This document shows, piece by piece, positions 1-64,000 of a stretch of DNA of 64,000 nucleotides. This DNA is from an uncultured Syntrophaceae bacterium (GTDB taxonomy: Bacteria > Desulfobacterota > Syntrophia > Syntrophales > UBA2210): positions 6,751 through 70,750 of the forward strand of contig CAZINZ010000003.1 of the NCBI GenBank assembly GCA_964540715.1. The letters run 5' to 3'. How positions within the stretch are numbered: position 1 is the stretch's first letter; the number at the start of each line of letters is the position of its first letter. Under the pieces are notes generated by a model, which was not told where the DNA came from, did not search any database, and saw only the letters and a list, made by a program, of their open reading frames with translations. The position numbers and the translations under genes were made by a program.

Positions 1-97
1 CAGTATCCTCAACAGTAACACCGACTTCATTTTCGAAATTGCTTTTGCGACATTCAAGCATGAGAGTGGTTGCGAAATTGTCTTTTTCAAAAAGTGT

Positions 98-1090
98 TTA
101 GTTGACGCCTATTGAGTATCTGTTTGCCAGATGGCCATCCTGATCACCGGTTATGTCATCGTCAAAGGCCTCATAACGAACCGCTATCTCCAGAGAATCT
201 ATTACCTGCAATGCAGCCGCCGCGAACCAGGCGGATTCTTTATGCTCTTCACCTGCTATTTTTTCTCTTTTTGTGGCTCCGATATATTCTGCGTCCAGAC
301 TAACTTTCCAGAATTCATAGTGAACTGTTCCGCCTAATGTTTCATTTCTTTCATCAGTCCCCGGTTCAGAATCCCAATACGCAGACAGGAGCAGACTTTC
401 CGCAGGTTCCATCGTAATGTTTGCAATAAATGAGGAGACATCATCATTATCCGGGACAGTAACCACGGCGCCAACTTCAGCCCCATCTAAATGTTCTATA
501 AGTGTATCTCCCCGGTAGACTGTCGCCGAAATATCGAGCCCGAGAATTCCGGGCACAAATCCGATAGTAGCGCCCGTTTTGCCAATCTCATAACAATCCT
601 GTGTGATGGTATCGCTGATCAGATGGCTTTCAAATACGCCAAAGGGCTGGCCTCTTTTTCCGCCGACGAAGTAAAGGGGAAACCCCTCTTTCTGTATCGT
701 ATTTGTTGCCTCATCCCAGAAGATCCTATCGTCATCGTCAAGATCTTCGCCCTTGAGGGTAAAATTACCCGTTACATATTCGTGAAAACATACTTCCAGC
801 CCAAGCTCCGCCGCGCCCAAATTAAGGTTGGAGGTCGAATCGCTGTTTTTATCTCCAGAATCCCTTGGATCAGTATAACTGTAATCCAATTCAATCGCCC
901 CGCTGAAGGTGGTGTTTTCATTCAGCTTACCTAATATTTCATCCGATTCCTTTTTCTGTTTCTCAAATTTTCCCTCCAGTTTTTCAATGCGTTTATAAAG
1001 GTCTTCAATATCTCCGGCAAAAACCGCAGGGGAACTAAAAAATACAAATCCTAAAATCAATGCAACTATTACAACTAATGATTTTTTCAT
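98..1090 (-). CDS. Secreted outer-membrane beta-barrel (porin-like) protein, distal gene of the feo operon
   Basis: 330-aa ORF. It has a signal peptide (MKKSLVVIVALILGFVFFSSPAVFA) and a short coiled coil (KRIEKLEGKFEKQKKE), followed by an alternating strand-like pattern rich in G/Y/D/T. No family name recognised with certainty. Confidence 0.6.
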   Translation of the reverse strand: MKKSLVVIVALILGFVFFSSPAVFAGDIEDLYKRIEKLEGKFEKQKKESDEILGKLNENTTFSGAIELDYSYTDPRDSGDKNSDSTSNLNLGAAELGLEVCFHEYVTGNFTLKGEDLDDDDRIFWDEATNTIQKEGFPLYFVGGKRGQPFGVFESHLISDTITQDCYEIGKTGATIGFVPGILGLDISATVYRGDTLIEHLDGAEVGAVVTVPDNDDVSSFIANITMEPAESLLLSAYWDSEPGTDERNETLGGTVHYEFWKVSLDAEYIGATKREKIAGEEHKESAWFAAAALQVIDSLEIAVRYEAFDDDITGDQDGHLANRYSIGVN

Positions 1091-1553
1091 TCTGTTTTAC
1101 CTTTCGCTCTTTTGTTTTCTTTTGACATTTTTTAAAAATATACTTACATTCAATATACAAAGGTCCCAAAAGGCACAGCACACTCTTTCAGGGGAAATGT
1201 CTTTCGGGAGTCGGGGGTAGCAAGGGGAGTGGCCACCAAACCAAATCACCCCTGTCTACCCTTTTTAACTATTACCCATCCAGAAAGGGTCTTTTTGCTC
1301 AGAAAAGAAACCCTTCGCAAAAGTGGAAAATATGGAAAATTATATTTTCAAAACTTCCGAAACGAAGCAATTGCTGACACCAAATTGGATAACCTTACGG
1401 TTTTTCTCTCATTATCGGACAGCATGCGGTACAAGGATCGCATGACGAGCAAGAACAGCCCTCACCCCCCTTCTTCCATTTTCCGTAAAAGGTTTTGATC
1501 AGGTACCCAGCAGCCAGCCCCACAATAACGGCAACAATTAACACATCCATAAA

Positions 1554-3776
1554 TTAACTCCCTAATATTCCCATGATAGAGCCGATTTGAAAAACAAGCG
1601 TAGCCAATACAAGGGCCAGGACAGTATTGAACGCCATTGAGAAAAGCCCCCATTTCCATGAACCGGATTCTCTTACGATCATAACCACGGTAATAAAACA
1701 GGGCGCGTAGAATATAGTAAAGATGATCAGACTCAACGCGACCAGGGGACTCCATCCCGGCGTTTTGGCTAAAGTTTCAGAAAGAGATCCAGTCTCCTCC
1801 GGATCAACCTCACCGAGGGAATATGCGGTACCTAGGGCCGAAACGACCACTTCCTTGGCTGCAAAACCACCAACGAGGGCAATATTGGTACGCCAGTCAA
1901 AACCTGCCCATTTCGATACACCCTCCAGCGCGAGCCCCATCCGGCCGGCCACGGAATTTCTTAAACCCTCCTCCGCTTCTTTTCTATCTATAACAATTAG
2001 CTGATTCTGCAGATCTTCAACTTTCTTAGATAGTTTTGTGCTCTCGCCGATTGTCACCAAATTCTGGATAACTGTTGCTTCTGCTGACATCTTTACAGTC
2101 TCACGCATATTCTCAAATTCCTGAACCCGGGAGTCCGGTAGACCGGGAAAGGTCATCATGGCCCACAGGATAATTGAAATTCCCAAAATAACCGTTCCCG
2201 CTTTCTTGATATACTGCCACGTTCTTTCCCATGTGTGTATAGCCAATCCTTTAAAAGTAGGAAGACGGTACGGAGGAAGTTCCATGACAAAGGGAGTGGA
2301 TTCGCCTTTAATAATTGTCACCCTCAAAAATTTTGCAACAAGCAGGGCACCAGCCCACGAAACAAGTGTGATCATAAGCATTATAGTTGCTTCATTATTG
2401 GCGAAGAACGCCGCCACTAAGAGAGCAAAAACCGGTAATTTTGCCCCGCAACTCATAAAGGGAACGGTAAGCAGTGTTGCCAGTCGCTCTTTGGGTGATT
2501 TGAGGGTCCGAGTTGCCATAACGCCGGGCACAGCACAACCCCCGGCAATACCGCCTGACACTATATATGCCATGACGGAACTGCCGTGGAGCCCGAAGAT
2601 CCGAAATACCCTGTCCAGCATGAATGCAACCCTTGCCAGATACCCGGAATCTTCCAGCAGGGCAATTCCGAAAAACATGAACATGATCAACGGTACAAAA
2701 CCGAGAACACCCCCGACACCATCAATAACACCAGACACAACGAGGGATTTCAGAAGACCGTCAGGCAGGTGTGTAGAGGCCGCATCTCCAAGCCATCCGA
2801 AAAAACTCTCGAACCAACCCACGGGAATCTCACTGTAGGTAAACGTAAAATGATAAAGGGCCATTAATGATGCTATCATAATAATAGGACCAAGAAACCG
2901 GTTGGTTACAACCTTATCTATCTTATCAGACGTATAAAGTCTGTTTTGATCATACTTCTGTTGAAGAACCCCCTGTTTTATAATGGAATTGATGTAGCCG
3001 TAGCGTTGATCGGCAATCATGGCTTCAGGATAGATATTCAGAGTCCTCTGTAGATGTAGCGACACCTTCTCCACTATTTTTTCAAGCCTTGCAGAGACAG
3101 AGGGATTACTTTTTTCCCCCTTTGACAAAATCTGTTTGTCATTTTCAAGATATTTCAAGGCAGTCCAGCGGGCATGGTATGCATCGGTTAAAAAATCACT
3201 GGCCTTGATCGCCTTTTCCATCTCAAGGATTGCTTCGTCCAGGTCATTCCCGTAGGATATTGTAAGCGGGCCCTTCTTTTTCCGTTCCTGAGCCATCTTT
3301 GTGGCTGCGTTTATAAGTTCTTTCTTTCCCTTGCCGGTCCTGGCAATTGTGGGAATAACGGGGTTTCCAAGCAGCGTGGAGAGTTTTTCTGCATTAATTT
3401 CTATTCCCCGGCTTTTGGCCACATCCATCATATTAAGAGCGATACATACTGGAACGCCCATTTCGAGAAACTGAATTGCCAGGTAAAGATTTCGTTCCAG
3501 GTTGGACGCATCAACTATATCAATAACAACATCCGGGTTTTCATTGACCAGAAAGTCTCTGGCAACCGCTTCCTCCTCGGAATACGCTGTGAGAGAATAA
3601 GTTCCGGGAAGGTCCACGATATGTATCTTATCTTCATTATGGATATAAGTGCCCTCTTTCTTTTCCACAGTAACTCCCGGATAGTTACCTACATGCTGGC
3701 GGGCGCCTGTAAGCTCATTAAAGAGAGTCGTTTTACCGGAGTTAGGATTTCCTGCTAAAGCTATTTTTGCCTCCAT
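1554..3776 (-). CDS. feoB: Ferrous iron transporter FeoB
   Basis: 740 aa. The N-terminal G-domain has GNPNSGKTTLFN and DLPGTYS motifs, followed by a multi-pass membrane domain. A FeoA ORF sits immediately upstream. Confidence 0.97.
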   Translation of the reverse strand: MEAKIALAGNPNSGKTTLFNELTGARQHVGNYPGVTVEKKEGTYIHNEDKIHIVDLPGTYSLTAYSEEEAVARDFLVNENPDVVIDIVDASNLERNLYLAIQFLEMGVPVCIALNMMDVAKSRGIEINAEKLSTLLGNPVIPTIARTGKGKKELINAATKMAQERKKKGPLTISYGNDLDEAILEMEKAIKASDFLTDAYHARWTALKYLENDKQILSKGEKSNPSVSARLEKIVEKVSLHLQRTLNIYPEAMIADQRYGYINSIIKQGVLQQKYDQNRLYTSDKIDKVVTNRFLGPIIMIASLMALYHFTFTYSEIPVGWFESFFGWLGDAASTHLPDGLLKSLVVSGVIDGVGGVLGFVPLIMFMFFGIALLEDSGYLARVAFMLDRVFRIFGLHGSSVMAYIVSGGIAGGCAVPGVMATRTLKSPKERLATLLTVPFMSCGAKLPVFALLVAAFFANNEATIMLMITLVSWAGALLVAKFLRVTIIKGESTPFVMELPPYRLPTFKGLAIHTWERTWQYIKKAGTVILGISIILWAMMTFPGLPDSRVQEFENMRETVKMSAEATVIQNLVTIGESTKLSKKVEDLQNQLIVIDRKEAEEGLRNSVAGRMGLALEGVSKWAGFDWRTNIALVGGFAAKEVVVSALGTAYSLGEVDPEETGSLSETLAKTPGWSPLVALSLIIFTIFYAPCFITVVMIVRESGSWKWGLFSMAFNTVLALVLATLVFQIGSIMGILGS

Positions 3777-3778
3777 TT

Positions 3779-4012
3779 TTATCCTACCTCCACTTCTACA
3801 TGGTCTGCTTCATTGTTACGAAGGGTCAGGGTGAATCCCATGACTCTAATGGCCACCGGGTCATAGAGAGGTGCCCGGCCCTGGATCTTAACGGTTGCCC
3901 CCGGGACAAGTCCCATATCACGGATACGCCTGCCAAGCTCACCGCCAACCTTTATGGCGGATATGACTCCTGATTGATTGTCCTTCATTTCTCGCATCAT
4001 TATCTTTTCCAC
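3779..4012 (-). CDS. feoA: FeoA family protein
   Basis: 77 aa with the FeoA/SH3-like pattern GGELGRRIRDMGLVPGATVKI. Its stop lies 2 nt before the feoB start. Confidence 0.85.
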   Translation of the reverse strand: MEKIMMREMKDNQSGVISAIKVGGELGRRIRDMGLVPGATVKIQGRAPLYDPVAIRVMGFTLTLRNNEADHVEVEVG

Positions 4013-4089
4013 ATTACAATCCTCCTTAGTTTTTGTTGATTACCCAGGAAGCGGGAATCACATTGCCGGTATTAGATGGACCGTATGTT

Positions 4090-4105
4090 ATTAGTGCTCT
4101 CTAAC
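4090..4105. promoter_or_regulatory. Candidate metalloregulator operator ATTAGTGCTCTCTAAC (TTAG-N6-CTAA)
   Basis: One of three near-identical inverted-repeat boxes. This one lies about 80 nt upstream of the feoA (3779-4012) start. Confidence 0.4.
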
Positions 4106-4201
4106 ATATTGGCCAAAAAAAATTACCTCACCTTAATTTTTCGCATAAGCATATCATAGTCCCATAACAACCTCTCTTCCGACACATTTTCTGTAATAGA
4201 T

Positions 4202-4444
4202 CTATTTTCCATTTTCCGAGACCATAATTTTTTGAGCCATTCCTGTCCCTATGGCCAAGCGACAATTCCCGGCAGTAGCAATAAAGGGTCCCGGTGAGCC
4301 TCGCCTGATAACCTCGATTTCCGAACCGGGAACCAGTCCCATGCTTGCCAGGTGTGCATACATTCCCCGGCCACCGGCAAGAGACACAATCCGTACCTTT
4401 TTACCGACCGGAACAGTGGTTAAAGGCGTCACATGCATTTTCAT
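4202..4444 (-). CDS. feoA: FeoA family protein (second copy)
   Basis: 80 aa with the FeoA-type sequence VGKKVRIVSLAGGRGMYAHLASMGLVPGSEIEVIRRG. Confidence 0.85.
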   Translation of the reverse strand: MKMHVTPLTTVPVGKKVRIVSLAGGRGMYAHLASMGLVPGSEIEVIRRGSPGPFIATAGNCRLAIGTGMAQKIMVSENGK

Positions 4445-4500
4445 ATTTCAATCCTCACGAGGCCCATATCTCAAGCCGAATATTAGAAAATTAATATATT

Positions 4501-4516
4501 ATTAGATATTTCTAAC
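4501..4516. promoter_or_regulatory. Candidate metalloregulator operator ATTAGATATTTCTAAC
   Basis: Same TTAG-N6-CTAA architecture. It lies about 57 nt upstream of the second feoA start, between the dtxR-family stop and feoA. Confidence 0.4.
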
Positions 4517-4533
4517 TTATTGTCGAAAAAAAA

Positions 4534-5061
4534 CTAGCCCATTTCGTCTTCGAATTTCTTGATCTCTGAATTATATCGACCGGCAAAACCCTTCATCTTT
4601 TTCAGGCATTCGGCATCATCACGCCCACGTCGGATATAATTGTCAAAGTGCAGCAACCAGTCAGCGCCACCCCTGGGACAGGTCTTAACAAATTCCATAA
4701 ACTTAATAAACCTGTCCAGGGTGACAGGACTGACAACATGTTCCATCTTACAGGCATCTTCTTCTGCCGTTATTGCATCCACATTCAATATACCTGTCAG
4801 AAAATCACGAAAAATAACGTGTCGACGGTAAACATCTTTTGCAATACGCTTACCCTCCTTTGTCAATTCCACGTACTCATACTTTTCATGATTGATCAAA
4901 CCACGCTCCACAAGATTATTCAACATGCTGGTAACTGTTGGCAGTTTTACTTTCATTTTCTGGGCTATATCCTTAACCCGGACAAATTTTTTATTCTTCT
5001 CCAAGTTAAGAATAGTCTCCAGATAATCTTCCATTGTAGAGCTTAATGCTTTCGCACCCAT
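4534..5061 (-). CDS. DtxR/MntR/IdeR-family metal-dependent transcriptional repressor
   Basis: 175 aa. It has an N-terminal wHTH (MEDYLETILNLEK..VRVKDIAQKMKVKLPTVTSMLNNLVERGLI) and a DtxR-type dimerisation/metal helix (DVYRRHVIFRDFL). Confidence 0.9.
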   Translation of the reverse strand: MGAKALSSTMEDYLETILNLEKNKKFVRVKDIAQKMKVKLPTVTSMLNNLVERGLINHEKYEYVELTKEGKRIAKDVYRRHVIFRDFLTGILNVDAITAEEDACKMEHVVSPVTLDRFIKFMEFVKTCPRGGADWLLHFDNYIRRGRDDAECLKKMKGFAGRYNSEIKKFEDEMG

Positions 5062-5094
5062 AATCTCACGCCTAACCGGAAACCCCGGAATAAA

Positions 5095-5110
5095 ATTAGA
5101 TACACCTAAC
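5095..5110. promoter_or_regulatory. Candidate metalloregulator operator ATTAGATACACCTAAC
   Basis: Third TTAG-N6-CTAA box, 35-50 nt upstream of the repressor gene start. This position suggests autoregulation. Confidence 0.4.
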
Positions 5111-5407
5111 TTGATTCTAGTAAGCTAATTGCAGTACCATGTCAAGCTTTTTTTGATATTATACCGGGAAAATGTTATTAGTGAACTGCCCAGAAGGTGA
5201 AGCCAAGATTATACAATACAGTATTATGCACTTGCAAAACCATATTTTGCAGTTTTTCGAAGCTTATAGGGCAGAATGTTCTCATATTGGGAACGGGACT
5301 TGTATTTTTGCTTATTTAACTGAATGTAGGTATCTTAGGGACATTCACGAGGTGATCATTACCATTCAAAGTCTTGAATACTATCTGTAAAATCAGACCA
5401 AACACTT

Positions 5408-5627
5408 CAGGAAGTTACGAATATCACGTCACCCGGGAAAAATCACGATCAATAATCTGCACATTTCAACCTGTTATCATTGATCTGGCAAGATCACCCA
5501 ACCTCTCGGCTTGTATTTGAAGTGAAGGATTGTGGTTCATGAAAATATGACATGAGCCGGACATTGTCTCCACCTACAGCTGTTCATTGGTGGTGATTTC
5601 TCAAAATTGAGGATTACGGATTGAAAG
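5408..5627 (+). repeat. Intergenic element copy A (~220 nt; conserved core 5513-5565 with hairpin 5534-5558)
   Basis: Aligns almost without gaps to 6529-6745 and 7916-8134. Core sequence: gtatttgaa-N12-GGTTCATGaaaatatgaCATGAGCCggacattg. Confidence 0.85.
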
Positions 5628-5745
5628 AGAGTAACGCCGGCTTCACCCGTTCATCGGGTGAAAGGCGTGGTTGGGACATTTGGCTAACAGGGAATAGGCG
5701 TCAACTGTGTAGGCCTGACACCCATGCTTTTAAAAGTAATCCTTG

Positions 5746-6327
5746 TCAAACACCGGCGCCACCACCGGAAAGTCTGTCCTCCGCCTCCTGGAGCGATCCA
5801 TAACCGGCACCAATGACCGTAGCGAGTAGCACCTTTTCAGCGAGGTTTTCCTTTCGCTCAAGAAACTGTATTTGGTTTTGGTAGTACAGGACCAGCGTGT
5901 TGTCCGAGTAGGTCTCCAGCTCACCGCGCAGGTAGGTTTTCATCGAAGTGCCCCTTGGCCCATCCTCATCAATGGGGCGCCCCCGGCTGCGCAGATTGGG
6001 ATATTTTACTGCCAGCTCTTTGGTCCATGCGATTTCGATTTCTACGATCTGGTCAATCAGCGGATTTTCACTGAGTGGTGAAATACTGTTCTCCATGCGG
6101 GCATATTTCAGGGTCAACAGGTTTAGTCCCTTGGCATCGGCCCTGATGAGGTCATCCCGATAGCTTTCAAGGGCAGCTTCGGACCAAACTGAAAACGAGA
6201 CCCCTCTGTAGAATCGGAAAGCCCCCGGGTTCTCCTGGCAGGATGCCGGTTCCCGGGCGGGGACATTGAGAAACATATCGAGTTCCCGGTCGATGATTTC
6301 TTGGATAAGTTCCTGTTTTTTCCCCAT
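5746..6327 (-). CDS. Hypothetical protein, probably DUF4125 family
   Basis: 193-aa ORF with no overlap. The pattern ...FLNV..R..CQ....F...R...F..WS...L.SY..DL..A...G.NL...KYARM matches my recollection of DUF4125. The family call is tentative. Confidence 0.6.
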   Translation of the reverse strand: MGKKQELIQEIIDRELDMFLNVPAREPASCQENPGAFRFYRGVSFSVWSEAALESYRDDLIRADAKGLNLLTLKYARMENSISPLSENPLIDQIVEIEIAWTKELAVKYPNLRSRGRPIDEDGPRGTSMKTYLRGELETYSDNTLVLYYQNQIQFLERKENLAEKVLLATVIGAGYGSLQEAEDRLSGGGAGV

Positions 6328-6528
6328 TGCAGCCTCTTTTACATGTTTATCCGGCCCAAACGTCGTACCCGCGGACTTCGGGGTCCCGGATGCGGCCCTG
6401 GACCATCGGGCCGTGGTCAGGTAAAAAATCCCTCTCGCCCCTTCCCGCCCTCGTCTCCCTTGTCCACCGTGACGTTCATGTCGAAAAGAAGTTATGCATA
6501 TTTACTAAAATACGGCAACCATTAAGTA

Positions 6529-6745
6529 CAGGAAGCATCTGGATTTCATAGGAACTGAAAATAAGCTGTCCCGCTTTTGCGTGTTTCGACCCGTATTCAA
6601 TAAGCTAATCAGGAAATTCGATCTGGAGCTTTGTATTTGAACTGAGTGAGTGTGGTTCATGAAAATATGCCATGAACCGGGCATTGTATCCACCTACTAA
6701 CAAATGATTTGATCAAAGGAAATATTGAGGATTACCATTTGAAAG
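6529..6745 (+). repeat. Intergenic element copy B (hairpin 6654-6678)
   Basis: Same architecture as copies A and C. The hairpin here is a perfect GGTTCATG/CATGAACC. Confidence 0.85.
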
Positions 6746-6785
6746 TTGAAAAACTTTGAACAGGTACTGCGACAGTATCGAATCT

Positions 6786-7757
6786 TCAGGCCTTGTTGTA
6801 GATCTGATATCGATCCCGCCCCGCTTCCTTGGCTTGATACATGGCTATATCGGCATTTTTCAGGAGGATTCCTTCATCTGTTCCATCATCGGGATAAACT
6901 GCAATGCCGATACTTGTCGTCACAACGAGCTGATGGGTATCAATGAGGAAGGGTTTCCGAAAACCGTCAACAATCTTCTGCGCAATATTGATCGCATCTT
7001 CTACTGTCTTCAGCTCAGGAAGGATCAGCGCAAACTCGTCGCCACCTATGCGCGCAACGGTATCACCCTTCCTCAGCGCTGCGGTGAGCCGCTTTGCCGT
7101 TGCCTTGAGAAGAAGATCCCCCGCAGCATGCCCCATGGTGTCATTCACGTCTTTAAAATTGTCGAGGTCGAGCATCGCGATTCCCACCTCTTTTTTATTC
7201 CTCTGGGCATGGGCTAAGGTAATACTTAAGCGATCGGAAAAGAGCTTCCGATTGGGAAGACCCGTCAGGGAATCATGATAGGCCATCTGCCGGATCTGTT
7301 CCTCCGCCTGCTTTTGCTCGGTGATGTCCGAAATCAAGTTCCATGTCGCCGGCTGCCCCTCCCAGTCGATCAAGACGGAATTGATTTCAGCCCAGCGGGT
7401 CTGACCGTTCTTGTGCAGCAACCTGTAGGCATGCCGGGAGGAAGTCGTATTTCCATGAATTTTATCCAAATATCTCTTTATTACTTGTTCCCGGTCATCC
7501 GGATGAATGATTTCAAAAATGGGGATCGTCTGAAATTCCTGCCACGAATAGCCAAAGGTCTCCTCCGCCTTTTTATTGACGTATTTAATCATTCCGTCTT
7601 GCAGCACCAGAATAGATTCGCTGGCGTTTTCCACAAGAATACGGTATCTATGTTCGCTTTCCCGCAAGTCCTCTTCCGCTTTTTTGCCTTTAATTGATTC
7701 TTTTTCGATTACTCTGATTCTTTGTTCCAGGTCTTCGTAGGTTGGTTTTCTAGTCAC
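6786..7757 (-). CDS. PAS-domain diguanylate cyclase (GGDEF) with RxxD I-site
   Basis: 323 aa. An N-terminal coiled coil and PAS fold are followed by a GGDEF domain (SLTGLPNR..., RKGDTVARIGGDEFALIL). Confidence 0.92.
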   Translation of the reverse strand: MTRKPTYEDLEQRIRVIEKESIKGKKAEEDLRESEHRYRILVENASESILVLQDGMIKYVNKKAEETFGYSWQEFQTIPIFEIIHPDDREQVIKRYLDKIHGNTTSSRHAYRLLHKNGQTRWAEINSVLIDWEGQPATWNLISDITEQKQAEEQIRQMAYHDSLTGLPNRKLFSDRLSITLAHAQRNKKEVGIAMLDLDNFKDVNDTMGHAAGDLLLKATAKRLTAALRKGDTVARIGGDEFALILPELKTVEDAINIAQKIVDGFRKPFLIDTHQLVVTTSIGIAVYPDDGTDEGILLKNADIAMYQAKEAGRDRYQIYNKA

Positions 7758-7915
7758 AGGTAGGTGGTCCTCCGGTTGCTCAAAAAGCAGGCTTCAAGTA
7801 ACCTGGTTTCTCTAAATTTGCAGGTTGCTGTCTGGTTTCCCACAGGTGCAACAATATTTTAACCGTTACCATTTGTAATGTAGCATAAAACGACAAAATA
7901 GAAAAACAACTCTTT

Positions 7916-8134
7916 CAGGAAGAAGACATTAGCCTGGATGATCGGGAAATAAGCTGTCAGATAGTAGCATGTTTCATCCCGCATTCAATGATATGACCCT
8001 ATCAGCCACAGTGAAGGCTCGTATTTGAACTGAATGAGTGCGGTTCATGAAAATATGACATGAGCCGGACATTGACACCACTTACAAGTCCTCAGAAACG
8101 TTTCAGCAGAAGATCAATTATTACCGCTCAAAAG
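7916..8134 (+). repeat. Intergenic element copy C (hairpin 8042-8066)
   Basis: Same architecture. By eye the core matches copy A at about 50 of 54 positions. Confidence 0.85.
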
Positions 8135-8424
8135 TCTCACTGTAATATTTCTTGACATATAACTGTTCCAGTCAAGACCCAAAATAAATTATCATAAATG
8201 CGAGGGGCAGGCATAATTATTGTGATACATGTTCCTCGTACCCCCCCCCTTTTTTTCTGTTCCTGATATGGGGATTTCCATTTTCTAACAATACACCTCA
8301 CTCATCATGAAAATTAATAGCGGCCTGACTTTGTCTTATGAAGCTTGGATTTTTAACTGAAATTGGGTTAATCTTATAAAATATAGATTTCAACCCATAT
8401 CTTCACATAAAAGGAGGTAAAGAC

Positions 8425-9342
8425 ATGAGTACAAAAGAGAAGGACGTTATGGTGCCAATGGATGTCCGGGCAGATGCGCAAAAAGATTATATTGAAAATT
8501 ATTTGACCATAACCCGTGAAAGTGGGCGATTAATGCTTTTTGCGGGTGACCAGAAAGTAGAGCACCTCAACCATGATTTTGCCGGCGAGGGTATTCATCC
8601 GGATGACAATGACCCTGAACATCTGTTCAAGATTGCCTACCGGGCGAATATAGGAGTTTTTGCTACGCAGCTTGGTCTTGTTGCCAGATATGGAATGGAC
8701 TATCCTGATATTCCGTATCTAATAAAATTGAACTCAAAAACTAATCTTGTAAAAACATCTCAATCTGATCCCTTCAACAATCAGTGGATCGATATCGAAC
8801 AGGTAGTAGATTTTCGAAAGAACAGCGGCCTTAACATACCGGGAGTCGGCTACACCATCTATCTTGGAAGTGAATATGAGGCTGATATGCTGCGTCAGGC
8901 GGCGCAGATCGTTTACAATGCTCACTGCTATGGGTTGATAACGGTTCTGTGGATTTATCCCCGGGGCAAGGCTGTGACAGATGAAAAAGACCCCCACCTG
9001 ATTGCCGGCGCTACTGGTGTTGCCGCATGTATGGGCAGTGATTTTGTTAAGGTAAACTATCCTGAAAAGCAGGGATATGAATCAAAAGAAATTTTTAAGG
9101 AGGCTGTCCTCGCTGCAGGCCGCACAATGGTCGTATGCGCAGGCGGTTCAAGTGTAGATGTGAAACCATTCCTGCAGCGGCTTCATGATCAGATATTTGT
9201 CAGCGGCGCTTCAGGAAATGCTACAGGCAGAAATATTCACCAGAAATCCCTGGAAGAAGCAGTGAAGATGTGTAATGCTGTTTATGCTATCACGGTGGAT
9301 GCCAAAGGAGTGGAGGAGGCTTTAAAAATCTATCAATCCTGA
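8425..9342 (+). CDS. Class I (DhnA/archaeal-type) fructose-bisphosphate aldolase family protein
   Basis: 305 aa with DeoC/LacD-DhnA-like sequence and a Schiff-base lysine context (GSDFVKVNYP). A strong RBS (aaaggaggtaaaga) precedes the ATG. Confidence 0.8.
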   Translation: MSTKEKDVMVPMDVRADAQKDYIENYLTITRESGRLMLFAGDQKVEHLNHDFAGEGIHPDDNDPEHLFKIAYRANIGVFATQLGLVARYGMDYPDIPYLIKLNSKTNLVKTSQSDPFNNQWIDIEQVVDFRKNSGLNIPGVGYTIYLGSEYEADMLRQAAQIVYNAHCYGLITVLWIYPRGKAVTDEKDPHLIAGATGVAACMGSDFVKVNYPEKQGYESKEIFKEAVLAAGRTMVVCAGGSSVDVKPFLQRLHDQIFVSGASGNATGRNIHQKSLEEAVKMCNAVYAITVDAKGVEEALKIYQS

Positions 9343-9360
9343 TAAGCAGGACTTGGGCAT

Positions 9361-10116
9361 ATGCAAAAATTAGTTCTACTGCGGCACGGGCAGAGTGTCT
9401 GGAACCTGGAAAACAAGTTTACCGGATGGACGGATGTGGACCTGTCCGATCAAGGTATAGCCGAAGCTCACAATGCCGGGAGGCTCCTGAGAGATGGAGG
9501 CTTTCGGTTTGATGAGGCATTCACGTCCGTTCTGAAACGCGCAATCAGGACCTTGTGGATAGTTATGGATGAGATGGATCTCATGTGGATTCCCGTGTAT
9601 AGATCCTGGCGGCTTAATGAAAGGCATTATGGAGTGTTGCAAGGTTTGGACAAACAAGCTACCGTTGAAAAGTATGGGCAACAACAGGTTCAGATATGGC
9701 GGCGCAGTTATGAAATCCGGCCTCCGGCCATGAATAAAACAGACAAGCGAAATCCAACCCTTGACCCGAGCTACGCTAATTTGAAAAACAAGGAATTACC
9801 TGTTACCGAGTCCCTGAAAGATACGCTCGATCGTGTTTTGCCATACTGGCATGAGACAATTGAGCCAGTCTTGAAAACAGGGAAGCAAGTTCTTGTGGCA
9901 GCACATGGGAATAGTCTGCGGGCCATTGTAAAATATCTTGATAACATGTCCGATGACGAAATTCCGGATGTCAATATCCCCACTGGGTTTCCTTTGGTCT
10001 ATGAGTTGGACGAGGGCCTGAATGCGATCAGGCATTATTATCTGGGTGATAGGGAAGAAATCAGGAAAGCCAGGGAGGTAGTTGCCAGGCAAATTTCCGT
10101 AAAAGAGAAACAATAA
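9361..10116 (+). CDS. gpmA: 2,3-bisphosphoglycerate-dependent phosphoglycerate mutase
   Basis: 251 aa with the canonical N-terminus [26 protein letters not shown] and the later HGNSLRA motif. Confidence 0.95.
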
Positions 10117-10227
10117 ATTCTGCATCGATTGGCGAAATTTGCAGCTAGGTAATACTCCGTAGGAATAGTGGGAAAGATATCCTTTTCCCGTTGTTATAAA
10201 AAGAATACCAGAAAGGAGGTAATCAAA

Positions 10228-10476
10228 ATGCCAAGAGGAGACAGAACAGGCCCGAGAGGCCAAGGACCCCGTACAGGCAGAGGTATGGGTGGAACTGGTA
10301 GCGGTAGCAGTGGCGGTGGCGGTGGCGGTGGTCGTGGCCTTGGTGGCGGTACGGCAGCAGGTCCTGGCGGAGATTGTGTTTGTCCAAACTGTGGTGAAAA
10401 AGTGCCACATAAGTTGGGAACCCCATGCTACGATCAAAAATGTCCTAAGTGTGGAACTGCCTTAACACGAGAGTAA
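10228..10476 (+). CDS. DUF5320 family protein with C-terminal zinc ribbon
   Basis: The likely true start is MPRGDRTGPRGQGPRTGRGMGG, preceded by gaaaggaggtaatcaaa. A Gly-rich linker follows, then CPNCG...CPKCG. The 102-aa track ORF begins upstream at a weaker start. Confidence 0.75.
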   Translation: MPRGDRTGPRGQGPRTGRGMGGTGSGSSGGGGGGGRGLGGGTAAGPGGDCVCPNCGEKVPHKLGTPCYDQKCPKCGTALTRE

Positions 10477-10555
10477 AAAGTTTCATTACCAGTAAAAGCG
10501 GGCGGTGGGCATCCACCATCGCTACCAATTCGGTAGTTTCGATGAGGGGGAATAG

Positions 10556-10663
10556 GGGGACACTTCCCGTATTTTACTAAAGGATTTTTGTTGAATGATT
10601 GCGAAAACCCGAGAAGGGCAAAACGGGCGGAAAAAAATGCAAATTAATACGGGAAGTGTCCCC
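10556..10663 (+). mobile_element. MITE-like element copy 1 (108 bp, perfect 18-bp terminal inverted repeats)
   Basis: The left end GGGGACACTTCCCGTATT is the exact reverse complement of the right end AATACGGGAAGTGTCCCC. A near-identical copy lies at 11526-11636. Confidence 0.7.
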
Positions 10664-10767
10664 ATTTTCCAGTTTTCAGAACAGCTCTTTCCTGGGTGAG
10701 GTCTTTAAGGAAGAGGTTTATACCATATCATATCCAATGGACGTATTGTCTACAGCAAAGAAGATAG

Positions 10768-11301
10768 TTAGATTTCTTTTCCCGCACCCATGGCATTAAC
10801 CACGGTATTGATATAGTTGAAATAGCCGACTATGGCTACCGCCTCCAGAATCTGGGAATCCGAGTAGCCCGCGCTTCTTAACATATCGAGATCCTTTTTC
10901 ATAATCTTGTAGCTGTTTTTTGCACTTTTTACGCAGAATTGTAAAAGCAGCTTTTTGTGTTCAGGAAAGTCTGTGTTTTCTATGCCCTGCTTTATTTTTT
11001 CCACCTTTTGCGCGTCTATGCCAAGCATTTTTGCTATACGCTCATGCTCATCCGTACATATGGTGCAGCCGTTTTCAATGGATACAGCAATGGCCAGCAC
11101 TTCTTTTGTCTCGTAATCCAGTTCGGTTTGAGGGACTAAAAGGATGTTTACCATCTTATTGGTCATAGCGAGTATGTCAGGCCTTATTGCAAGGATTCTC
11201 ACTGTCTCTCCCAATTCCCCGGTAAGCGCCTTTGTTACCTCAAACTGTTTTTTTATGTTTTCGTCGACGTCGTTAATATCAGGTAACTCGATGTATGCCA
11301 T
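10768..11301 (-). CDS. Carboxymuconolactone decarboxylase (AhpD-like) family protein
   Basis: 177 aa, all-helical, with a CxxC motif (ENGCTICTDEH) typical of the AhpD/CMD peroxidase-related family. Confidence 0.85.
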   Translation of the reverse strand: MAYIELPDINDVDENIKKQFEVTKALTGELGETVRILAIRPDILAMTNKMVNILLVPQTELDYETKEVLAIAVSIENGCTICTDEHERIAKMLGIDAQKVEKIKQGIENTDFPEHKKLLLQFCVKSAKNSYKIMKKDLDMLRSAGYSDSQILEAVAIVGYFNYINTVVNAMGAGKEI

Positions 11302-11330
11302 ATATATCCTTTCTTTGGTCTTTTTTTTGA

Positions 11331-11464
11331 GGGGTCACAGAACAAATAGGATCAGGCCTACACATTTGCACATTTGGGGTCAGGCCTACACCTTTCATTT
11401 GTACGCCACTTTACTAAACCAGATAATTTTTGTCAATTGTGTACGGCCTGACCCCTTATGACCC
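11331..11464. repeat. Nested inverted-repeat element built on GGGGTCAGGCCTACAC
   Basis: ggatcaggcctacac (about 11349-11363) and ggggtcaggcctacac (11376-11391) face gtgtacggcctgacccc (11439-11455). The outer pair is ggggtcac / atgaccc. Confidence 0.55.
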
Positions 11465-11525
11465 TTTCTCAACCTGTTTAACGTATTCAATCCCGCCGAA
11501 AACAGTTTAACCGCCCGGGGAATAG

Positions 11526-11636
11526 GGGGACACTTCCCGTATTTTATTAAAGGATTTTTGTTGAATGATTGCAAAAACCCGAGAAGGGCAAAACGGGCGG
11601 AAAAGAAAAATGCGAATTAATACGGGAAGTGTCCCC
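11526..11636 (+). mobile_element. MITE-like element copy 2 (111 bp)
   Basis: It has the same 18-bp TIRs and interior as copy 1, apart from a 3-nt indel in an A-run and a few substitutions. Orientation is the same as copy 1. Confidence 0.7.
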
Positions 11637-12215
11637 AGATTTCCCCATAAAATAAAGTAGTAATTTCTTGTACGTCGAGGTATCATACTTTCGGATCATC
11701 GCTCTTTCTCCTTTCATACGTGTTATTCGCTAACACCCTCTTAGGAGATATCGACGGCCTATTGCAAGATATCAAATTGCAAACATTCTTTTGCACTACC
11801 TGGAGGATTGTTCAAGCTTTTGACCAAAAGAAAACAGATATACACCTTTATCAAAATTGACTGCGACAGGAAAGGAGAGAAAAGTGAAAGATAAGGTAAC
11901 CACGGCTTCCGAAACCGCAAAATGGTGGAATCCGGTATGCATCTTGGTGTGGGGGCCGGAATGGAAATGAACCCTATGGCAGTTATCCGGGAAATCATAA
12001 AAAACGGGGTAGGGGTTATTCCGGAATAACCCATGCTTGCATATTTCATAGGTGACTCCTTTGGTGATTTTGCCTTTAAAAAACACAGACCAAATGAGTT
12101 ACCTAATTACTGAGCATGTACACCAGCTCCCTTTTTGGCAAGGAAGTATGAAATATTGATTGTTTCGACCTGACCCGCTATCCGCTCGAAGCTATCAAAC
12201 TGTGAGGTACAAATA

Positions 12216-12986
12216 GTGATAATTATTAAAAATCGAGAAGAGATTGAAAAGATGCGAAAAGCAGGAAAGTTAGCTGCTCAATTACTCAATTATGTCGAAC
12301 CTTTTGTGAATGAGGGTGTTTCAACATTATATCTTAATGATCTTTGCGAAGAATTTACACAAAAGCATGGTGCGATTTCCGCCCCTTTGAATTATAACGG
12401 ATTCCCAAAAAGTATTTGCACATCAATCAATAATGTTGTGTGTCATGGAATTCCTTCAGAAAAAGATATTCTTAAAGATGGTGATATTGTAAATGTCGAT
12501 GTTACCGTAATTTTAGATGGTTATCATGGAGATACATCCCGCACTTTTATGATTGGAAATGTTGATGAAAAAACAAAGAATCTGGTGAATCGAACAGAAA
12601 GTGCCATGTATAGAGGAATGGCCGCGGTTAAGCCGGGGAAATATTTGTATGAAGTAGGGGAAACAATTGAAAAGTATATCAGTAAATTCGGATATTCTAT
12701 TGTTCGAACTTATGGAGGTCATGGAATTGGGCAGAATTTTCATGAAGACCCACCCGTTTTTCATCATTTTACCGAAGATAATAAAATACGTCTTCGGGAG
12801 GGAATGATTTTCACAATCGAGCCAATGATCAATATGGGAAAATCTTATGCCGTGGAAACATCTTCAATAGATGGATGGACAGTTACTACTGTTGACGGAA
12901 GTATAAGCGCTCAGTTTGAACATACAGTTCTGGTTACTTCTGAAGGATCTGAAATTCTTACAAAGCTGCCAAATTCTAAAGTCTGA
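12216..12986 (+). CDS. map: Type I methionine aminopeptidase
   Basis: 256 aa with a GTG start and a GAGG RBS. MAP motifs present: VCHGIP, DIVNVDV, GYHGD, GHGIG, FTIEP, QFEHTV. The gene is visibly AT-rich relative to its flanks. Confidence 0.95.
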   Translation: MIIIKNREEIEKMRKAGKLAAQLLNYVEPFVNEGVSTLYLNDLCEEFTQKHGAISAPLNYNGFPKSICTSINNVVCHGIPSEKDILKDGDIVNVDVTVILDGYHGDTSRTFMIGNVDEKTKNLVNRTESAMYRGMAAVKPGKYLYEVGETIEKYISKFGYSIVRTYGGHGIGQNFHEDPPVFHHFTEDNKIRLREGMIFTIEPMINMGKSYAVETSSIDGWTVTTVDGSISAQFEHTVLVTSEGSEILTKLPNSKV

Positions 12987-13127
12987 TATTATTTCTGATT
13001 TAGCTATTTTCTATAAGGCCGTCATATTTTAAGGAGAAATAGAGATGAGAAAACTCGGATTAATAGTAAACCCAATGGGAGGAATGGGCGGAAGTGTAGA
13101 ATTAAAAGGAACTGATGGAGAAACATA
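12987..13127 (+). repeat. 141-bp direct repeat, copy D1 (duplicate of the 5' leader plus first ~27 codons of the kinase-like gene)
   Basis: Identical to 15301-15441 except for 2 mismatches. Here the coding part ends in a premature stop ([27 protein letters not shown]). Confidence 0.9.
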
Positions 13128-13134
13128 AACGTAA

Positions 13135-13244
13135 TTATAGAGATTTACGAGCAGATCCTGGCAGATGGCATTGTGCCGTTCAGGACGATTCAGGGTGATG
13201 AGGGCGACTTTGTCTTGCACTTCAAACAGTACAGTTTTTTCCAC
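13135..13244 (-). pseudogene. 5' fragment of an enoyl-CoA hydratase (crotonase) gene
   Basis: MEKTVLFEVQDKVALITLNRPERHNAICQDLLVNLYN is a typical crotonase N-terminus. The ORF then runs into the antisense of repeat D1. Confidence 0.65.
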
Positions 13245-13297
13245 AACAGACCTTCTTTGTTGTCAACAGTAAACTGCCAATCGCAAACCGTATATTT

Positions 13298-13963
13298 TCA
13301 CCTGTATGATAAAATTGGCCACTCGCGCTGACGGGCAATCTTTTCAAGGAGCGGTGAAGGTTCAACTGCATGGGGATGACCAACCAGTTCGAGGAGAGGA
13401 AGGTCGGAATGGCTGTCGCCGTAGGCGTATGCTTGTTCAAGGTTCAGGCCATACTCCCGGGCGATCTTCAAAGTAACCGACTTTTTGTGATCCTTAATAC
13501 AAACCGGCCATATTGGCCTGCCTGTCAGAAGACCATTTTCTCCTTCTTCCAGGTCCGTACACAACAGTACGTCAAATCCCAGATCATTCATGACGGGTTC
13601 CAGGAGATATCTCAACGAGGCGGATATGAGGACCAGAAGATGCCCCCTCTCTCTATGAAATTCCACCCGTGAGAGTATGGCAGGAGCCAGATAGGGCTGT
13701 AAATACTCCCTGTAAAATTTCTCGGAACCCTTTCGGAAATCTTCCAGCTTCTTGCCTTTATAAAATGTCAGCATCACCCGTACCATCCGCTCGTCCGAAA
13801 GGAGCCCGAGTTTATACAAGACATTGGCCGTCAGGACTTTGAGCATAAAGCCCGGCAGTATCATGCGGTTGTCCCTCATCCACTCCATAGCCATTCTTCC
13901 GGTTTCCACCTCGATAAGCGTCTGATCAAAATCAAAAAACGCGGCGACCTTTTTGGTATTCAT
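13298..13963 (-). CDS. HAD-IB family hydrolase (SerB-like phosphatase fold)
   Basis: 221 aa with HAD motif I (FFDFDQTL), a cap region, and motif IV (YGDSHSDLPLL). Confidence 0.85.
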   Translation of the reverse strand: MNTKKVAAFFDFDQTLIEVETGRMAMEWMRDNRMILPGFMLKVLTANVLYKLGLLSDERMVRVMLTFYKGKKLEDFRKGSEKFYREYLQPYLAPAILSRVEFHRERGHLLVLISASLRYLLEPVMNDLGFDVLLCTDLEEGENGLLTGRPIWPVCIKDHKKSVTLKIAREYGLNLEQAYAYGDSHSDLPLLELVGHPHAVEPSPLLEKIARQREWPILSYR

Positions 13964-14012
13964 ATATTCCTCGTGAGAATCAGCTTCCCTTTTTCATACG
14001 ATGTCGGCACAT

Positions 14013-14228
14013 CTATGCCGTGGGACGTTTCCTGAGTATCTGATTTCCGATAACGGTGAAGGCTTTTTCTCCTTTTTGGTTGTGGCTTGAATAGCGGAAC
14101 CGGATCGTGCCGCGGTCAGCATGTTTTTCTGACGGGATTTTTTCCAGGACTTCGCCGGCGGAATAGAGTGTATCACCGGGCCTGACGGGTTTGATCCATC
14201 GGAGGTCTTCAAAATATAAATCAGCCAT
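14013..14228 (-). pseudogene. C-terminal half of a MaoC-like (hot-dog) dehydratase; truncated, possibly still translated
   Basis: 71 aa (FEDLRWIKPVRPGDTLYSAGEVLEKIPSEKHADRGTIRFRYSSHNQKGEKAF) matches only the last strands of a MaoC domain. It does have its own GGAGG RBS. Confidence 0.5.
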
Positions 14229-14268
14229 ACATCATTCCTCCCCAGATCCATACATATGTATGCATACA

Positions 14269-14934
14269 TTAAAATGCGTAATTCTTCTTGTAAAAAAGAA
14301 TCACATCTTTGTCGACAAAAGCAGGCTCTGCCTGCCACCGGGCAGCCAGCCATTCAAAGGTTGCCCTCGAGTAGAAGCAGACATGGGTAAGATCGTTTTT
14401 ATAGTGCCAGCGGGAAAATGCCTCACGGTCAAGGACAAGTTTTGTCATGATGCCCAGCCGGGCGCCCGGTTTCAGACAGGCCCACAACCTGTCCAATTCC
14501 TGTTTCGGATTATGGAGATGTTCCACCACTTCGGTGGCGGTAATGAAATCATATTGATTTTCCAGTACAGAGGGATCCGATGCATAAAAACGATCATAGA
14601 TCGCCATGGAATGACCGGCTTCTTCAAACATCTTGGAGAGTGTCGGTCCGGGCCCGGATCCAAAATCCAGACCATGACTTCCAGGCGCTAAAAGCCTGTG
14701 CATTGGAAGGAATATGCGGCTTAAAAATCGACGGTAGCCCTGATCATTCGGAGAATTCCGGTGAAGATCGTATCTGGCCTTTTCATTTTCCGCGGATATA
14801 AACTGTGCGGAGAGGACAAAGACCAGGTTGCATGTCAGGCAGCGAAAATAGTCACGGTGCCCGTCCTGATAGAACTCCTTTGCATCAGTTGTTTCGCAAA
14901 TCGGACAAATATGGCTGTTCGTATTTTGTGTCAT
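14269..14934 (-). CDS. Class I SAM-dependent methyltransferase with N-terminal zinc ribbon
   Basis: The likely start is MTQNTNSHICPICE...CLTCN. The SAM motif is LDFGSGPG. The upstream part of the 280-aa track ORF overlaps a gene remnant and is probably not coding. Confidence 0.8.
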   Translation of the reverse strand: MTQNTNSHICPICETTDAKEFYQDGHRDYFRCLTCNLVFVLSAQFISAENEKARYDLHRNSPNDQGYRRFLSRIFLPMHRLLAPGSHGLDFGSGPGPTLSKMFEEAGHSMAIYDRFYASDPSVLENQYDFITATEVVEHLHNPKQELDRLWACLKPGARLGIMTKLVLDREAFSRWHYKNDLTHVCFYSRATFEWLAARWQAEPAFVDKDVILFYKKNYAF

Positions 14935-15018
14935 CCGTGCCGTGGGCTCATTATTCTTACAATTCAGATGTACTCGGATCCTTTTGATGGCTATGAGGCA
15001 TTCATCCATTCCGGTTAG

Positions 15019-15300
15019 GGGGACGCAATACTTAAATAACGAGGATAAATATTCTAAGCGGCAACGAATGATGATACACTGAAGAAGAAATTGCAAGAAC
15101 TTATTAACCAAGGCGAGGGATGTTTTGTTGAGTTCAAAAAGCAGGTTGAAAAAGGTCTCGACAGAAAAATGGTGTGGTTGAGGCCTATGATGGCCGTGTT
15201 GAAATAATAAATCCTGGCCGACTTCTCTTCGACAGCAGTAAATTTGAGAAGCTCAATGTGGCGCGAAATCCCATATTATTCGATGCCTTTCACAGATTAG
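15019..15300 (+). pseudogene. Degraded paralogue of the AlbA_2/HATPase_c_4 gene at 17588-19009 (start lost, ~0.8-kb internal deletion, 3' truncated)
   Basis: 15019-15175 aligns to 17510-17685, covering the upstream leader and first ~30 codons, with ATG changed to CTG. 15176-15300 aligns to about 18469-18595 (VEAYDGRVEIINPGRLLFDSSKFEKLNVARNPILFDAFHRL). Confidence 0.8.
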
Positions 15301-15441
15301 TATTATTTCTGATTTAGCTATTTTCTATAAGGCCGTCATATTTTAAGGAGAAATAGAGATGAGAAAACTCGGATTAATAGTAAACCCAATAGGAGGAATG
15401 GGCGGAAGTGTAGGATTAAAAGGAACTGATGGAGAAACATA
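15301..15441 (+). repeat. 141-bp direct repeat, copy D2 (functional copy: leader and start of the kinase-like gene)
   Basis: See D1. Confidence 0.9.
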
Positions 15442-16451
15442 TAGAAGAGCCTTAGAACTTGGTGCAACACCGGTAACTCCCCAAAGAATTGAAGACACAC
15501 TTTCTCTTATTAATAGAAAGGATATTTATTTCTTAGTAGCTCCGGGAAAGATGGGAGAAAATTACATCAGACAATTTAATTTTAAATATGAGGTAGTTGG
15601 CACAATAGAAGAAGAAACAAGTGCGGAAGATACTAAGAGAATTGTTCAAAAGATGGCCACAGAAGGTATAGATCTTCTGATCTTTGTTGGTGGAGATGGC
15701 ACTGCAAGGGATGTATACGATGCGATCGGTTTAAAAACCCCTGTTGTAGCCATACCTTCAGGGGTTAAAATGTTCAGCGCTGTATTTGCACTGTCAACGC
15801 GAGCTGCAGCAGAAATAATTAATTCCACGGTAGATCAATATATCGAAAAAGAAGTTCTTGATATTGATGAAGATGCTTTTAGAGATAACAGATTAGCAGC
15901 CAGATTATATGGATACCTGAAGGTTCCAAAGATTAAGGCCCTTTTTCAAGGCGGCAAGAAAGCCTCTAGTGTCAGTAGATCCGCAGAAGATAATAAACAG
16001 GGAATTGCAGATTATGTTGTTGAGAATATGGAAAAAGATAACCTTTATATTTTGGGACCCGGAACTACCTTAAAAACAATTGCTGATAAAATTGAAGTTG
16101 AAAAAACTTTATTGGGTGTAGATGCGGTTTATAATGGCGAACTGGTCGGGAAAGACTTGAATGAAAATGGATTAATAGAGAGAATTAAAAAATATAAGAA
16201 TTCAAAGATTATTGTTACGCCTATAGGGGGAAATGGCTTTATCTTTGGAAGAGGAAGTAAACAAATTACACCGGAAGTTTTGAAATTAGTTGGGGAATAA
16301 GAATATAATTATCGTTGCAACAATGGATAAAATTAAACAGTTAGAGTGTTTAAGGGTTGATACCGGAGATATGGAAATAGATAAAAGCTTGAGTGGCTTC
16401 GCAACAGTAGTTACCGGTTACAAAGAAGAAGTTGTTACGGAGATAAAATGA
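15359..16451 (+). CDS. ATP-NAD kinase family protein (AcoX-like); reading frame broken by a 1-nt indel near 16292-16300
   Basis: The 313-aa ORF ([25 protein letters not shown]..., GGDGT motif) stops at 16298-16300. The next frame continues from 16302 to 16451 (NIIIVATMDKIKQLECLRVDTGDMEIDK...VVTEIK*). Its TGA overlaps the ATG of the next gene (ATGA). Confidence 0.8.
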
Positions 16452-17422
16452 TGATCAGACTCGATATGAACGAAAATCCTTATGAACCACCTGAAAATGT
16501 GTTGGATGCTGTGGCGAAGGGGATAAGGAATGTAAATAGATATTCTGAATTGAAATATCTGAGCGAATTGCAAAAGCTCATTGGGAGCTACAGCACGGTA
16601 TCCCCGGATCGGGTAATTGTAAGTCCCGGCTCTGATTTTCTTTTACGAGAGGTAATCAATGTCTTTTCAAAAGACAGAAAAATTATTGTGGTTAACCCCT
16701 CATTTCTCCCGGCTTTAGAAAATGCCAAAGTGTTTTCAAGAAAATTGATAAAATATCAACTCGTTCCTCCGGAATTTAAATTGAACCCTGAAATAATTTT
16801 AGGTGAACTTGATGAACCGACACTCATAATAATTGACAATCCTAACAACCCCACAGGAAAAATTCTTTTGGACGAAAACCTGGTTGAAAATATCCTTCAG
16901 AGTGAGAACGCGTTACTCCTGATAAATGAAGCATATTATGAATTTTCTGGATTTACTTTTGCCAATTTCGTTGAAAAATATCCCAATGTAGCGATAACAA
17001 GAACTATGGATAAAGCATTCTCTCTTGCCGGGCTCAGGCTTGGATATCTTCTTGCGGGAGATTATTTCAAGCTTGGACTATCTGATTTCCCGAAGTTTTT
17101 ATCCGGGCCGACTATATTTGCAGCGATTGAAACCTTAAAAAATCCGGGATATGTAACTCAAAACATCAGAAAGATTACTGATGAAAGAAAACGATTGGAA
17201 AGAGAACTCGAAAAGACAGGAATTGAAGTATTTCCAACCAATACAAATTTTCTTCTCATAAAAAGTGCTATTCCTGATTTTGCAAAGATATTAATAGACT
17301 CAGGAATAATGATAACGGATTTATCCGGGGAATGGTTAAATGACTTTTATACAATTTCCATAGGTCTTCCTGAAGAGAATAATGCCCTTTTAACAGCGAT
17401 AAATAATGTTATAACTAATTAG
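16448..17422 (+). CDS. Class I/II PLP-dependent aminotransferase, histidinol-phosphate aminotransferase-like
   Basis: 324 aa with HisC-like LDMNENPYEPP, IIDNPNNPTG, and a PLP-lysine context (TMDKAFSLAGLRLGY). Confidence 0.85.
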   Translation: MMIRLDMNENPYEPPENVLDAVAKGIRNVNRYSELKYLSELQKLIGSYSTVSPDRVIVSPGSDFLLREVINVFSKDRKIIVVNPSFLPALENAKVFSRKLIKYQLVPPEFKLNPEIILGELDEPTLIIIDNPNNPTGKILLDENLVENILQSENALLLINEAYYEFSGFTFANFVEKYPNVAITRTMDKAFSLAGLRLGYLLAGDYFKLGLSDFPKFLSGPTIFAAIETLKNPGYVTQNIRKITDERKRLERELEKTGIEVFPTNTNFLLIKSAIPDFAKILIDSGIMITDLSGEWLNDFYTISIGLPEENNALLTAINNVITN

Positions 17423-17587
17423 AATTTATCTATAAATTAAAAAGGACACACTTATCTGAAACGCGTATAAAATAAGGAGACTGCCGATACCGGCAATTCC
17501 GGGCGGAATTCAGGAAACGCAATACTTAAATAATGAGGACAAATATTCCAAGCAGCAGGTGACTGCTGACATATTGAAGGAACGGTA

Positions 17588-19009
17588 ATGAAGAAAAAGG
17601 AATTACAAGAACTTGTCAAACAAGGCGAGGGATATTTCGTTGAGTTCAAAAAGCAGGTTGGGGAAAGCCTCGACAGGGAATTGGTTGCCTTTGCCAATGC
17701 ATCTGGGGGAACGATTATCGTAGGAGTCGAGGATGATGGCAGCATTACAGACTGCTCCATTGACAATGCAACACGTTCAAAAGTCCAGGATATTGCCAAT
17801 AACTGCGATCCCCGGATAAAGATACATATCAAGACGGTGCGGCATGAGGGCATAAAATTGCTCGTTATTTCGATTGATGAAAGTCGTGACAAGCCGGTAC
17901 GTTGCTCAAAGGGATTTTTCCTGAGAGAGGGACCTAATTCTCAAAAGTTGACGAGGAATGAAATATTATCCCTTGCCGCAGATGCGGGAAAATTCAAATT
18001 CGATATGCAGGTCTGTAAAGGCTTTGATTATCCAGGAGAATTTGATGATACCGGGTGGCATCGCTTTTTATCTGAAACGGCAATTGCGCCGCCTGAGAAC
18101 AAGGAAGATTTACTGATGAATTTGGGCTTTGCCGAAGAGAAGGAAGGAGTTCAGATTACAAATGCCGGAGCGCTTTTTTTCGGAAAAAATGTTGAATTCT
18201 ATATTCGCCATAGCTTTGTTACCTGCGTACTTTTCAAGGGCACCACAAAAACCAAGATACTCGACCGAAAGGATTTCAAGTCTGACCTACTTTCCAACTA
18301 TGAAAATGCCTTTCGTTTTCTGCAGCAACACCTCAAAATTGAATATATAATTGAAGACGGTGGACCTCGGAAGGAAGTCCCCGAAATTCCCCTGGAAGTT
18401 TTACGGGAAGCGCTTGTAAATGCGATTGTTCATAGAGATTACTTTGAAGAAGGGGCGGGTATCCTTGTTGAAGTTTATGATGATCGTGTTGAAATAACAA
18501 ATCCCGGCCGACTTCTCTTCGACAGCAGTAAATTCGGGAAACTGAGTGTGGCGCGGAATCCTATATTATTCGATGCCTTTCATAGACTTGGAATAACGGA
18601 AAAGATCGGGTCCGGTATCAACAGGATGCGGGAGGCTATGGCTGAAAGAGGAATTGAAATTGCGTTTGATACCGGGGATTTCTTTATTCTCACTCTGGCA
18701 AGACAGACAGCTACTCCGCAAGTCACCGACCAAGTCACCGACCAAGTCACCGACCAAGTCACCGACCAAGTAAGAAAACTGTTGAGGACATTGAAAACAG
18801 GGGAGAAAAACGGCAAAAACCTGGTCGAGGAGTTGAAACTTAAACACAAGCCGACATTCAGAACAAATTACCTCAAACCTGCAATTGAAGCCGGCTTGAT
18901 TGAACTGACCATCCCCGAAAAGCCGAGAAGCCGTTTTCAGAAATACCGACTGACAGATAAAGGAAAAGCGATTTATAATCTGGTAAAACAACATGAACCC
19001 CAAGAATGA
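17588..19009 (+). CDS. AlbA_2 (Schlafen-like) + HATPase_c_4 + C-terminal wHTH protein (family often mis-annotated as RecG-like helicase/transcriptional regulator)
   Basis: 473 aa. The N-terminus reads ELVKQGEGYFVEFKKQV..ELVAFANASGGTIIVGVEDDG. The middle has LREALVNAIVHRDY...VEITNPGRLL. A QVTDQV x4 linker follows, and the C-terminus reads NYLKPAIEAGLIELTIPEKPRSRFQKYRLT. Confidence 0.85.
   Translation: MKKKELQELVKQGEGYFVEFKKQVGESLDRELVAFANASGGTIIVGVEDDGSITDCSIDNATRSKVQDIANNCDPRIKIHIKTVRHEGIKLLVISIDESRDKPVRCSKGFFLREGPNSQKLTRNEILSLAADAGKFKFDMQVCKGFDYPGEFDDTGWHRFLSETAIAPPENKEDLLMNLGFAEEKEGVQITNAGALFFGKNVEFYIRHSFVTCVLFKGTTKTKILDRKDFKSDLLSNYENAFRFLQQHLKIEYIIEDGGPRKEVPEIPLEVLREALVNAIVHRDYFEEGAGILVEVYDDRVEITNPGRLLFDSSKFGKLSVARNPILFDAFHRLGITEKIGSGINRMREAMAERGIEIAFDTGDFFILTLARQTATPQVTDQVTDQVTDQVTDQVRKLLRTLKTGEKNGKNLVEELKLKHKPTFRTNYLKPAIEAGLIELTIPEKPRSRFQKYRLTDKGKAIYNLVKQHEPQE
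18719..18771 (+). repeat. Perfect 12-nt tandem repeat (caagtcaccgac) x4.4 inside the CDS
   Basis: Read directly from the sequence. It encodes (QVTD)n. Confidence 0.95.
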
Positions 19010-19322
19010 TTGCACTTAGCCGAATTCCGGTGACAGGATACATAATTGAAAGGCTGTAAGAGATGTTTCAGAGAATTTGAGGAATCTGAGGCTGATACTG
19101 TGGATGTAAGTCCCACAACGGAGCTGGCGGATTATGTAGATTCCCGTTTCCACGGGAATGACAAAGAAGATCGAGGGAACGACAGAAGGGAGACTGATAT
19201 CGGTGTTGAAGATATAAGGTGACCTCTGCCCCGAATGCAGGAAAGAGTTTGGAGTAATAAACCTGCGGGGATTTAGGGAGTAAGGAAAAATACGCGAAGA
19301 TCTCCATCAAGGTATTACTAAT

Positions 19323-19346
19323 AACCATTAACCATTAACCATTAAC
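19323..19346 (+). repeat. Heptamer tandem repeat (aaccatt) x3.4
   Basis: Read directly from the sequence. It ends 20 nt upstream of the radical SAM start codon. Confidence 0.9.
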
Positions 19347-19365
19347 TAACATCCGGTAAGCGATC

Positions 19366-20487
19366 ATGAACAAAAGACAGGGAACAAAAAACGACGAACA
19401 GAGAACTTATTCTCTAAACCAGATCTACTTCTATCTGACCGAAGGTTGCAATCTCAAGTGCCGCCACTGCTGGTTAGCCCCCAAATACCAGACACCCGAT
19501 AACCCATTTCCATCCCTGGACCGGGACCTGTTTCGCTCTATCATCAGACAGGCAAAACCTCTGGGGCTTTCAGGGGTGAAACTGACCGGCGGAGAGCCGC
19601 TTATTCATCCCGATATTCTGGATCTCCTGGAAGTTGTCCGCTCTGAAAAACTCCACCTCACCCTTGAGACAAACGGCGTCGCCTGCACACCTGAACTGGC
19701 TGAAGCGATGAAGGCGACCTGTGATAATCCCTTTGTCTCAGTCAGCATAGATGGTGCCGACGCGGAAACCCACGAGTGGGTCCGGCGTGTGGAGGGCTGT
19801 TTTGACGCCGCCCTGGATGGTGTCCGAAACCTTGTGAACGCGGGATTCGAACCTCAGATTATCATGTCCGTCATGCGCCGTAACATGGATCAGATAGAGC
19901 CGGTTGTCCGGCTTGCTGAAACCCTGGGGGCGGGTTCCGTCAAGTTCAACCTGGTCCAGCCCACGGCAAGGGGAGAAAAGATGCATGAGGCATTGGAGAC
20001 CCTGACTATTGAAGAGCTTGTGGAACTGGGAGAATGGGTGGAAAACACCCTCTCAAAATCAACAGACCTGGGGCTCATTTACAGTCACCCCATGGCCTTC
20101 CGTCCCCTCGGGAAGATGTTTGGCGACAATGGCGACGGGTGCGGTGCCTGCGGAATACTCGGCATAATCGGCGTCATCGCCGACGGCTCCTATGCCATGT
20201 GCGGTATCGGAGAGACCGTCCCCGAGCTGATATACGGGCACGCGGCCACGGACAGACTTGAGGATGTGTGGAATAACACAAAAGTAATCAACGAACTCCG
20301 TGAAGGGCTGCCAAAAAAACTGGAGGGCATCTGCGCCGACTGCATCATGAAGGCGATGTGCGTGGGATGCTGCATCGCCCAGAACTTCTACAGCAGCAAC
20401 AACCTCTGGGCGCCATTCTGGTATTGCGAAGAGGCGAAAAAGAAGGGTCTATTCCCCGAGACCAGATTGCAGCCGCGGGAGGGGTAA
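19366..20487 (+). CDS. Radical SAM enzyme with C-terminal SPASM domain
   Basis: 373 aa. It has a CxxxCxxC motif (EGCNLKCRHCW) and a GGEPL motif. The C-terminal Cys-rich twitch/SPASM region reads CGACG...CG...CADCIMKAMCVGCC. Confidence 0.9.
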   Translation: MNKRQGTKNDEQRTYSLNQIYFYLTEGCNLKCRHCWLAPKYQTPDNPFPSLDRDLFRSIIRQAKPLGLSGVKLTGGEPLIHPDILDLLEVVRSEKLHLTLETNGVACTPELAEAMKATCDNPFVSVSIDGADAETHEWVRRVEGCFDAALDGVRNLVNAGFEPQIIMSVMRRNMDQIEPVVRLAETLGAGSVKFNLVQPTARGEKMHEALETLTIEELVELGEWVENTLSKSTDLGLIYSHPMAFRPLGKMFGDNGDGCGACGILGIIGVIADGSYAMCGIGETVPELIYGHAATDRLEDVWNNTKVINELREGLPKKLEGICADCIMKAMCVGCCIAQNFYSSNNLWAPFWYCEEAKKKGLFPETRLQPREG

Positions 20488-20807
20488 GCTTACGGGTTGC
20501 TCAGTTATTTTCTGTAGAAAGTTACTCCGTTATTCCAATTTATAATTTCCGCATCACCATTTGGAGAGACTTTATCAATGTGGCCGTTTGCAGAACCGGG
20601 CCCCCTGTCACCATTCCATATTACATGCAACTCTCTATCAGGGAGTATTTCCCCCTTCTCTTTTGCAAAGTATATATATTACCACGCATTTCTGATTCCC
20701 TGTGAATAATTATTTCACAGGCGCACCATGCCATGACCGGATCTTCCTTAGGGGTTATAACAAGTGACGAATATGTATTATGCTTTACGGATGAACCTTT
20801 TTGCAGT

Positions 20808-22358
20808 CTATAAAATTTTAAGCTTCCTGGAAGTGTGATCCTTGCCGAGGTAAAAATTAATCCAGGAGGAGGTCTGATAAAGGTCCCAGTTGCAGGGGGG
20901 GACAATGCCGTCATCAAGGTCCGCCTCCTCGCAGTAATGTTTAAGTCTCGCATATGCCTCGACATAGACGCAAAGTTGTTTTTCTGGATAGACTTCACAC
21001 CAGCCGTTATAACTCCCGCCGCAGGCGCCATTGCGCTGGTGCTTCGGGCACCGGGACATGGGGCAAATATAGGCCACGTCGGTCAGGGCACAATCTCCAC
21101 AGTCCCGACAGTCGAAGAGCGCAACCTTGGTCAGGTGTTCCAACTTGTGGAAGACGCCTTCCACCCTTGACCCTTCGACGCTACGGCTGATATCTCTCAT
21201 AAGGCCGTAAAGATTCTTCCCGGGTTTAAACATAATCCGATGGAAAAACCGCGACATACGATAGGAAAACCCGACCCGCGCATCGAGGGGCCGCCCCTGC
21301 CGCTCTGTCGGCACTGCCGCGTTGAGTCCCGTTTCAGGATCCCGCTCATAATAGTAGAATCCACTCTGCTGCGGATAGTCGAAATGGCGGATCATATCCC
21401 GCCAGTTTGGGGTCAGGGCTTCGCCCTCATCTACAATCTGTTCAACCAGGTCATAGCGGATGTTGTGTCCGCCGATATGCACACCGCTGAACCCCATTCC
21501 CTTCATGATCGCGTACATCCGCGCCGCACGCAGGAGCCTTGTCCTTACCCCTTTGTCGGCCGCGTTCCGCTCCTGATCCAGTTCGGCAACGAGTTTGTCG
21601 GTTACAACGCAACCGGGAAGCCGGTTTGCGTTCATAAGCTTTGCCGCTCCGAAGGGGAGAACGTAAATGTTTCCTATCAAGGGAATGTCGGGACAGTTTT
21701 CTCTCAGGAACTGGAGAACTTCATGAAATTTTCGGGCGTCGTAGCCGATCTGCGTCACGACAAACCCAGCCCCGGCAACGATCTTCTTTTTCAGCTTGAA
21801 GTACTGGATCATCTGCTCTGCTTCGGTCACCTTAAAGGGGGAGACAGCAGCGCCCGCGAAAAAATCGCTCGGCTTATGTTGAATTGTCCCTTTAAGACCG
21901 GGATACTCCAATCCCCGGTTCATCTCCCTGACCAGCTCAATTGTATGCACTGGATCGAGATCGAAAACAGGCGCGGGCCTTCCTTGAAAGCCGGTTACTG
22001 GATAATCTCCGCTCATGATCAGTAGATTTCTTACGTTCGCCCGGTCGAGGGCATAGAGCTCGCTTTCCATCTGATTGCGGTTCTTGTCCTTGCAGGTGAA
22101 ATGGACCAGCGGTTCCATGCCGAGTCCCAGGATCTCCTTGCCGAGATAACCGGCAAGCATAGCCGGGTTTCCTCCCGGATTGTCAGTAATCGCGAGAGCA
22201 TGAATCTTACGCCCTGTGGCCGCCTGCTTTGCGGCTTCCAGGACGTTCTCCTGAGCCTTTTCCCTTGCCCCCCTCCCGGGGACCAGTTCCCAGGTAACTG
22301 AAAATCCCGCCGGGTCCGTCAGTGATTCCTTGAACCGGTTTTCCAATTCATTCTCCAT
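20808..22358 (-). CDS. metF: Methylenetetrahydrofolate reductase fused to a MetV-like Cys-rich C-terminal domain
   Basis: 516 aa. The N-terminal ~300 aa are MTHFR-like (TWELVPGRG..., ITDNPGGNP). The C-terminus reads CRDCGDCALTDVAYICPMSRCPKHQRNGACGG, which matches the MTHFR_C type. Confidence 0.85.
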   Translation of the reverse strand: MENELENRFKESLTDPAGFSVTWELVPGRGAREKAQENVLEAAKQAATGRKIHALAITDNPGGNPAMLAGYLGKEILGLGMEPLVHFTCKDKNRNQMESELYALDRANVRNLLIMSGDYPVTGFQGRPAPVFDLDPVHTIELVREMNRGLEYPGLKGTIQHKPSDFFAGAAVSPFKVTEAEQMIQYFKLKKKIVAGAGFVVTQIGYDARKFHEVLQFLRENCPDIPLIGNIYVLPFGAAKLMNANRLPGCVVTDKLVAELDQERNAADKGVRTRLLRAARMYAIMKGMGFSGVHIGGHNIRYDLVEQIVDEGEALTPNWRDMIRHFDYPQQSGFYYYERDPETGLNAAVPTERQGRPLDARVGFSYRMSRFFHRIMFKPGKNLYGLMRDISRSVEGSRVEGVFHKLEHLTKVALFDCRDCGDCALTDVAYICPMSRCPKHQRNGACGGSYNGWCEVYPEKQLCVYVEAYARLKHYCEEADLDDGIVPPCNWDLYQTSSWINFYLGKDHTSRKLKIL

Positions 22359-22402
22359 GTTGTATATTCGCCCCGTCCATGAAACCGTTTTTCACAAGAC
22401 TG

Positions 22403-24115
22403 TTATTTAAAGAAATCATAGAATCTACCTACTATGCCTCCTGTTTTTGGGGAGTCCTGCCCTTTGTCAGAAACTTCTGTACCCGATTCGGTGACAGCTG
22501 ATTTATCCGCTATACCGGTATCGGTATGTCTTGCATCTTTTCCGGGCGCTTCAGGATGCATGAAATTCCCGGTTTTTACCTGTCGAGGCCTTCTTTTCCT
22601 CCGGTTCGACCTGCTGGCGGTCGGCTTGACATCCTCCCCTGGGCTTTGACCAACCGCCTCATTGGCGTCTTCTGTTCTCTTTACCTTCTTGATGTGAAAT
22701 TCGCCCCACAAAAGCACCGGGTCCCCGGAAATATTCACGGATACACCATGAAGAGCCTCCAGTGCGCTGATCTGGCTCCTCTTCTGATTGAGGAGATATC
22801 CGGTCACCTCCGGAGGAAGCGTAACCACGATCTCCGAAGACTGATCTTTTACCGCCTCTGACTTGATCCTCCGGAGCGCACTGAGCGCCAGATATTCCAC
22901 TGATGGTCTCATGCCGCTTCCCTTACAATAGGGGCACACCGAATAACTGATCTCCTGTATTGTTGACTGTTTCTTCTGACGAGACAGTTCCAGCATACCA
23001 AACCGGGATATCTTCGCCAGCTGTATCCTGGATCTGTCAACCTTCAGCGCGTCTCTGAAGGTTTTTTCCACCTGAGAAATGTGATTCTTGTCCATCATGT
23101 CAATGAAGTCGACCACGATGAGGCCACCAAGATCCCTTAAGCGGAGCTGCCTCGCTATCTCTTCAGCCGCTTCCATGTTCGTTTTGTAGGCGGTCTCTTC
23201 CACGTCCCGTTTCTTCAAACGGCCCGAGTTCACATCAATGGTTATCCCCGCCTCCGTGGGCTCTATGACAATGGACCCACCCGACTTCATGTTGACGCGC
23301 GACTGATATATCTCGTTGATCTGATCCTCAATATCATACTGACCGAACAGCGGCGTCTCTTCCCTGTGGAACTTTATCATCCTCACGTGGCGCGGTGAAA
23401 CTGTCTTGCAGTAGTCTCTCATCTTCCTCGCGGTTTCGGGATCATCAACCAGTATCTCTTTGATATCAGACGTATAATAATCCCTGAACGCCCGAATGGC
23501 GAAATCGGTTTCCTGGTATATCAATCCGGGCCCAGTCGTCTTTTCGGACTTTTCCTTCATGTCCTTCCACAGCCTTACCAGCATCTGGTAATCACGAATC
23601 AGCTCCGGCTTCGTTCTGTTCATGCCGGCGGTGCGGACGATAAAACCCATGTCATCTTTTTCGGAAATCTGCCCCATCAACCCCTTGAGTCTTTTCCTGT
23701 CCGCTTCACTTTCTATCTTGCGGGAAATTCCGCCGCTTCCCTTTCTGTTGGGCATAAGGACAAGGTACCGGCCAGGAAGTGAAATGTGCGTGGTCAGCAT
23801 GGCGCCTTTTGAACCCTTCTCTTCCCTTACGACCTGGACAGGCAACCTCTTCCCTACCAGCAATTTTCTATCTTCATTGAAATATTCCTGCGCCACATCA
23901 CGCAACGGCAGGAAGCCGCTTTTGCCGGCGCCATAATCCACAAAGGCCGCTCTCAGTCCCTGCTGCACATTTTGCACAGTGGCATTGTATATATTACCGG
24001 CTGTCGGTTCTCTGACAGGCATCCTTACGTTGTACTCAACCAGATTGCCGTCTTCAACAACGGCCATCCGACTTTCCTCTTCATCTATCGTATTTATAAG
24101 CATTTTTTTAGTCAT
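22403..24115 (-). CDS. rng: Ribonuclease E/G family endoribonuclease
   Basis: 570 aa. It has an S1 domain (GNIYNATVQNVQQGLRAAFVDYG), a catalytic core (GGLIVVDFIDM) and a Zn-link (CPYCKGSG), followed by a basic low-complexity tail. Confidence 0.9.
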   Translation of the reverse strand: MTKKMLINTIDEEESRMAVVEDGNLVEYNVRMPVREPTAGNIYNATVQNVQQGLRAAFVDYGAGKSGFLPLRDVAQEYFNEDRKLLVGKRLPVQVVREEKGSKGAMLTTHISLPGRYLVLMPNRKGSGGISRKIESEADRKRLKGLMGQISEKDDMGFIVRTAGMNRTKPELIRDYQMLVRLWKDMKEKSEKTTGPGLIYQETDFAIRAFRDYYTSDIKEILVDDPETARKMRDYCKTVSPRHVRMIKFHREETPLFGQYDIEDQINEIYQSRVNMKSGGSIVIEPTEAGITIDVNSGRLKKRDVEETAYKTNMEAAEEIARQLRLRDLGGLIVVDFIDMMDKNHISQVEKTFRDALKVDRSRIQLAKISRFGMLELSRQKKQSTIQEISYSVCPYCKGSGMRPSVEYLALSALRRIKSEAVKDQSSEIVVTLPPEVTGYLLNQKRSQISALEALHGVSVNISGDPVLLWGEFHIKKVKRTEDANEAVGQSPGEDVKPTASRSNRRKRRPRQVKTGNFMHPEAPGKDARHTDTGIADKSAVTESGTEVSDKGQDSPKTGGIVGRFYDFFK

Positions 24116-24202
24116 TATAATCCTCTTTCGTAACTACTCGGGTTCAGGGTTCTGAGCTCAACTGCGAACCGTCTCAAGATGTGAACTGTTTTCATACACA
24201 TG

Positions 24203-24808
24203 TCAAAATACGTCCGCGTCGCCCTTCCCTTCCCTCACTATTTCCGGGGTGTCGTTTGCAAGGTTCACTATCGTTGACAGTTCAGGAGAAAGGACTCCTC
24301 CATCGATAATAATGTCTATGCAATGTCCCAATTCTTTTTCAATTTTGTCTGGATCTGTTATTATTTCATCTTCGAGCGATTTAACTGTGGTGCTGATTAT
24401 CGGGCCACCGAATTCTCTGACAAGGGAGAGGCAGATCTCGTTGTCCGGAATCCTTATGCCCACCTCTTTTCTCTTCGGCAACAGTATCTTGGGAACGAGT
24501 CTGGATGCACCCAATATAAAGGTATAGGGACCGGGCAATAAACGTTTCAGAATTTTGTACGCATAATTTGTCACCACTGCGTAGTTGCTTATATCACCGA
24601 GATCGGAACAGATAAAGCTGAAAGGCTGCTTTTTACTCCTCTTCTTTATCTCATAAATCTTCTCGATGCCCCGTTTATTGAACAGGTCGCATCCCATTCC
24701 ATAAGCCGTATCCGTGGGATAAACCACAATCCCGCCGTTATCCAGTGTCCGGGCCGCCCTGTTTATAAGCCGCATCTGGGGATTTTCATTATTTATCTTC
24801 AGCAACAT
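24203..24808 (-). CDS. tsaC: L-threonylcarbamoyladenylate synthase (YrdC/TsaC/Sua5 family)
   Basis: 201 aa with YrdC-domain motifs (VYPTDTAYGMGCD, KRSKKQPFSFI, LPGPYTFIL). Confidence 0.85.
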   Translation of the reverse strand: MLLKINNENPQMRLINRAARTLDNGGIVVYPTDTAYGMGCDLFNKRGIEKIYEIKKRSKKQPFSFICSDLGDISNYAVVTNYAYKILKRLLPGPYTFILGASRLVPKILLPKRKEVGIRIPDNEICLSLVREFGGPIISTTVKSLEDEIITDPDKIEKELGHCIDIIIDGGVLSPELSTIVNLANDTPEIVREGKGDADVF

Positions 24809-24814
24809 AAATCT

Positions 24815-26380
24815 TTACTCGTTTTCCATTCCAAGCAGAGTCTTCATCTCGGAGTTACCCAGGATGAGTGAACTCAGCGCAAACACGACAAGCCCTACAG
24901 CCACCGCAACTGTCAGGAATAACAGCCTCTCTCCGAAGACCCCTTCGCCGTTCCATCCGAGAACACGATCTACTGCAATTATCGACAACGCCATGACCCC
25001 GGATGCCAGGATGGTCTTGAACACTGATGTCCAGAAAGACTTTTCAAGAAACCTTCCCACCTTCCTTCTCAACATGAAGGATAGGATAACGACATTGACC
25101 GCGGAGGCGATTGATGTGGCAAGCGCGAGTCCTGCGTGTTTCATGGGGAACATCAATATAATGCTCATTATAATATTCACAAGGAGCGCCGCAATCGCAA
25201 TCTTTACAGGAGTTCTGGTATCCTGCATGGCGTAAAAAGCGGATACGATAACCCTTATGCATGAAAAGGCCCACAGTCCGACGGCATAGTAAAGCAGGGC
25301 CCGGGCGGTAAAGACCGTTGATGCGGCATCAAACTCCCCGCGCTGAAAGAGCACGGATATGACAGGTACCCGAAGGACAATAAGGGCAAACATCGCCGGT
25401 ATGGTAACAAACAGTATCAGTCTCAGAGAGAATGCAATTGTTTTTTTCATTTCCTTATAATCTCCCCCGCCTGCCTGATCTGAAAAGCTGGGGAGCGCCG
25501 CCGTCCCAACCGCAATCGCGAACACACCGAGCGGGAGCTGCACCACCCTGTCGGCATAGTACAGGTACGAAACGCTGCCTTCCGGCAGAAACGACGCCAG
25601 GATAGTGTTTATAAATATACTTGCCTGATAGACAGCGGCGCCGAACACCGCCGGAATCATCAGGGTGCCTATTCTTTTGATTCCCGGATGGTTGAAATGA
25701 AAGTTCGGCCTCAACCTTGCGCCCACCTTGAGCAGAAACGGGAATTGCATGGCAAGCTGAAGTACCCCTCCCGCCATAACTCCCACAGCGAGAGATATTA
25801 TCGTATCCCTGAAACAGTCCTTCAGGAGAAACGCGGCGGCTATTATGGAGATATTAAGAATAACCGGCGCGAGGGCAGGGACCGCAAAGTGCCTGAAGGA
25901 ATTGAGGATGCCCATGCACAACGCTACGAGGGATATAAAAAATATGTAGGGGAACATCAAACGTGTGAGGAACACGGTGAGCGCGTACTTGTCCGGAACA
26001 TCAGTAAACCCGGGCGCAATTACCCTGACGATCCAGGGGGCAAGAAGTATCCCCGTAACCGTGAGCAGCGCAAGAATGATGGAAAGAAGCGTAAAGGCAA
26101 TACCCGCAAACTCAACGGCCTGTTTCTTTGATCTCCTGAGGTATCCGGTGAAAACCGGAATAAAGGCTATGGTGAGGGAACCTTCCGCAAACAGGCGGCG
26201 TAAAAGGTTTGGGATTCTAAAAGCCACAAAAAAGGCATCCGTGGCCGGTCCTGCTCCGAAAAACCCGGCTATTACCATATCCCGGATAAAGCCGAACACC
26301 CTGCTCAACAGGGTCGCAAGTCCGACAACCCACGCCGCTTTCACTACTCGGGTGTTTTCTGTTTCTTTTTGTGGGATCAA
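24815..26380 (-). CDS. murJ: Lipid II flippase MurJ (MviN)
   Basis: 521 aa, polytopic. The MurJ N-terminus reads LLSRVFGFIRDMVIAGFFGAGPATDAFFVAFRIPNLLRRLFAEGS. Confidence 0.93.
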   Translation of the reverse strand: MIPQKETENTRVVKAAWVVGLATLLSRVFGFIRDMVIAGFFGAGPATDAFFVAFRIPNLLRRLFAEGSLTIAFIPVFTGYLRRSKKQAVEFAGIAFTLLSIILALLTVTGILLAPWIVRVIAPGFTDVPDKYALTVFLTRLMFPYIFFISLVALCMGILNSFRHFAVPALAPVILNISIIAAAFLLKDCFRDTIISLAVGVMAGGVLQLAMQFPFLLKVGARLRPNFHFNHPGIKRIGTLMIPAVFGAAVYQASIFINTILASFLPEGSVSYLYYADRVVQLPLGVFAIAVGTAALPSFSDQAGGGDYKEMKKTIAFSLRLILFVTIPAMFALIVLRVPVISVLFQRGEFDAASTVFTARALLYYAVGLWAFSCIRVIVSAFYAMQDTRTPVKIAIAALLVNIIMSIILMFPMKHAGLALATSIASAVNVVILSFMLRRKVGRFLEKSFWTSVFKTILASGVMALSIIAVDRVLGWNGEGVFGERLLFLTVAVAVGLVVFALSSLILGNSEMKTLLGMENE

Positions 26381-26394
26381 ATTTCTGGCTTTAC

Positions 26395-27048
26395 TTATTT
26401 TTCCACCCTGTACTCATCAATAACGGTGTACCCGGCATCTTCAAGAACCCTGAAAAGCTCACCTGTGTTATCCGTACCAACTCTGACCAGAGTGGGGCGA
26501 ATATCGCCGTTATCCTGGTCTATGGTAGAAACCAGAGACACTATCCTCAGCCCCATATCGTTTATGATACTCGCTACCTTAGCTATTTCACCTATATTGC
26601 TTGAAAGCCGGAGTTCTAAACGGCCGCTCGGCTCACTACGCACCCCCATGAATTCAAGGAGAACATTCAGAAGATCACAGGTGGTGATCAGACCAACCAG
26701 TTCATCACCGGCCACAACCGGCAGGCTGTTGACATGTTTTTCATTTATCAGCCTGGCCGCCTCTTCAATAGTGGTGCCGGGTGTCGTTGTATGCACCTTC
26801 CTGGTCATAGCATCTTCTGTCTTCATCTCCGAAAGAAGATAATTAAGCTCGTGGACAGAAAGTGTGCTCGCCGGAGATGGCAGATTAACCCTGATATCTC
26901 TGTCTGTAATAATACCCACCAGCTTTTTTCCATCCACCACGGGAAGCTGATCGATCTTATATTGTTTTAAAAGATTCTTTACCTTGAGAATACTCGTATC
27001 CCCTGTTACCGTTTTCAGATCTCTTGCCATCTTTTTCCCTACAAACAT
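26395..27048 (-). CDS. CBS-pair + ACT domain protein (AcuB-like)
   Basis: 217 aa. Two CBS motifs (LPVVDGKKLVGIITDRDI, LPVVAGDELVGLITTCDL) are followed by an ACT-like C-terminus. Confidence 0.8.
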   Translation of the reverse strand: MFVGKKMARDLKTVTGDTSILKVKNLLKQYKIDQLPVVDGKKLVGIITDRDIRVNLPSPASTLSVHELNYLLSEMKTEDAMTRKVHTTTPGTTIEEAARLINEKHVNSLPVVAGDELVGLITTCDLLNVLLEFMGVRSEPSGRLELRLSSNIGEIAKVASIINDMGLRIVSLVSTIDQDNGDIRPTLVRVGTDNTGELFRVLEDAGYTVIDEYRVEK

Positions 27049-27087
27049 AGCTCAACCTCCGGCATTACACGTAGTCGTAGTATTTGT

Positions 27088-27600
27088 CTAAGAAGCAACC
27101 TTCGTCAATCTCCGTGTCCTTTTTTTCAGCCTGTTTATCCTTTTTCTGAAACGGTTAATCCCCCTTCTGTCCCCCTTCTCCATCAGTTCATCCCTTTTCT
27201 GTTTGAGAATCCCCATTTTTACTTTCAGCGAGGGCCCTGCCGTCACGGGTTTTTCAGGTACCTTTACGGTTTTCTTGTCAGGCTCCGCTTTGGCGGGCTT
27301 AGAAGAAACTTCATTTTCCACTGTCTCCGCGGACCCTTCGGGAGACTCTGACACCTTCTCTTCCGGCACCTTTTCTATTGTTTCGGAAGGAACATCTTCT
27401 ACCGTCTCCACGGGTTCATTGGGCGTCTCCGACACCTTTTCTTCCGGTATCTTTTCCACAACCTCACCCTGCACAGCCCTGATAGCGCTTACCAGGTCAG
27501 CCTTCTTCATTGTGCTGCGGCCCTCGATCTTCCCGGTATCTCGCGCAATCTCTCTCAGCTCTGCTACGGTATGTTCTTCCAAAGCCTTTTCATCTGTCAT
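27088..27600 (-). CDS. Rho_N/SAP-like domain protein with acidic PE-rich repeats and a basic tail
   Basis: 170 aa. TVAELREIARDTG...KKADLVSAI resembles the Rho N-terminal helix-extended-helix. It contains repeated EKxPEEKVSExP units. Function unknown. Confidence 0.6.
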   Translation of the reverse strand: MTDEKALEEHTVAELREIARDTGKIEGRSTMKKADLVSAIRAVQGEVVEKIPEEKVSETPNEPVETVEDVPSETIEKVPEEKVSESPEGSAETVENEVSSKPAKAEPDKKTVKVPEKPVTAGPSLKVKMGILKQKRDELMEKGDRRGINRFRKRINRLKKRTRRLTKVAS

Positions 27601-27954
27601 ATTGGTTCTTCCCCCTTCATAACTGAATTATCGCTGAACTTATAGCACAACGTGTCTCTTAAAATCAAATTAATCAGATGGTTGAAACCGGGAAAAACCC
27701 CGATAAGCGCTAACCATCAACCGGGTCCATCGGCAAAAAGCCGATTCCCCACGAAGCAGGCTTCAATTTTCAACTTTGAACTGTTGGTCTGAACAGCTAC
27801 ATTGGGATTGCTATTATTATGAAAAAATGTATAAATCCCCGTCAAACAATACAAGAATCCTGGAATCATCTCCCGATTAGTTATAGTTCCCTGAAGGGTT
27901 CAAGGAGCCGAAGACTCAGGGGATCAAGTGAAAGGCGTATTGGTCAATACGGTG

Positions 27955-27996
27955 GCACAACCCGCAACGCGCAACACGCAACCCGCAACACGCAAC
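27955..27996 (+). repeat. Six tandem heptamers (NCGCAAC)
   Basis: gcacaac ccgcaac gcgcaac acgcaac ccgcaac acgcaac. The array ends 6 nt before the hrpA ATG. Confidence 0.9.
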
Positions 27997-28002
27997 ACGT
28001 AA

Positions 28003-31000
28003 ATGAAATCATCTGATATAAAATCACTGCAAAAAAGGATTCGCTACGGCATTGAAAGGGCGCTTTACCCGGACAGGCGCACTATCACCGGAGAACTGCG
28101 TCTCATAAACAACGCCCTCCATAAAGGTGAAGATGGCGAAGAAACGCATGCAAAGCTCCGCAAACTGGAAAAGAAACTGAAGGGCTCCATCAGAAAGAGA
28201 GAGTCCCGCAGAAAACATCTGCCGGAAATTACCTATCCCGACTCCCTCCCCATAACAAAGAAAAAAGATGAAATTGTAGAGGCCATAAGAAACCATCCGG
28301 TTGTCGTTGTCACCGGAGAGACTGGTTCCGGAAAGACTACACAGCTCCCAAAGATGTGCATGGAGGCGGGACGCGGCATAGATGGAATAATAGGATGCAC
28401 CCAGCCTCGTAGAATCGCGGCTGTAACTGTTGCTCACAGACTCGCCGATGAATTGAAGGAAGATGTGGGAAGATCTGTCGGCTACAAAATACGATTTAAA
28501 GACATAACAAACAGAGACATTCACTTCAAGCTGATGACCGATGGCATCCTTTTGATGGAGACACAGTCAGACCCCAGCCTGAATAAATACGATACCCTGA
28601 TTATTGACGAGGCTCATGAGAGGAGCGCCAACATAGATTTTATTCTGGGTATTCTCAAAAGGCTTCTTGGCAGGAGAAGGGACCTTAAGCTTATAATAAC
28701 ATCAGCGACCATCGATCCGGAAAAATTCTCAAAGGCGTTCGATAACGCACCCATTATAGAAGTATCGGGACGGATGTATCCCGTAGAAGTTCGCTACCGG
28801 CCGATTGAATCGACGACAGGAGAAGACAGCGAGGCATCTCATATTGACGCGGCGGTTACGGCGGTGGATGAACTGAGCAAAGAAGGCCCCGGAGACATCC
28901 TCATCTTTATGCCGACCCAGCAGGATATCGTCGATACGTGCAGCATTCTCTCCGGAGGTAAAAATAGCAATTCAAACGTACTCCCACTCTTCGGTCGTCT
29001 TTCGTCCTCTGAACAACAGCGGGTATTCGCGCGAACAAGAAAAAGAAAGATTATTGTAGCTACTAACGTGGCCGAGACCTCCATTACCATACCCGGCATC
29101 CGCTATGTTATTGATACCGGCCTCGCAAGAATATCCGAATACAACCCCGGGACAAGAACCAGAAAGCTCCCCGTAAAGGTCATATCAAGAAGCAATGCCA
29201 TCCAGAGAAAGGGCAGGTGCGGAAGGGTACAGGACGGGGTATGCGTCCGTCTTTATTCGGAGGACGACTACGAAAAACGTCCCCTCTTCACCACTCCGGA
29301 GATACTCCGTTCCAGTCTGGCAGAGGTGATACTGAGAATGATCGCACTGGGAATGGGCAATATTTCTTCATTCCCCTTTATAGATTCACCTTCCGCGGGA
29401 AATATCAGGGAAGGATTCGCACTGCTACGGGAACTGGGCGCCACAAGATCTGATGGTGGAAAAGTCTTCCTGACAGGAATGGGAACTGCCATGTCGCGCC
29501 TGCCGATAGATCCAAGGCTTTCACGCATGATCATAGATGCCGGGGAGCAAGGGTGCATGGAGGAAGTGATTGTTATAGCCTCTGCTCTATCCATCCAGGA
29601 CCCCAGGGAACGACCTCTTGAAAAAGAGCAGGAGGCCGACAGGATTCAAAAACCCTTCGTAAATCCCGCCTCCGACTTTATAACACTTCTGAATATCTGG
29701 AACAGGTACCATGATGTCCACAAGGAATTAAAGACACAAAACCGGATGCGCAAATTCTGCAAGGAGCATTTCCTGTCATTCAGGAGGATGAGAGAATGGC
29801 GGGACGTATATGAGCAGATATCAACCATCCTTAAAGAAGCCGGGCACAAAAAGACAAAGAAAGCGCTGCAGGGTGAGCTGCTGTACGAAGGCATACACAG
29901 GGCAATCCTCGGCGGCTATATTTCAAGCATAGGTGTAAAAAAAGAAAAGAACATCTACCTGATGGCAAGGGGCAAGGAGGTCATGCTCTTTCCCGGTTCG
30001 GGTCTCTTCAACCGCGGCGGGGACTGGATAGTTTCGACTGAAATGGTTGAAACATCGCGGATGTTCGCCCGGATTAACGCCGTCATAAATCCAGAGTGGC
30101 TCGAGGAGGTCGGGGGAGAGCTCTGCCGCCGAAACTATCTCGAGCCGCACTGGGAAAAGAACCGCGGGGAGGTCGTCGCAAGCGAGCAGATAAAACTCTA
30201 CGGCCTTATAATAGTACCGGGAAGGCCCGTCTCATATGGACGCATATATCCCGCGGAGGCCACCGGTATATTTATTCGAAGCGCCCTTGTAGAGGGTAAC
30301 ATCAGGGACCCTCTTCCATTCCTTATACACAACCGGGATCTGGTTGAAGAAGTGGCCGGGATGGAAGACAAGATAAGGAAAAAAAATATCCTGGTAAACG
30401 AGGACCTCCTCACCGAATTCTACGAGGAGCGTATCGACATCGCTTACAACACCAGCACCTTGAAAAAACTTATAAAAGATAGGGGATCAGATGATTTTCT
30501 CCGGATGAGCAAAGATGATATCATGGAGTATCATCCGGGAGAAGAGCTTTCCATGTACCCTGACAAAATTACCCTGGGGAACAGGGTCCTGTCCTGCTCA
30601 TACAGTTTCGATCCGGGAGAACAGGATGATGGAGTAACATTACATGTCCCCTCTGATGCCGTCTCAACCCTCCCACTGGAATCAGCTGACTGGCAGATCC
30701 CTGCCCTCGTGAGAGAAAAAATAACCGCCCTCATAAAAGGCCTGCCCAAAGAATATAGAAAACAACTTGTCCCCATTCCACAAACAGTAGATAGCATTGT
30801 ACGCGACATTAAAGACTGCGACAGTTCAATCATCACTTACATGGCGCAGTTCATACATGAAAAATTCAACATCAATATACCGGCCGCGGCATGGCCGGTT
30901 GAAGGCATACCGGATTATTTAAAGATGCGCTTTTCTATCATAAACGAAAAGGGCGAGAAAATACTCTCCAGCCGTGATGTCCGTTCACTGCAGGAAAACC

Positions 31001-31938
31001 TGCCCGATAGCGGGGAATTCCCGGCGCTCAAAGCGGCAAAGACACAATGGGAAATAGAGGGGATAACCTCATGGGACTTTGTGGATATTCCCGAAAGCAT
31101 CATCCTGAATGGTAAAGGCGGGATTGAAGGACTGGCATACCCCGCCCTGGAGCGGGGAAATGATGGCAATATTAATTTACGCCTTTTCAGAGATACGAAA
31201 AAGGCGGAAACGGCACACGGAAAAGGCATCGCCGCGCTCTACGAATTACACTTCAGAAAGGATATGAAGTTCCTGAAGAAGTGTCTCGCGCTGCCTCAGG
31301 AGATAAAAATGGGTGCAAATTACCGCGGAGGAGCGCGACAGATAGAAAACGCTCTATACCTGAAAACAATATGCACTCTCTTTAAACGAAACATTAGAAA
31401 GCGAGAGGATTTTCTCGAATACGCGAAGTCTGCGGGTCGCGACATCCTCCCGGAGGGGCAGAAATTGCTGCAGAATGTTATACCGGCAGTGAAAATGCAC
31501 GGAAAAGTCAGCGAGATTCTTCACAAACTGGAGATCGTAAATATTACCAACAAGTCAGCAACGGATTTCATCGCCGCGCTTAGAAAAGATGTCAACCGGC
31601 TGATGCCGGAAGATTTTGTGGAAATTTATGAAGAAGAACGGTTGTCTGACATACCGAGGCATCTTCGTGCTATCATGATTCGAGCTGAAAGAGGCATGGC
31701 ACACATCGAAAAAGACAAGGTCAAGGCCGGCAAACTCAGTCCCTTTGACGACAAACGCGAAGAGATGCTCAAGGAAACCTACTCTTCATCTGAAGAGAAA
31801 AAACGGGCGGTGGAAGAGTACACGTGGATGGTGGAAGAGTACCGGATATCAGTCTTCGCACCGGAAATAAAGGCCCGGGGCTCCGTATCTCCCAAAAAAC
31901 TGAAAGAGAAGATAGCCGAGATTGAAAGGCAGTATTGA
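28003..31938 (+). CDS. hrpA: ATP-dependent RNA helicase HrpA (DEAH-box)
   Basis: 1311 aa with GETGSGKTTQLP, DEAHER, SATID and TNVAETSITIPG motifs, plus the long HrpA C-terminal region. Confidence 0.93.
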   Translation: MKSSDIKSLQKRIRYGIERALYPDRRTITGELRLINNALHKGEDGEETHAKLRKLEKKLKGSIRKRESRRKHLPEITYPDSLPITKKKDEIVEAIRNHPVVVVTGETGSGKTTQLPKMCMEAGRGIDGIIGCTQPRRIAAVTVAHRLADELKEDVGRSVGYKIRFKDITNRDIHFKLMTDGILLMETQSDPSLNKYDTLIIDEAHERSANIDFILGILKRLLGRRRDLKLIITSATIDPEKFSKAFDNAPIIEVSGRMYPVEVRYRPIESTTGEDSEASHIDAAVTAVDELSKEGPGDILIFMPTQQDIVDTCSILSGGKNSNSNVLPLFGRLSSSEQQRVFARTRKRKIIVATNVAETSITIPGIRYVIDTGLARISEYNPGTRTRKLPVKVISRSNAIQRKGRCGRVQDGVCVRLYSEDDYEKRPLFTTPEILRSSLAEVILRMIALGMGNISSFPFIDSPSAGNIREGFALLRELGATRSDGGKVFLTGMGTAMSRLPIDPRLSRMIIDAGEQGCMEEVIVIASALSIQDPRERPLEKEQEADRIQKPFVNPASDFITLLNIWNRYHDVHKELKTQNRMRKFCKEHFLSFRRMREWRDVYEQISTILKEAGHKKTKKALQGELLYEGIHRAILGGYISSIGVKKEKNIYLMARGKEVMLFPGSGLFNRGGDWIVSTEMVETSRMFARINAVINPEWLEEVGGELCRRNYLEPHWEKNRGEVVASEQIKLYGLIIVPGRPVSYGRIYPAEATGIFIRSALVEGNIRDPLPFLIHNRDLVEEVAGMEDKIRKKNILVNEDLLTEFYEERIDIAYNTSTLKKLIKDRGSDDFLRMSKDDIMEYHPGEELSMYPDKITLGNRVLSCSYSFDPGEQDDGVTLHVPSDAVSTLPLESADWQIPALVREKITALIKGLPKEYRKQLVPIPQTVDSIVRDIKDCDSSIITYMAQFIHEKFNINIPAAAWPVEGIPDYLKMRFSIINEKGEKILSSRDVRSLQENLPDSGEFPALKAAKTQWEIEGITSWDFVDIPESIILNGKGGIEGLAYPALERGNDGNINLRLFRDTKKAETAHGKGIAALYELHFRKDMKFLKKCLALPQEIKMGANYRGGARQIENALYLKTICTLFKRNIRKREDFLEYAKSAGRDILPEGQKLLQNVIPAVKMHGKVSEILHKLEIVNITNKSATDFIAALRKDVNRLMPEDFVEIYEEERLSDIPRHLRAIMIRAERGMAHIEKDKVKAGKLSPFDDKREEMLKETYSSSEEKKRAVEEYTWMVEEYRISVFAPEIKARGSVSPKKLKEKIAEIERQY

Positions 31939-31944
31939 TCAAAC

Positions 31945-32070
31945 GGTTCACGGTTACCGGTTCACGGTTTAAGGTATGAGGTATGGGGTATGAGGCGTGA
32001 AGTTCAGGGTTCAATTGTGAACCGTTCTTAACCGTAAACTGTGAACTGTGAACTGTGAACTGTGAACTGT
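31945..32070 (+). repeat. 126-nt heptamer-periodic palindromic element (18 consecutive 7-mers, ending in (gtgaact)x4)
   Basis: It parses cleanly into ggttcac ggttacc ggttcac ggtttaa ggtatga ggtatgg ggtatga ... gaactgt x4. It lies between convergent hrpA and the amidase gene. Its core is homologous to 57257-57309. Confidence 0.9.
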
Positions 32071-32073
32071 CGT

Positions 32074-34074
32074 TTACACGCAGGGTATCTTCAACTTCTG
32101 ACCGATATATATCCTGTCTCTTGACCTGATGTTATTGACCTTCATCAAAGCCCTTATCGTAGTGCCGTAATCCCCGGCGATGCTTTCCAGATTATCCCCC
32201 CGCTTCACCACATATACCACCGGCGCCATTGACACAGAATCTGCGCCGGATATCTTCAGTTTCTGACCAACATATATCCTGTTTTTTGACTTGAGATTGT
32301 TGGCCTTAATCAGGGTTCTTACAGTAGTGCCTTGACTTACGGCTATATTCTCCAGTATATCCCCCCGTTTCACAACATATACCGTTGGCGTCGCCGGAAC
32401 AGAATCCATGCCGGACATCTTCAATTTCTGTCCAACGTATATCCTGTTTTTGGATTTGAGGGTATTGACCTCTATCAGTGTCTTCATCGTGGTGCCATGC
32501 CTGCCGGCAATTCGCTCAAGCGTATCCCCTCTTTTGACAACATATACTGATGGCGACTGTGCCGGGGGTTCGGAAAATAACTTCAACTTCTGTCCTGCAT
32601 ATATCCTGTTTTTAGATCTGAGGTTATTGATCTCCATCAGTGTCTTCATAGTGGTGCCGTGCCTGCCGGCAATCCGCTCAAGCGTATCTCCTCTTTTGAC
32701 AACATATACTGATGGCGGCTGTGCCAGGGGTTCGGAAAATAACTTCAACTTCTGTCCTGCATATATCCTGTTTTTGGATTTGAGGTTATTGATCTCCATC
32801 AGTGCCTTCATTGTTGTCCCGTGCCTGCCGGCAATCCGCTCAAGGACATCCCCTTTCTTTACCGTGTAGGTGGCGGCATAACTCTTTTTTCCGGAAGGAG
32901 CAGTGGATCTCGGGGTAAGAGCCTCTTTACACCAGCTCCTGTGAGCAGCGTAGGGAAGCGGAAGGAACTTGTCAACAGCGTAGGCTATCGCCCAGGCGAT
33001 ATCAGTCTGATAGGAAGAACTCCGGAGCATGAGTTCTTCTCTCGAATTGGATATAAAGGCGGTTTCTACCAGCACGGACGTGACATCGGGAAGTTTAAGA
33101 ACCTTGAAAGGAGCCCTTTGTACTCTTGAAGACCTCAAATGATTTACCTGCCTCATCTTTGTCAGAGCGACAGCTCCGAATGCACTGGAACGGTTTATGG
33201 TCTCTGTCTGGATCATATTGAGGGTTATCGGATTGGACTCACCATTGCTATGCCCGTTCTCTGAACCACCCACAATGTCTGACATGTTCTCACTCTTCGC
33301 GAGAAGCTTTGCGGCCTCGCTGCTCGCCCCCCTGGTTGACAGACAATATACAGACGTCCCACGAACGCCCCTGCTCTTGCTGGCATCGGCGTGAATGCTG
33401 ATAAAAATATCAGCGCCGTATTCTTTCGCGATCCTGCCCCTGTCCTTCAACGATATAAAATAATCTCCCTTTCTCGTAAGAAAGGCTTCGTAACCCCTCT
33501 TTTTCAAGATCCTGTGCAGTTTTTTTGCTATACTAAGAACTACATTTTTTTCGAGCGTCCCCCTGTGGCCCACGGCGCCGGGATCTTCTCCGCCATGCCC
33601 GGGATCAATAACCACTATCTTTTTTTCCAGTATCTTGACCTTCTTCCGCTCCTCGCTCTCCTTTTTCTCCACATCCGGAAGCATGATGTCAATAACGATT
33701 CGATATGGTTTACTGAGTATTCTCTTAAGCTTAAATGCCTTCATTTCGACATTGTCCGCCACCTGCAATTCCACCCTGACACCCCCTTTGGGCAAAGAAG
33801 TCAGAATGACCTTTTTGACCGCAGGCTTATCAATGTCGTACGTATGGGGAATTCCTCCGGGGAGAACCGCGTCTTTCATATCGACATATATTTTGTAATC
33901 CTCCTGTGCAACAGTGTAAGAGGTCTCGCCACTCACATCGAGAACAACCCTCGTGTGATCCGGGGCTGTCCAGTGCCTGACATGGAGTACGGCAACTGAA
34001 CCGAATGCGTCCGGACAGACCGCTGTCACCAGTAGCAGAATCAAAAGAAAAACGATGTGGGTTATTTTTTTCAT
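32074..34074 (-). CDS. N-acetylmuramoyl-L-alanine amidase (AMIN + Amidase_3) with five C-terminal LysM repeats
   Basis: 666 aa. It has a signal peptide, an AMIN-like N-domain, VIDPGHGGEDPGAVG, and 5x YVVKRGDTLERIAG...NRIYAGQKLK. Confidence 0.92.
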   Translation of the reverse strand: MKKITHIVFLLILLLVTAVCPDAFGSVAVLHVRHWTAPDHTRVVLDVSGETSYTVAQEDYKIYVDMKDAVLPGGIPHTYDIDKPAVKKVILTSLPKGGVRVELQVADNVEMKAFKLKRILSKPYRIVIDIMLPDVEKKESEERKKVKILEKKIVVIDPGHGGEDPGAVGHRGTLEKNVVLSIAKKLHRILKKRGYEAFLTRKGDYFISLKDRGRIAKEYGADIFISIHADASKSRGVRGTSVYCLSTRGASSEAAKLLAKSENMSDIVGGSENGHSNGESNPITLNMIQTETINRSSAFGAVALTKMRQVNHLRSSRVQRAPFKVLKLPDVTSVLVETAFISNSREELMLRSSSYQTDIAWAIAYAVDKFLPLPYAAHRSWCKEALTPRSTAPSGKKSYAATYTVKKGDVLERIAGRHGTTMKALMEINNLKSKNRIYAGQKLKLFSEPLAQPPSVYVVKRGDTLERIAGRHGTTMKTLMEINNLRSKNRIYAGQKLKLFSEPPAQSPSVYVVKRGDTLERIAGRHGTTMKTLIEVNTLKSKNRIYVGQKLKMSGMDSVPATPTVYVVKRGDILENIAVSQGTTVRTLIKANNLKSKNRIYVGQKLKISGADSVSMAPVVYVVKRGDNLESIAGDYGTTIRALMKVNNIRSRDRIYIGQKLKIPCV
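32077..32868 (-). repeat. Tandem ~162-nt coding repeats (5 LysM modules)
   Basis: The period is seen directly (for example cttcaacttctgtcctgcatatatcctg at 32581 and again at 32743). Modules 1-3 are nearly identical at the DNA level. Confidence 0.9.
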
Positions 34075-34221
34075 TACGTTTCGGACGCCCCTCCTTCTCC
34101 CGTTTTCAGGACAAAAGTCTAACAGCTTTACCCTGAGTTTACAACCCTGTCCGGATTTCCATTAGGACATGCGCTCAAACTGTTAGTGGGATTATAATGC
34201 AGGGGTTTCCAAAAAAATCAA

Positions 34222-34250
34222 TTGATAATAATTCGATATTAGAATATTGT
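34222..34250 (+). promoter_or_regulatory. Possible sigma70-type promoter for the tRNA (TTGATA-17 nt-TATTGT)
   Basis: The -35 is at 34222-34227 and the -10 at 34245-34250. The tRNA 5' end lies 16 nt downstream. This is a pattern match only. Confidence 0.35.
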
Positions 34251-34266
34251 ACGGTGCTTTTAATAA

Positions 34267-34343
34267 GGGCGATTAGCTCAGCAGGATAGAGCACTGGCCT
34301 CCGAAGCCAAAGGTCGTGGGTTCGAATCCCACATCGCCCCCCA
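34267..34343 (+). tRNA. tRNA-Arg (anticodon CCG), CCA encoded
   Basis: Manual cloverleaf: acceptor GGGCGAT/ATCGCCC, D-stem GCTC/GAGC, anticodon loop CTCCGAA, T-arm GTGGG-TTCGAAT-CCCAC. Confidence 0.9.
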
Positions 34344-34490
34344 TGATAACAACATCAGCCACCATAACACAGGGTACGGGAGAGTGGTGTCTTTTGAAAT
34401 CAGTCCAACAGGATTAAATTACAGACGATACAGGGCTCCCCGGTTCAATTAATTAGAATCTGCCCCGGTCTCTCAATCACACAAAGGAAG

Positions 34491-35927
34491 ATGATTCGCA
34501 TGAAATACGACCTGTTCAAGGTCCTGAGATCTTTTATAACTTTCATTTCAGGAAAGAACGAGCAACAGCCAACAGCAGAGAAGGAAAAAATTCACCCAGT
34601 CGAGAAAAGAAAAGAAACATCAACAGGAAGAAACAGGAAAGCCCCGGCAAAGAAAGTTCCGGCAGAGAAAGTTCCGGCAGAGAAAAAGAAGGAACGCATG
34701 CTGTTCCGCGAACTTGGCCTTCCTCCACAAATCCTCGGTGCAATCGAGAAGATTGGATACCGAGAGATGACCCCTATTCAGGAGGCTACCTATTCAATCA
34801 TTGCCTCGGGGCAGGATCTCTGCGCCCTCGCGGAAACGGGATCTGGAAAGACGGCCGCATGCTCGATTCCCCTTGTTCAGAAGATCGATACCTCACTGAA
34901 CGCCATCCAGGGCCTGGTGATCGTCCCGACCCGTGAATTATGCCTTCAATATGTGGATGAAATCGAAAAGGTCGGTGCCGGGGCCGGGGTGGTCTCGTTT
35001 GCCGTTTTTGGCGGATTCAGCAAGGAGATTCAGATCGCCAAGATAAAACACGAGGTACATATCCTCGTCGCGACTCCAGGGCGGCTCATTGATCTTCTGT
35101 ATGACGGGGTTGTCATCCTGTCGAACGTGAAATGTGTCGTCCTCGATGAAGCAGATGAACTCTTGAAGGAAGGATTCCTTGAGGATATCGAGTTTATCAT
35201 GTCATGTATGATCAACAAGCATCAGACACTCCTCTTCGCCGCGACAATGGATGACAATATCACAAAGCTTTCTCATAATTTTCTGCGAGAGCCCGAATAC
35301 ATCTCTCTTATCAAAAAGAGGGCAGCGCCGGCGAGTATCGAACATTATTTTGCCTATCTCCACTCGAGTCGCAAGGAGGCGAGCCTCACAAAATATCTTG
35401 AGGATGAGGACGTCAGCCAGGCGATCATTTTCTGTAACGCCCGGCACAAGGTTGACAAGTTATTCCGCGATATGCGTAAGCACTACAAGGACATCGAGTA
35501 TATCCATGCCGGGCTCAGTCAGAACAAGCGTTCTTCCATATTCAGGCAGTTTAAAACAAAGAAGCTTCGTTACCTTATCGCCACTGATGTCGCAGGGAGA
35601 GGGCTTGATTTTACGCACGTATCCCATGTAGTGAACTGGGACTTACCGATGGACGGAACGCAGTATACTCATCGTACCGGTCGTTCCGGGCGGATGGGGA
35701 GAAGGGGCCGGGCCTTTTCCCTTGTGACCAGGCGTGACCTCCCCCAGCTTCGTGAACTTATACGGAAGAAGAAAATTATCCCCCACTGGATCGGGGAGAG
35801 CCCGTTTAAGGAAAGCAAAACGCCACAGGAAGAGAAAACCCCCCAAAGAAAAAGACCCTACCGGCGCCACAGCGGTGGAGAAATAAAGCGTGACAGGGCA
35901 GGAGCAAAAAGAGAAAACCAGCCTTAG
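34491..35927 (+). CDS. DEAD-box ATP-dependent RNA helicase with a Lys/Pro-rich N-terminal extension and a basic C-tail
   Basis: 478 aa with a Q-motif region, AETGSGKT, VLDEADELL, SAT-like FAATM, and HRTGRSGR. The true start is uncertain and could be a downstream Met. Confidence 0.9.
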   Translation: MIRMKYDLFKVLRSFITFISGKNEQQPTAEKEKIHPVEKRKETSTGRNRKAPAKKVPAEKVPAEKKKERMLFRELGLPPQILGAIEKIGYREMTPIQEATYSIIASGQDLCALAETGSGKTAACSIPLVQKIDTSLNAIQGLVIVPTRELCLQYVDEIEKVGAGAGVVSFAVFGGFSKEIQIAKIKHEVHILVATPGRLIDLLYDGVVILSNVKCVVLDEADELLKEGFLEDIEFIMSCMINKHQTLLFAATMDDNITKLSHNFLREPEYISLIKKRAAPASIEHYFAYLHSSRKEASLTKYLEDEDVSQAIIFCNARHKVDKLFRDMRKHYKDIEYIHAGLSQNKRSSIFRQFKTKKLRYLIATDVAGRGLDFTHVSHVVNWDLPMDGTQYTHRTGRSGRMGRRGRAFSLVTRRDLPQLRELIRKKKIIPHWIGESPFKESKTPQEEKTPQRKRPYRRHSGGEIKRDRAGAKRENQP

Positions 35928-35996
35928 AAATCAAGAATAAACAAGTCATACAGATTTCGCCGTAATAAGGTGTATGAGTAATTTCTTCTTGCTGAC

Positions 35997-36407
35997 TTAG
36001 CTCAAGCCCGTCTTGTCCTGACTCTGAAACAAATCAAAGGCATCGTTTACATCAGTGAACTCCAGAGAATGGTTTTTACAACCGTTACGGGAACAGACTT
36101 TTACGGTTCCCCCCTGCTGTAATTGAAACCCGACTATGGGCGCCTTGCATTCACATGTTTGATACACGGGGAAGGGATTCCCGCATTGTGGGCAGAACAG
36201 GGAGCAAATAGCATCCTTAATGTCATCCACACCATCAAATTTTTTGTTATAACTTCCGTAAACCTGACTCAGATAAATGTGACCTGACTTTTTTTCAATC
36301 TTTGTCTCAAGATCTATCGAAGGAAGATCATCAAGCCTGACATCAGGATTCATCAGGGATTTACCACATGCGGGACATTTGACGAGAATTTTAATTGAAC
36401 CAGTCAT
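35997..36407 (-). CDS. Cys-rich (multiple zinc-ribbon-like CxxC) hypothetical protein, last gene of the acyl-CoA cluster
   Basis: 136 aa with CPACG, CPQCG, CEC and CSRNGC motifs. An RBS-like aaggaggttcgat precedes the ATG. No family recognised. Confidence 0.55.
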   Translation of the reverse strand: MTGSIKILVKCPACGKSLMNPDVRLDDLPSIDLETKIEKKSGHIYLSQVYGSYNKKFDGVDDIKDAICSLFCPQCGNPFPVYQTCECKAPIVGFQLQQGGTVKVCSRNGCKNHSLEFTDVNDAFDLFQSQDKTGLS

Positions 36408-36449
36408 ATCGAACCTCCTTGTTTTTTTTGTGCCTTTCCTAATAGCTAT

Positions 36450-38261
36450 TTATTCGCTGAAGTACTCCGGCCTCATGGAGACGGTAAGCCCGTCGCCACT
36501 GTTTTTCAGCCGCACAGCAAGTCCATGAATCTTCGGCAGTTCGTATTCGAAGAAGTAACGGAAGGTATGTAGTTTTCCGCGGTAAAAATCGGTATCGGCG
36601 GCCTCAGAGGCTCCGGCAAGCGCCTCATCCGCCGTAAGGGCCTGGAGAAGCCATTGCCAGGCGATGGCGATGATACCGAAGAATTCAAGAAACAGTGTCG
36701 CGTCGGCCAGGAAGATTTCTATTTCTCCCTTGAGGGCAATTTCCGTCAGGCTTTGGGCAACCTCTTTCAGGGATTGCAGGGCCTCCTGCAGTTTTTCCGC
36801 ATATGGCGCTAACTCATCAATTGACTTTGCCCCGGCAATTGCCTTTTCGACTTCCTCAAGGTAGAGGAGGAGGGCCTTTCCGTCTTTCATGACCATTTTC
36901 CGACCCAGGAGGTCCATCCCCTGGATCCCCGTGGTTCCTTCGTGAATGGGGTGAATGCGCACATCGCGATAATACTGCTCCAGTGGAAACTCATCACAGT
37001 AGCCATACCCGCCCAGGCACTGAAGCCCCTGGCTGCAGGAAAGAACACCCATCTCCGAGGGATATGTTTTTGCTATAGGAGTAAGAATTTCCAGCAGCAG
37101 TTTATATCTCTCCTTCTCTTCTCCATCTTCAAGAACCGTAATAAGGTCTGTATATCTGGAGCACTGGAAAATTAAGGAAAAAGCGCCCTCCACGACGGCC
37201 CTCTGGAAAAGGAGCATCCGCTTGACGTCGGCATGTTCGATAATCGGTATCTGCGGTTCGGCGGGGTCTTTGGAGGTAATCTTTCTTCCCTGGGGTCTTT
37301 CCTTCGTATATTCAAGGGCCGCATAATAGGCAGCGGAAGCAATGGCGGCGGCACCCATACCGACGTCGATCCGCGCCTCGTTCATCATCTGAAACATGCA
37401 CCTGATACCTTTATGGGGTTCTCCCACGAGCCAGCCGCGGCAGTCGTCATTCTCTCCAAGACTGAGCTGCGTAATGGGCGCACCACGATAGCCGAGCTTG
37501 TGATAAATTCCGGTGCAACTTACATCATTGGATACCAGGTCTCCCTTATCATTCAGTCTTTTATTAGGGACGACAAAAAGTGATATTCCCCTTATGCCCT
37601 GCGGAGCACCTTCGATCCGCACAAGCATTAGATTGACTACATTCTCAATGGAATCATACTCGGCACAGGAAATAAATATCTTCTGCCCTTTGAGTGTATA
37701 ATATCCATCGTCAGTGGGACAGGCCGTGGTGGAAACATCGGTCAGGGATGAACCTGCCTGTGGCTCCGTGAGGGCCATGGTTCCCTGCCACTGGCCAGCA
37801 AACATCTTCGGCAAATAGGTATCGATCAACTCCTGAGAACCGAAGGACATAATCAGATGGGCCGCGCCGGTGGTGAGAAAGGGATAGACGCAGGCGGAAT
37901 AATTGGCCGCAGAAAATATCCCCCGAAAGGCCGTCATAACGCTCATCGGTATCTGCTGACCGCCAAGTTCATACGGCGCATGCGCCCCGATCCAGCCCCC
38001 TTCCCCGCAGGCCTTCATGACCGTTTCGACCACGGGATGGACCTTCACCGTGGTTCCCGTGAATTCAGGCTGCTCTTTATCCATTTCGGAGAAAGCGGGA
38101 AAGAGAATATCCTTTCCCATTCTCATCCCCGTGTCCAGCACCATATCAAAAACTTCTCGGTTGTGATCGGCAAAGAAAGGGTATGCAGTTAGTGATTCCA
38201 CATCGAACATTTCATAGAGCATGAATTTCAGATTCCGCATACTGATAAAGGTTTGAGCCAT
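36450..38261 (-). CDS. Long-form (~600 aa) acyl-CoA dehydrogenase with extra N- and C-terminal domains
   Basis: ACAD core (GTMALTEPQAGSSL, GISLFVVP, GYGYCDEFPLEQYYRDVRI) plus a C-terminal extension. The start was moved to the ATG with a GGAGG RBS; the track begins at TTG 38267. Confidence 0.9.
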   Translation of the reverse strand: MAQTFISMRNLKFMLYEMFDVESLTAYPFFADHNREVFDMVLDTGMRMGKDILFPAFSEMDKEQPEFTGTTVKVHPVVETVMKACGEGGWIGAHAPYELGGQQIPMSVMTAFRGIFSAANYSACVYPFLTTGAAHLIMSFGSQELIDTYLPKMFAGQWQGTMALTEPQAGSSLTDVSTTACPTDDGYYTLKGQKIFISCAEYDSIENVVNLMLVRIEGAPQGIRGISLFVVPNKRLNDKGDLVSNDVSCTGIYHKLGYRGAPITQLSLGENDDCRGWLVGEPHKGIRCMFQMMNEARIDVGMGAAAIASAAYYAALEYTKERPQGRKITSKDPAEPQIPIIEHADVKRMLLFQRAVVEGAFSLIFQCSRYTDLITVLEDGEEKERYKLLLEILTPIAKTYPSEMGVLSCSQGLQCLGGYGYCDEFPLEQYYRDVRIHPIHEGTTGIQGMDLLGRKMVMKDGKALLLYLEEVEKAIAGAKSIDELAPYAEKLQEALQSLKEVAQSLTEIALKGEIEIFLADATLFLEFFGIIAIAWQWLLQALTADEALAGASEAADTDFYRGKLHTFRYFFEYELPKIHGLAVRLKNSGDGLTVSMRPEYFSE

Positions 38262-38444
38262 GAACAAATCCTCCTTCTATTATAATCAGGGATATCGCCC
38301 TTTTCAAACAATGTCTCAGGCAGAGACGCTACGTTGAGCCGGCAGGTTAACCGCTGTTTATCTCATTCAAACCGTCTATTATAAGATCAAGTCCTCCCTC
38401 GGAGACCTTCGCTATTCTCCTGCCAACACACCTCACTGAAAGTG

Positions 38445-38822
38445 TCACTCGAATTCATGTGGAAGTGGGTCACCATCGACGTCCTCGTAGACTTCCGGTC
38501 GAAACCGGGGGGTGCAGACGGCGAGGAAAATCAGATCACCTTGACCAAGGTTGGTAATCCGCTGACGGCACGACGGGGGTATGAACACCACGTCTCCGAC
38601 ACTCACATCCCGCGGTGGAAGATTACCGACCTCCGCACGCCCACTACCCTCAAGGATAACGTAACGCTCCACTGTCCCGACTATCCGATGCCACCGCGTG
38701 GTTACCCCAGGTGCGACGCGCACCCGGGCGATAGAGGCGTCCGGGTCATCCGGTGTGTTGGACAGCTCGATAATGTAACATTTTTCGGGAGTGTAAAACT
38801 CCACTCCAGGATTAATGTTCAT
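38445..38822 (-). CDS. Cupin domain protein (start uncertain; the ORF is open to 38942)
   Basis: Single cupin barrel: ARVRVAPGVTTRWHRIVGTVERYVILEGSG...GDVVFIPPSCRQRITNLG. There are several candidate Met starts. Confidence 0.7.
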   Translation of the reverse strand: MNINPGVEFYTPEKCYIIELSNTPDDPDASIARVRVAPGVTTRWHRIVGTVERYVILEGSGRAEVGNLPPRDVSVGDVVFIPPSCRQRITNLGQGDLIFLAVCTPRFRPEVYEDVDGDPLPHEFE

Positions 38823-39089
38823 AACGGCTTCGTTCATTTCATACACAAGTTGACCCCCATCGCAAAGCTCACCCGCCTCCATCACTGCTTGTCCCTGAAC
38901 TTTGAAAAGCCACTTGCTTGAATGCAGGGCAGGACATTTCATAAACCGTAACGCTGCTGGTTGTCAGATAGTGCGATCGAATAGGCTAACTTACTGACAT
39001 AATTACATCTTATAAATAATGGGATACAAACTATTTTGAAAAATAAAGTATTGCGTCCCTGGAATTTCCCCTGGAATTTCTGAGCGTGT

Positions 39090-39845
39090 CTATTTCCCCA
39101 TGAAAACCTGCATAATGGTCAGGGCCTGATTACGGTCTTCCAGACGGATAGCGTCTTCCAGGCTCATCCCTCCCGTGTTCCGGTCCAGCGCTTCTTTCGT
39201 AACCCGGAGACCCAGGGGTGACTTGCCCGCCATGTTCCGGGCCATGGCCATCGCTTCGTCCATCAGATTTTCCGGTTCGTGTATCGCTTGGAGAAATCCT
39301 ATCCTGAGGGCTTCCGAAGCATTCATGAAATCACCCGTCAGGAGATACCGCGCCGCGTTCCCCGTTCCTACGGCGCGCGGCAGGAGCCATGATGCCCCCA
39401 TATCGGCGCCTCCGAAGCCCAGGTTTATATATGCCGCCTGGAATCGCGTCTTTGGCACCCCAAACCTTACATCACAGGCCATGGCAAGGGAGAATCCCGC
39501 CCCCACTGCCACGCCGTTGATCGCCCCAATGATCGGCTGGGGAGTCTGTCTCATGAAAAGAATGAAATCGGAATAAAGACGCTGGTTCTCATAGGCCGAT
39601 TTAGGGGTGTATCCATCCTTCGGACTCATTATCTCCGGGTCCCCGATGTCCAGGCCCGCGCTGAATCCCCGTCCCGCACCTGTGAGCACGAGCACCCTTG
39701 TATCCAGATCATCGATACGCTCTTTCAGGCAGCGGCGAAACTCGTCCCGCATGGTGAAATTGATGGCATTGAGCGAGTCGGGACGGTTCAGTGTAATGAT
39801 TCCGATCGGACCTTCACGTTCAAATGTAATAGTGGTGTAATCCAT
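39090..39845 (-). CDS. Enoyl-CoA hydratase/isomerase (crotonase) family
   Basis: MDYTTITFEREGPIGIITLNRPDSLNA..., GAGRGFSAGLD, INGVAVGAGFSLAMACD. The start is chosen at the Met with a G-rich RBS. Confidence 0.9.
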   Translation of the reverse strand: MDYTTITFEREGPIGIITLNRPDSLNAINFTMRDEFRRCLKERIDDLDTRVLVLTGAGRGFSAGLDIGDPEIMSPKDGYTPKSAYENQRLYSDFILFMRQTPQPIIGAINGVAVGAGFSLAMACDVRFGVPKTRFQAAYINLGFGGADMGASWLLPRAVGTGNAARYLLTGDFMNASEALRIGFLQAIHEPENLMDEAMAMARNMAGKSPLGLRVTKEALDRNTGGMSLEDAIRLEDRNQALTIMQVFMGK

Positions 39846-40027
39846 TGATTTCCCCCCTTTGGATATTGTAATGGTGCCCCAACCATATTCTTTCCGGATT
39901 GGAAATGATGACGTGTTCTTAAAAGGGAGCGCCACCCGGGAAATGGCTGATGAATTCCACTGGAGAAATTGTGCGACGGGACGACGCGCTCAATCATTCC
40001 GGGCAGGCTCCTTCTTGGACGATTTTC

Positions 40028-41020
40028 TTAGTTTGAAATTTTCCCGGACACAAGGGCTATCTGCTCCTCGGCCTCTTTCATCATTCCCTCTACGAGTTCT
40101 TTGCAGGTCATGATCTTGTGGACCAGGCCCACCGACTGTCCCACCATCATGGGGGCCAGATCAACATCCCCTGTTTCCCAAGCTTGAGATATCCGTCCCC
40201 CGGTAATCATGGGAATAATCTCCTCGAGGCTTGCCCCCCTTGCCTCAAGATCCAGAACACCAAGCACATTCTTGTTTTTCAGCGCCCGAGCCTGAAGACC
40301 GATGGACTTGCAGATGAGTGTTGTATCCAGTTCCTGACTGTTGACAAGTTTATTCTTTATATTGTCATGTATATTACATTCCTTGCTCGTCAGAAAGCGG
40401 GTGCCCATCATCACTCCCTGTGCTCCCAGCATCAGGGCCGCCGCCATTGTCTTGCCGTTCGCGATCCCCCCCACGGTAACTACCGGAAGGTTTACCTCTT
40501 CCAAGATTCTCGGCGTGAGCACCATAGTCGTGACATCGTCATTCAGGGGATGCCCCCCCTCTTCAATACCCGCGGCAAATATTCCGTCATACCCCACGCT
40601 TTCGGCATGTCTCGCGTGGCGGACGGAACCCAGCTTGTGAAACATCTTGACCCCGGCCTTCTTGAGCATCTCGATATATTCCATGCCACAGGCCTTGTCG
40701 ATCGGCGTACCCGACATCACTACGGCGGCCACCTGTTCTTCCGCACAGACACGAAGATACATCTTGTAATGCTCGCCGGTAAAGCGAAGCGACGGCAGTG
40801 CGGTGACACTCACAGTAAAGGCATTATCCGTAAGGCTGCGCGTTTCATGTATCGCGGCCCTGAAGGCCTCTTCGGTCTCATAGTTGGCCGCAGTAAGATC
40901 GCCTATGGCTCCGGCGTTGGATATCGCCGCACAGAGGGGAGGTTTGCACAGCCACATCATCGCGCCGCATATAATGGGGTACTTTACGCCGAACATTTCA
41001 GTAATTTCAGTCTTTATCAT
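40028..41020 (-). CDS. NMO family FMN oxidoreductase (nitronate monooxygenase / FabK-like enoyl reductase fold)
   Basis: 330 aa with the typical N-terminus FGVKYPIICGAMMW and VVTVGGIANGKTMAAALMLGAQGVMMGTRF. Confidence 0.85.
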   Translation of the reverse strand: MIKTEITEMFGVKYPIICGAMMWLCKPPLCAAISNAGAIGDLTAANYETEEAFRAAIHETRSLTDNAFTVSVTALPSLRFTGEHYKMYLRVCAEEQVAAVVMSGTPIDKACGMEYIEMLKKAGVKMFHKLGSVRHARHAESVGYDGIFAAGIEEGGHPLNDDVTTMVLTPRILEEVNLPVVTVGGIANGKTMAAALMLGAQGVMMGTRFLTSKECNIHDNIKNKLVNSQELDTTLICKSIGLQARALKNKNVLGVLDLEARGASLEEIIPMITGGRISQAWETGDVDLAPMMVGQSVGLVHKIMTCKELVEGMMKEAEEQIALVSGKISN

Positions 41021-41040
41021 TTACTTCTCCTTTTTATTTT

Positions 41041-42594
41041 TTATCTTGTTATTTTTTTCATGGCCATCTGTGCGGCTATTCGGCCCGACAGGAATGATGA
41101 CTCATAACCATGTCCTATCGAGGCGAATCCGCCGGCAAAATCCAGTCCCTTGATAAACTGTTCCTGCGGCCTCGACATTGATCTTGCCACAACGGAATCC
41201 CACGGATCCTGTTCGTAGGCGTATATGGAGCCCTTGAAGGCGCCGGTATAACGCGCAAAGGTTTGAGGGGTGGCAATCTCGATCTCCTCGATATGATCAG
41301 ACAGGGGGGAACCGAGCGCCTCACTGAACTGGTCAATCATAACTTTCGCGAATTCCTGCTTGAACCGCACATAATTCTCCGGTCTGACATCCTTCCATGT
41401 ATCCGGCCCAGCCAGGGCGGTCATGGAAACAATGGTGGTACCGGGAGGAGAACAATCAGGAATCGCTCTGTTCAGGCATATCGCGGCCTGCATCTCCGGC
41501 GCCTCGAAGGTAAAGTAGTTATCATAGGCCTTCCCGGTATCCATGGAGGCACCGATGAAATACCCGTAACTTTCAATGCCCAGTTCGTCCGGCGAGGCAT
41601 CGAGCCCGAGATACACTACAAAGGCGCTGGCGCCGATCTTCCTGGCATTAACCAGTCTGTACGCATCTTCGGGAACCTTGCGCCTGTCATCAACGAGCCT
41701 GCCATATACCACATTCGGAGACAGGTTGGCTATCACATAATCTGTGCCGATGCGCTCACCGGCGGCAGTTTCCACACCGGCAACCCGGCCGTCCTCCACA
41801 AGAATCTTCGTGACCCTTGTGCTGTACTCCGTCCTTCCGCCCAGTTCTCTGATCCTCGCGTCGATGGCCGCGGACATGCCGTGCGACGTATGACGAGGGA
41901 TATATGCCCCTTTCAGTATGTAGTTATAGAGTACCAGCGCCCATATGGTAAAAGACAGCCGGTTGACCGGAATGCCGAGATAACACCAGTAGGGATATAT
42001 CATGTCCAGCGCCCTGTCCGGTATTCCAAAGGTATCCGTCACCTGTTTTGCCGTATACCCCGCCGTCACCATGAAAGATGGATATTCGTCCATCAGTACT
42101 TTCGGATCGGGCATGCCGTTCATCCTGCTTATATAACCTATGGCGCCGAGTGTCTCCCTGCATGTCTGCATGTATCTTTCAATGGATTTTCGGCTCCCCG
42201 GCACTGCCGCGGCGATCGTATCTGTGAATTTCTCGATCCCGAAGGGAATCTTTATATTGACTCCTTCATCGGAGAGGATCAGGTGATACGCCTCCGGAAC
42301 AGGCATGAATTCAACATCCACCCCTCCCTTATCCTGCAGGAACTTTCTCATGAAGCCTTTATCCTGCTCGGACCCCACATTTGATAATTCGTGAAGGGAT
42401 GGCTCAAACTCGAAACGCCCCCGCACAAAACTGGTGGCAAAACCGCCCGGCAGGTTGTGCTGCTCGAGCAGGAGAACCTTTGCATTATCGAGGGATAACT
42501 GCAGGGCAGCGGAAAGGCCTCCATTTCCTGCGCCTATCACCACCGCATCGTAATACGAATCAAAATGCAGGTTGCTTTTTATATTTTTATTCAT
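41041..42594 (-). CDS. FAD-dependent oxidoreductase of the phytoene desaturase/CrtI-CrtISO-RetSat family
   Basis: 517 aa with a dinucleotide fold (YDAVVIGAGNGGLSAALQLS...LLLEQHNLPGGFATSF) and a C-terminal GGFASIGHGY region. Confidence 0.85.
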   Translation of the reverse strand: MNKNIKSNLHFDSYYDAVVIGAGNGGLSAALQLSLDNAKVLLLEQHNLPGGFATSFVRGRFEFEPSLHELSNVGSEQDKGFMRKFLQDKGGVDVEFMPVPEAYHLILSDEGVNIKIPFGIEKFTDTIAAAVPGSRKSIERYMQTCRETLGAIGYISRMNGMPDPKVLMDEYPSFMVTAGYTAKQVTDTFGIPDRALDMIYPYWCYLGIPVNRLSFTIWALVLYNYILKGAYIPRHTSHGMSAAIDARIRELGGRTEYSTRVTKILVEDGRVAGVETAAGERIGTDYVIANLSPNVVYGRLVDDRRKVPEDAYRLVNARKIGASAFVVYLGLDASPDELGIESYGYFIGASMDTGKAYDNYFTFEAPEMQAAICLNRAIPDCSPPGTTIVSMTALAGPDTWKDVRPENYVRFKQEFAKVMIDQFSEALGSPLSDHIEEIEIATPQTFARYTGAFKGSIYAYEQDPWDSVVARSMSRPQEQFIKGLDFAGGFASIGHGYESSFLSGRIAAQMAMKKITR

Positions 42595-43855
42595 ATCGTT
42601 GTCCCTCCCGCGTTAGAATCCCGGAACTGCCCCCATTTCCACCCGCCACAACACCACCGGTAAGGGGAATCCTGATCTCGAGATCGGAAAGGGGATAGGA
42701 TGAGCAAGGATGAATATAACCAAATTTCTTGTCAGCCGCCCTCCTGCCATCCCCATCCGGCAGTACAAACACATCCCCGGACATCAGGAGTGACCGGCAC
42801 ATGCCGCACTCACCGGCACGGCACTGTGAATCAGGACCGATACCCGCCTTTTCCAGAGATACAAGGACCGTATCCACTCCCTTTGCGGATATGGTCCTGA
42901 CCTTGTTTCCCATCCGAACCACAACCGAAAACGTCCTGTCCTTTGTTTCGCCGGGAAATTCTGGTTCCGACGTGACATCAAACGGTTCGCCGGAAGCCTC
43001 TTGTCTGATCCGTCTTCGCGGGATATCCAGCGCTTCCAGCTCCCTGTCAAGGAATCTATACATCTCCCGGGGCCCGCACACGAAAAAGGTCTTCCCCTTC
43101 ACATCCCCAGTATTCTCCGTTATACACGAGGCGGTTATGAAACCCGACGGACCTCTCCACGTGTTATCCGACTCACTGCACACATAGACGACCCTGAATC
43201 TCTCTGGCTCTCTTGCGGCGTACATATCAAATTCTTTTGAGAAAACCGCGCAATCAGGCGTTCGTATTCCATACAGCAGGGTTATCCTCATATCAAGGTC
43301 CCCGGCGAACATCTCGCGGACCATGGAGCGAATCGGGGTTATTCCGGTCCCCCCTGCAATGGCAACAATATCAAGACTGTCACGGAGGGAATCATAATAA
43401 AAATTCCCATGCGGCCCGGACATATCAACAACAGTGCCATTTTTCCAGAGATCCCATATATGTCCCGTGAGGAAACCTCCCTCTTTTTTCTGGATCGTCA
43501 GCTCATAATAGCCTGAAGATAATGCGTCACAGGAAGAAGACGAAATGGAATAGGGTCTGGTTATCCATGCGTCACCGATCTTTGCCTTGAGACTTACATA
43601 CTGCCCCGGACGAAAGACCGGCAGCCCTATACCGGATCCCGCAGCAGGCTCGAGACGAAACGTCTTTACTGAAGGAGTCTCCTCCCTGACCGCACTCACA
43701 ACGAGTTGAATTCCTTCCGGGTGGAGCATTCTCGACAAATCGCCTATCGGATCTTCCATGTCCGGTAATGGCGACGCCTGCTTTACGCGCTCCTGCCTTT
43801 CGGATACAAGCCCGAAAAAGGCGTTCAGGTCTTTCTCTTTTCCATACACCTCCAT
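42587..43855 (-). CDS. FNR-like FAD/NAD(P)-binding reductase fused to a C-terminal plant-type [2Fe-2S] ferredoxin domain
   Basis: 422 aa with RPYSISS (FAD), AGGTGITP (NAD(P)H) and CRAGECGMCRS...C (Cx4Cx2C). Its stop overlaps the next gene's start by 8 nt (ATGAATAA). Confidence 0.85.
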   Translation of the reverse strand: MEVYGKEKDLNAFFGLVSERQERVKQASPLPDMEDPIGDLSRMLHPEGIQLVVSAVREETPSVKTFRLEPAAGSGIGLPVFRPGQYVSLKAKIGDAWITRPYSISSSSCDALSSGYYELTIQKKEGGFLTGHIWDLWKNGTVVDMSGPHGNFYYDSLRDSLDIVAIAGGTGITPIRSMVREMFAGDLDMRITLLYGIRTPDCAVFSKEFDMYAAREPERFRVVYVCSESDNTWRGPSGFITASCITENTGDVKGKTFFVCGPREMYRFLDRELEALDIPRRRIRQEASGEPFDVTSEPEFPGETKDRTFSVVVRMGNKVRTISAKGVDTVLVSLEKAGIGPDSQCRAGECGMCRSLLMSGDVFVLPDGDGRRAADKKFGYIHPCSSYPLSDLEIRIPLTGGVVAGGNGGSSGILTREGQRYE

Positions 43856-44075
43856 TTTATATCCTCCATTTTCTGTTTTATTAACAGGATCGCACCCGTT
43901 TGAAACGCTCGTAACAGGTCTTCATTCCGGCGGAAACCGGAGTCCAGACCACCTGCGACTAAGTCAGCAAAAAGAAATAACTCATAATCAACTTCTTTTC
44001 TGTATGTTACTACATTTTATTGGAATTACCGGCTTTATAAATCTGATACTGTCGTACAAAATCAGGCTTCTTCGC

Positions 44076-45923
44076 TCAAAAACATGCCGCTGAGATCTTC
44101 ACCTTCTCACTGCGAAAAATAGCACTGATTTTTCCAGAATACTTTGGGAATTCCGTGGCAAGCCAGAACTCCGATGCCATGATCTTGCCGTAATAAAAGG
44201 CCGATTCCCTGTCTTCGGCAAGAACATTGTTCAGTTCATCGCCTGTGGAATTGCCGGCAAGGCTCTTCAGTTTAGGTTTCGTAATCGTCAGGCTCCAGAT
44301 GTGCATCCATGCCAGCACAAGATCAAAAACCGCCTTTCGAATTGGATCCACACTCAGAAGAAGGGTGACGAAATTGCCGGAGTCCATATATTCCTTCATA
44401 CGATCAATCACTCCATCAAGTTGTTCAACACCATCGCTGACAGATTCGAGATATATATCGTCGACAATCCCACGGGCATTGTGAACGGTGTCGAGGATTC
44501 TTTTCTTTAAAAGACCATAGTTGTATTGCCCGGGGTTCATCAGGATTTTCCGCATAACCAGGTCAAGAGACTGGATTCCGTTCGTTCCTTCAACTATGGA
44601 GAGTGACTTGCTATCAACGGCAAACTGCTCCACCGGATACTCGGAGCAATAACCGTAACCACCATGAACCTGTATCGCCTCTGCCGTAATCAACCAGGCC
44701 ATATCTGAATTCCCCGCCTTTATTATGGGAACAATGATGTCCACTATGGCCCTTGCCTCTTTCGCGTCTTCTCCATCGAGCAGATGCTGAAGAGTTATCT
44801 GCTGAGATATATAACTGGACAACATCCTTTCCGCTTCCACATATGATTTCATCCAAAGGAGCATTCTCATTACATCGGGATGCTGGATGATGGGCACTCT
44901 CGGTGCCTTGGCATCAAACATTTGCGTTACATGAGCCCCCTGGATTCTTGTCTTTGCATAATCAACGGCCTGCATATAGGAGGCGCTGGAACCGCCAAGC
45001 GCCATGATACCCACCTCAAGCCGGGTTTCATTCAGCATCTTAAACATATTGTTAAGACCTCTTCCCTGCTCTCCGAGAAGGTACCCTGTGCATTTTTCGC
45101 TGTCTCCGAAAGACATTGAACATGTCGCCGCGCCGTGTGCTCCCATTTTTTCCTCTATACCGGCACAGAACACATCGTTTCGCTCACCGAGGGTTTCATC
45201 GTCGTTTATGAGATATTTGGGGACGAGAAAAAGAGAAACCCCCTTTGGTCCGGGAGGATCTCCTTCCACCCGTGCGAGGACGGGATATATAATCTGCTTC
45301 GTAATATCCTGATCACCATTTGTAATAAAACACTTCTGACCCGTGATGAGATAGGTTCCATCCGGTTGTCTCAGGGCCTTTGATTTCAATGCACCCACAT
45401 CGGAACCCGCCTCCGGTTCCGTCAGACACATGGTTCCACCCCATTCACCGGAGAGTATCCTGGGAACATAGAGCTTTTTCTGCTCCTCATTCCCGAAATT
45501 CTGAATCATGATTGCCGCGCCGTGATTCAGCATGAAAAAGAGCATGAGGGCTCCACCGGCACCGCAAAATATTTCCCAGCAGGACGATTGAATCGCCAGG
45601 GGCATCCCCGCACCCTCAATAGCCGGATCATCGGAGATTGACAAAAATCCCGCCTCCAGCAGGGCACGGGAGGCATCCTTATATCCCGAAGGAAGCCGGA
45701 CCGATTTTGCCTCCCTGTCATAGATACACCCCTCTTTATGCCCCGCCACATTTGCGGGAAAAATCTGTTCCACAGCAACCTTCTCCGCAAGCCTTATCGT
45801 GCCTTCATAGATATCCCTGTCAAAACCTTCATATTGAGGGTATCGACTCAGCTTCTCGATCTCCAAAAATTCAAACAGATTAAACTGGATATCCCTCATA
45901 TCAACCAGATACTTCTGTGCCAT
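44076..45923 (-). CDS. Long-form acyl-CoA dehydrogenase (paralogue 2)
   Basis: 615 aa with the same architecture as 36450-38261 and 51085-52950 (GTMCLTEPEAGSDV, GYGYCSEYPVEQF). Confidence 0.9.
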   Translation of the reverse strand: MAQKYLVDMRDIQFNLFEFLEIEKLSRYPQYEGFDRDIYEGTIRLAEKVAVEQIFPANVAGHKEGCIYDREAKSVRLPSGYKDASRALLEAGFLSISDDPAIEGAGMPLAIQSSCWEIFCGAGGALMLFFMLNHGAAIMIQNFGNEEQKKLYVPRILSGEWGGTMCLTEPEAGSDVGALKSKALRQPDGTYLITGQKCFITNGDQDITKQIIYPVLARVEGDPPGPKGVSLFLVPKYLINDDETLGERNDVFCAGIEEKMGAHGAATCSMSFGDSEKCTGYLLGEQGRGLNNMFKMLNETRLEVGIMALGGSSASYMQAVDYAKTRIQGAHVTQMFDAKAPRVPIIQHPDVMRMLLWMKSYVEAERMLSSYISQQITLQHLLDGEDAKEARAIVDIIVPIIKAGNSDMAWLITAEAIQVHGGYGYCSEYPVEQFAVDSKSLSIVEGTNGIQSLDLVMRKILMNPGQYNYGLLKKRILDTVHNARGIVDDIYLESVSDGVEQLDGVIDRMKEYMDSGNFVTLLLSVDPIRKAVFDLVLAWMHIWSLTITKPKLKSLAGNSTGDELNNVLAEDRESAFYYGKIMASEFWLATEFPKYSGKISAIFRSEKVKISAACF

Positions 45924-46100
45924 CTGTCTCCACCCTTCCCTTAAAACGATTTCGCAAAAAACCCCCCATATTCAGCAAGAAAATGAAGGGTTTGTATAAT
46001 ACAGCTTCCCGTATTGCCCTGTTCCTTACAATGACCGGGAAAATGATCCCGCAGATATCCCACAGTGTGCTTTTTCCCCCGACAATCAGACCTTCGGATC

Positions 46101-46907
46101 TTAGCTCTTACTGAAAGATTGTATGAGCTTAAAAAATTCTCCTGAGAAGACCATTATCGCTTGATTACGGTTTTCGACGTTAACGGCCGCCTCAAGTGAA
46201 GGCGCGTCGATATTCTGGTCGAGGACACGCTTGGTCAGCTTCAGAGCCCCGAAGCTCTTGGCAGTCATCAGACGCGCGTGGGACAGGGCCTCATCAATCA
46301 GTTCCTCCCGCGGGACCACTTTGTTAACAAGTCCGATCTTTTCGGCCTCTTCCGCCCGCACCTTTCTCCCGGTAAGGAGAATCTCGCTGGCCCGTGCGAG
46401 GCCCACGAGGCGGGGCAAATAATAAGAGCATCCCAACTCGCCACCTGAAAGCCCGATATTGATAAAAGAAGCGATAAAACAGGCTTCAGGCGAAGCAAAC
46501 CTGATGTCGCTCGCCAGCGTCATGGCAAAACCTCCCCCTGCAGCCGCTCCGTTAACCGCCGATATTATGGGCTGAGGAATTTTTCTCATACCGAGAATCA
46601 GGCTGGAATATCTCTCCTGAACAATCTTGAGAAACAGTTCCGGATCGGCAAAGGCATCCGTATCTTTATGGGACATCGCATCATTGAGATCTGCGCCAGA
46701 GCAATAGGCCTTTCCCGCCCCCGTTATTATCAGCACCTTGAACGTGCACTCATAATCAGATAGAATCCGGAATAATTCATCAAACTCAGCCAGCATCTCC
46801 ACACTTTGAGCATTTAATTGTTCCGGCCGATTCAACGTCACAAGACCGATGGACGGTTCCACCTCTTCAAAGGTAAATGTGTTAAATTTTTTCATATCGT
46901 TTGTCAT
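46101..46907 (-). CDS. Enoyl-CoA hydratase/isomerase family
   Basis: 268 aa with VTLNRPEQLNA, GAGKAYCSGADL and VNGAAAGGGFAMTLASD. The TAATG overlap with the upstream ligase gene suggests translational coupling. Confidence 0.9.
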   Translation of the reverse strand: MTNDMKKFNTFTFEEVEPSIGLVTLNRPEQLNAQSVEMLAEFDELFRILSDYECTFKVLIITGAGKAYCSGADLNDAMSHKDTDAFADPELFLKIVQERYSSLILGMRKIPQPIISAVNGAAAGGGFAMTLASDIRFASPEACFIASFINIGLSGGELGCSYYLPRLVGLARASEILLTGRKVRAEEAEKIGLVNKVVPREELIDEALSHARLMTAKSFGALKLTKRVLDQNIDAPSLEAAVNVENRNQAIMVFSGEFFKLIQSFSKS

Positions 46908-48583
46908 TACTTCTCTTCCCTCTTCTTTTTATCTGTCTCTCTGAGTTCTCTTCTCAGAATCTTGCCGATGGCGCTTTTGGGAAGTTCATCGATAAACTCT
47001 ATTTCTTTCGGAACTTTGTAGGCCGCCAATTTCTCCCTGCAATAGGAGGTGACCTCTTCCTTCGTCAGGGTTTCTCCCGGTTTCACAATAATGTAGGCCT
47101 TGACGGTTTCTCCCCTGTACTCATCGGGAACGCCTATACAGCACGCCTCCATGATTTTGGGGTGGGAAAAGAGCATGTCGTCTATCTCGTTCGGATAGAT
47201 ATTGAAGCCGCTCGCCACAATCAGGTCTTTCTTTCTGTCTGAAATGGTCAGATAACCGTCCTCGTCAAGATATCCGATGTCTCCTATGTAAAACCAGCCG
47301 TCTCTTATCGTCGCTGCGGTTTCTTCCGGCTTCTTGTAATACCCCTTCATAACCTGTGGCCCTTTTATGCAGATCTCACCGGCCTCTCCGATGGGGAGTT
47401 CCTGCGTTCCCGTTTCAAGGTCAACGATCTTCAGATCCGTGTTCGGGAGCGGAATACCCACCGTTCCCCTCTTAACCGTTCCACCCCACGGCGTCATCGT
47501 CGCAAAGGCGGTATTCTCCGTTGCTCCGAACACATCATAGATAATCGCACCATGCAGTTCCTTCAGCTGATTGAGCGTATCTTCGGGAAGCGGGGCGGCC
47601 CCTCCGAAGTATCCCTTTACAAATGAAAGATCCATCTCTCTGAATCTCTTGTCTCTCAGGAGTCCCGTATAAATCGTAGGAACGCCGGGGAGGAATGTCG
47701 GCTTGAACTTCCGGAGCATCTCGATTATCGCGTTTGGCTCCGGCTTCGGAACGAGAATACATGACCATCCGTTCATTATCGGCATGTTCTGACTTACCGA
47801 ATATCCCGCCGAGTGAAATATGGGATAGATTCCCATCAGGCTTTGTTCCGTATCCTTCAGATCGGGAAACCACGCGGCAAACTGCTGCATTATACCGGAT
47901 ATATTCGCGTGGGTCAGCATGGCCCCCTTACTGACACCCGTCGTGCCCCCCGTATAGATCAGGGCTGCCACATCGTCCCAACGGGCCAGATTCTCCACGG
48001 GAGCATCAGAATATCGCTTGATTAAATCCATAAACTGATAGACGCCCTCTTGAGGCTCTACCTTCCTGTGCATACCCTTTTTAACAAACGGAAATAACTG
48101 TTTTATCGGAAAGGGCAGGTAGTCATTTATGTGGCACGTAATGATAGTCTTAATTTTTGTCTTATCCTTCAGTTTAAGCGCGCGCGGAAGGAGAAGATCG
48201 AGGGTCACCAGAACTGTGGCATCGGAATCATTAAGCTGATGTTCCAGCTCACTTTCCGTATAGAGGGGATTGGTCATAGCTGTCACCCCGCCCACCCTGT
48301 ACGTGGCATGATCGGCGATGATAATCTGTGGTATATTGGGAAGCAGCATGGCGACCTTGTCACCTGGTTTTACGCCAAGATCGAGAAACGCCCTGGTAAA
48401 ACGGTTTACCATCTTTTCCAGTGCACCGAAGGTAATCTTCGTTCCCATGTAGATGAATCCTACGCGATCGGGATATTTCTTTGCCGTCCGGGTAAGCGCT
48501 TCGGCCATGGTAACCTTTTCGATATCGATCTCGGCAGGAACCCCCGGCGCATACGACTTGTGCCATAATTTTTCTACAGACAT
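46907..48583 (-). CDS. Long-chain-fatty-acid--CoA ligase (AMP-binding superfamily)
   Basis: 558 aa with the AMP motif IYTGGTTGVSKGAMLTH, then GYLDEDGYLTISDRKKD, and GKILRR at the C-terminus. Confidence 0.9.
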   Translation of the reverse strand: MSVEKLWHKSYAPGVPAEIDIEKVTMAEALTRTAKKYPDRVGFIYMGTKITFGALEKMVNRFTRAFLDLGVKPGDKVAMLLPNIPQIIIADHATYRVGGVTAMTNPLYTESELEHQLNDSDATVLVTLDLLLPRALKLKDKTKIKTIITCHINDYLPFPIKQLFPFVKKGMHRKVEPQEGVYQFMDLIKRYSDAPVENLARWDDVAALIYTGGTTGVSKGAMLTHANISGIMQQFAAWFPDLKDTEQSLMGIYPIFHSAGYSVSQNMPIMNGWSCILVPKPEPNAIIEMLRKFKPTFLPGVPTIYTGLLRDKRFREMDLSFVKGYFGGAAPLPEDTLNQLKELHGAIIYDVFGATENTAFATMTPWGGTVKRGTVGIPLPNTDLKIVDLETGTQELPIGEAGEICIKGPQVMKGYYKKPEETAATIRDGWFYIGDIGYLDEDGYLTISDRKKDLIVASGFNIYPNEIDDMLFSHPKIMEACCIGVPDEYRGETVKAYIIVKPGETLTKEEVTSYCREKLAAYKVPKEIEFIDELPKSAIGKILRRELRETDKKKREEK

Positions 48584-48617
48584 GTTCTCTCATTCCTTTC
48601 TTTGAAGTAATGGCAAC

Positions 48618-50159
48618 CTAATTCTTTGAATATTTCTCTACCAATACGAACTTCGTCACTTTACCCGTCGGTGTCATGGGGAGACTGTCGACAAAGAAGA
48701 CCTTTTTAGGTGCCTTAAAGCGCGCAATATTGTCACGGCTGTAGGCAATAATCTCCTCTTCGGTTAACTCACTCCCGAATGACTTCACGATCACGGCGGC
48801 AACCATCTCTCCCCATGTCTCGTCGGGCAAGCCGATAACGGCACACTGACCGACCGCCGCATGGGACATGAGCATTTCCTCCACGTCAACGGCAAACACA
48901 TTCTGACCGCCACTGATAATCATGTCTTTCACCCGGCCCGAAAGATAGAGGAAACCCTCCTCATCAAACCTTCCCAGGTCCCCCGTGTGGAACCATCCGT
49001 CTTTGAAGGCCTCTTTTGTCTGCTCTTCGTTCTTGTAATACGCTGTCGTCGTGGACACACCGCGGCCGATCACCTCACCCACTTCACCGGCGGGAACGTC
49101 CTTCCCCGAAGCATCGACAATACGAACATCGGACCCGAAATAGAGCGTGCCGACTGATTCGGGCTTTCGTTTTTTGTCTTCGGGTCCCATATTGACAAGG
49201 ACTCCCGTTTCCTGAAGCCCGTAAAATTCATAAATATTGGGACAGAGACGTTCCTTGACCTGGTCCTGAAGAGTTGTGGGAAAGGGTGATGCTGCAAAGA
49301 CAAGGGCCCTGAGTGAGGTCAGGTCATACTTTTCTAGATCGGGGATGGCGAGAATAAAACTGGCCATGGTGGGCACCCAGTTGGATATGGTTATCCTTTC
49401 CTGCTCGATCACTTCCAGTATCTTGACAAGATCGAACTGGAGAATCACATTTCGCGCCCCCGCAAAGAGGCCGATCCCGGCCCAGGCAAACCCCACCCTT
49501 CCGAACATGGGGAAAACGGTAAGGATTGTATCGTCGGATGTCACATCGTGCATGGAGGCCATCACCGGCCCGGCCACGGCATTGTTGTAATGCGTGAGGA
49601 GATAGGCCTTGGGAAGCCCCGTGGTGCCGGAGGTAAGATTGAGATACTGATTATCCTCTTCGGATACCTCCACATCCGGTTCATCCTGCGAAGAACGGGA
49701 CATGAGATCCTCATAGGAAAGGGCGAAATCGGGAACCTCGTCACCCATGCAGATAAACCGCTTGATCCGGGGCATCTTCTCCTTCATTTCCCGGACAATA
49801 TCAGAAAACGACGGGTCGAAGATAAAGGTTTCGGCCTCGCCAAAATTGATCAGCTCGACGATTTCACCCGCCGAGAGACGATAGTTCAAGGGAATACCCA
49901 TGACACCGATCTTGGCCAGCGCAAAATAGGTCTCGGCTATCTCCACACGGTTGTATGTCATAAAGGCGGCGACATCTCCCTTTTTGACTCCGAGTGAGAG
50001 GAGGCCGTTGCCGAGGGCATTACACCGCAGATTAAATTCCCGATAGGTAAGATGTTTACCGGTGGTAACACAGTAGAATGCCTCCCGGTCGCCATACCGT
50101 GCCGCTGCAACCTTTGCATAATTTCCCATCACAAAGCTTCCCGTTGCTCGCTCTTTCAT
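48618..50159 (-). CDS. Acyl-CoA synthetase (AMP-binding superfamily)
   Basis: 513 aa with LTSGTTGLPKAYLLTH, GDLGRFDEEGFLYLSGRVKD and GKVTK. Confidence 0.9.
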   Translation of the reverse strand: MKERATGSFVMGNYAKVAAARYGDREAFYCVTTGKHLTYREFNLRCNALGNGLLSLGVKKGDVAAFMTYNRVEIAETYFALAKIGVMGIPLNYRLSAGEIVELINFGEAETFIFDPSFSDIVREMKEKMPRIKRFICMGDEVPDFALSYEDLMSRSSQDEPDVEVSEEDNQYLNLTSGTTGLPKAYLLTHYNNAVAGPVMASMHDVTSDDTILTVFPMFGRVGFAWAGIGLFAGARNVILQFDLVKILEVIEQERITISNWVPTMASFILAIPDLEKYDLTSLRALVFAASPFPTTLQDQVKERLCPNIYEFYGLQETGVLVNMGPEDKKRKPESVGTLYFGSDVRIVDASGKDVPAGEVGEVIGRGVSTTTAYYKNEEQTKEAFKDGWFHTGDLGRFDEEGFLYLSGRVKDMIISGGQNVFAVDVEEMLMSHAAVGQCAVIGLPDETWGEMVAAVIVKSFGSELTEEEIIAYSRDNIARFKAPKKVFFVDSLPMTPTGKVTKFVLVEKYSKN

Positions 50160-50256
50160 TGTTCCCTCCTTATTATTTCAACCTCTCGTCTCACTGAACA
50201 GGGCTCTACCCCCCTCGTTTGCAGCCGATGCCCATAGTCGCCAACTCCGGATAGGG

Positions 50257-51063
50257 CTAATTTCCTTTGAATATCGGCTCCCTTTTTTCCCACATTGCCG
50301 TCACCGCTTCCATCATATCTTCATTCGGTACGGCAGCAGCATTTTTCTGGGAAATATAGTCAAGTCCCGCATACACTCCGTTATCGCGACTGTAATTGAT
50401 AACTTCCTTCACACCCTGAACGGCCAACGGCGGCAGCTTGGCAAGTTCTTCAGCCAGTTTCTTGACCCCGGCATAGAGACTTTCCTGATCATCAAAGAGT
50501 TTCGTGATAAATCCCATATTCAGGGCTTCTTCACCCCCAAAGTCACGACCTGTAAGGGCAAGTTCCCTGAACAAGCCATGACCGGTAATGTGGGGCATGC
50601 GCTGCAGAGTACCAATATCGGCGATGATACCGATTCTCGTCTCACGGATCGAGAAGATCGCATCGCTCGAGGCATAGCGAATGTCGCAGGCACTCGTCAG
50701 ATCGATTCCGCCGCCGATACAATGGCCGTGAACCGCGGCGATTACCGGTTTCAGACACTTTTCAACAGCAGTCATGCTTTTCTGAAGCAAAGATATCCTT
50801 CTTCTCAGGGATTCACGCCAGGCGGCCGAGCCGTCGCCCATGAGTTCCTGTGCCTCCACAAGATCGAGTCCTGCCGTAAAGCTCTTCCCCTCGGCCTTTA
50901 TAACGATAACCCGCACCTCGGGATCTTCATCGAATTCCCCCATGATCTTCTGCAATTCATCGAAAAACTCGAAGGTCATCGTATTTCGCTCTTTCGGCCG
51001 ATTAAAGGTCAGCCACGCAATGTACCCCTCTTTTTCTATCTTGAACACATCCTCTCGACTCAT
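50257..51063 (-). CDS. Enoyl-CoA hydratase/isomerase family (dienoyl-CoA isomerase-like)
   Basis: 268 aa with WLTFNRPKERNTM, GKSFTAGLDL and VHGHCIGGGIDLTSACD. Confidence 0.85.
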   Translation of the reverse strand: MSREDVFKIEKEGYIAWLTFNRPKERNTMTFEFFDELQKIMGEFDEDPEVRVIVIKAEGKSFTAGLDLVEAQELMGDGSAAWRESLRRRISLLQKSMTAVEKCLKPVIAAVHGHCIGGGIDLTSACDIRYASSDAIFSIRETRIGIIADIGTLQRMPHITGHGLFRELALTGRDFGGEEALNMGFITKLFDDQESLYAGVKKLAEELAKLPPLAVQGVKEVINYSRDNGVYAGLDYISQKNAAAVPNEDMMEAVTAMWEKREPIFKGN

Positions 51064-51084
51064 AGTACACCTCTCTCCTTTCGT

Positions 51085-52950
51085 TTACGACGCGAAACTT
51101 TCGTCGACAATTTCCATAATGGACAGATCTTCGCTCTTGATCGCCTTCGCCGCGGCCTCCGCCGCGGGGAGTACGTTCTTAATAAGATATCGGGCACTCA
51201 ATACCTTACCCTCATAAAACGCGGCATCACTATTGTCGCGAATAAAGGCAACCCAGGCCTCTCTGTCTGACGAATCGACACCTTTTCCCTTCGCCAGTCC
51301 ATCGAGTTTTTCTTTCGCAATGCCAGCCTGCCACAACATCAACCAGGCCGATACAATCTTTCCCATCATCATCAGAAATGGATAGGCGTGGCCCACGGGA
51401 ACCATAAACTTGCCCGCCTTACCGCAATTCGCAAAAAACATTCCCATCTCTCCCAGCAGGTTCACACCAGCCTGGACATCCTCGGCCAGGTCGGAAAGGC
51501 CGGGGACATCTTTGTACTTCGCCACGGTACCGCCCATCTCCATCAGGAGATTCATAAAATAGGCGCCCTTCTTCATACCCAGCTTGCGACCAACCAGATC
51601 GAGGGCCTGAATACCGTTGGCGCCCTCATAAATGGAGGCAATCTTCTCGTCGCGCATGAACTGCTCCACGGGGTACTCTGAACAGTATCCGTACCCTCCG
51701 TACACCTGAATGGCCTGCTCAGTCACCTTGAATCCCACATCGGAGCAGTATGCCTTGACAATGGGCGTGAGTATCTCCAGAAATCCATGCCATTTTTCCT
51801 TCTCGGCTTCGTCCCCGGCAATCACTTCCCTGTCCACCGCGTAGGCGGCGAAGGAGAGCATCGCACGCATGCTGTCCACATTTGCCTTCATCCAGAGGAG
51901 CATACGTCGCACGTCAGGATGCTTGATGATGGGAACTTTGGGTGCATTCGGATCCCTGAGATTTTCGAGGGATGATCCCTGGATTCTTTCCTTCGCGTAC
52001 TGGAGCGCGTGAAGGTATGCGATGGAAGCACTTCCGACTCCCTGCATTCCCGTACCGATTCTCGCCTCGTTCATCATCTGGAACATGACTTTTATGCCCT
52101 TACGTTCCTCGCCGAGGAGTTCAGCGTAACACTCGTCATTGTCTCCAAAATTCATTGTGCCCGTGGGGGCTCCATGAAAGCCCATCTTTTCCTCTATCTT
52201 GGCAACATCGTAGTCGTTGCGTCTCCCAAGTGTGCCATCGTCGTTCACAATATATTTAGGCACGAGGAATATGGAAATCCCCTTCGTTCCGGCAGGATCA
52301 CCCTCGATACGCGCAAGGACTGGATGAATGATGTTTTCCGTCAGATCCTGATCCAGACCGGTGATAAATGACTTCGTCCCCTTAATCTTGAAGGTCCCGT
52401 CCGGTTGCCTGATGGCTTTGGTGCTTATGTTACTCAGGTCGGAACCCGCATTCGGCTCTGTAAGACACATGGTACCGTTCCATTCTCCGGAAACCATTTT
52501 TGACAGATATTTGGCCTTAACTTCTTCCGATCCATATACCTCGATAAGGTGTGCCGCCCCCTGGCCGAGGAATCCGAGGACAAGAAAACCCAGGTTATGG
52601 ATAAACCATTCATTCGCCGACGTTGACATCACGTAGGGAAGTCCCTGTCCCCCGACTTCAGGAGACTTACTCATGGCGCCCCAACCACCCTCGCAAAAAA
52701 GCCTGTAGAGGCGATGGAAGGATTTGGGTACAAATATTTCACCATTTTCGAGCCTGCAGCCTTCCTTGTCAGACTCGACAAGTGTTGGAAACATTTCCTC
52801 GGTGGCAAATTTCTCCGCCTCATTCAAAATCATATCGAAGACATCTCTGGAAAAATCCGCATAGCGAGAATTCTCGCACAGATTCTCGATTTCCAGCATT
52901 TCATAGAGTACAAACCTCTGGTCCCTCGCGTCAATAATGAGATTCGCCAT
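51085..52950 (-). CDS. Long-form acyl-CoA dehydrogenase (paralogue 3)
   Basis: 621 aa with GTMCLTEPNAGSDL, GISIFLVPKY and GYGYCSEYPVEQFMRD. Confidence 0.9.
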   Translation of the reverse strand: MANLIIDARDQRFVLYEMLEIENLCENSRYADFSRDVFDMILNEAEKFATEEMFPTLVESDKEGCRLENGEIFVPKSFHRLYRLFCEGGWGAMSKSPEVGGQGLPYVMSTSANEWFIHNLGFLVLGFLGQGAAHLIEVYGSEEVKAKYLSKMVSGEWNGTMCLTEPNAGSDLSNISTKAIRQPDGTFKIKGTKSFITGLDQDLTENIIHPVLARIEGDPAGTKGISIFLVPKYIVNDDGTLGRRNDYDVAKIEEKMGFHGAPTGTMNFGDNDECYAELLGEERKGIKVMFQMMNEARIGTGMQGVGSASIAYLHALQYAKERIQGSSLENLRDPNAPKVPIIKHPDVRRMLLWMKANVDSMRAMLSFAAYAVDREVIAGDEAEKEKWHGFLEILTPIVKAYCSDVGFKVTEQAIQVYGGYGYCSEYPVEQFMRDEKIASIYEGANGIQALDLVGRKLGMKKGAYFMNLLMEMGGTVAKYKDVPGLSDLAEDVQAGVNLLGEMGMFFANCGKAGKFMVPVGHAYPFLMMMGKIVSAWLMLWQAGIAKEKLDGLAKGKGVDSSDREAWVAFIRDNSDAAFYEGKVLSARYLIKNVLPAAEAAAKAIKSEDLSIMEIVDESFAS

Positions 52951-53082
52951 ATTAACTCTCCTCCAAATCAGTTATCTGTTCTCGATATATCCGCCATGCC
53001 ATTCACATGGCCAGAAACAATAGAACATATTGCCTCTCACATTTCTCAAGACAACAAGTCTGACTTCAAAGGGAATTCGGGG

Positions 53083-54762
53083 TCACTTCTTTGGTGATCC
53101 TTCCGATTCCAGTTTCTGTACTATATCGGCCCTGAGGTCCTTTTTAAGCGCTTTGCCCACGGGATTTCTGGGAATTGCGTCCACCACTTCCAGACGCTCG
53201 GGAAGTTTATAAACCGCAACGCCCTTTTCTCTCATAAACGATATCAGATCTTCAAGGGCAAGTGTCTCTCCCTCTTTGGGAACGGCATAGACGCACAGTT
53301 TCTCTCCCATGGCTTCGTCCGGCATTGAAACAGCCGCTATATCGGCCACTTTCGGATGTTCCAGCAGCATGTTTTCCACTTCTTGAGCGCTAATATTGAA
53401 TCCGCCTCTGATGACGATATCCTTGGTCCTGTCGAAGAATCCTACACAGTCCCCTTCCTTTATCTGGAAAAGATCACCGGTATTGAAAAATCCCTCGCTG
53501 TCGAAGGCCTTTTCAGTAATCTCGGGGCGTTTGAAGTAGCAGGGAATTACATTTGGTCCGCGATACCACAACTCGCCCACACTGCCGACTTCGGTCAATT
53601 CTTCTCCCGTTGCGGGGTCTATTATCTTGGATCGAACAAAATCTGTCACTGAAGCATTCCATTTTGTGCCCTGCTTGCCATACTGGGGGAATTTATCCAC
53701 CCTTTTTTCCATATCTGGAATATCAAAACGTCCCGATACAAAACCGGTGCCCTCGTTCTGTCCCCAGATGTTCCCGAACTCTATGCCCCAACGCCTTTTC
53801 AGCTCCTGCACCGACCAGAGTGACGGGGGGGCCGCGCCGAGAGTGATCGCCCTCATCTTGGACAGATCAAATTCGTCAACCTTGGGGTGTTTCAAAAGGG
53901 CATTGATAACGGCAGGTACAAGAAGCGTATAGTTTATTTCCTCCATCATCAACTGCAGGACAAAGCCGGGGCCGTCAAAAGGATGGTGCAGTACAAGTTT
54001 TCCACCGACGATCAGCCAGGGGAAATAGACCGACCCGAGCGAGGCCATATTGACCAGCGGACCGGCAGTAATAAGATTATCATTCGCCTCAATACCCGCC
54101 GAATCAACCTGGGCCATTGACTGATTATACCAATTGTTGTGACTCAGCGGACACCCTTTCGGCTGGGCCTCTGTACCCGATGACCAGCAAAGCGTAAGGA
54201 TGTCATTGGCATCGATGACTATATCATCCAGTTTGCCTGTAATATCTCCTTTGCTCATCTCTCTGAGCTCTTCCAGGGTAATTATATGCTGTATGGAAGG
54301 ATTCTTAGACCGGACTTTTTCGGCCATCTCTTTGTGCTTGAAACCGTGAAAATCTTCTACCGTGATAAAGGCCTTTGCCTCCGTCATTCCCGCAATATAG
54401 TCGACCTCCGATAAGCGCCACTGCATCGGCATCGGCGATATCAATCCCCCCGCCCTTGTAATGGCAAGGTACAGCATGGCAAGCTCCCAGCAGTTGGGGA
54501 GCTGAACCATTATGATATCATCTTTTTGAATTCCCCTGGCGATGAGACTCTCGGCCGTGGCATCCACGGCCTTGTCGAGCTGCAGGTATGTGAGCCTTTC
54601 AGGTTCCAGGCCCACCAGGTCTTTTTTGTTGAGGGGATCCACGAGACATTCTTTGTCGGAATCCTTTTTGACATTTTCCTTGAAAAAATCGATAAGAGTT
54701 TTCTTTCCCCATGCCCCCTTTTCGGTCCATTCCCGAATCATCTCCTGCGATGCTAAGATCAT
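53083..54762 (-). CDS. Acyl-CoA synthetase (AMP-binding superfamily)
   Basis: 559 aa with WSSGTEAQPKGCPLSH, GDLFQIKEGDCVGFFDRTKD and GKALKK. Confidence 0.88.
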   Translation of the reverse strand: MILASQEMIREWTEKGAWGKKTLIDFFKENVKKDSDKECLVDPLNKKDLVGLEPERLTYLQLDKAVDATAESLIARGIQKDDIIMVQLPNCWELAMLYLAITRAGGLISPMPMQWRLSEVDYIAGMTEAKAFITVEDFHGFKHKEMAEKVRSKNPSIQHIITLEELREMSKGDITGKLDDIVIDANDILTLCWSSGTEAQPKGCPLSHNNWYNQSMAQVDSAGIEANDNLITAGPLVNMASLGSVYFPWLIVGGKLVLHHPFDGPGFVLQLMMEEINYTLLVPAVINALLKHPKVDEFDLSKMRAITLGAAPPSLWSVQELKRRWGIEFGNIWGQNEGTGFVSGRFDIPDMEKRVDKFPQYGKQGTKWNASVTDFVRSKIIDPATGEELTEVGSVGELWYRGPNVIPCYFKRPEITEKAFDSEGFFNTGDLFQIKEGDCVGFFDRTKDIVIRGGFNISAQEVENMLLEHPKVADIAAVSMPDEAMGEKLCVYAVPKEGETLALEDLISFMREKGVAVYKLPERLEVVDAIPRNPVGKALKKDLRADIVQKLESEGSPKK

Positions 54763-54808
54763 ATCATTTCCCCCTTATTTCGCCAATATTCTCGGCTGTC
54801 TAATTTAC

Positions 54809-55990
54809 TTAATTAAAAAGTCCCCCCTTTTCGAACTCATCAATATCTCCGTCGGCATAACCCAGTTCGCGAAGAATCTCTTTCGTATGAGTGCCAGCGG
54901 GCACACCGGCTTTCCCATATTCCCGGGGTGTCCCGGAAAATTTTATTGGACTGGCAAGCTGGCGCATCTTCCCCCCCAAGGGAAGGTCAAGCTCCACTAC
55001 CATATTCCGCTTCTTCGTATGAGGATCATTCAACGCCTCGGAGAGTGAAAGCACCGGCTCTACGCAAGCATCCGTGTTATTAAATATGTCCATCCATTCA
55101 CCTCTTGTCTTCGTCAGGATAATATCCCTGACTTCCTGTTTCACCTCTTCGAGATTTTGAGGCACCACACCTGACTCGATCAGGTCGGGCCGACCGATTG
55201 CCTCGCAGAAGGCGGCAAAAAACTGCGGTTCAATGCCACCGAAGCTTATATATTCTCTGTCCTTCGTCTCGTAAAAATCGTACAGGGACCCGCCATTCAG
55301 TAAAAAACTTTCCCGTCCGGGTTCTTCGTTATCTACAAGATAAGCGCCCCCCATCATCGCATTGAAGGCAATCGCTCCATCGGTCATGGAAATATCGATA
55401 TATTGCCCCTTCCCGGTTTCTTTCCTGTAAACTACAGCGGCAAGGATACCTATGATCGAGTTGTATGACCCTGACGCAACGTCGGCAATCTGCATTCCCA
55501 TAAGGCTCGGTCCGCCATTTTTCTTTCCGGAATAGGACATCAACCCCGAACGCGCGAGATAATTGATATCATGCCCCGCCTTCCCGCTCAGGGGACTGTC
55601 CTGCCCGTATCCGGTAATGGAACAGTAAATGATGTCGGGTTTTATCTTTTTGAGGGTTTCATAGTCGAGGCCAAATTTCGCCATGACACCGGGACGAAAC
55701 TGCTCTATCAGGACATCATAATCGGAAATGAGTTGACGAACGATCTGAACAGCGCGGGGGTCCTTGAGATTCAAGGTCATACTGCGCTTGCCCCGCTGCA
55801 TATAGGGTACGGTAAATGAGATATCTGTGCCGGCAAGAAAGGGGGGCGCAAATGCCGCCAGATCAGGCCGGGATCCTGAAGTAACGCGCAGTACATCTGC
55901 CCCGAGGTCGGTAAGATTCATTGTGGCGAACGGTCCCGGAAGCAGTGTCGTAAAATCAAGAATTTTCAACCCTTTTAGCGGCCCTGACAT
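54809..55990 (-). CDS. Alpha-methylacyl-CoA racemase-like enzyme (family III CoA-transferase fold, CaiB/BaiF)
   Basis: 393 aa. LKILDFTTLLPGPFATMNLTDLGADVLRV...GKRSMTLNLK...EQFRPGVM...GYGQDSPLSGKAGHDINYLARSG closely follows the AMACR/MCR signature (AGHDINYLA). Confidence 0.78.
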   Translation of the reverse strand: MSGPLKGLKILDFTTLLPGPFATMNLTDLGADVLRVTSGSRPDLAAFAPPFLAGTDISFTVPYMQRGKRSMTLNLKDPRAVQIVRQLISDYDVLIEQFRPGVMAKFGLDYETLKKIKPDIIYCSITGYGQDSPLSGKAGHDINYLARSGLMSYSGKKNGGPSLMGMQIADVASGSYNSIIGILAAVVYRKETGKGQYIDISMTDGAIAFNAMMGGAYLVDNEEPGRESFLLNGGSLYDFYETKDREYISFGGIEPQFFAAFCEAIGRPDLIESGVVPQNLEEVKQEVRDIILTKTRGEWMDIFNNTDACVEPVLSLSEALNDPHTKKRNMVVELDLPLGGKMRQLASPIKFSGTPREYGKAGVPAGTHTKEILRELGYADGDIDEFEKGGLFN

Positions 55991-56045
55991 TCTATCTTCC
56001 CCCTTTTATCATATCGATGATATTTCTATCATACAAAAAGTTTCC

Positions 56046-57188
56046 TTATAAGCCCATGAACTTGGCCGCAATTCCCCTCATTATTTCATTGGTACCAGCG
56101 AATATCCGCGTAACTCTTATATCTCTCCAGGCGCGGGCAATGGGATACTCTTCACAGTAACCATAGCCACCGTAAAGCTGGAGGCAACGGTCGGCAACGC
56201 GATTGGCCATCTCTGTGGTCCAGTACTTCGCCATGGAAACTTCCACCACCACGTTTTTCCCCTCCATATGATCCACGACCAGCTTGTCGACAAAAGTTCT
56301 TCCCAGCTTTATTTCAGTCGCCATCTCCACAATTTCAAACTGACTGTGTTGAAACTTTGAAACAGGCTTGCCAAAAACGGTGCGCTCCTTACAGTAATCG
56401 ATGGTAATGTCGAGCATGTACTCCGCCGCAACAACAGCGCCGATACACACCATAAGGCGTTCCTGCTGCAACTTCTCCATGAGCTGCACGAACCCCGCAC
56501 CTTTCTCGCCGAGACGATTCGCGATGGGAACGCGACAGTCGGTAAAGTAGAGTTCCGCCGTGTCCTGACTGTGCCAGCCGATTTTTTTTATCTGTTTTGC
56601 GTTTTCAAAACCGGGAGTCCCTTCTTCAACGACATAGAGATTAAGGGCACTGTACGCGCTCTTTTCCTTCGGATCTCGCGCTGCAACAATACAGATTCCG
56701 CAGTTGATACCGTTACTGATAAATGTCTTCTGCCCATTGATAATAACATCATCACCGTCTTCTACCGCTGTGGTCTTTATCGCGGCCAGGTCGCTCCCCG
56801 TGTTAGGCTCAGTCATGGCAACTGCGCTAATGATATCGCCTGATATACATCCTGGGAGATATTTTTTCTTCAGTTCCTCAGAGCCGAAGGCAGTGATATA
56901 GGGAACGACAACATCACTGTGAAGGGCGGTAGAGAGTCCGGAATGGTTGGTTCGGGTCATCTCTTCAGTCATAATAACAGAGTAAAGAAAATCGGCGCCG
57001 AGTCCGCCATACTCCTCCGACACGTCCATACACAGGAAACCCTGATCACCCAGTTTCTTCCAGGCGCTTTTGGGGGTAATGCCCGCTTCTTCCCATTCTT
57101 CTATATAGGGAACAACCTCTTTTTCGAGATATCTCCGTACACTCTCTCTGAATATCCTATGTTCCTCAGAATATTGGATGATTTCCAT
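56046..57188 (-). CDS. Acyl-CoA dehydrogenase (classical ~380 aa), tandem paralogue 1
   Basis: 380 aa with AVAMTEPNTGSDLA, GYGYCEEYPIARAWRDIRV and a catalytic Glu context (IFAGTNEI). Confidence 0.93.
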   Translation of the reverse strand: MEIIQYSEEHRIFRESVRRYLEKEVVPYIEEWEEAGITPKSAWKKLGDQGFLCMDVSEEYGGLGADFLYSVIMTEEMTRTNHSGLSTALHSDVVVPYITAFGSEELKKKYLPGCISGDIISAVAMTEPNTGSDLAAIKTTAVEDGDDVIINGQKTFISNGINCGICIVAARDPKEKSAYSALNLYVVEEGTPGFENAKQIKKIGWHSQDTAELYFTDCRVPIANRLGEKGAGFVQLMEKLQQERLMVCIGAVVAAEYMLDITIDYCKERTVFGKPVSKFQHSQFEIVEMATEIKLGRTFVDKLVVDHMEGKNVVVEVSMAKYWTTEMANRVADRCLQLYGGYGYCEEYPIARAWRDIRVTRIFAGTNEIMRGIAAKFMGL

Positions 57189-57235
57189 TAATTGTCTCCT
57201 CCTTTTGTTATGTTAAGCATAAACCACATCTGGAA

Positions 57236-57340
57236 GGGTTAAGGTTTAAGGTCTGAGATTCAGGGGTCAACTGTGAACCATTTTTAACCGGTAACTGTGA
57301 ACCGTGAACCGTCTTTAATCTTCGACCCCTTGAACCCTTC
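57236..57340 (+). repeat. 105-nt heptamer-periodic element (15 consecutive 7-mers), homologous to 31945-32070
   Basis: gggttaa ggtttaa ggtctga gattcag gggtcaa ctgtgaa ccatttt taaccgg taactgt gaaccgt gaaccgt ... It lies in the spacer between the two ACAD paralogues. Confidence 0.9.
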
Positions 57341-57376
57341 TGATATTAATTATGGAACGGTATGAGACTACTAACC

Positions 57377-58519
57377 TTATAAGCCCATAAACTTGGCCGC
57401 AATTCCCTTCATGACTTCATTGCTTCCCGCAAATATACGCGAAACTCTGATATCCCGCCAGGCACGGGCAATAGGATACTCTTCGCAATAGCCATAGCCT
57501 CCGAAGAGCTGGAGACAACGGTCGGCAACTCTATTGGCCATCTCCGTGGTCCAGTATTTCGCCATGGAAACTTCCACTACCACGTTTTTCCCCTCAATAT
57601 GATCCACGATCAGTTTGTCCTTAAAGGTTCTTCCCAGCTTTATTTCCGTTGCCATCTCCACGATCTCGAATTGACTGTGTTGAAACTTTGAAACAGGCTT
57701 GCCAAAAACACTGCGTTCCTTACAGTAGTCGATGGTAATATCAAGCATGTATTCCGCCGCGGAAACGGCGCTGATAGCCACCATAAGGCGTTCCTGCTGC
57801 AACTTTTCCATGAGATGCACGAAACCCGTGCCTTTTGCGCCAAGGCGGTTTGCAATGGGAACTCGACAGTCCGTAAAATAGAGCTCCGCTGTGTCCTGGC
57901 TGTGCAATCCGATTTTTTTGATCTGTTTTCCCTTTTCAAAGCCGGGAGTACCTTCTTCAACAGCGTAGAGGTCAATGGCATTATAGGGATTTTCCACCTT
58001 CGGGTCCCGGGCTGCAACAATACAGATTCCGCAGTTGATACCGTTACTGATAAAGGTCTTCTGACCGTTTATAATAACATCATCACCGTCTTCCACCGCT
58101 GTGGCCTTTATCGCGGCCAAGTCGCTCCCCGTGTTAGGTTCAGTCATGGCAACGGCGGAGATAATATCGCCTGATATACACCCCGGGAGATATTTTTTCT
58201 TCAGTTCCTCAGAGCCGTAAGCGGTAATATAAGGAACTACAATATCACTATGGAGGAAAGCGCAAAATCCCCCGTGATTCGTCCTCATCATTTCTTCAGT
58301 CATAATAACAGAGTAAAGAAAATCGGCGCCGAGTCCGCCATACTCCTCCGACACGTCCATACACAGGAAACCCTGATCACCTAACTTTTTCCATGCACTC
58401 CTGGGCACAATACCAGACTCTTCCCACTCTTCCACATGCGGAATAACCTCTTTTTCGAGATATTTTCTCACACTCTCCCTGAATATCCTGTGCTCCTCAG
58501 AATATTGGATGATTTCCAT
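57377..58519 (-). CDS. Acyl-CoA dehydrogenase (classical ~380 aa), tandem paralogue 2
   Basis: 380 aa. It is roughly 85-90% identical by eye to 56046-57188, with long stretches of identical DNA. Confidence 0.93.
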   Translation of the reverse strand: MEIIQYSEEHRIFRESVRKYLEKEVIPHVEEWEESGIVPRSAWKKLGDQGFLCMDVSEEYGGLGADFLYSVIMTEEMMRTNHGGFCAFLHSDIVVPYITAYGSEELKKKYLPGCISGDIISAVAMTEPNTGSDLAAIKATAVEDGDDVIINGQKTFISNGINCGICIVAARDPKVENPYNAIDLYAVEEGTPGFEKGKQIKKIGLHSQDTAELYFTDCRVPIANRLGAKGTGFVHLMEKLQQERLMVAISAVSAAEYMLDITIDYCKERSVFGKPVSKFQHSQFEIVEMATEIKLGRTFKDKLIVDHIEGKNVVVEVSMAKYWTTEMANRVADRCLQLFGGYGYCEEYPIARAWRDIRVSRIFAGSNEVMKGIAAKFMGL

Positions 58520-58547
58520 TAATTAACTCCCCCTTCTTTTCATTCCG

Positions 58548-59186
58548 CTATCTTGCCTTTCCCTCATTTTGGGCGAAGGGAGGGATATAAATAAACTTCA
58601 AAGTCTCTTTAACCATGGTGATATATTCTTTCTTCCGGAGATTGACCATCGGCATAAAGAAATTCGCACCGGATATAAAGCCATATATCGAATTCATAAT
58701 AGTCAGGATCTCCAGCATTGAACGGGATGAGGCTGATTTTCCGTCTCTGCTGAGCCCCATAGAGCGCACGATATCAGAAATGGCTTCCGGAACTATGAAA
58801 TCGAGGCCTTCCCTGTCTCGAGTACGACCGAAATAGCGAAACAAGATAAGATTTGGTATCTCGGGATGGCCGAACAGATAATCTGTCAACTGGTCGATGG
58901 ATATCGCAACTCTCTCCCCGAGAGAGCGGCCACGTATTGCTTTTTCCACCCGTCTGAGTTTCTGCCTGAGATCATGGTTGATATCCAGTATAACGGCCTC
59001 ATAAAGGTCCTTCTTACCCCCCCAGTGGTAGTGGAGTGTGGAAACATCAATTCCGACCTCCGTGGCAATCATCCTTGTGGTTGTGCCGTGAAAGCCATAT
59101 TCACCAAATATCCTGCGTGCCGCAGTTAAAATTCTTGCCTTCATGGACTCAGGGGCTCTGCGGGCCTTATCCAGCGGGGTCTCCAT
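58548..59186 (-). CDS. TetR/AcrR family transcriptional regulator
   Basis: 212 aa with the TetR HTH sequence ILTAARRIFGEYGFHGTTTRMIATEVGIDVSTLHYHW. Confidence 0.9.
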   Translation of the reverse strand: METPLDKARRAPESMKARILTAARRIFGEYGFHGTTTRMIATEVGIDVSTLHYHWGGKKDLYEAVILDINHDLRQKLRRVEKAIRGRSLGERVAISIDQLTDYLFGHPEIPNLILFRYFGRTRDREGLDFIVPEAISDIVRSMGLSRDGKSASSRSMLEILTIMNSIYGFISGANFFMPMVNLRKKEYITMVKETLKFIYIPPFAQNEGKAR

Positions 59187-59205
59187 GATTTATTATGCCT
59201 TTAAT

Positions 59206-59235
59206 AACGGGCCGGGCGAAAACGCCCGGCCCGTT
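59206..59235 (-). terminator. Perfect 13-bp stem / 4-nt loop hairpin (aacgggccgggcg aaaa cgcccggcccgtt) after the SDR gene
   Basis: Read directly from the sequence. It lies 19 nt downstream of the SDR stop and is followed on the minus strand by ttattaaagg. It may also overlap the tetR promoter/operator. Confidence 0.6.
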
Positions 59236-59253
59236 TATCCCATAAACAGCTCT

Positions 59254-60162
59254 TTAGCTCAGCAACGGGCCCAGCTCACCGAACATATCAAAAACCTGAT
59301 TAAAAAATTTCGGATTTTCGAGGCTCGTGATCTTTTCCCAGTTTTCCATAATCTCCTCGGGAGTGGGAATTTTATCACCATCCGAGAGTACCGCGCCCGG
59401 ACCGGTCATTATCGCGCTTCTGCTGAAATAACCGAGAGCTGCATTGATCATAACTCCGGAGTCCTCACACTGCTCTGAACACAGGTAGAGTATCAGAGGA
59501 GAGATTAATTCCGGTTTTAATTTGGCAAAAAGGTCGGGCGGCAGAACATCTTCCGTAAGCCGTGAAGCGGCAACAGGAATCAGGACATTGGTCTTGATAT
59601 TGTACTTGGCTCCCTCAAGCTTCAACACATTGGTAAGCCCGGCAATACCCGCCTTGGCCGCAGAGTAATTCGCCTGACCAAAGTTACCGAACAGACCGGC
59701 ACCAGAAGTCGTCATCACGATTCTTCCATATCCGTTTTCACGCATATTGATAAAGGCCGGTTTCGTAACACAGTAAGCCCCCTTCAAATGAACCCCCACA
59801 ACGGCATCCCAGTTCTCCTCTTCCAGTTTATGAAAGGCACTGTCTCTCAGAATGCCGGCGTTATTCACGAGGATATCGACCTTGCCGAATGCGTCGATGG
59901 CTGTCTGGACTATACCCTTTCCCCCTTCAACAGTCGCCACATTGTCATAGTTCGGTACCGCTTCACCGCCGAGGGCCTTTATCTCTTCAACCACTTTATC
60001 CGCCGCCGCGTCACTCGACCCGACTCCGTCCCTTGTACCGCCAAGGTCGTTTACTACCACCTTCGCCCCCCTCTTCGCGAATTCAAGGGCATGGCTTCGT
60101 CCAAGGCCGGCGCCAGCGCCGGTCACAATAGCAACTCTGCCTGTAAAATCAATCTTCGACAT
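59254..60162 (-). CDS. Short-chain dehydrogenase/reductase resembling the (3R)-hydroxyacyl-CoA dehydrogenase domain of MFE-2
   Basis: 302 aa. VAIVTGAGAGLGRSHALEFAKRGAKVVVNDLGG...VDILVNNAGILRD...YSAAKAG is the MFE-2/HSD17B4-type pattern, including the C-terminal extension. Confidence 0.8.
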   Translation of the reverse strand: MSKIDFTGRVAIVTGAGAGLGRSHALEFAKRGAKVVVNDLGGTRDGVGSSDAAADKVVEEIKALGGEAVPNYDNVATVEGGKGIVQTAIDAFGKVDILVNNAGILRDSAFHKLEEENWDAVVGVHLKGAYCVTKPAFINMRENGYGRIVMTTSGAGLFGNFGQANYSAAKAGIAGLTNVLKLEGAKYNIKTNVLIPVAASRLTEDVLPPDLFAKLKPELISPLILYLCSEQCEDSGVMINAALGYFSRSAIMTGPGAVLSDGDKIPTPEEIMENWEKITSLENPKFFNQVFDMFGELGPLLS

Positions 60163-60213
60163 ACTCAGATCCTCCTTTATCGTTTTTATTTAAATGGGTC
60201 TGATCTATTTTTT

Positions 60214-60651
60214 CTATTTGATTGGGAGAGACGCCTCGAAATGACCAGTTATCTTGACGTCACCATTCTCATCCTTTGCAATCACCTCGCAGGAAACAAT
60301 GTTTTCCCCGTCCTCAGCACGCTTATCCGTCACGGCACCGCTGACGGTAATTGTGCTGTTTTTTTGAGTCATACCGGCAAACCGAACACCGAATTTTTTC
60401 AGATACTTCTGAGGAAACCAAGCCGTAATTGCCTGACCGACAATGCCCATAACCAGCATACCATGCGATATAACACCGTTTTTCATACCCACCGCCATGG
60501 CAAACTCATCGTCATTATGAAGAGGGTTAAAGTCACCGGACGCCCCTGCATACATAACGAATTGAAGCTTCTGGAGAGGGCCCTTTACCAGCTCGGGCAT
60601 GACGTCGCCCACATTGACGTCTTCAAAATACATTTGCTCTGCCATCATCAA
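60214..60651 (-). CDS. MaoC-like (R)-specific enoyl-CoA hydratase, C-terminal-type hot-dog subunit
   Basis: 145 aa with YAGASGDFNPLHNDDEFA (hydratase-2 motif context). Confidence 0.85.
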   Translation of the reverse strand: MMMAEQMYFEDVNVGDVMPELVKGPLQKLQFVMYAGASGDFNPLHNDDEFAMAVGMKNGVISHGMLVMGIVGQAITAWFPQKYLKKFGVRFAGMTQKNSTITVSGAVTDKRAEDGENIVSCEVIAKDENGDVKITGHFEASLPIK

Positions 60652-60656
60652 CCCCC

Positions 60657-61106
60657 CTATTTTCTTTCAATGAGCAGCGATCTGGCTTTTGCAACCTTTT
60701 CGCCTCTCTGATTTGTATAGAGTACTTCCATGGAAATCAGATCCATCTTGGAACCGGATTTGCTGGTTTTCTCTTCCATCTTCGTTATCTTCGGGGTACC
60801 GGTAATCACGTCCCCGGGATACATCAGCTGATAGTATTCGTACTCTTCCTCACCATGGAGCACCATCATAAAATTGATCTTCAGGTCGCCAATAATAGCG
60901 GGCATCTGATCACACCACATCATGGGAACGGTTAAAAACGTCGGCGTAGCCGGGATATCTTTGTAGCCTGCCTGTATCGCGGCATCCTTGTCGAGATAGA
61001 CCGGGTTAGGATCTCCTATTGCCTTCGCCATTTCCCTTATCTTGCCTCTTTCCACCTCCCACGTAATGGGAGCATACTCTACACCGGTTTTTGATAAATC
61101 AGCCAT
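60657..61106 (-). CDS. MaoC_dehydrat_N-type hot-dog subunit (partner of the preceding hydratase)
   Basis: 149 aa with ITWEVERGKIREMAKAIGDPNPVY. There is a 5-nt gap to the next gene, giving a heteromeric hydratase layout like ChsH1/ChsH2 or HadAB. Confidence 0.8.
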   Translation of the reverse strand: MADLSKTGVEYAPITWEVERGKIREMAKAIGDPNPVYLDKDAAIQAGYKDIPATPTFLTVPMMWCDQMPAIIGDLKINFMMVLHGEEEYEYYQLMYPGDVITGTPKITKMEEKTSKSGSKMDLISMEVLYTNQRGEKVAKARSLLIERK

Positions 61107-61139
61107 AAGGTTACCTCCTTTTTTAAAGGTTTCTACATC

Positions 61140-62348
61140 TTACCCATCATATTTTCCGATAATGCCTATACTGCAGACATTCAGCATCGGAAATCCACCG
61201 AGATTATGGGTCAGTCCAAACTTCGGATCTTTCAGTTGCCGGTCGCCAGCCCTTCCGTGAAGCTGCAGATACATTTCGTAGAGCATGCGAAGTCCCGATG
61301 CACCGATGGGATGACCAAAACATTTCAGGCCACCGTCGACCTGGCAGGGAATCTTGCCGTCCATATCGTAGAAACCGTCCATAATATCCTTGGGCGCCTG
61401 ACCACGCTCGGAGATGTGCAGGTCTTCCATGGTAACCAGCTCCGTAATGGAGAAACAGTCATGAACTTCCATCATGCTGATCTCTTCCCTTGGATTGGTA
61501 ATGCCCGCCTCTTTGTAGGCTTCGGTACTTGCCTTGGTCGTTGTCACAAAATGGGCACCATCCCAGTCACTGTATCCCATCTCGGTCCCGTTACTGAGTG
61601 ACAACTGGAGGGCCTTTACCGATACCAGATCTTTTTTGCCCAGGGACTTGGCTATTTCAGGGGTTGTTACGATGGCAGCGGCGGAACCGTCGCTGACACC
61701 ACAACAGTCAAAGAGTCCCAGGGGATATGCAATTTGCGGTGAATTGAGTACCTGCTCCTCTGTCACGGCTTTTCTCAGATGTGCCTTCGGATTCAGGACT
61801 CCATTCGCATGACTCTTCACCGATACATGCGCCATGGCCCTTTTGACATCACTCATATCAAGACCGTATTTCGCGGCATAGCCCGTGGCCAGCATGGCAA
61901 AGCATCCCGGTGCCGTCGCATTCGGAAAGTATAAATAGTTTCTCGTCCCCATGGCGCTGCTGAACTCGGGCAGACCGCCATATCCGATGTCTTTTAGTTT
62001 TTCTACACCGATGGCAAGAGCGATATCACAAGCGCCGGAGGCCACTGCGTACACCGCACCCCGAAAGGCCTCCGTACCACTGGCACAAAAGTTTTCCACG
62101 CGGGTCACCGCGATGTTGGGAAGGCGCAACGCAAGCGATGCAGGAAGGGCACTCTTTCCTACATCCACCTCATCGAAACAGGATCCCAGCCATGCGGCCC
62201 CAATCTGTTTTCTTTCGATTCCCGCGTCTGCGAGACACTCTTCGAAAGCTTCAACCATCAACTCTTCGGGACCGTCATTCCATCGTTCACCGAATTTCGA
62301 ACATCCCATGCCTATAATAGCTACTTTATCTCGAATTCCTGTTGCCAT
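61140..62348 (-). CDS. SCP-x / nonspecific lipid-transfer-protein-type thiolase
   Basis: The start is set at MATGIRDKVAIIGMG, preceded by GGAGGAGG. Motifs include NFCASGTEAF (active-site Cys), EVHDCFS and GHPIGASG. Confidence 0.88.
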   Translation of the reverse strand: MATGIRDKVAIIGMGCSKFGERWNDGPEELMVEAFEECLADAGIERKQIGAAWLGSCFDEVDVGKSALPASLALRLPNIAVTRVENFCASGTEAFRGAVYAVASGACDIALAIGVEKLKDIGYGGLPEFSSAMGTRNYLYFPNATAPGCFAMLATGYAAKYGLDMSDVKRAMAHVSVKSHANGVLNPKAHLRKAVTEEQVLNSPQIAYPLGLFDCCGVSDGSAAAIVTTPEIAKSLGKKDLVSVKALQLSLSNGTEMGYSDWDGAHFVTTTKASTEAYKEAGITNPREEISMMEVHDCFSITELVTMEDLHISERGQAPKDIMDGFYDMDGKIPCQVDGGLKCFGHPIGASGLRMLYEMYLQLHGRAGDRQLKDPKFGLTHNLGGFPMLNVCSIGIIGKYDG

Positions 62349-62349
62349 G

Positions 62350-63813
62350 TTATTCACCTCCTCCAATCTGCGGAACAGCCTTCCAGAAGTATCCCGTAAA
62401 GCCTCTCTCTTTATCGTAATTTCTCTTTCTGAAAGACATCTTCGCCGGCATACCCACCTTTACCTGATCGAGACTGCAATCGGTAAAGTCGACAAAGGCC
62501 TTGCCGCCACCTTCAAATTCGACCAAACCGTATATTGCGGGTGGATCCACCGATGCTGAAAGCATGTCGCCAGTGTACATACCTACTTTACAGCCCACAT
62601 TGGAGAATTCGTAGTCTTCGAAATCATGGGATGACCAGCAGTCGGGATTCACGCACACAGGCATCGTAGGAAATTGAGGCGTGCCGCATTTGTTGCATTT
62701 TGAACCGACCATGCCGAGCACCATCTTGCGGTCTCTCCACAGGGCCGTCAGTGACGTGTTCACAGATTGCTCGCCTCTTATTCCCAGATCGGCTATTATC
62801 AGGTCTCTGAACTTGGTGAACTTCTGATAACTGGACAGCTCAACCCTGTTTGCAAGCGACCCCTTAATACCCACCGGAGCCTTGTAGTCTTTAATCTTGT
62901 CGGTCACTTCGAATGCCAGGACATCACACCCCTGACCAAAACTGGCGACCAGTATCTTGTCTCCCGGCTTCGCTCCTTCCAGTGCCGTAACCAACATAAC
63001 AAAGGGATGCGCCGTTCCGGTATCACCGCATACGTTATGCATATTATCCTGCACTTTTTCAGCATCAACACCCAGTTTCTTCGCGATATCGCGATGGGTC
63101 CTACTGAAATAACAGGGATATACCACCTTGTCGAATTCCTCGATCTTCATTCCTGTCTTTTTCAGGAAACCGGCGACTGCCTGAGGAATAATTTTCCCGT
63201 ATCCCTCATCTCTCATCCACCGCTCTTCCCAGCCATAATCAAAGGTCTTGCCCTGGCCTCTGTAATGATCTACAAAGTCGCAGTTTACCGAATAGCTCCC
63301 CTTGAATTCCGCTATCACATCATCCTTGCCAAACAGAAGAGCCGCCGCGCCATCACCGTAAAACATTTCAAACATGGTGGCCATTTTCGTTGTACGCAGA
63401 TCGGTCGCAGTAACGAGAACGCTGTCTTTGTTCCCCGACTCGATAGCATCCAGAGCCGAGAGGGCAGCCGTTGTTGCCGACTTTGTACAGGAAGTGAAAT
63501 CGGCGTTTGTCACATCCTCTTCTCTCATGTTAAGTGCCGCGGCAACGATACCCGAATTAAGTCTGTCCGCAAAGGGCAGTGTTGTTGACGCAAGATACAG
63601 GGCGTCAAGCGCCTTTCTGTCCTTGTTCGTCATACAATCACGAGCTGCCGCAACCGCCATACTGACGGCGTCTTCGTCCCAGTTGGCCACCGATTTTTCC
63701 CCACCGGCAACTGCCATAATGACGGGAAAATACCAGGCCATGTTCTGGACGACAACCATCCTGCTGAGCCTGTAGCGAGGGATATACCCCCCATAGGATG
63801 TAATGCCTACCAT
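62350..63813 (-). CDS. HMG-CoA synthase-like (thiolase-fold) domain fused to a C-terminal DUF35 OB-fold/zinc-ribbon domain
   Basis: The start is at MVGITSYGGYIPRYRL, preceded by GGAGAGGAGG. The N-domain has GGEKSVANWDEDAVSMA and FTSCTKSAT. The C-domain has GSKCNKCGTPQFPTMPVCVNPDC...GLVEFEGGGKAFVDF...VKVGMPAKMSFRK, which is typical DUF35. Confidence 0.8.
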   Translation of the reverse strand: MVGITSYGGYIPRYRLSRMVVVQNMAWYFPVIMAVAGGEKSVANWDEDAVSMAVAAARDCMTNKDRKALDALYLASTTLPFADRLNSGIVAAALNMREEDVTNADFTSCTKSATTAALSALDAIESGNKDSVLVTATDLRTTKMATMFEMFYGDGAAALLFGKDDVIAEFKGSYSVNCDFVDHYRGQGKTFDYGWEERWMRDEGYGKIIPQAVAGFLKKTGMKIEEFDKVVYPCYFSRTHRDIAKKLGVDAEKVQDNMHNVCGDTGTAHPFVMLVTALEGAKPGDKILVASFGQGCDVLAFEVTDKIKDYKAPVGIKGSLANRVELSSYQKFTKFRDLIIADLGIRGEQSVNTSLTALWRDRKMVLGMVGSKCNKCGTPQFPTMPVCVNPDCWSSHDFEDYEFSNVGCKVGMYTGDMLSASVDPPAIYGLVEFEGGGKAFVDFTDCSLDQVKVGMPAKMSFRKRNYDKERGFTGYFWKAVPQIGGGE

Positions 63814-64000
63814 ACTAAATCCTCCTCTCCTGTTTTTAGTTTCTGTTTCTAAAAAAAATTCATTTCTGGATGAACGCCAATTAAAACATGCACCCGCACC
63901 TTGAAGTGGAACAGACTCACCCCGGATATCCAATGATCCTCCTGCAAGTCTCCACAATCATCTATTGCTGAAAAACAAGTGTGTTATACAAAATCGAGGA

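Follow-up and report, generated by a model that had tools for sequence, protein, structure and literature searches.

The analysed window is a stretch of 64,000 nt (64 kb) from a contig of an uncultured Syntrophaceae bacterium and contains three paralogous elements of ~220 nt, which lie as direct repeats, all on the plus strand, at positions 5408–5627 (copy A), 6529–6745 (copy B) and 7916–8134 (copy C). Repeat and alignment analysis confirmed these co-oriented copies, which had been noticed by inspection of the sequence (the original prediction), and all of them are clustered within 3 kb, the rest of the window having no further copy. Exactly one minus-strand gene is found in each interval, as had been proposed: a DUF4125 gene (5746–6327) is the sole gene between A and B, and the gene for a PAS-GGDEF diguanylate cyclase (6786–7757), whose 3′ end adjoins copy B, is the sole gene between B and C. 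The distance from the end of copy C to the DeoC-family aldolase gene at 8425 is 290 nt, also as claimed. Copies A and B are devoid of the leader unit that follows complete family members (described below), and copy C runs on into a 23-nt stub of it (TCTCACTGTAATATTTCTTGACA, 8135–8157), the whole plus-strand feature spanning 7916–8157. A gene for a DtxR-family repressor adjoins in the window; this neighbourhood of iron genes is found only there, the other loci described below showing no iron link.

Each element consists of a left arm, a core and a right arm. CAGGAAG opens all three copies and a GATTAC(C/G)....(G/A)AAAG motif closes them, and an ungapped block of 120 nt (5459–5578, 6579–6698 and 7967–8086) shows pairwise identities of 71–77%. 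Identity in sub-windows reaches 80–100% in the core and 30–65% in the arms, with indels of only 1–2 nt among the copies, which bears out the description of diverged arms of matched length around a conserved core. The near-invariant core of ~66 nt lies on the plus strand at 5511–5578 in A (TTGTATTTGAA...CCACCTAC), 6631–6698 in B and 8019–8086 in C. It includes an imperfect palindrome (GGTTCATG-N9-CATGAGCC in A, 5534–5558; 6654–6678 in B; 8042–8066 in C), and the window has exactly three occurrences of the 25-nt core sequence GGTTCATGAAAATATGNCATGARCC (at 5534, 6654 and 8042), where 100 shuffles lead one to expect 0. At the left core edge stands the plus-strand 7-mer GTATTTG (5513–5519 in A, 6633–6639 in B, 8021–8027 in C). 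A secondary palindrome, TGATC-N6-GATCA, is located in the left arm of A (5481–5496) and is present in 14 of 23 copies; its counterpart in the left arm of C, TGATA-N6-TATCA (7989–8004), carries the sole compensatory change observed. Compared by eye with the consensus sequences, the palindrome was judged not to be a sigma-54 promoter, a DtxR box or a Fur box. The start and end motifs given for the element held, and its ends as given did not, since conservation goes farther both ways, to 8157 in C and over ~60–100 nt 5′ of CAGGAAG in family members. Similarly, the echo of the junction motif upstream of the elements was recovered for A (CATTACCATTCAAAGTC, 5357–5373, plus strand, inside the upstream region conserved in the family) and is weaker upstream of C. 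Small minus-strand ORFs of 35, 62 and 35 aa with alike N-termini overlap the core, but they are spurious because substitutions between the copies lack a 3-nt period; it is the nucleotide sequence that is conserved, and coding paralogs were rejected.

The core was found in 25 metagenome contigs and one Syntrophaceae metagenome-assembled genome by exact-pattern searches, nearly all loci being metagenome assemblies. The family, which is lineage-specific, comprises ~37 full and 10 partial copies with at least 28 distinct sequences, and the window locus itself recurs in at least 24 contigs of different assemblies. No viral contig carried the core, and a phage origin was rejected; in the literature we found no relevant description of an equivalent element. 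Adjacent elements are co-oriented in 21 of 21 pairs, with a spacing of 1.1–7.5 kb, and usually enclose one or few unrelated accessory or defence genes, single unrelated genes being found between copies in the window and at loci L002, L003 and L020. Genes between or after elements encode N6_Mtase (four), Type ISP, AbiEii (two), GmrSD_N (two) and AAA_5 (two) proteins, an HD phosphohydrolase, an SMC-like ATPase and others. The DUF4125 region (5406–6438) is 96.6% identical in three contigs that differ in their flanks. Elements and flanking genes have been gained or lost at these positions among strain variants and relatives: in close relatives the element is absent upstream of the orthologous aldolase gene, and homology with element-free relatives resumes at 8181. 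A conserved regulator of the aldolase-gpmA pair was therefore rejected, the orthologous loci (90–93% protein identity) having no element.

About half of the copies run on into a conserved leader, which combines a −35-like box, a two-codon mini-ORF and a terminator. The terminator has a stem of 12–16 pairs and can function on the plus strand only, because several of these pairs are G·U and a U-run follows. An SD-like GGGGGG precedes the mini-ORF ATG-GTC-TGA, which is located 13 nt 5′ of the stem and shows one synonymous variant. The −35-like CTTGACA is invariant and the hexamer 17 nt downstream is poor (TA.TG.); no canonical promoter was called at CTTGACA, and in the leader no alternative antiterminator fold was supported. 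An element directly precedes 17 of ~20 leaders with constant spacing, leaders at L019 and L014 exist on their own, and at about two thirds of the loci the leader reads into the downstream gene. From its sequence, the leader may be a promoter plus attenuator, and it probably provides conditional expression of the downstream gene.

Comparison of the copies revealed that their halves reassort. Clustering of half-elements in 28 elements gave 19 left and 24 right types. The right half of copy A has the DUF4125 gene as its partner in every context observed, and this DUF4125-linked right half is found with five different left halves, the nearest left difference being at −1 to −5; conversely, two to five right halves occur with each of four left halves, and there the first difference on the right is mostly at +1 to +3. 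The swap between left and right is thus confined to an interval of ~10 nt that includes the GTATTTG of the left core edge, and at least six partial copies end at the same point. These junctions come from the cluster-based analysis, which was used instead of an all-pairs breakpoint scan that mostly recovered core edges. The shared identity of ~10 nt makes the exchange interval too short for assembly chimeras or RecA-type recombination, and with the window locus present in at least 24 contigs, chimeras are an unlikely source of the mosaic at the key junctions. A second boundary with reassortment is the TTTC island between the left-arm blocks L1 and L2, for which block clustering yielded 19 L1–L2 combinations versus a minimum of 14. 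Between orthologous copies the left arm diverges by 12%, the core by 1.4% and the adjacent gene by 2.1%, and the left-arm changes are patches copying other paralogs.

In related loci, the same 7-mer is the target or overlap sequence of a mobile unit of 2,118 bp, which is bounded by CTATACGTAACA terminal inverted repeats and encodes two tyrosine recombinases. These Xer-like proteins measure 374 and 268 aa, and each carries RHR-Y motifs. The unit sits inside the element between direct GTATTTG repeats, and in silico deletion of the unit plus one 7-mer restored a full element (profile positions 1–163, E = 3e-32). Insertions at the same 7-mer were found in four different elements, in which the 7-mer flanks are, by eye, unlike the terminal repeats of the unit. 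The 64-kb window contains no tyrosine recombinase, IS110 transposase or unit end; activity of GTATTTG at copies A, B and C would follow by analogy with these relatives.

We consider it about an even chance (probability ~0.5) that the elements are DNA-level recombination joints of a cassette-like accessory-gene array in a Syntrophaceae-like population. The joints would separate single- or few-gene cassettes in flexible accessory and defence regions, each being built of interchangeable blocks (L1, L2, the near-invariant core and the right arm) with short conserved islands between them, and the GTATTTG island would serve as the site-specific crossover or target. The recombinase pair might exchange elements directly, or act by integration of the unit, recombination and excision, and exchange at the 7-mer, in combination with block-to-block gene conversion, would shuffle the genes that the elements enclose. 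Among the alternatives offered in the original prediction, a modular protein-binding region comes nearest to the evidence, and the invariant core may be a platform for protein binding; the leader would supply conditional expression to the downstream cassette gene. Several observations stand against the joints. Reassortment also occurs at other boundaries (TTTC), the mosaic may partly be ordinary gene conversion, and the 7-mer may merely be where homology stops. In no case did two arrays share an intact cassette with 7-mers at both ends, DUF4125 and PAS-GGDEF are atypical as mobile cargo, and the invariant palindrome and fixed arm lengths are left without an explanation. More tentatively, and with more doubt than conviction, the elements might belong to an undescribed non-integron cassette system of Syntrophales, with joints of ~220–500 nt, a 7-bp GTATTTG crossover, a self-mobile recombinase pair as its driver and cassettes bearing their own conditional leader; such a platform for shuffling defence and accessory genes would have evolved independently of integrons.

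The observed mosaic could also arise if the elements were passive dispersed repeats of the REP/BIME/NIME type, selfish or neutral sequences that undergo concerted evolution, take no part themselves in moving genes and are merely exploited as a handy multi-copy target by the recombinase unit and perhaps by IS110. Mobile elements that target repeated extragenic sequences have precedents in IS1397, which inserts into BIMEs, and in the Nf prophages at Neisseria dRS3. Reassortment at several boundaries is what gene conversion among paralogs predicts, the core could stay identical as the sole stretch similar enough for conversion, orthologous loci of relatives are without the element, and IS110 transposases are located near elements at L016 and L037. 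We nevertheless regard passive repeats as rather unlikely, given that co-orientation of all 21 pairs is unusual for REP- or MITE-type repeats and expected for directional recombination sites, that the copies form arrays around single genes instead of a scatter (three in 3 kb of the 64-kb window), that half exchange takes place within ~10 nt and not across the 66-nt identical core, and that arm lengths are fixed despite an arm identity of 43–60%. The constancy of the arms would fit helical phasing in an upstream regulatory region, in which the palindromes would be operator or activator sites for a transcription factor that acts on the neighbouring CTTGACA box and leader and unites many accessory genes in one regulon, and the leaderless copies A and B relics or decoys. 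The fixed position of the element directly upstream of most leaders, the entry of these leaders into the downstream gene at most loci, and the combination of an invariant CTTGACA with a poor downstream hexamer, as in activator-dependent promoters, are consistent with such a role. However, ~12 copies with an intact core are found between convergent genes or beside 3′ ends, where there is nothing to regulate, and leaders exist without an element, with no promoter formally called at CTTGACA; the palindrome is unlike a DtxR or Fur box by eye, and loci outside the window have no iron link. As 7-mer junctions, truncations, co-orientation and unit insertions are also not accounted for, we judge a regulatory region to be distinctly unlikely.

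The original prediction had favoured a structured RNA, or a family of sRNAs in which a conserved scaffold carries variable targeting segments, transcribed from the plus strand. Comparison with Rfam, a check that it had named, brought no matching family: in the whole window only a tRNA scored, comparison of 5200–8450 at E ≤ 10 gave no family and just two chance matches of 16–17 bits, and 12 related loci including their leaders had no match. The difference in the hairpin is present as described, with a U-G pair in A and C and U-A in B, and across the family U-G is found in most copies and U-A in five, a variation that, in an RNA hairpin, the plus strand alone tolerates; the single difference behind the strand assignment also fits an imperfect DNA palindrome. 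RNAalifold on 23 distinct copies retained the core hairpin alone (−4.5 kcal/mol), and the folding stability of 12 representative copies was like that of dinucleotide shuffles on both strands (z = −1.8 to +1.7). Six of the nine hairpin pairs are invariant in the 23 copies, one pair is broken in three copies and compensatory changes amount to 0, an outcome that the original prediction had itself named as refuting it; the covariation score was 0.068 versus a shuffled mean of 0.088, in a test of low power since the hairpin is mostly invariant. The longest complementarity of the arms to targets, searched for in the window only, was 9–12 nt, nothing beyond the shuffles (mean 10–11, maximum 17), and no conserved promoter or terminator bounding the 220-nt element was found. 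Moreover, the variable segments come in a small number of discrete types and are reassorted between copies, a behaviour not expected of guide sequences. Even with the compensatory change in the left-arm palindrome of C, and with complete copies abutting a plus-strand unit with a real terminator, so that a long joint transcript is possible, an RNA of this kind is very improbable. Antisense regulation of the two flanked genes was likewise judged unlikely, because the family occurs in every gene-orientation context and is missing from the orthologous loci of close relatives. A role like that of IS110 bridge RNAs was rejected, an IS110 neighbour being found at only one or two of ~37 copies; at L016 an IS110 transposase gene directly follows one element copy. 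What stood of the original classification is that the elements are a real modular non-coding family that had gone unrecognised, and not a riboswitch, an IS end, a group II intron domain or an attC site.

Taken as recombination joints, the elements resemble integrons, NIMEs and pdif modules and, in our best reading, are members of none of them. With integrons they share co-oriented sites that mostly enclose one accessory or defence gene unrelated to the others, arrays that vary among strains, hybrid sites whose sides travel with different neighbours, and a recombinase from the simple Xer-related tyrosine recombinase family. However, attC sites are imperfect hairpins of 57–141 nt with R″, L″, L′ and R′ boxes, whereas the element measures ~220 nt, or as much as ~500 nt when leader and upstream region are counted, and has neither a long inverted repeat nor a fold of the single-stranded DNA type. 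An attC site was rejected on finding no inverted repeat of at least 20 nt in 4000–10000, only a stem of 8–9 bp, and, by eye, no RYYYAAC...GTTRRRY boxes. The window encodes no IntI-type integrase, and the recombinase pair of the unit scores far below integron-integrase models (85 and 93 bits against TIGR02249, cutoff 265; 57–59 bits against NF011946, cutoff 435). The tandem 374/268-aa pair is borne on a separate 2.1-kb unit bounded by terminal inverted repeats, whereas integron IntI is encoded beside an attI platform, and, unlike in integrons, many cassettes have their own promoter-like leader and their cargo faces either way.

In the NIMEs of Neisseria, RS blocks are separated by dRS3 repeats, and a role in the recombination and variation of nearby genes has been proposed for them. 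The elements described here are likewise intergenic mosaics of variable blocks in which one short conserved sequence is the target of a recombinase-borne element, and this NIME-like organisation, seen in block reassortment and in 7-mer insertion in four elements, is a likeness and not homology. They differ in having several distinct islands (CAGGAAG, TTTC, GTATTTG and GATTAC..GAAAG) instead of one 20-bp repeat, a 66-nt invariant core, strict co-orientation and an unrelated lineage, and their inserter encodes tyrosine recombinases where that of NIMEs is of the Piv/IS110 type. REP/BIME, BOX, ERIC and Correia-type repeats are likewise multi-copy, non-coding and intergenic, have a partly modular build, may include promoters or terminators and interrupt assemblies. 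The element is much longer than a REP and forms co-oriented arrays without terminal inverted repeats of its own or target duplications. With a strictly co-oriented unit of ~220 nt, REP/BIME sequences (imperfect palindromes of 20–40 nt in high copy number and mixed orientation, with RAYT) were rejected, and no RAYT-like family was among the 25 most frequent families listed for 94 neighbouring proteins. A MITE or other non-autonomous transposon was rejected too: its ends, CAGGAAG and ..GAAAG, do not form an inverted repeat, neither terminal inverted repeats nor target duplications were seen, and, instead of being constant, the boundaries vary with context and run into conserved upstream and leader sequence.

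The pdif modules of Acinetobacter plasmids are bounded by 28-bp XerC-6-XerD sites in alternating orientation and use host XerCD (PMC6449649, PMC7399989, PMC13141974). Accessory-gene modules bounded by Xer-type recombination sites and shuffled between replicons or arrays are common to both systems, but the sites found here are long, co-oriented and chromosomal, the 7-mer stands beside arms that are not dif-like, and the recombinases are element-borne. We rejected a pdif or Xer module on the co-orientation of the sites and on 7-mer surroundings that are unlike dif by eye only. The mobile unit of the related loci, as distinct from the window elements, can be compared with RIT trios (three genes, ~3.5 kb) and Tn554-type tandems, which are compact multi-recombinase tyrosine elements (PMC3414803, PMC8138268). 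Like these, it inserts site-specifically and consists essentially of neighbouring genes for simple tyrosine recombinases with short terminal inverted repeats; it differs in its two genes and 2.1 kb, the absence of a large partner of the Tn554 TnpB type, and a multi-copy intergenic repeat as its target.

Even as passive repeats, the elements would represent a new mosaic repeat family, together with a new small tyrosine-recombinase element that targets this family. Separately, the two-codon ORF just ahead of the terminator makes the leader a compact candidate for a ribosome-dependent control element of horizontally acquired genes. Should the elements be recombination joints, as we favour, they would open a new site and a new recombinase pair to study and account for the poor genome assembly at these places. 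An uncultured anaerobe lineage would then assemble and exchange single accessory and defence genes in an integron-like organisation, with sites and a self-mobile recombinase pair that differ from those of integrons, which would broaden the known routes to flexible gene arrays.

The three repeats of the original prediction (copies A, B and C) are real: a repeat search of the window recovered a three-copy family with an ungapped 120-nt block (5459-5578, 6579-6698 and 7967-8086) that is 71-77% identical among copies, and a few single-base gaps suffice for MAFFT to align 5408-5627, 6529-6745 and 7916-8134. Exact matches to the 25-nt core GGTTCATGAAAATATGNCATGARCC number three in the 64-kb window and none in 100 shuffles. 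Identity among the window copies is 80-100% in the core and 30-65% in the arms, and arm lengths are fixed across elements. The described gene context was likewise confirmed by annotation: feoB (1554-3776), feoA, a DtxR-family repressor gene (4534-5061), DUF4125 (5746-6327) and PAS-GGDEF (6786-7757) lie in this order on the minus strand, followed on the plus strand by a DeoC-family aldolase gene (8425-9342) and a gpmA-like gene.

Further features accompany these genes. A strong hairpin, TTCACCCG-TTCA-TCGGGTGAA (5642-5662), separates copy A from the DUF4125 stop codon, and the breakpoint of the strain variant L030 falls immediately beyond it. A second short repeat, CTGTGTAGGCCTGACACCCATGC, is found just 3' of DUF4125 (5705-5727) and three times, once inverted, in L030 (L030:10598-11400), where its copies bracket DNA replacing copy A and the dtxR-feoAB genes. 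The homopolymeric C9-T7 tract in the aldolase 5' region (8241-8258; C8 then TTC in the relatives' counterpart, L032) could be terminator-like or slippage-prone because it follows a CGAGG...CCTCG stem. The sole Rfam match in the window is a tRNA gene (34267-34340, 68.4 bits).

A small minus-strand ORF overlaps each copy, but substitutions show no 3-nt periodicity, and we rejected coding paralogs. The structured-RNA hypothesis also went unsupported. Comparison with Rfam revealed no known family for the elements of the window and 12 related loci, either at the gathering score or at E<=10, and fold stability of 12 representative copies was not above that of dinucleotide shuffles on either strand (z -1.8 to +1.7). 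The core hairpin alone survives in the RNAalifold consensus of 23 distinct copies (-4.5 kcal/mol); across this alignment six of its nine pairs are invariant and two vary on one side, three copies break one pair, pair counting found no compensatory changes, and covariation scored lower than the shuffle mean. The sole compensatory change, TGATC-N6-GATCA to TGATA-N6-TATCA in copy C, affects a secondary left-arm palindrome found in only 14 of the 23 copies. For the variable arm segments, proposed as targeting regions, complementarity or identity to other window sequence did not exceed chance.

Among species-representative genomes, the exact core was found in a single uncultured Syntrophaceae MAG, where it sits at a contig end; 25 metagenome contigs also carry it, and no viral contig does. 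A profile search of the core-bearing loci yielded about 37 full and 10 partial copies, commonly two or three per contig and spaced by 1.1-7.5 kb, with the same orientation in all 21 adjacent pairs. The copies are mosaics: the ~66-nt core hardly varies (one cluster takes in 23 of 27 copies), the left arm consists of two blocks with 14 and 12 types that occur in varied combinations, and right arms and upstream regions are mostly locus-specific. Between copy A and its orthologue from a different strain (L017), divergence is 1.4% in the core, 2.0% in the right arm and 2.1% in the adjacent DUF4125 gene, and reaches 12% in the left arm, where differences cluster in patches matching other paralogs; this patchiness indicates gene conversion. 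In short-form left halves (L021:1839-1967, L021:3150-3206 and L023:6368-6421, oriented coordinates), the upstream hairpin region (GGGTCAAGTCTACGATTGACCC) is joined directly to the L2 block of the left arm, which implies a probable internal deletion of ~150 nt between GCCAAT and CGTATTCA.

One junction recurs at the GTATTTG 7-mer on the core's left edge (5513-5519, 6633-6639 and 8021-8027 in the window). At least six partial copies terminate no more than a base or two from ...TTGTATTTG(AA), and two different left arms, from L013 and L023, meet the same foreign sequence there, with a tyrosine recombinase gene ~80 nt into it. Loci with full context (L037-L044) reveal a 2,118-bp unit bounded by inverted repeats (CTATACGTAACA...; L037:4770-6887, also in L038-L044, L023 and L013), which sits inside an element with GTATTTG directly repeated on both flanks; in silico removal of the unit together with one 7-mer yields a complete element again (profile 1-163, E=3e-32). 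Insertion occurred at the same 7-mer in four different elements. Within the unit, two Xer-like recombinases of 374 and 268 aa are encoded in tandem. Both have RHR-Y motifs, and they share 31% identity; they fall below every NCBIfam cutoff, are nearest to the XerC, XerD and XerA models, and score 85-93 bits against the integron-integrase model versus a cutoff of 265. The 268-aa family is very abundant, with 7,674 members at E<=1e-20, most of them from short contigs; the 64-kb window itself contains no recombinase. The 9-7-9 layout of the invariant palindrome GGTTCATGA-AAATATG-ACATGAGCC is one that tyrosine-recombinase core sites typically have.

When 28 distinct elements were split into halves and these were clustered, 19 left and 24 right types emerged. 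The DUF4125-linked right half, that of copy A, is joined to five left halves that differ right up to positions -1 to -5, and four left halves are each paired with two to five right halves, differing from +1 to +3 onwards in most pairs, which brackets the putative exchange point to ~10 nt containing the 7-mer. Assembly chimeras and RecA-dependent recombination would both need a longer stretch, and no crossovers were seen in the next 50 identical nucleotides of the DUF4125-linked right half. Block boundaries other than the 7-mer also reassort, so part of the mosaic is ordinary gene conversion, and a viable alternative is that the elements are passive repeats.

The ~220-nt element belongs to a larger module. 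Family members have conserved sequence of two or three types 5' of the initial CAGGAAG, each type with a CTGATTAC(C)AAAAG motif echoing the right-end GATTACC....GAAAG. In about half of the copies conservation runs on downstream into a leader unit (L002:158-317, L008:5872-6039 and about 15 other loci): TCTCAC.GTAATA..CTTGACAAG..ATCATAATGGAGTTAGT, of which CTTGACAAG..ATCATAATGGAGTTAGT is invariant, a semi-conserved stretch of ~60 nt, GGGGGGATT-ATG-GTC-TGA with an SD-like G-run, and a 12-16-bp hairpin with conservation ending exactly at its U-run. The two-codon ORF (GTT, synonymous, in one copy and GAC in another) ends 13 nt 5' of this hairpin, which a consensus scan called as a terminator and which, because of several G.U pairs, functions on the plus strand only. 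The invariant CTTGACA was not called as a canonical sigma-70 promoter, since the hexamer found 17 nt further downstream reads TA.TG., and any promoter there is thus putative. A plus-strand gene follows 30-250 nt after the unit. The leader also occurs without an element (L019, L014); copies A and B lack it, and copy C retains its first 23 nt (8135-8157). It has no Rfam match and is a candidate ribosome-dependent attenuator or small RNA.

Genes 3' of complete modules are unrelated to one another (SMC-like ATPase, strictosidine-synthase-like protein, epimerase, PNPOx-like protein, HD phosphohydrolase, GmrSD_N protein, BamE-repeat lipoprotein and several without Pfam match), with restriction-modification, Abi, GmrSD and McrB-like families standing out in a set of 94 non-redundant neighbouring proteins. 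Elements lie in every gene-orientation context, including between convergent genes. At least 24 contigs carry the window locus again; in the variant L030, copy A and the sequence beyond it are missing, orthologous aldolase loci (88-93% protein identity) lack the element, and in L032 and L033 an unrelated gene is followed directly by homology to the window, which begins only at 8181 (82.9% over 211 nt). This context argues against a simple cis-regulatory role. IS110-family transposase genes (DEDD_Tnp_IS110 + Transposase_20) adjoin elements in two loci (L016, ORF ~225 nt downstream; L037:552-1583); repeated sequences are frequent IS110 targets, so this family may be among them.

In organisation the family resembles integron cassette arrays and Neisseria NIMEs, which have dRS3 integration targets. 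Acinetobacter pdif modules are organised similarly (PMC6449649, PMC7399989), and the 2,118-bp unit is akin to compact multi-recombinase elements such as RIT trios and Tn554-type tandems (PMC3414803, PMC8138268). Tests for the defining features of integrons (attC fold, IntI), MITEs, REP/BIME and pdif sites were negative; the likeness to these is limited to organisation, and we therefore rate the elements as a variant, not a member, of known systems. Taken as a whole, the sequence comparisons fit DNA-level recombination joints: co-oriented composite sites, located between single accessory genes in variable regions, whose halves travel with different neighbours and in which a tyrosine-recombinase element uses one conserved island. 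The exchange might be catalysed without an intermediate, or 2.1-kb units integrated in two elements could recombine and then excise, and either route would leave the junction at the 7-mer.

Follow-up and report, generated by a model that had tools for sequence, protein, structure and literature searches.

What does an FNR-type reductase with a ferredoxin domain serve when its gene lies next to that of a CrtI-fold flavoprotein, in a setting of acyl-CoA metabolism? This question is raised by three genes on the minus strand of the window, the stretch of 64,000 nucleotides from an uncultured Syntrophaceae bacterium that was analysed here. A sequence-only reading of this DNA had taken the three genes as one module, and the open reading frames, motifs and junctions that it gave were confirmed in coordinates, strand, overlap and spacer. 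The overlap and the spacer were read directly from the sequence.

42587..43855, minus strand: 422-aa reductase of the FNR type, with a plant-type [2Fe-2S] ferredoxin domain at the C-terminal end; electron donor of the pair
42587..42594, minus strand: 8-nt overlap ATGAATAA of reductase stop and flavoenzyme start, translational coupling
41041..42594, minus strand: CrtI-fold (COG1233 / amine-oxidase superfamily) FAD enzyme, 517 aa, the presumed catalytic subunit
41021..41040, minus strand: 20-nt spacer carrying AGGAGA, preceding the NMO gene
40028..41020, minus strand: 330-aa FMN enzyme of NMO/FabK-like type; accessory gene specific to the genus, outside the conserved pair

Domain make-up of the reductase and the flavoprotein

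The reductase consists of the Pfam domains FAD_binding_6 (residues 52-154), NAD_binding_1 (166-269) and Fer2 (320-388), with the motifs RPYSISS at residues 100-106 and GGTGITP at 168-174. Its cysteine motif is C345-x4-C350-x2-C353, followed by a fourth cysteine, C384. Against the NCBIfam equivalogs GbcB, PaaE and Hcr the protein scores 114-126 bits, three- to four-fold under cut-offs of 383-500. A PDR/VanB-type (class IA) reductase was considered and rejected; the domain order agrees, but a Rieske or other oxygenase partner is absent among the annotated neighbours. The earlier statement that no Rieske protein, P450 or desaturase is present thus holds for the annotated neighbours of the reductase, and its invariant neighbour is the CrtI-like gene, not an oxygenase.

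The flavoprotein belongs to the CrtI / amine-oxidase fold superfamily, both by Pfam (Amino_oxidase, PF01593, residues 26-509, 52 bits against a cut-off of 19.8) and by the CrtD-like fold of its AF2 model (pLDDT 81.7). The top PDB match of this model by Foldseek was CrtD (4rep; E = 2e-27, TM 0.78/0.82, 19% identity). The sequence-only reading had left its position relative to the CrtI, CrtISO and CrtD clades to be settled; it lies outside these characterised families, under every curated NCBIfam threshold. Its best match, carot_isom (CrtISO, TIGR02730, residues 15-460), reached 110.2 bits against a cut-off of 586.9, and crtI_fam (TIGR02734, the phytoene desaturase family) reached 95.3 bits, or 94.7 in the genome search, against 238.1. 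The models for CrtD 1-hydroxycarotenoid 3,4-desaturase (NF045637, NF042421, TIGR02733) gave 71-87 bits against cut-offs of 500-580. A crtI_fam profile search of the bacterium's own genome returned no protein over cut-off, and five of 14 control genomes have one.

The FAD Rossmann motif GxGxxG of the flavoprotein occupies residues 21-26. A family motif, RGRFEFExSLH, includes H68, which is retained in 78% of 111 family representatives. In the window protein, F63-E-P-S-L-H68-E agrees with four of the seven specified positions of the covalent-flavin motif G-F-[LR]-x-[NS]-[TL]-H-A, the His included. This partial likeness to the covalent-flavin site of CtmAB and the steroid delta-24 desaturase is an observation that speaks against a saturase.

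Conservation and fusion of the pair

Genes for the CrtI-like protein and the reductase are directly adjacent on the same strand in 82 of 83 loci (85 pairs, 35-73% identity), and in the sole exception the pair is interrupted by the contig end. The carriers span Syntrophaceae (Syntrophales), Thermodesulfobacteriota, many Bacillota, Bacteroidota, Spirochaetes and Promethearchaeia (Asgard archaea). In the window, as in 79 of the 82 loci, the reductase gene has a single COG1233 gene beside it; the other three have two copies, each locus comprising two complete pairs. Natural in-frame fusions occur in many lineages and in both orders, one in L092 and L093 (also L004) and the other in L108 and L114, and nine of the best 150 family representatives by score are fusions, all confirmed by Pfam. 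The 85 adjacent pairs over several phyla, together with these fusions, show that the pairing does not arise by chance. The pairing is obligate, and the suggestion that the reductase is the dedicated partner of the flavoprotein is borne out. We conclude that the reductase and the CrtI-fold flavoprotein are an uncharacterised pair and probably make up a self-contained two-component flavoenzyme.

Acyl-CoA and lipid gene context

The flanks of the window hold beta-oxidation genes: acyl-CoA dehydrogenases (ACADs), five of them around the pair, enoyl-CoA hydratases (ECH), acyl-CoA ligases, a family III CoA-transferase, an SDR, MaoC and a thiolase. Those with orthologues near the pair in other genomes, and the hydratase gene downstream of the NMO gene, are listed below.

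39090..39935, minus strand: enoyl-CoA hydratase/isomerase family protein (Pfam ECH_1), downstream of the NMO gene
44076..45923, minus strand: long acyl-CoA dehydrogenase of 615 aa, encoded immediately upstream of the pair (Pfam Acyl-CoA_dh_N/M/1/C); 70% identical colinear orthologue in L001
46101..46907, minus strand: enoyl-CoA hydratase/isomerase family protein (Pfam ECH_1); 83% identical colinear orthologue in L001
46907..48583, minus strand: long-chain-fatty-acid-CoA-ligase-like enzyme (Pfam AMP-binding), accompanying the pair across phyla
59254..63957, minus strand: block of SDR, split MaoC, thiolase and HMGCS-like/DUF35 genes (Pfam and NCBIfam, as for its three members below); SDR 50% identical to its L119 orthologue
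60214-60651 and 60657-61106, minus strand: split MaoC hydratase
61140-62366, minus strand: SCPx-type thiolase; L119 orthologue 67% identical
62350-63957, minus strand: HMGCS-like/DUF35 fusion; L119 orthologue 47% identical

L001 has a colinear block of ligase, ECH, long ACAD and pair, at 70-83% identity. The top NCBIfam models for the ligase are long-chain-fatty-acid--CoA ligases, under cut-off; its orthologues by the pair are 77% (L001) and 62% (L119) identical, and an acyl-CoA ligase gene lies immediately 3' of the pair in L002, L117, L118, L119 and L120. Four Bacillota contigs (L002, L118, L119 and L120) carry an operon of SDR, MaoC, HMGCS-like/DUF35, thiolase, ECH, pair and ligase, with orthologues of window genes at 44-67% identity. 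Within the clade of at least 57% identity the pair is accompanied by one acyl-CoA ligase, hydratases, an SDR, an SCPx-type thiolase and an HMGCS-like/DUF35 protein. The bacterium's own genome has a second pair, which follows one ECH, two alpha/beta-hydrolases (one lipase-like, Hydrolase_4) and a glycerol kinase. The acyl-CoA setting that had been described for this cluster is therefore confirmed in this clade by the colinear block, the Bacillota operons and the second pair, and the link of the pair to lipid and beta-oxidation genes is a direct observation. Regulators flanking the pair are FadR-type in 10 loci and TetR in seven, and FadH-like enzymes occur in four.

Beyond the clade of at least 57% identity, most loci are without nearby lipid genes, and the neighbours of the pair are a regulator alone or genes of unrelated function, for example glycosidases; because of this, the flavoprotein family may act on several substrates. 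With about 31 ligase, 22 ACAD and 18 ECH loci in 2.5 Mb, the own genome is that of a specialist in beta-oxidation. It also has three FadH-like enzymes and many ECH paralogues at hand for double bonds, a point against the saturase reading.

Proposed function of the pair

Our preferred reading, to which we give about an even chance, is that the pair is a two-component flavoenzyme acting as an NAD(P)H-driven C=C saturase for a fatty or isoprenoid acyl chain, with the NMO gene as an accessory. The electron chain of NAD(P)H, FAD, [2Fe-2S] and flavin is well supported; we infer which way the electrons run, that the chemistry is that of a saturase, and what the substrate is. A hydride from NAD(P)H would reduce the FAD of the FNR module, from which single electrons would reach the CrtI-fold flavin by way of the [2Fe-2S] cluster in the C-terminal domain; this flavin, once reduced, would saturate a C=C bond of a lipophilic acyl chain. 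Candidate substrates are unsaturated fatty acids, which may be methyl-branched or isoprenoid, or their CoA esters, and the saturated chain would then pass to the enzymes encoded near the pair (ligase, hydratases, dehydrogenases and thiolase). For a syntrophic or fermentative anaerobe, the double bond could at the same time be an internal sink for electrons.

Three considerations point in the reductive direction. Reductases of the same domain order (PDR, PaaE, Hcr and GbcB) supply electrons from NAD(P)H, and the pair is carried by strict anaerobes, in which no high-potential acceptor is obvious. One branch of the CrtI superfamily includes both the saturase RetSat and CrtISO, an enzyme dependent on reduced FAD, and carot_isom is the best NCBIfam match of the flavoprotein. 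A literature search for family members of the pair found no biochemical datum.

Of the other readings, an isomerase of the CrtISO kind, which would change the geometry (cis-trans) or position of a C=C bond with no net redox change but would require reduced flavin, the reductase giving only catalytic (re-)activating electrons, is unlikely, although it fares best. The top curated model is a carotenoid isomerase, cis-unsaturated chains require isomerisation in beta-oxidation, and limonene dehydrogenase, a relative, reportedly requires reductive activation. The TIGR02730 score is, however, far under the CrtISO cut-off, the cluster is already rich in ECH-family isomerase candidates, and an always-adjacent, often fused stoichiometric partner suits continuous electron flow better than occasional activation.

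Somewhat less likely still is an NAD(P)H-dependent enoyl-CoA reductase acting on the alpha,beta bond, either in reverse beta-oxidation or as the redox enzyme of ACAD-less islands. The Bacillota operons, in which ligase, MaoC, ECH, SDR and thiolase/DUF35 genes surround the pair and no ACAD is present, are consistent with this function. A thiolase/DUF35 protein, SDR, MaoC and enoyl reductase are also the proposed make-up of archaeal ACP-independent fatty-acid synthesis, which this gene set resembles. The five ACADs around the pair in the window argue against it, as do the many family members, a majority, in genomes and loci without CoA-ester genes; run oxidatively, electron transfer from acyl-CoA to NAD(P)+ would be strongly uphill.

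An oxidative pair, which like CtmAB or the steroid delta-24 desaturase would desaturate an isoprenoid or alkyl chain, or hydroxylate it at an allylic position, without O2 and pass electrons out via [2Fe-2S] and FAD, appears improbable. The genetic tie of CtmAB to a 2Fe-2S ferredoxin and a reductase favours it, and so do the F-E-x-S-L-H residues around H68 and the wide retention of this His. There is but one COG1233 subunit and no alpha-beta heterodimer, however, and the partner is an NAD(P)-linked FNR, with an NAD(P)+ potential that would probably be too low for electrons from C-H oxidation. The pair, moreover, is carried by fermenters, syntrophs and Asgard archaea, which have no high-potential respiratory chain.

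On the saturase reading, it is conceivable, though doubtful, that a missing enzyme of anoxic habitats, the NAD(P)H-dependent hydrogenase that reduces unactivated C=C bonds in long-chain unsaturated (or isoprenoid) fatty acids, is this pair, with its single-chain fusions. If so, the pair would explain how oleate and linoleate become saturated acids in syntrophic digesters, as well as reductive steps of rumen and gut biohydrogenation, and would represent a new class of self-sufficient saturases common to Bacteria and Asgard archaea.

The NMO gene is an addition to the pair

The product of the third gene is a clear NMO-family protein (Pfam NMO, E = 2e-49, 169 bits against a cut-off of 28), with best PDB matches to PA1024 and FabK (187-195 bits to 7l00, 2gjl and 6e2a). 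Identity as FabK enoyl-ACP reductase II (TIGR03151) was rejected at 246 bits against a cut-off of 453.1. The likely activity of the protein is NAD(P)H-dependent reduction of enoyl thioesters, and its gene is one of seven NMO paralogues in the own genome.

Only in L089, L090 and L094, which are genomes of the same genus, does the NMO gene directly follow the pair (79-95% identity). It is not beside the pair in L091-L093, where the pair orthologues are 66-73% identical, and in the MAG carrying L001 a 74% identical orthologue sits on a separate contig from the pair. Among the 83 other loci it lies within 10 kb of the pair in two, distant and on the opposite strand, and in 81 it is not beside the pair. 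Elsewhere, members of its subfamily (68-76% identity) occur without the pair, beside ACAD and ETF genes, a ligase or FadH-like genes. Co-conservation in other genomes, which the sequence-only reading had named as a check on its module, thus holds for the pair and fails for the NMO gene; the conserved unit is two genes, and the NMO gene is a co-transcribed, genus-specific addition outside it. That all three proteins form one obligate three-component system, as the 20-nt distance, the separate RBS and the same-genus arrangement might suggest, is very improbable given this distribution.

Comparison with known systems

The class IA-type oxygenase reductases (phthalate dioxygenase reductase/VanB, PaaE, Hcr and GbcB) have the flavin-binding, NAD-binding and C-terminal plant-type [2Fe-2S] order of the window reductase and a like role, in which single electrons derived from NAD(P)H are handed to a partner enzyme. 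The window reductase differs in its partner, a CrtI-fold flavoprotein and not a Rieske or di-iron oxygenase or hybrid-cluster protein, and in about 45 additional residues at the N-terminus, which are conserved (homologue alignments begin at query residues 1-9). The NMO protein shares the FMN TIM barrel of FabK enoyl-ACP reductase II and the PA1024 NADH:quinone reductase; unlike in those systems, its gene lies in a catabolic acyl-CoA cluster.

For the flavoprotein, the CrtD and CrtI carotenoid desaturases (4rep, 4dgk) are the closest solved structures, at only 15-19% identity. CrtI and CrtD are without an FNR-[2Fe-2S] partner, whereas the window flavoprotein has one, and carotenoid genes are not near it. 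RetSat and CrtISO have the same fold, and carot_isom is the best curated profile match at 110 bits against a 587-bit cut-off. RetSat is a precedent for a C=C saturase in the CrtISO-like branch, and CrtISO for a requirement for reduced FAD. We know of no dedicated reductase partner for either, and their setting is retinoids and carotenoids, whereas that of the window pair is acyl-CoA metabolism.

The view that no characterised system has a like composition has to be qualified, since the ctmABEF limonene dehydrogenase cluster of Castellaniella defragrans already joins COG1233 flavoenzymes (CtmAB), a 2Fe-2S ferredoxin (CtmE) and an NADH:ferredoxin oxidoreductase (CtmF) (PMC4109377). The steroid delta-24 desaturase of Sterolibacterium denitrificans is a relative of limonene dehydrogenase (PMC11061730). 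No other characterised COG1233 system has a ferredoxin chain or related flavin site, and both of these are oxidative, which speaks against a saturase. Compared by description, the CtmAB system and the window pair each tie a COG1233 flavoenzyme genetically to a [2Fe-2S] carrier and an NAD(P)H-linked flavoprotein reductase. The likeness would extend to O2-free action on a lipophilic chain beside a double bond, upstream of a beta-oxidation-like route, and, with the delta-24 desaturase included, it takes in a similarly placed His in the N-terminal part. In CtmAB and the delta-24 desaturase, an alpha-beta heterodimer with covalent flavin catalyses hydroxylation or desaturation, whereas the window pair has one catalytic subunit; a CtmAB-type heterodimer of two side-by-side COG1233 subunits was rejected on the single COG1233 gene of the window and most loci. 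The Ctm ferredoxin and reductase are separate proteins, the latter not described as FNR-type, in contrast to the fused FNR-[2Fe-2S] protein of the window. Unlike the CtmAB system, the family of the window pair is sometimes a single chain, and its carriers are strict anaerobes.

The reductase, flavoenzyme and NMO genes

The three genes under study are arranged on the minus strand of the window as follows:

42587-43855, minus strand: protein 1, the FNR-[2Fe-2S] reductase; 422 aa, with FAD_binding_6, NAD_binding_1 and a C-terminal Fer2 domain (Pfam)
41041-42594, minus strand: protein 2, the CrtI-like FAD flavoenzyme; 517 aa, Amino_oxidase/CrtI superfamily (Pfam)
40028-41020, minus strand: protein 3, the NMO/FabK-like FMN enzyme; 330 aa, NMO family (Pfam)

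The observation of these genes in the sequence-only reading was confirmed, with strand, coordinates, motifs and junctions all as it had described them. Read directly from the sequence, the genes of proteins 1 and 2 overlap by 8 nt (ATGAATAA), and a 20-nt gap with AGGAGA separates the protein 2 gene from the protein 3 gene. Protein 1 carries RPYSISS at residues 100-106, GGTGITP at 168-174, and Cys345-x4-Cys350-x2-Cys353 together with Cys384. No membrane span was predicted in any of the three proteins, and none contains a 19-mer with a Kyte-Doolittle mean above 1.5. A scan for promoters and terminators returned counts no different in level from those of shuffled sequence.

Conservation and fusion of the reductase-flavoenzyme pair

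An alignment of 17 protein 2 homologues was used to retrieve 80 loci from GTDB species genomes, and look-ups of single homologues contributed three more, giving a set of 83 loci with identities of 35-73%. A protein 1 homologue directly adjoins the protein 2 homologue on the same strand in 82 of the 83, the sole exception (L049) being cut by a contig end; the gap between the aligned segments of the paired genes in these 82 loci is at most 150 nt, with a median of 51 nt. Bacterial carriers include Syntrophaceae, Thermodesulfobacteriota, a Bacteriovoracaceae MAG, many Bacillota families and Limosilactobacillus, with further carriers among the Bacteroidota (Phocaeicola, Muribaculaceae), Spirochaetes and Promethearchaeia. 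The flavoenzyme gene precedes the reductase gene in 82 pairs, and the reductase gene comes first, as in the window, in three. Carriers that can be cultivated include Natronincola peptidivorans (L003), Limosilactobacillus avium (L059) and Phocaeicola massiliensis (L055). Two complete pairs are present in each of three loci, arranged in tandem in Promethearchaeia (L005) and Mogibacterium (L066) and divergently in Clostridia (L045).

The pair also occurs as a single chain. The junction is open in frame as reductase::flavoenzyme (~940 aa) in loci L092 and L093 and as flavoenzyme::reductase (~900 aa) in L108 and L114, and locus L004 encodes a 916-aa ORF of the reductase::flavoenzyme type. With a threshold of E <= 1e-30, an exhaustive search of 1.84 billion representatives (50% clustering) returned 469 that belong to the family; among the 150 best of these are nine of 851-918 aa, each of which consists of the CrtI-like part plus partner domains by Pfam. 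FAD_binding_6, NAD_binding_1 and Fer2 were all detected in five of the nine fusions, with the rest missing one or two at E <= 1e-6. The two proteins of the pair are obligately coupled. Their adjacency, which spans two domains of life, and their repeated fusion in both orders are strong evidence that the flavoenzyme has the FNR-[2Fe-2S] protein as its dedicated redox partner. A calcineurin-like metallophosphoesterase gene was also observed directly upstream of the reductase gene in L001 (6503-7156) and of the fusion in L004 (3649-4476); these are Syntrophales-type loci, and the gene is absent from the window.

The host genome encodes two further sets of relatives on contig C6:

C6:44693-47402 (locus L085; L088:14693-17402): second, paralogous pair, flavoenzyme -> reductase, 35-37% identity
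C6:33803-35452 (L088:3803-5452): third COG1233 paralogue, 549 aa, 26-27% identical to the window's flavoenzyme

No FNR-type partner was found within the 1.5-kb flanks of the third paralogue, and the association with a partner seems to stop at around 30% identity.

The NMO gene lies outside the conserved unit

The proposal that the three genes form one module did not survive comparison with other genomes. A protein 2 homologue was present in 24 of the 60 relatives examined, and the NMO gene is directly downstream of the pair only in three same-genus orthologues (L089, L090 and L094; 83-90% identity), where the NMO gene itself is at 79-95% identity. It is not beside the pair in L091-L093, which are orthologues of 66-73% identity, and among the 83 wider loci an NMO homologue falls within 10 kb in two, each ~9 kb away on the opposite strand. 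In one deltaproteobacterial MAG (GCA_016933965.1) the pair (L001, 73% identity) and a 74% identical NMO orthologue (L127) are on different contigs, the latter adjoining an acyl-CoA ligase gene. The NMO gene stands outside the conserved two-protein unit.

The subfamily of protein 3 is itself well conserved (68-76% identity) and is common in Deltaproteobacteria, Syntrophales and Spirochaetota. A member adjoins ACAD (acyl-CoA dehydrogenase) and ETF genes in Desulfoluna, and another, on a Spirochaetota contig, has as neighbours a FadH-like gene, a TetR gene and a further NMO gene. Its best relatives of solved structure are PA1024 and FabK, and the FabK model scores 246 bits on protein 3 with a cut-off of 453. 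On the best reading, protein 3 is an accessory FMN reductase that depends on NAD(P)H and serves acyl-thioester metabolism; this genus placed its gene behind the pair. IpdC, an NMO-family enoyl-CoA reductase of steroid catabolism, is a lead only for the function of protein 3.

The pair is embedded in acyl-CoA genes

The three genes are surrounded by a single 28-kb minus-strand run of acyl-CoA genes (~36.4-64 kb), with housekeeping genes occupying the window upstream of 36 kb. The run encodes three long and two ordinary ACADs, four enoyl-CoA hydratase/isomerase (ECH) proteins, three acyl-CoA ligases and a family III CoA-transferase, along with a TetR regulator, an SDR, a split MaoC hydratase and the following genes:

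61140-63957: SCPx-type thiolase and HMGCS-like/DUF35 (zf-ChsH2/OB) fusion, overlapping by 17 nt

The HMGCS model scores 211 bits on the HMG-CoA-synthase-like domain of this fusion, under its 244-bit cut-off. The genome (2.5 Mb, 47% GC, ~97% complete) has ~31 ligase, ~22 ACAD and ~18 ECH loci, and its nearest named relatives are Syntrophales/Syntrophaceae MAGs. Among the beta-oxidation genes downstream of the three genes are also a 165-aa cupin (38445-38942) and a 136-aa protein with a faint zinc-ribbon match only (35997-36407). Elsewhere in the window, 16001-19009 has a GC content of 37% against ~47-50% and encodes a protein of 473 aa whose domains are Schlafen AlbA_2, HATPase_c_4 and Fic-like_C; this stretch could represent an insert of mobile or defence-related origin.

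Across the different phyla of the window's nearest clade (57-73% identity), the pair lies within one shared gene set. Locus L001 and the window are colinear (ligase 77%, ECH 83%, long ACAD 70%, reductase 57%, flavoenzyme 73% identity). Four Bacillota contigs (L002, L118, L119, L120) have a common operon of SDR, MaoC, HMGCS-like/DUF35, thiolase, ECH, flavoenzyme, reductase and ligase genes, preceded in three (L002, L118, L119) by a MerR/TetR regulator. Products of this operon match the window's SDR, HMGCS-like/DUF35, thiolase, flavoenzyme and reductase and its ligase at 46907-48583 with 44-67% identity; the thiolase and HMGCS-like/DUF35 genes, which occur with the pair in these Bacillota islands, are at 47-67% identity. 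In L117 the pair is followed by a ligase gene and preceded by a lipase-like hydrolase gene, and the archaeal loci L064 and L083 also contain ligase, ECH and SCPx-type thiolase genes. On C6, a MerR gene follows the second pair, which itself lies downstream of genes for an ECH, a Hydrolase_4 lipase-like protein, glycerol kinase and another alpha/beta-hydrolase.

Outside the window's clade the neighbourhood is variable. Recurrent neighbours of the distant pairs are limited to FadR-type GntR (10 loci), TetR (seven) and LysR (five) regulators, FadH-like flavoenzymes (four) and lipase-like hydrolases (three). The link of the pair to fatty-acyl metabolism is therefore solid for the window's clade and only suggestive for the family as a whole.

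Classification of the two proteins

Protein 2 was placed by curated profile cut-offs and a fold search. It falls under every curated family threshold, including carot_isom (110 of 587 bits), crtI_fam (95 of 238 bits) and the CrtD models (87 bits at most, cut-off 580 or less). No protein of the host genome passed the crtI_fam threshold, which was passed in 5 of 14 control genomes. The closest solved structures by sequence are CrtD (E = 1.6e-15) and CrtI (E = 4e-8), and the AlphaFold model (pLDDT 81.7) is matched best by CrtD 4rep (TM 0.78/0.82, 19% identity), followed by CrtI, an archaeal structural-genomics protein and amine oxidases. Near the N-terminus, the motif R-G-R-F-E-F-E-x-S-L-H is strongly conserved across the flavoenzyme family; H68 of protein 2 is invariant in 17 close homologues and kept in 78% of 111 representatives. 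There is partial similarity between the H68-containing motif and the one reported to bind FMN covalently in CtmAB and the steroid delta-24 desaturase (PMC11061730). Protein 1 shares the domain order of phthalate dioxygenase reductase, and its best curated models (GbcB, PaaE and Hcr) all score far under their cut-offs.

Proposed function of the pair

In composition the pair joins an NAD(P)H site, FAD and a [2Fe-2S] cluster to a second flavoprotein, and it very probably constitutes a two-component electron chain. The earlier suggestion of a dedicated chain to a CrtI-like enzyme within acyl-CoA metabolism is partly supported, with two components rather than three. We propose that the pair would use NAD(P)H to saturate a C=C bond in an acyl chain, either unsaturated fatty or methyl-branched, a reading in which our confidence is about even; such a reaction would clear an obstacle to beta-oxidation and use up reducing equivalents. 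Electron flow from NAD(P)H is the expected direction because reductases of this type deliver from NAD(P)H, because the pair is found in fermenters, syntrophs and Asgard archaea, and because NAD(P)+ could not take electrons from C-H oxidation. The CrtISO/RetSat branch includes a saturase and an isomerase dependent on reduced FAD; these precedents suggest saturase chemistry, and the gene context suggests an acyl-chain substrate.

Less probably, the CrtI-like enzyme may be an isomerase held in the reduced state by its partner, or the pair may be an alpha,beta-enoyl-CoA reductase; no ACAD is encoded in the Bacillota operons. Another unlikely reading is a desaturase or hydroxylase that works oxidatively in the manner of Ctm. 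A role as a stand-in for missing FadH is ruled out, as the host genome has three FadH-like genes.

The gene-level handling of double bonds in long-chain fatty and isoprenoid acids by strict anaerobes is poorly resolved, as are the enzymes hydrogenating such bonds in the rumen, gut and digesters. With NAD(P)H-driven saturation as the proposed reaction, the pair is a widespread candidate for double-bond handling with an electron supply unusual for the CrtI superfamily, and is experimentally tractable, especially through its natural single-chain fusions. The host genome ties this candidate directly to a beta-oxidation gene set held in common, gene for gene, with unrelated Bacillota.

Comparison with known systems

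The isoprene reductase of Acetobacterium, a GltD/NfnB-like Fe-S flavoprotein, and the cholestenone reductase SpiE, an SDR, are unrelated to the pair. The sequence-only reading knew of no characterised system with this composition, a statement that calls for qualification. A full-text literature search found no published description of a member of the pair, but a parallel exists in Castellaniella defragrans, where CtmA and CtmB, both COG1233 enzymes, are encoded in a cluster with a 2Fe-2S ferredoxin (CtmE) and an NADH:ferredoxin oxidoreductase (CtmF), and where ctmA, ctmB and ctmE are each required for growth on limonene (PMC4109377). In contrast to CtmABEF, the pair has a single catalytic subunit whose partner is a fused FNR-[2Fe-2S] protein, is frequently fused as a whole into one chain, and is carried by strict anaerobes.

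Follow-up and report, generated by a model that had tools for sequence, protein, structure and literature searches.

The protein P0001, in which an HMGS-like domain is fused to a DUF35 module, is probably an inert, PhlA-like scaffold for an active thiolase, P0002, within an (R)-specific beta-oxidation module. The window, i.e., the whole stretch of 64,000 nucleotides that we analysed, carries its gene at the head of a five-gene run (63813-59254, minus strand) encoding the fusion, the thiolase, MaoC_N, MaoC, and an MFE-2-type SDR, which is followed by a GC-rich hairpin and tetR. This is the gene order given by a preliminary description of the same DNA, and Pfam and NCBIfam concur on all gene calls. 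The features, with their basis in brackets, are:

62350..63813, minus strand: HMGS-like::DUF35 fusion, 487 aa, P0001 (profile matches, alignments, AF2 model, Foldseek)
62779..63813, minus strand: HMGS/PhlA-like thiolase-fold domain, about residues 1-345 (residue-wise alignment to 6esq_I)
63487..63489, minus strand: TGT codon of Cys109, the one residue of the HMGS E-C-H-N tetrad that is kept (alignment)
62371..62742, minus strand: DUF35 module, about residues 358-481, rubredoxin-like zinc ribbon and OB fold (PF12172, PF01796)
62357..62364, minus strand: GGAGGAGG, RBS of the thiolase gene, within the 3' end of the fusion gene (read directly)
61140..62348, minus strand: SCPx/archaeal-ACAT-type thiolase, 402 aa, P0002 (NF004810, PDB matches, motifs)
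60657..61106, minus strand: MaoC_N/HadA-like hot-dog subunit (profile matches, motif)
60214..60651, minus strand: MaoC/HadB-like (R)-specific enoyl-CoA hydratase subunit, putative (profile matches, motif)
59254..60162, minus strand: MFE-2-type (3R)-hydroxyacyl-CoA dehydrogenase (SDR), 302 aa (PDB matches, Pfam adh_short)
59187..59253, minus strand: spacer with a perfect 13-bp GC-rich hairpin (folding energy)
58548..59186, minus strand: TetR-family regulator (Pfam TetR_N)
56046..58519, minus strand: two tandem acyl-CoA dehydrogenase (ACAD) genes (profile matches, related loci)
54809..55990, minus strand: family III CoA-transferase-fold protein with AMACR signatures (alignments, motif counts)

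The locus and the fused reading frame

The fusion combines the Pfam domains ACP_syn_III_C, zf-ChsH2, and OB_ChsH2_C; the thiolase carries Thiolase_N/C_1, and the hydratase pair FAS1_DH_region/MFE-2_hydrat-2_N (MaoC_N gene) and MaoC_dehydratas (MaoC gene). The ATG start of the fusion is preceded by GGAGAGGAGG. A 535-aa TTG frame in the list of open reading frames is an upstream extension of it; the homologues begin MIGITSYGGYIP, as does the ATG form. The TAA stop (62352-62350) and the thiolase start codon, the ATG at 62348, have a single nucleotide between them.

The fusion has over 5,600 homologues about 485 aa long, and of 401 genomes sampled from the phylum, 133 contain a match at E <= 1e-30. 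Because it recurs as a single open frame in dozens of independent assemblies, the fusion is no artefact of a missed stop or frameshift, a possibility raised in the preliminary description. In each of the 41 related loci that extend far enough, the thiolase gene follows immediately downstream, as it does in three out of three distant family members (33-39% identity) whose wider contexts differ. The five-gene order is complete in 30 of 47 loci, most of the others ending within the module, and the position of the TetR gene is conserved in 13 related loci. A terminator had been proposed downstream. The spacer does contain a perfect 13-bp hairpin, GC-rich and with a folding energy of -31.7 kcal/mol (z -4.7), but this has no proper U-tract and a consensus terminator scan made no call there; it may be a terminator/attenuator or a TetR operator.

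Catalytic residues of the HMGS-like domain

The preliminary description recognised a catalytic Cys context (FTSCTKSAT), did not find the usual H-x-P motif at its expected place, and held that the domain might be catalytically altered. Alignment to 6esq_I bears this out. Residues E82/C114/H238/N270, which form the tetrad in the archaeal HMGS, correspond to T77/C109/P233/D264 in P0001: FTSCTKSAT aligns with the catalytic Cys114, and KVVYPCYF stands where HMGS has its FHQPN His motif, so that Glu, His, and Asn are replaced by Thr, Pro, and Asp and the HMGS triad is incomplete. That P0001 is a genuine HMG-CoA synthase of the mevalonate pathway, as the names of the top NCBIfam models and the public annotations of its homologues would have it, is practically negligible as an explanation: three of the four catalytic residues are gone, and its scores are under both HMGS equivalog cut-offs (210.5 vs 244; 147 vs 353). 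Since no HMG-CoA reductase was found in its own genome (97% completeness), whereas IspH of the MEP route is present, the gene lies outside a mevalonate pathway.

The same substitutions extend across the family. Among 121 close homologues, the Glu, His, and Asn positions are occupied by Thr (119), Pro (121), and Asp or Glu (120), respectively. Neither Glu nor His is found at its tetrad position in any of these 121 sequences or in 127 diverse family representatives obtained by clustering at 50%. The position of Cys109 is Cys in 61, Ser in 55, Ala in 3, and Thr in 2 of the close homologues, with at least seven Cys/Ser switches on the tree of this clade; in the representatives it is Ser in 105 and Cys in 6, with some Ala, Gly, or Thr. 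The best PDB matches by sequence are inactive PhlA subunits (1e-35), followed by the archaeal HMGS 6esq_I (9e-29). The AF2 model forms one rigid body (pLDDT 94.4, pTM 0.94) whose top Foldseek matches are PhlA, the archaeal HMGS 6et9_I, and MucA. We thus predict from the aligned residues that the HMGS-like domain is a catalytically inert pseudo-enzyme.

The domain could instead be an enzyme of altered chemistry, with Cys109 accepting the acyl group when, e.g., a branched 3-hydroxy/3-oxo intermediate undergoes acyl transfer or a retro-Claisen or retro-aldol reaction. Cys109 coincides with the nucleophile position of the conserved elbow, Cys is retained in half of the close clade, and the well-folded domain is very near the active HMGS 6et9_I (TM 0.92 by target, rmsd 2.0 A). 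We nevertheless find this quite improbable, given the family-wide loss of the Glu general base and the His and the free exchange of the Cys for Ser, Ala, Gly, or Thr; moreover, the archaeal quadruple tetrad mutant and natural tetrad-less proteins yield no HMG-CoA (PMC12960953). The same observations speak against the retro-aldol/retro-Claisen activity suggested in the preliminary description, and against a second active site to which intermediates would be channelled. In the inert-scaffold reading, the Cys109 kept by P0001 and by roughly half of its near relatives leaves a small possibility of a residual acyl-accepting role.

The thiolase, the DUF35 module, and related complexes

P0002 exceeds the NF004810 cut-off (689 bits vs 403) and has the motifs C88 (CASG), H296-D-C-F, and G345-H-P, conserved in 40-41 of 41 orthologues. 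Its PDB matches include 7yvy_A (9e-58), 6esq_A (8e-56), and BbsB 7pxp_C (9e-46). P0002 is most likely a working thiolase and the sole catalyst of the pair, as judged from these motifs. In the DUF35 module, PF12172 and PF01796 exceed their cut-offs, phmmer matches 6esq_E (2.5e-13), and the zinc-ribbon cysteines (C373, C376, C387, C392) are conserved in 113-122 of the 127 representatives. DUF35 occurs fused to thiolase-superfamily, SDR, SCP2, and hot-dog domains (PMC2954200).

Five thiolase neighbourhoods of this genome contain DUF35 as a stand-alone gene and have no HMGS-like domain, an observation that counts against a scaffold role for the dead HMGS domain.

The closest known system, likened here by its published description, is PfACAT/HMGS-DUF35 of Pseudomonas fluorescens, where the HMGS-DUF35 protein has no tetrad and makes no HMG-CoA, and acetoacetyl-CoA is thiolytically cleaved; about 1,000 such "minimal" bacterial HMGS-ACAT-DUF35 loci are reported (Nat Commun 2026, PMC12960953). 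Both systems have an HMGS-like domain with a degenerate tetrad and DUF35 on one polypeptide and an adjacent thiolase with Cys, HDxF, and GHx, outside a PKS/NRPS context, and the assayed thiolytic activity is consistent with the catabolic setting here. They differ in that the nucleophile Cys is kept here, whereas the whole tetrad is lost there, and in that the Pseudomonas locus is described as an "evolutionary intermediate" without a defined pathway (PMC12960953), whereas here the pair is embedded in a conserved module of five genes for (R)-specific beta-oxidation, accompanied by ACADs and a racemase-like gene. The archaeal thiolase/HMGS/DUF35 complex has homologues of all its components here (6esq_I 9e-29, 6esq_E 2.5e-13, 6esq_A 8e-56), its HMGS having a fold nearly identical to that of the P0001 domain. 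It consists of three separate proteins, with an active HMGS and acetoacetyl-CoA channelled to mevalonate synthesis; P0001 instead unites DUF35 with an HMGS-like domain whose site is dead, in a genome without the mevalonate pathway and in a catabolic context.

The nearest solved relatives of the N-terminal domain are the inactive PhlA and MucA of PhlACB (P. protegens, 5M3K/5MG5/9SKH) and MucABC (S. macacae, 9VBO/9VBT), which likewise combine a DUF35 bridge with an SCPx-like catalytic subunit. These are three separate subunits from PKS/NRPS clusters, and their catalytic subunit, without HDxF, acylates phenols or tetramic acids. There is a very remote chance that P0001/P0002 itself serves secondary metabolism as such a Friedel-Crafts acylase, a CoA-dependent C-acyltransferase. 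No PDB entry matches P0001 better by sequence than PhlA, which also ranks among its top matches by fold and shares with it an Asp at the Asn position and a GDTG.A.P stretch. Yet PhlC and MucB have no HDxF (PMC12960953), whereas HDCF is kept in P0002 and 41 of 41 orthologues; P0002 matches PhlC over its C-terminal third only (1e-21) and thiolases over its full length; and no PKS/NRPS genes were found nearby, the neighbours being beta-oxidation enzymes.

In BbsAB, ChsH2(DUF35)-Ltp2, and Shy-Sal, a thiolase-fold enzyme of SCPx type, part of a catabolic MaoC/SDR pathway, depends on DUF35 as its adaptor; none of these complexes has an HMGS-like domain. BbsA of the benzoylsuccinyl-CoA thiolase is a stand-alone DUF35 protein (its partner BbsB matches P0002 at 9e-46), and ChsH2 and Shy have DUF35 fused to a MaoC hydratase and an aldolase as partner. 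Of the ChsH-Ltp2 likeness drawn in the preliminary description, only the adaptor idea stands: DUF35 is here on an HMGS-like domain rather than MaoC, and the partner is a thiolase rather than an aldolase because the Cys, HDCF, and GHP residues are kept.

Direction and substrates of the pathway

The MaoC/HadB-like subunit alone has an intact hydratase motif (GDFNPLH) and is the putative catalytic (R)-specific enoyl-CoA hydratase; the MaoC_N/HadA-like subunit is probably the non-catalytic half, since its motif, GDPNPVY, has no His. The SDR matches 2et6_A (7e-134) and 1zbq_A (2e-93), as well as 3oml_A and 1gz6_A. Conserved neighbours are ACADs, acyl-CoA ligases, the AMACR-like racemase, and TetR regulators. 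The racemase-like protein, aligned to Mtb MCR 1x74 and Far 2g04 and compared with SUGCT 9br6, has the signatures GHDINY and IEPQF, and GHD(I/V)NY is present in all 27 homologues at related loci.

The peroxisome-type character and catabolic setting proposed earlier hold up, given the MFE-2-type dehydrogenase, hydratase-2, SCPx-type thiolase, and beta-oxidation neighbours. Stereochemistry and enzyme families are those of peroxisomal branched-chain beta-oxidation (AMACR, MFE-2/HSD17B4, SCPx): the SDR matches human HSD17B4 at 2e-93, the hydratase-2, thiolase, and racemase-like protein have counterparts in this set, and its SCP2 domains are present in sister clades, where HMGSL::DUF35::SDR(::SCP2) fusions adjoin hydratase2::SDR::SCP2, thiolase, and ACAD. 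Here, however, the proteins are bacterial, soluble, and encoded by separate genes, ACADs rather than acyl-CoA oxidases take the first step, and the thiolase has a dead-HMGS::DUF35 partner missing in peroxisomes.

The operon might conversely be synthetic and correspond, in bacteria, to the ACP-independent fatty-acid synthase complex of archaea. Thiolase/DUF35 would then condense acetyl-CoA onto acyl-CoA, with the (R)-specific SDR and MaoC dehydratase processing the product and the dead HMGS stabilising the condensing state. We consider this unlikely. The closest relatives, which are Syntrophales/Syntrophaceae MAGs, speak for it, as many CoA pathways of syntrophs run near equilibrium, and an NMO/FabK-like gene lies about 19 kb off in the same cluster. 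The components are also those of the Sulfolobus acidocaldarius KT/DUF35 + ACR + MaoC-HCD complex, with the same four activities and an experimentally shown DUF35-centred assembly, which co-elutes as one and raises condensation efficiency 60-fold on formation (preprint 10.1101/2024.07.05.601840). That complex, however, is biosynthetic and NADPH-dependent, and has an enoyl-CoA reductase and no HMGS-like domain, whereas the conserved neighbours here include no enoyl-CoA reductase. Furthermore, the sole assayed fused HMGS-DUF35/ACAT pair cleaved acetoacetyl-CoA and did not condense acetyl-CoA (PMC12960953), and sister clades have SCP2 and MFE-2-type fusions, which typify peroxisome-type enzymes of degradation. 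A two-protein thiolase/HMGS/DUF35 assembly working in the cleavage direction, as first suggested, is the best reading of the context.

In this presumed degradative module, the HMGS/PhlA-like domain, without its catalytic Glu, His, and Asn and covalently joined to the zinc-ribbon/OB adaptor, would have a structural job, by likeness to the solved thiolase/HMGS/DUF35, PhlACB, and MucABC assemblies and to the P. fluorescens pair. P0001 would bind the translationally coupled P0002, keep it soluble and assembled, and probably supply one wall of the CoA-binding chamber, leaving catalysis to P0002. ACADs (first step), acyl-CoA ligases, and the racemase would feed an (R)-specific cycle under TetR control, in which the hydratase-2 heterodimer hydrates, the SDR oxidises, and the P0002 pair thiolyses. 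Probable substrates are acyl-CoAs that carry a 2-methyl branch or are bulky in another way, because of the nearby AMACR-like signature and ACADs and the SCP2 fusions of sister clades; the branched-chain reading draws on the racemase-like motifs of one neighbour. The HMGS-like::DUF35/thiolase pair is already a known kind of complex, first assayed in Pseudomonas in 2026.

Organisation of the operon and integrity of the fusion gene

The last 4.6 kb of the window are occupied by five co-directional minus-strand genes, the first of which encodes an HMGS-like::DUF35 fusion protein. Reading the open reading frames together with the Pfam and NCBIfam matches bore out every gene-level detail of the preliminary description (the gene order, the 1-nt gap and the tetR gene).

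Features of the operon, in gene order
63813..62350, minus strand, first gene: HMGS-like::DUF35 fusion protein P0001, 487 aa (Pfam ACP_syn_III_C, zf-ChsH2 and OB_ChsH2_C; the best NCBIfam model names HMG-CoA synthase and is below its cut-off)
62348..61140, minus strand, second gene: thiolase P0002, 402 aa (NF004810, 689 bits against a cut-off of 403)
third gene, minus strand: MaoC_N/HadA-like hot-dog protein (Pfam/NCBIfam)
fourth gene, minus strand: MaoC/HadB-like protein (Pfam/NCBIfam)
fifth gene, minus strand: SDR (Pfam/NCBIfam)
after the SDR gene, minus strand: TetR (Pfam/NCBIfam)

The real start of the fusion gene is an ATG behind GGAGAGGAGG, giving a product that begins MVGITSYGGYIP, and all homologues use this same start. 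The 535-aa TTG frame in the list of open reading frames was rejected as a mere upstream extension of the gene, because the homologues start at the ATG form. A single nucleotide separates the TAA stop from the ATG of the thiolase gene, which has GGAGGAGG 8-15 nt upstream.

The spacer between the SDR and tetR genes (59187-59253) is largely taken up by a GC-rich hairpin (perfect 13-bp stem, UUUU loop), which folds at -31.7 kcal/mol (z -4.7). A terminator had been proposed here: the folding confirms the hairpin but not the classical form of a terminator, since it lacks a U-tract and a scan for consensus terminators made no call there. It may act as an RNA stabiliser, an attenuator or a protein-binding palindrome instead. 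A second TetR-family gene of the same cluster lies just beyond the window end (L002:567-1205, minus strand, i.e., window ~64316-64954), some 500 nt upstream of the fusion gene and on the same strand, so that a TetR regulator flanks the operon on either side. Between this gene and the fusion gene are two inverted repeats rich in AT (L001:3267-3305 and 3140-3175). Between 92 and 100% of the sampled words of 59254-63813 are present in 20 public sequencing runs labelled 'salt lake metagenome' (2017-2019); 14 of them may be the source samples and the others part of the same campaign. No RNA run was among those listed by this search.

The HMGS-like domain and DUF35 are encoded by one frame of 487 aa. 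A word-indexed search gave 5,681 homologues at E <= 0.001 among 8,000 candidates scored, of which the best 120 are ~485 aa long in most cases, at 58-92% identity, and include several longer proteins. When the representatives of clusters at 50% identity were searched exhaustively, 568 matched at E <= 1e-30; the best 150 are mostly full-length fusions (127 of at least 440 aa), down to 32% identity, and the remainder consist of shorter, partial sequences and a small number of longer ones. When genomes were sampled evenly from the phylum, 133 out of 401 (87 of 255 genera) had a match at E <= 1e-30, with most matches listed covering residues 1 to ~483. The nearest loci (91-92% identity) come from MAGs labelled Syntrophaceae, Syntrophales or 'Deltaproteobacteria'. 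The thousands of homologues of the same length and the phylum survey exclude a stop read-through or a frameshift, either of which had been named as a possible source of an artefactual fusion; the architecture is widespread.

The AF2 model of P0001 is one rigid body (pLDDT 94.4, pTM 0.94). Its DUF35 part scores above the cut-offs of both PF12172 and PF01796, matches 6esq_E (2.5e-13) and is modelled with beta strands at 369-481, forming a four-Cys rubredoxin-like zinc ribbon followed by an OB fold. The zinc-ribbon residues C373/C376/C387/C392 are kept in 113-122 of the 127 diverse representatives.

The HMGS-like domain and its thiolase partner

We aligned P0001 by phmmer with the HMGS of M. thermolithotrophicus (6esq_I). 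The catalytic residues E82/C114/H238/N270 correspond to T77/C109/P233/D264, with ASTT for GSES, SCTK for ACKA, YPCYF for FHQPN and GDTG for GNTY. Three of the four residues are lost and the nucleophilic Cys (C109) is retained; the earlier suspicion of an altered site was therefore correct, with Glu, His and Asn replaced. Of 121 close homologues, 119 have Thr in place of the Glu, all have Pro in place of the His, and 120 have Asp or Glu in place of the Asn. None of the 127 diverse representatives has Glu or His at the tetrad positions. The Cys position varies: it is Cys in 61, Ser in 55, Ala in 3 and Thr in 2 of the close homologues, and Ser in 105 and Cys in 6 of the diverse ones. On the tree of the close clade, built with the Cys/Ser trait column left out, the two residues exchange at least 7 times, against ~40 for shuffled labels. 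Given this variation and these switches, Cys109 looks like a tolerated variant instead of a conserved nucleophile. Judged by its residues, the HMGS-like domain of P0001 is catalytically dead; the family-wide absence of Glu and His and the variable Cys argue against the earlier proposal that the domain itself performs chemistry.

The HMGS-type thiolase fold is present, as seen by comparing the AF2 model with 6et9_I. The best Foldseek matches are PhlA, this archaeal HMGS (TM 0.92 by target, rmsd 2.0 A) and MucA. By sequence, no solved structure is closer than the PhlA subunits of the PhlACB acylase (1e-35), which are inactive and have the stretch GDTG.A.P in common with P0001.

A complete catalytic site and a use in the mevalonate pathway, as of a genuine HMG-CoA synthase (EC 2.3.3.10), had been set out as an alternative. 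Besides the missing residues, P0001 falls below the cut-offs of the HMGS equivalogs (NF003274, 210.5 vs 244; TIGR00748, 147 vs 353; TIGR01835, 62 vs 360). A search for HMG-CoA reductase (PF00368) in the source MAG (2.52 Mb, 128 contigs, 97% complete) gave no match, and control genomes did match; the MAG encodes IspH of the MEP route, and the fusion gene is its sole HMGS-like gene. We rejected this identity: the fusion gene is not a mevalonate gene.

P0002 has full-length PDB matches to 7yvy_A (an acetyl-CoA acetyltransferase, 9e-58), 6esq_A (8e-56), BbsB (9e-46) and SCP2-thiolases (5e-40). Of these, 6esq_A is the thiolase component of the archaeal thiolase/HMGS/DUF35 complex. The thiolase residues C88 (CASG), H296-D-C-F and G345-H-P are all present and kept in 40-41 of 41 orthologues, on which grounds we regard P0002 as a working thiolase. 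Its gene directly follows the fusion gene in all 41 related loci that reach that far, and also in three out of three distant family members (33-39% identity) with quite different wider contexts (two with Rieske oxygenases, one with acetone-carboxylase-like genes). The invariant unit is thus the pair of dead HMGS::DUF35 and thiolase.

A close parallel has been published (Nat Commun 2026, PMC12960953). That study counted 1,030 bacterial loci in which genes for HMGS, ACAT and DUF35 occur together, 1,001 of them without secondary-metabolism neighbours. It found that the fused HMGS-DUF35 of P. fluorescens lacks the E-C-H-N tetrad, that its ACAT keeps Cys/HDxF/GHx, and that the complex forms neither HMG-CoA nor acetoacetyl-CoA, cleaves acetoacetyl-CoA and is inactivated by mutation of the HDxF His. 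The window pair is the same kind of system, with HMGS-like and DUF35 domains in one polypeptide and an adjacent thiolase bearing Cys, HDxF and GHx. It differs in retaining the Cys, though this residue is variable in the clade, and in having a clear pathway context. The principle has been in print since 2026, with hints from domain architectures since 2010, and the gain is incremental. From this study and the homology to chains of solved complexes, we infer that P0001 and P0002 would form a complex that thiolyses 3-oxoacyl-CoA and makes no HMG-CoA. The two-protein thiolase/HMGS/DUF35 assembly working in the cleavage direction, as first described, would then be right in outline.

Two other types of partnership were considered and rejected. 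PhlACB/MucABC-type C-acyltransferases have lost HDxF in their thiolase-like catalytic subunit and have PKS/NRPS neighbours, whereas P0002 keeps HDCF and is surrounded by beta-oxidation genes. In aldolases of the ChsH1-ChsH2(DUF35)/Ltp2 type, DUF35 is joined to a MaoC hydratase; here it is fused to an HMGS-like domain, the partner keeps the thiolase residues, and the MaoC subunits (145-149 aa) lack DUF35. ChsH1 and ChsH2 are only weak matches (~2e-6).

Other DUF35 arrangements were seen. Distant fused members (33-37% identity) accompanied by a thiolase (L077:2452-9608 and L076:1-13849) have as neighbours either genes resembling acetone/acetophenone carboxylase (hydantoinase A/B and Acetone_carb_G) or Rieske oxygenases, ABM monooxygenases and a CoA ligase; such pairs appear to have been reused to cleave quite different 3-oxoacyl-CoAs. 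The source MAG carries five stand-alone DUF35 genes, on contigs C6 (~55.6 and 58.4 kb) and C14 (~29.5, 36.7 and 37.2 kb) (loci L050-L054). At least four of them adjoin SCPx-type thiolase paralogues 27-37% identical to P0002, with ACADs adjacent. The genome thus uses plain DUF35 and dead-HMGS::DUF35 for different thiolases.

The predicted (R)-specific beta-oxidation context

The SDR matches the Candida enzyme 2et6 (7e-134) and human HSD17B4 (1zbq, 2e-93), and is by this homology a true MFE-2-type (3R)-hydroxyacyl-CoA dehydrogenase. The hydratase-2 His motif GDFNPLH occurs only in the MaoC subunit; as MaoC_N reads GDPNPVY, a heterodimer with one catalytic subunit is expected. Together, the SDR, the hydratase-2 motif and the SCPx-clade thiolase indicate MFE-2/SCPx-type (R)-specific beta-oxidation, with the stereospecificity being predicted. 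The order fusion-thiolase-MaoC_N-MaoC-SDR is complete in 30 of the 47 related loci, and most others end within the module; two (L030 and L045) differ. An ACAD gene and a family III CoA-transferase-fold gene are found just upstream in related loci, or downstream after tetR as in the window:

54809-55990, minus strand: family III CoA-transferase-fold protein, with GHDINY and IEPQF as in M. tuberculosis MCR and Far

SUGCT is the top overall PDB match of this protein, yet it lacks both GHDINY and IEPQF. In related loci, GHD(I/V)NY recurs in each of the 27 homologues. The two motifs support a putative identity as alpha-methylacyl-CoA racemase, and such signatures point to probable 2-methyl-branched substrates.

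The rest of the 36-64 kb region encodes five ACADs, three crotonase-type hydratases and three acyl-CoA ligases. The part at 36450-52950 (minus strand) comprises three long ACADs (605-621 aa) with an Acyl-CoA_dh_C extension, the three crotonase-type hydratases and two further acyl-CoA ligases; because of these hydratases, the cluster has both (S)-type and (R)-type hydration routes. AMACR, MFE-2 and SCPx are in common with peroxisomal branched-chain beta-oxidation, whereas bacterial ACADs replace the peroxisomal oxidases. By its predicted gene content, the cluster is a bacterial counterpart of that pathway. A literature search for the module in syntrophs or anaerobic hydrocarbon degraders found nothing specific.

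Natural fusions and a possible metabolon

In a sister clade (55-60% identity), the protein occurs as HMGSL::DUF35::SDR (~790-815 aa), HMGSL::DUF35::SDR::SCP2 (~905-915 aa) and HMGSL::DUF35::SCP2-SCP2 (722 aa). In 20 loci of this clade the order is TetR, an SDR::SCP2-containing frame, HMGSL::DUF35::SDR::SCP2, thiolase and ACAD. Of three upstream frames run through Pfam, two are hydratase-2::SDR(::SCP2), a permuted MFE-2, and the third is SDR::SCP2 only. The permuted MFE-2 (hydratase-2 N and MaoC, then SDR, then SCP2; ~700 aa) is seen directly upstream of the 905-915-aa fusion in L056:8561-10663 (minus strand), L066:9391-11142 (minus strand) and equivalents in L057-L075, so that each such operon has two similar SDR modules. 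A 2010 study (PMC2954200) had already catalogued DUF35 fused with thiolase-superfamily, SDR, SCP2 and hot-dog domains. The natural fusions link the scaffold with an (R)-specific beta-oxidation whose substrates are lipophilic and, as Rosetta-stone fusions, favour co-localisation of scaffold and SDR/SCP2.

In Sulfolobus, an (R)-specific SDR and a MaoC dehydratase are both bound by a KT/DUF35 pair (preprint, 10.1101/2024.07.05.601840), which motivates a reading of the present system as a metabolon. That complex is biosynthetic, which leaves some room for the operon running in the reverse, synthetic direction; to this we give a low probability. Returning to catabolism, it is conceivable, if rather doubtful, that dead-HMGS::DUF35 is more than a thiolase chaperone and forms the hub of a 'peroxisome-type' metabolon for beta-oxidation, bacterial and soluble, in which bulky or 2-methyl-branched intermediates are passed on unreleased. 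The hub would bring the MFE-2-type dehydrogenase up beside the thiolase, perhaps together with the hydratase and with SCP2-like lipid carriers, and the sister clades would have made this covalent by placing HMGSL::DUF35::SDR::SCP2 next to hydratase2::SDR::SCP2. Such an assembly would mirror, in the catabolic direction, the archaeal KT/DUF35/ACR/MaoC fatty-acid synthase, and might be reversible in syntrophs. For a natural HMGSL::DUF35::SDR::SCP2 of 909 aa, the AF2 model has confident domains, a pTM of 0.57 and linkers (486-492 and 791-803) with pLDDT < 50, and it shows no defined docking of SDR or SCP2 on the scaffold; tethering is shown, and a fixed interface is not supported by this pTM and these disordered linkers. 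The prediction of a P0001-SDR complex gave an ipSAE of 0.00 in both runs (controls not folded) and counts neither way.

With its two proteins, the pair lends itself to asking what a pseudo-HMGS domain contributes that a stand-alone DUF35 does not. The five-gene module and the fused SDR/SCP2 variants point to widespread anaerobic degradation of branched or bulky acyl-CoAs with a peroxisome-like build. Thousands of proteins of the P0001 type are named 'HMG-CoA synthase' in public annotation, a name that would suggest, wrongly, that Syntrophales and other Thermodesulfobacteriota have a mevalonate pathway; the predicted assignment as a dead scaffold corrects such metabolic reconstructions.
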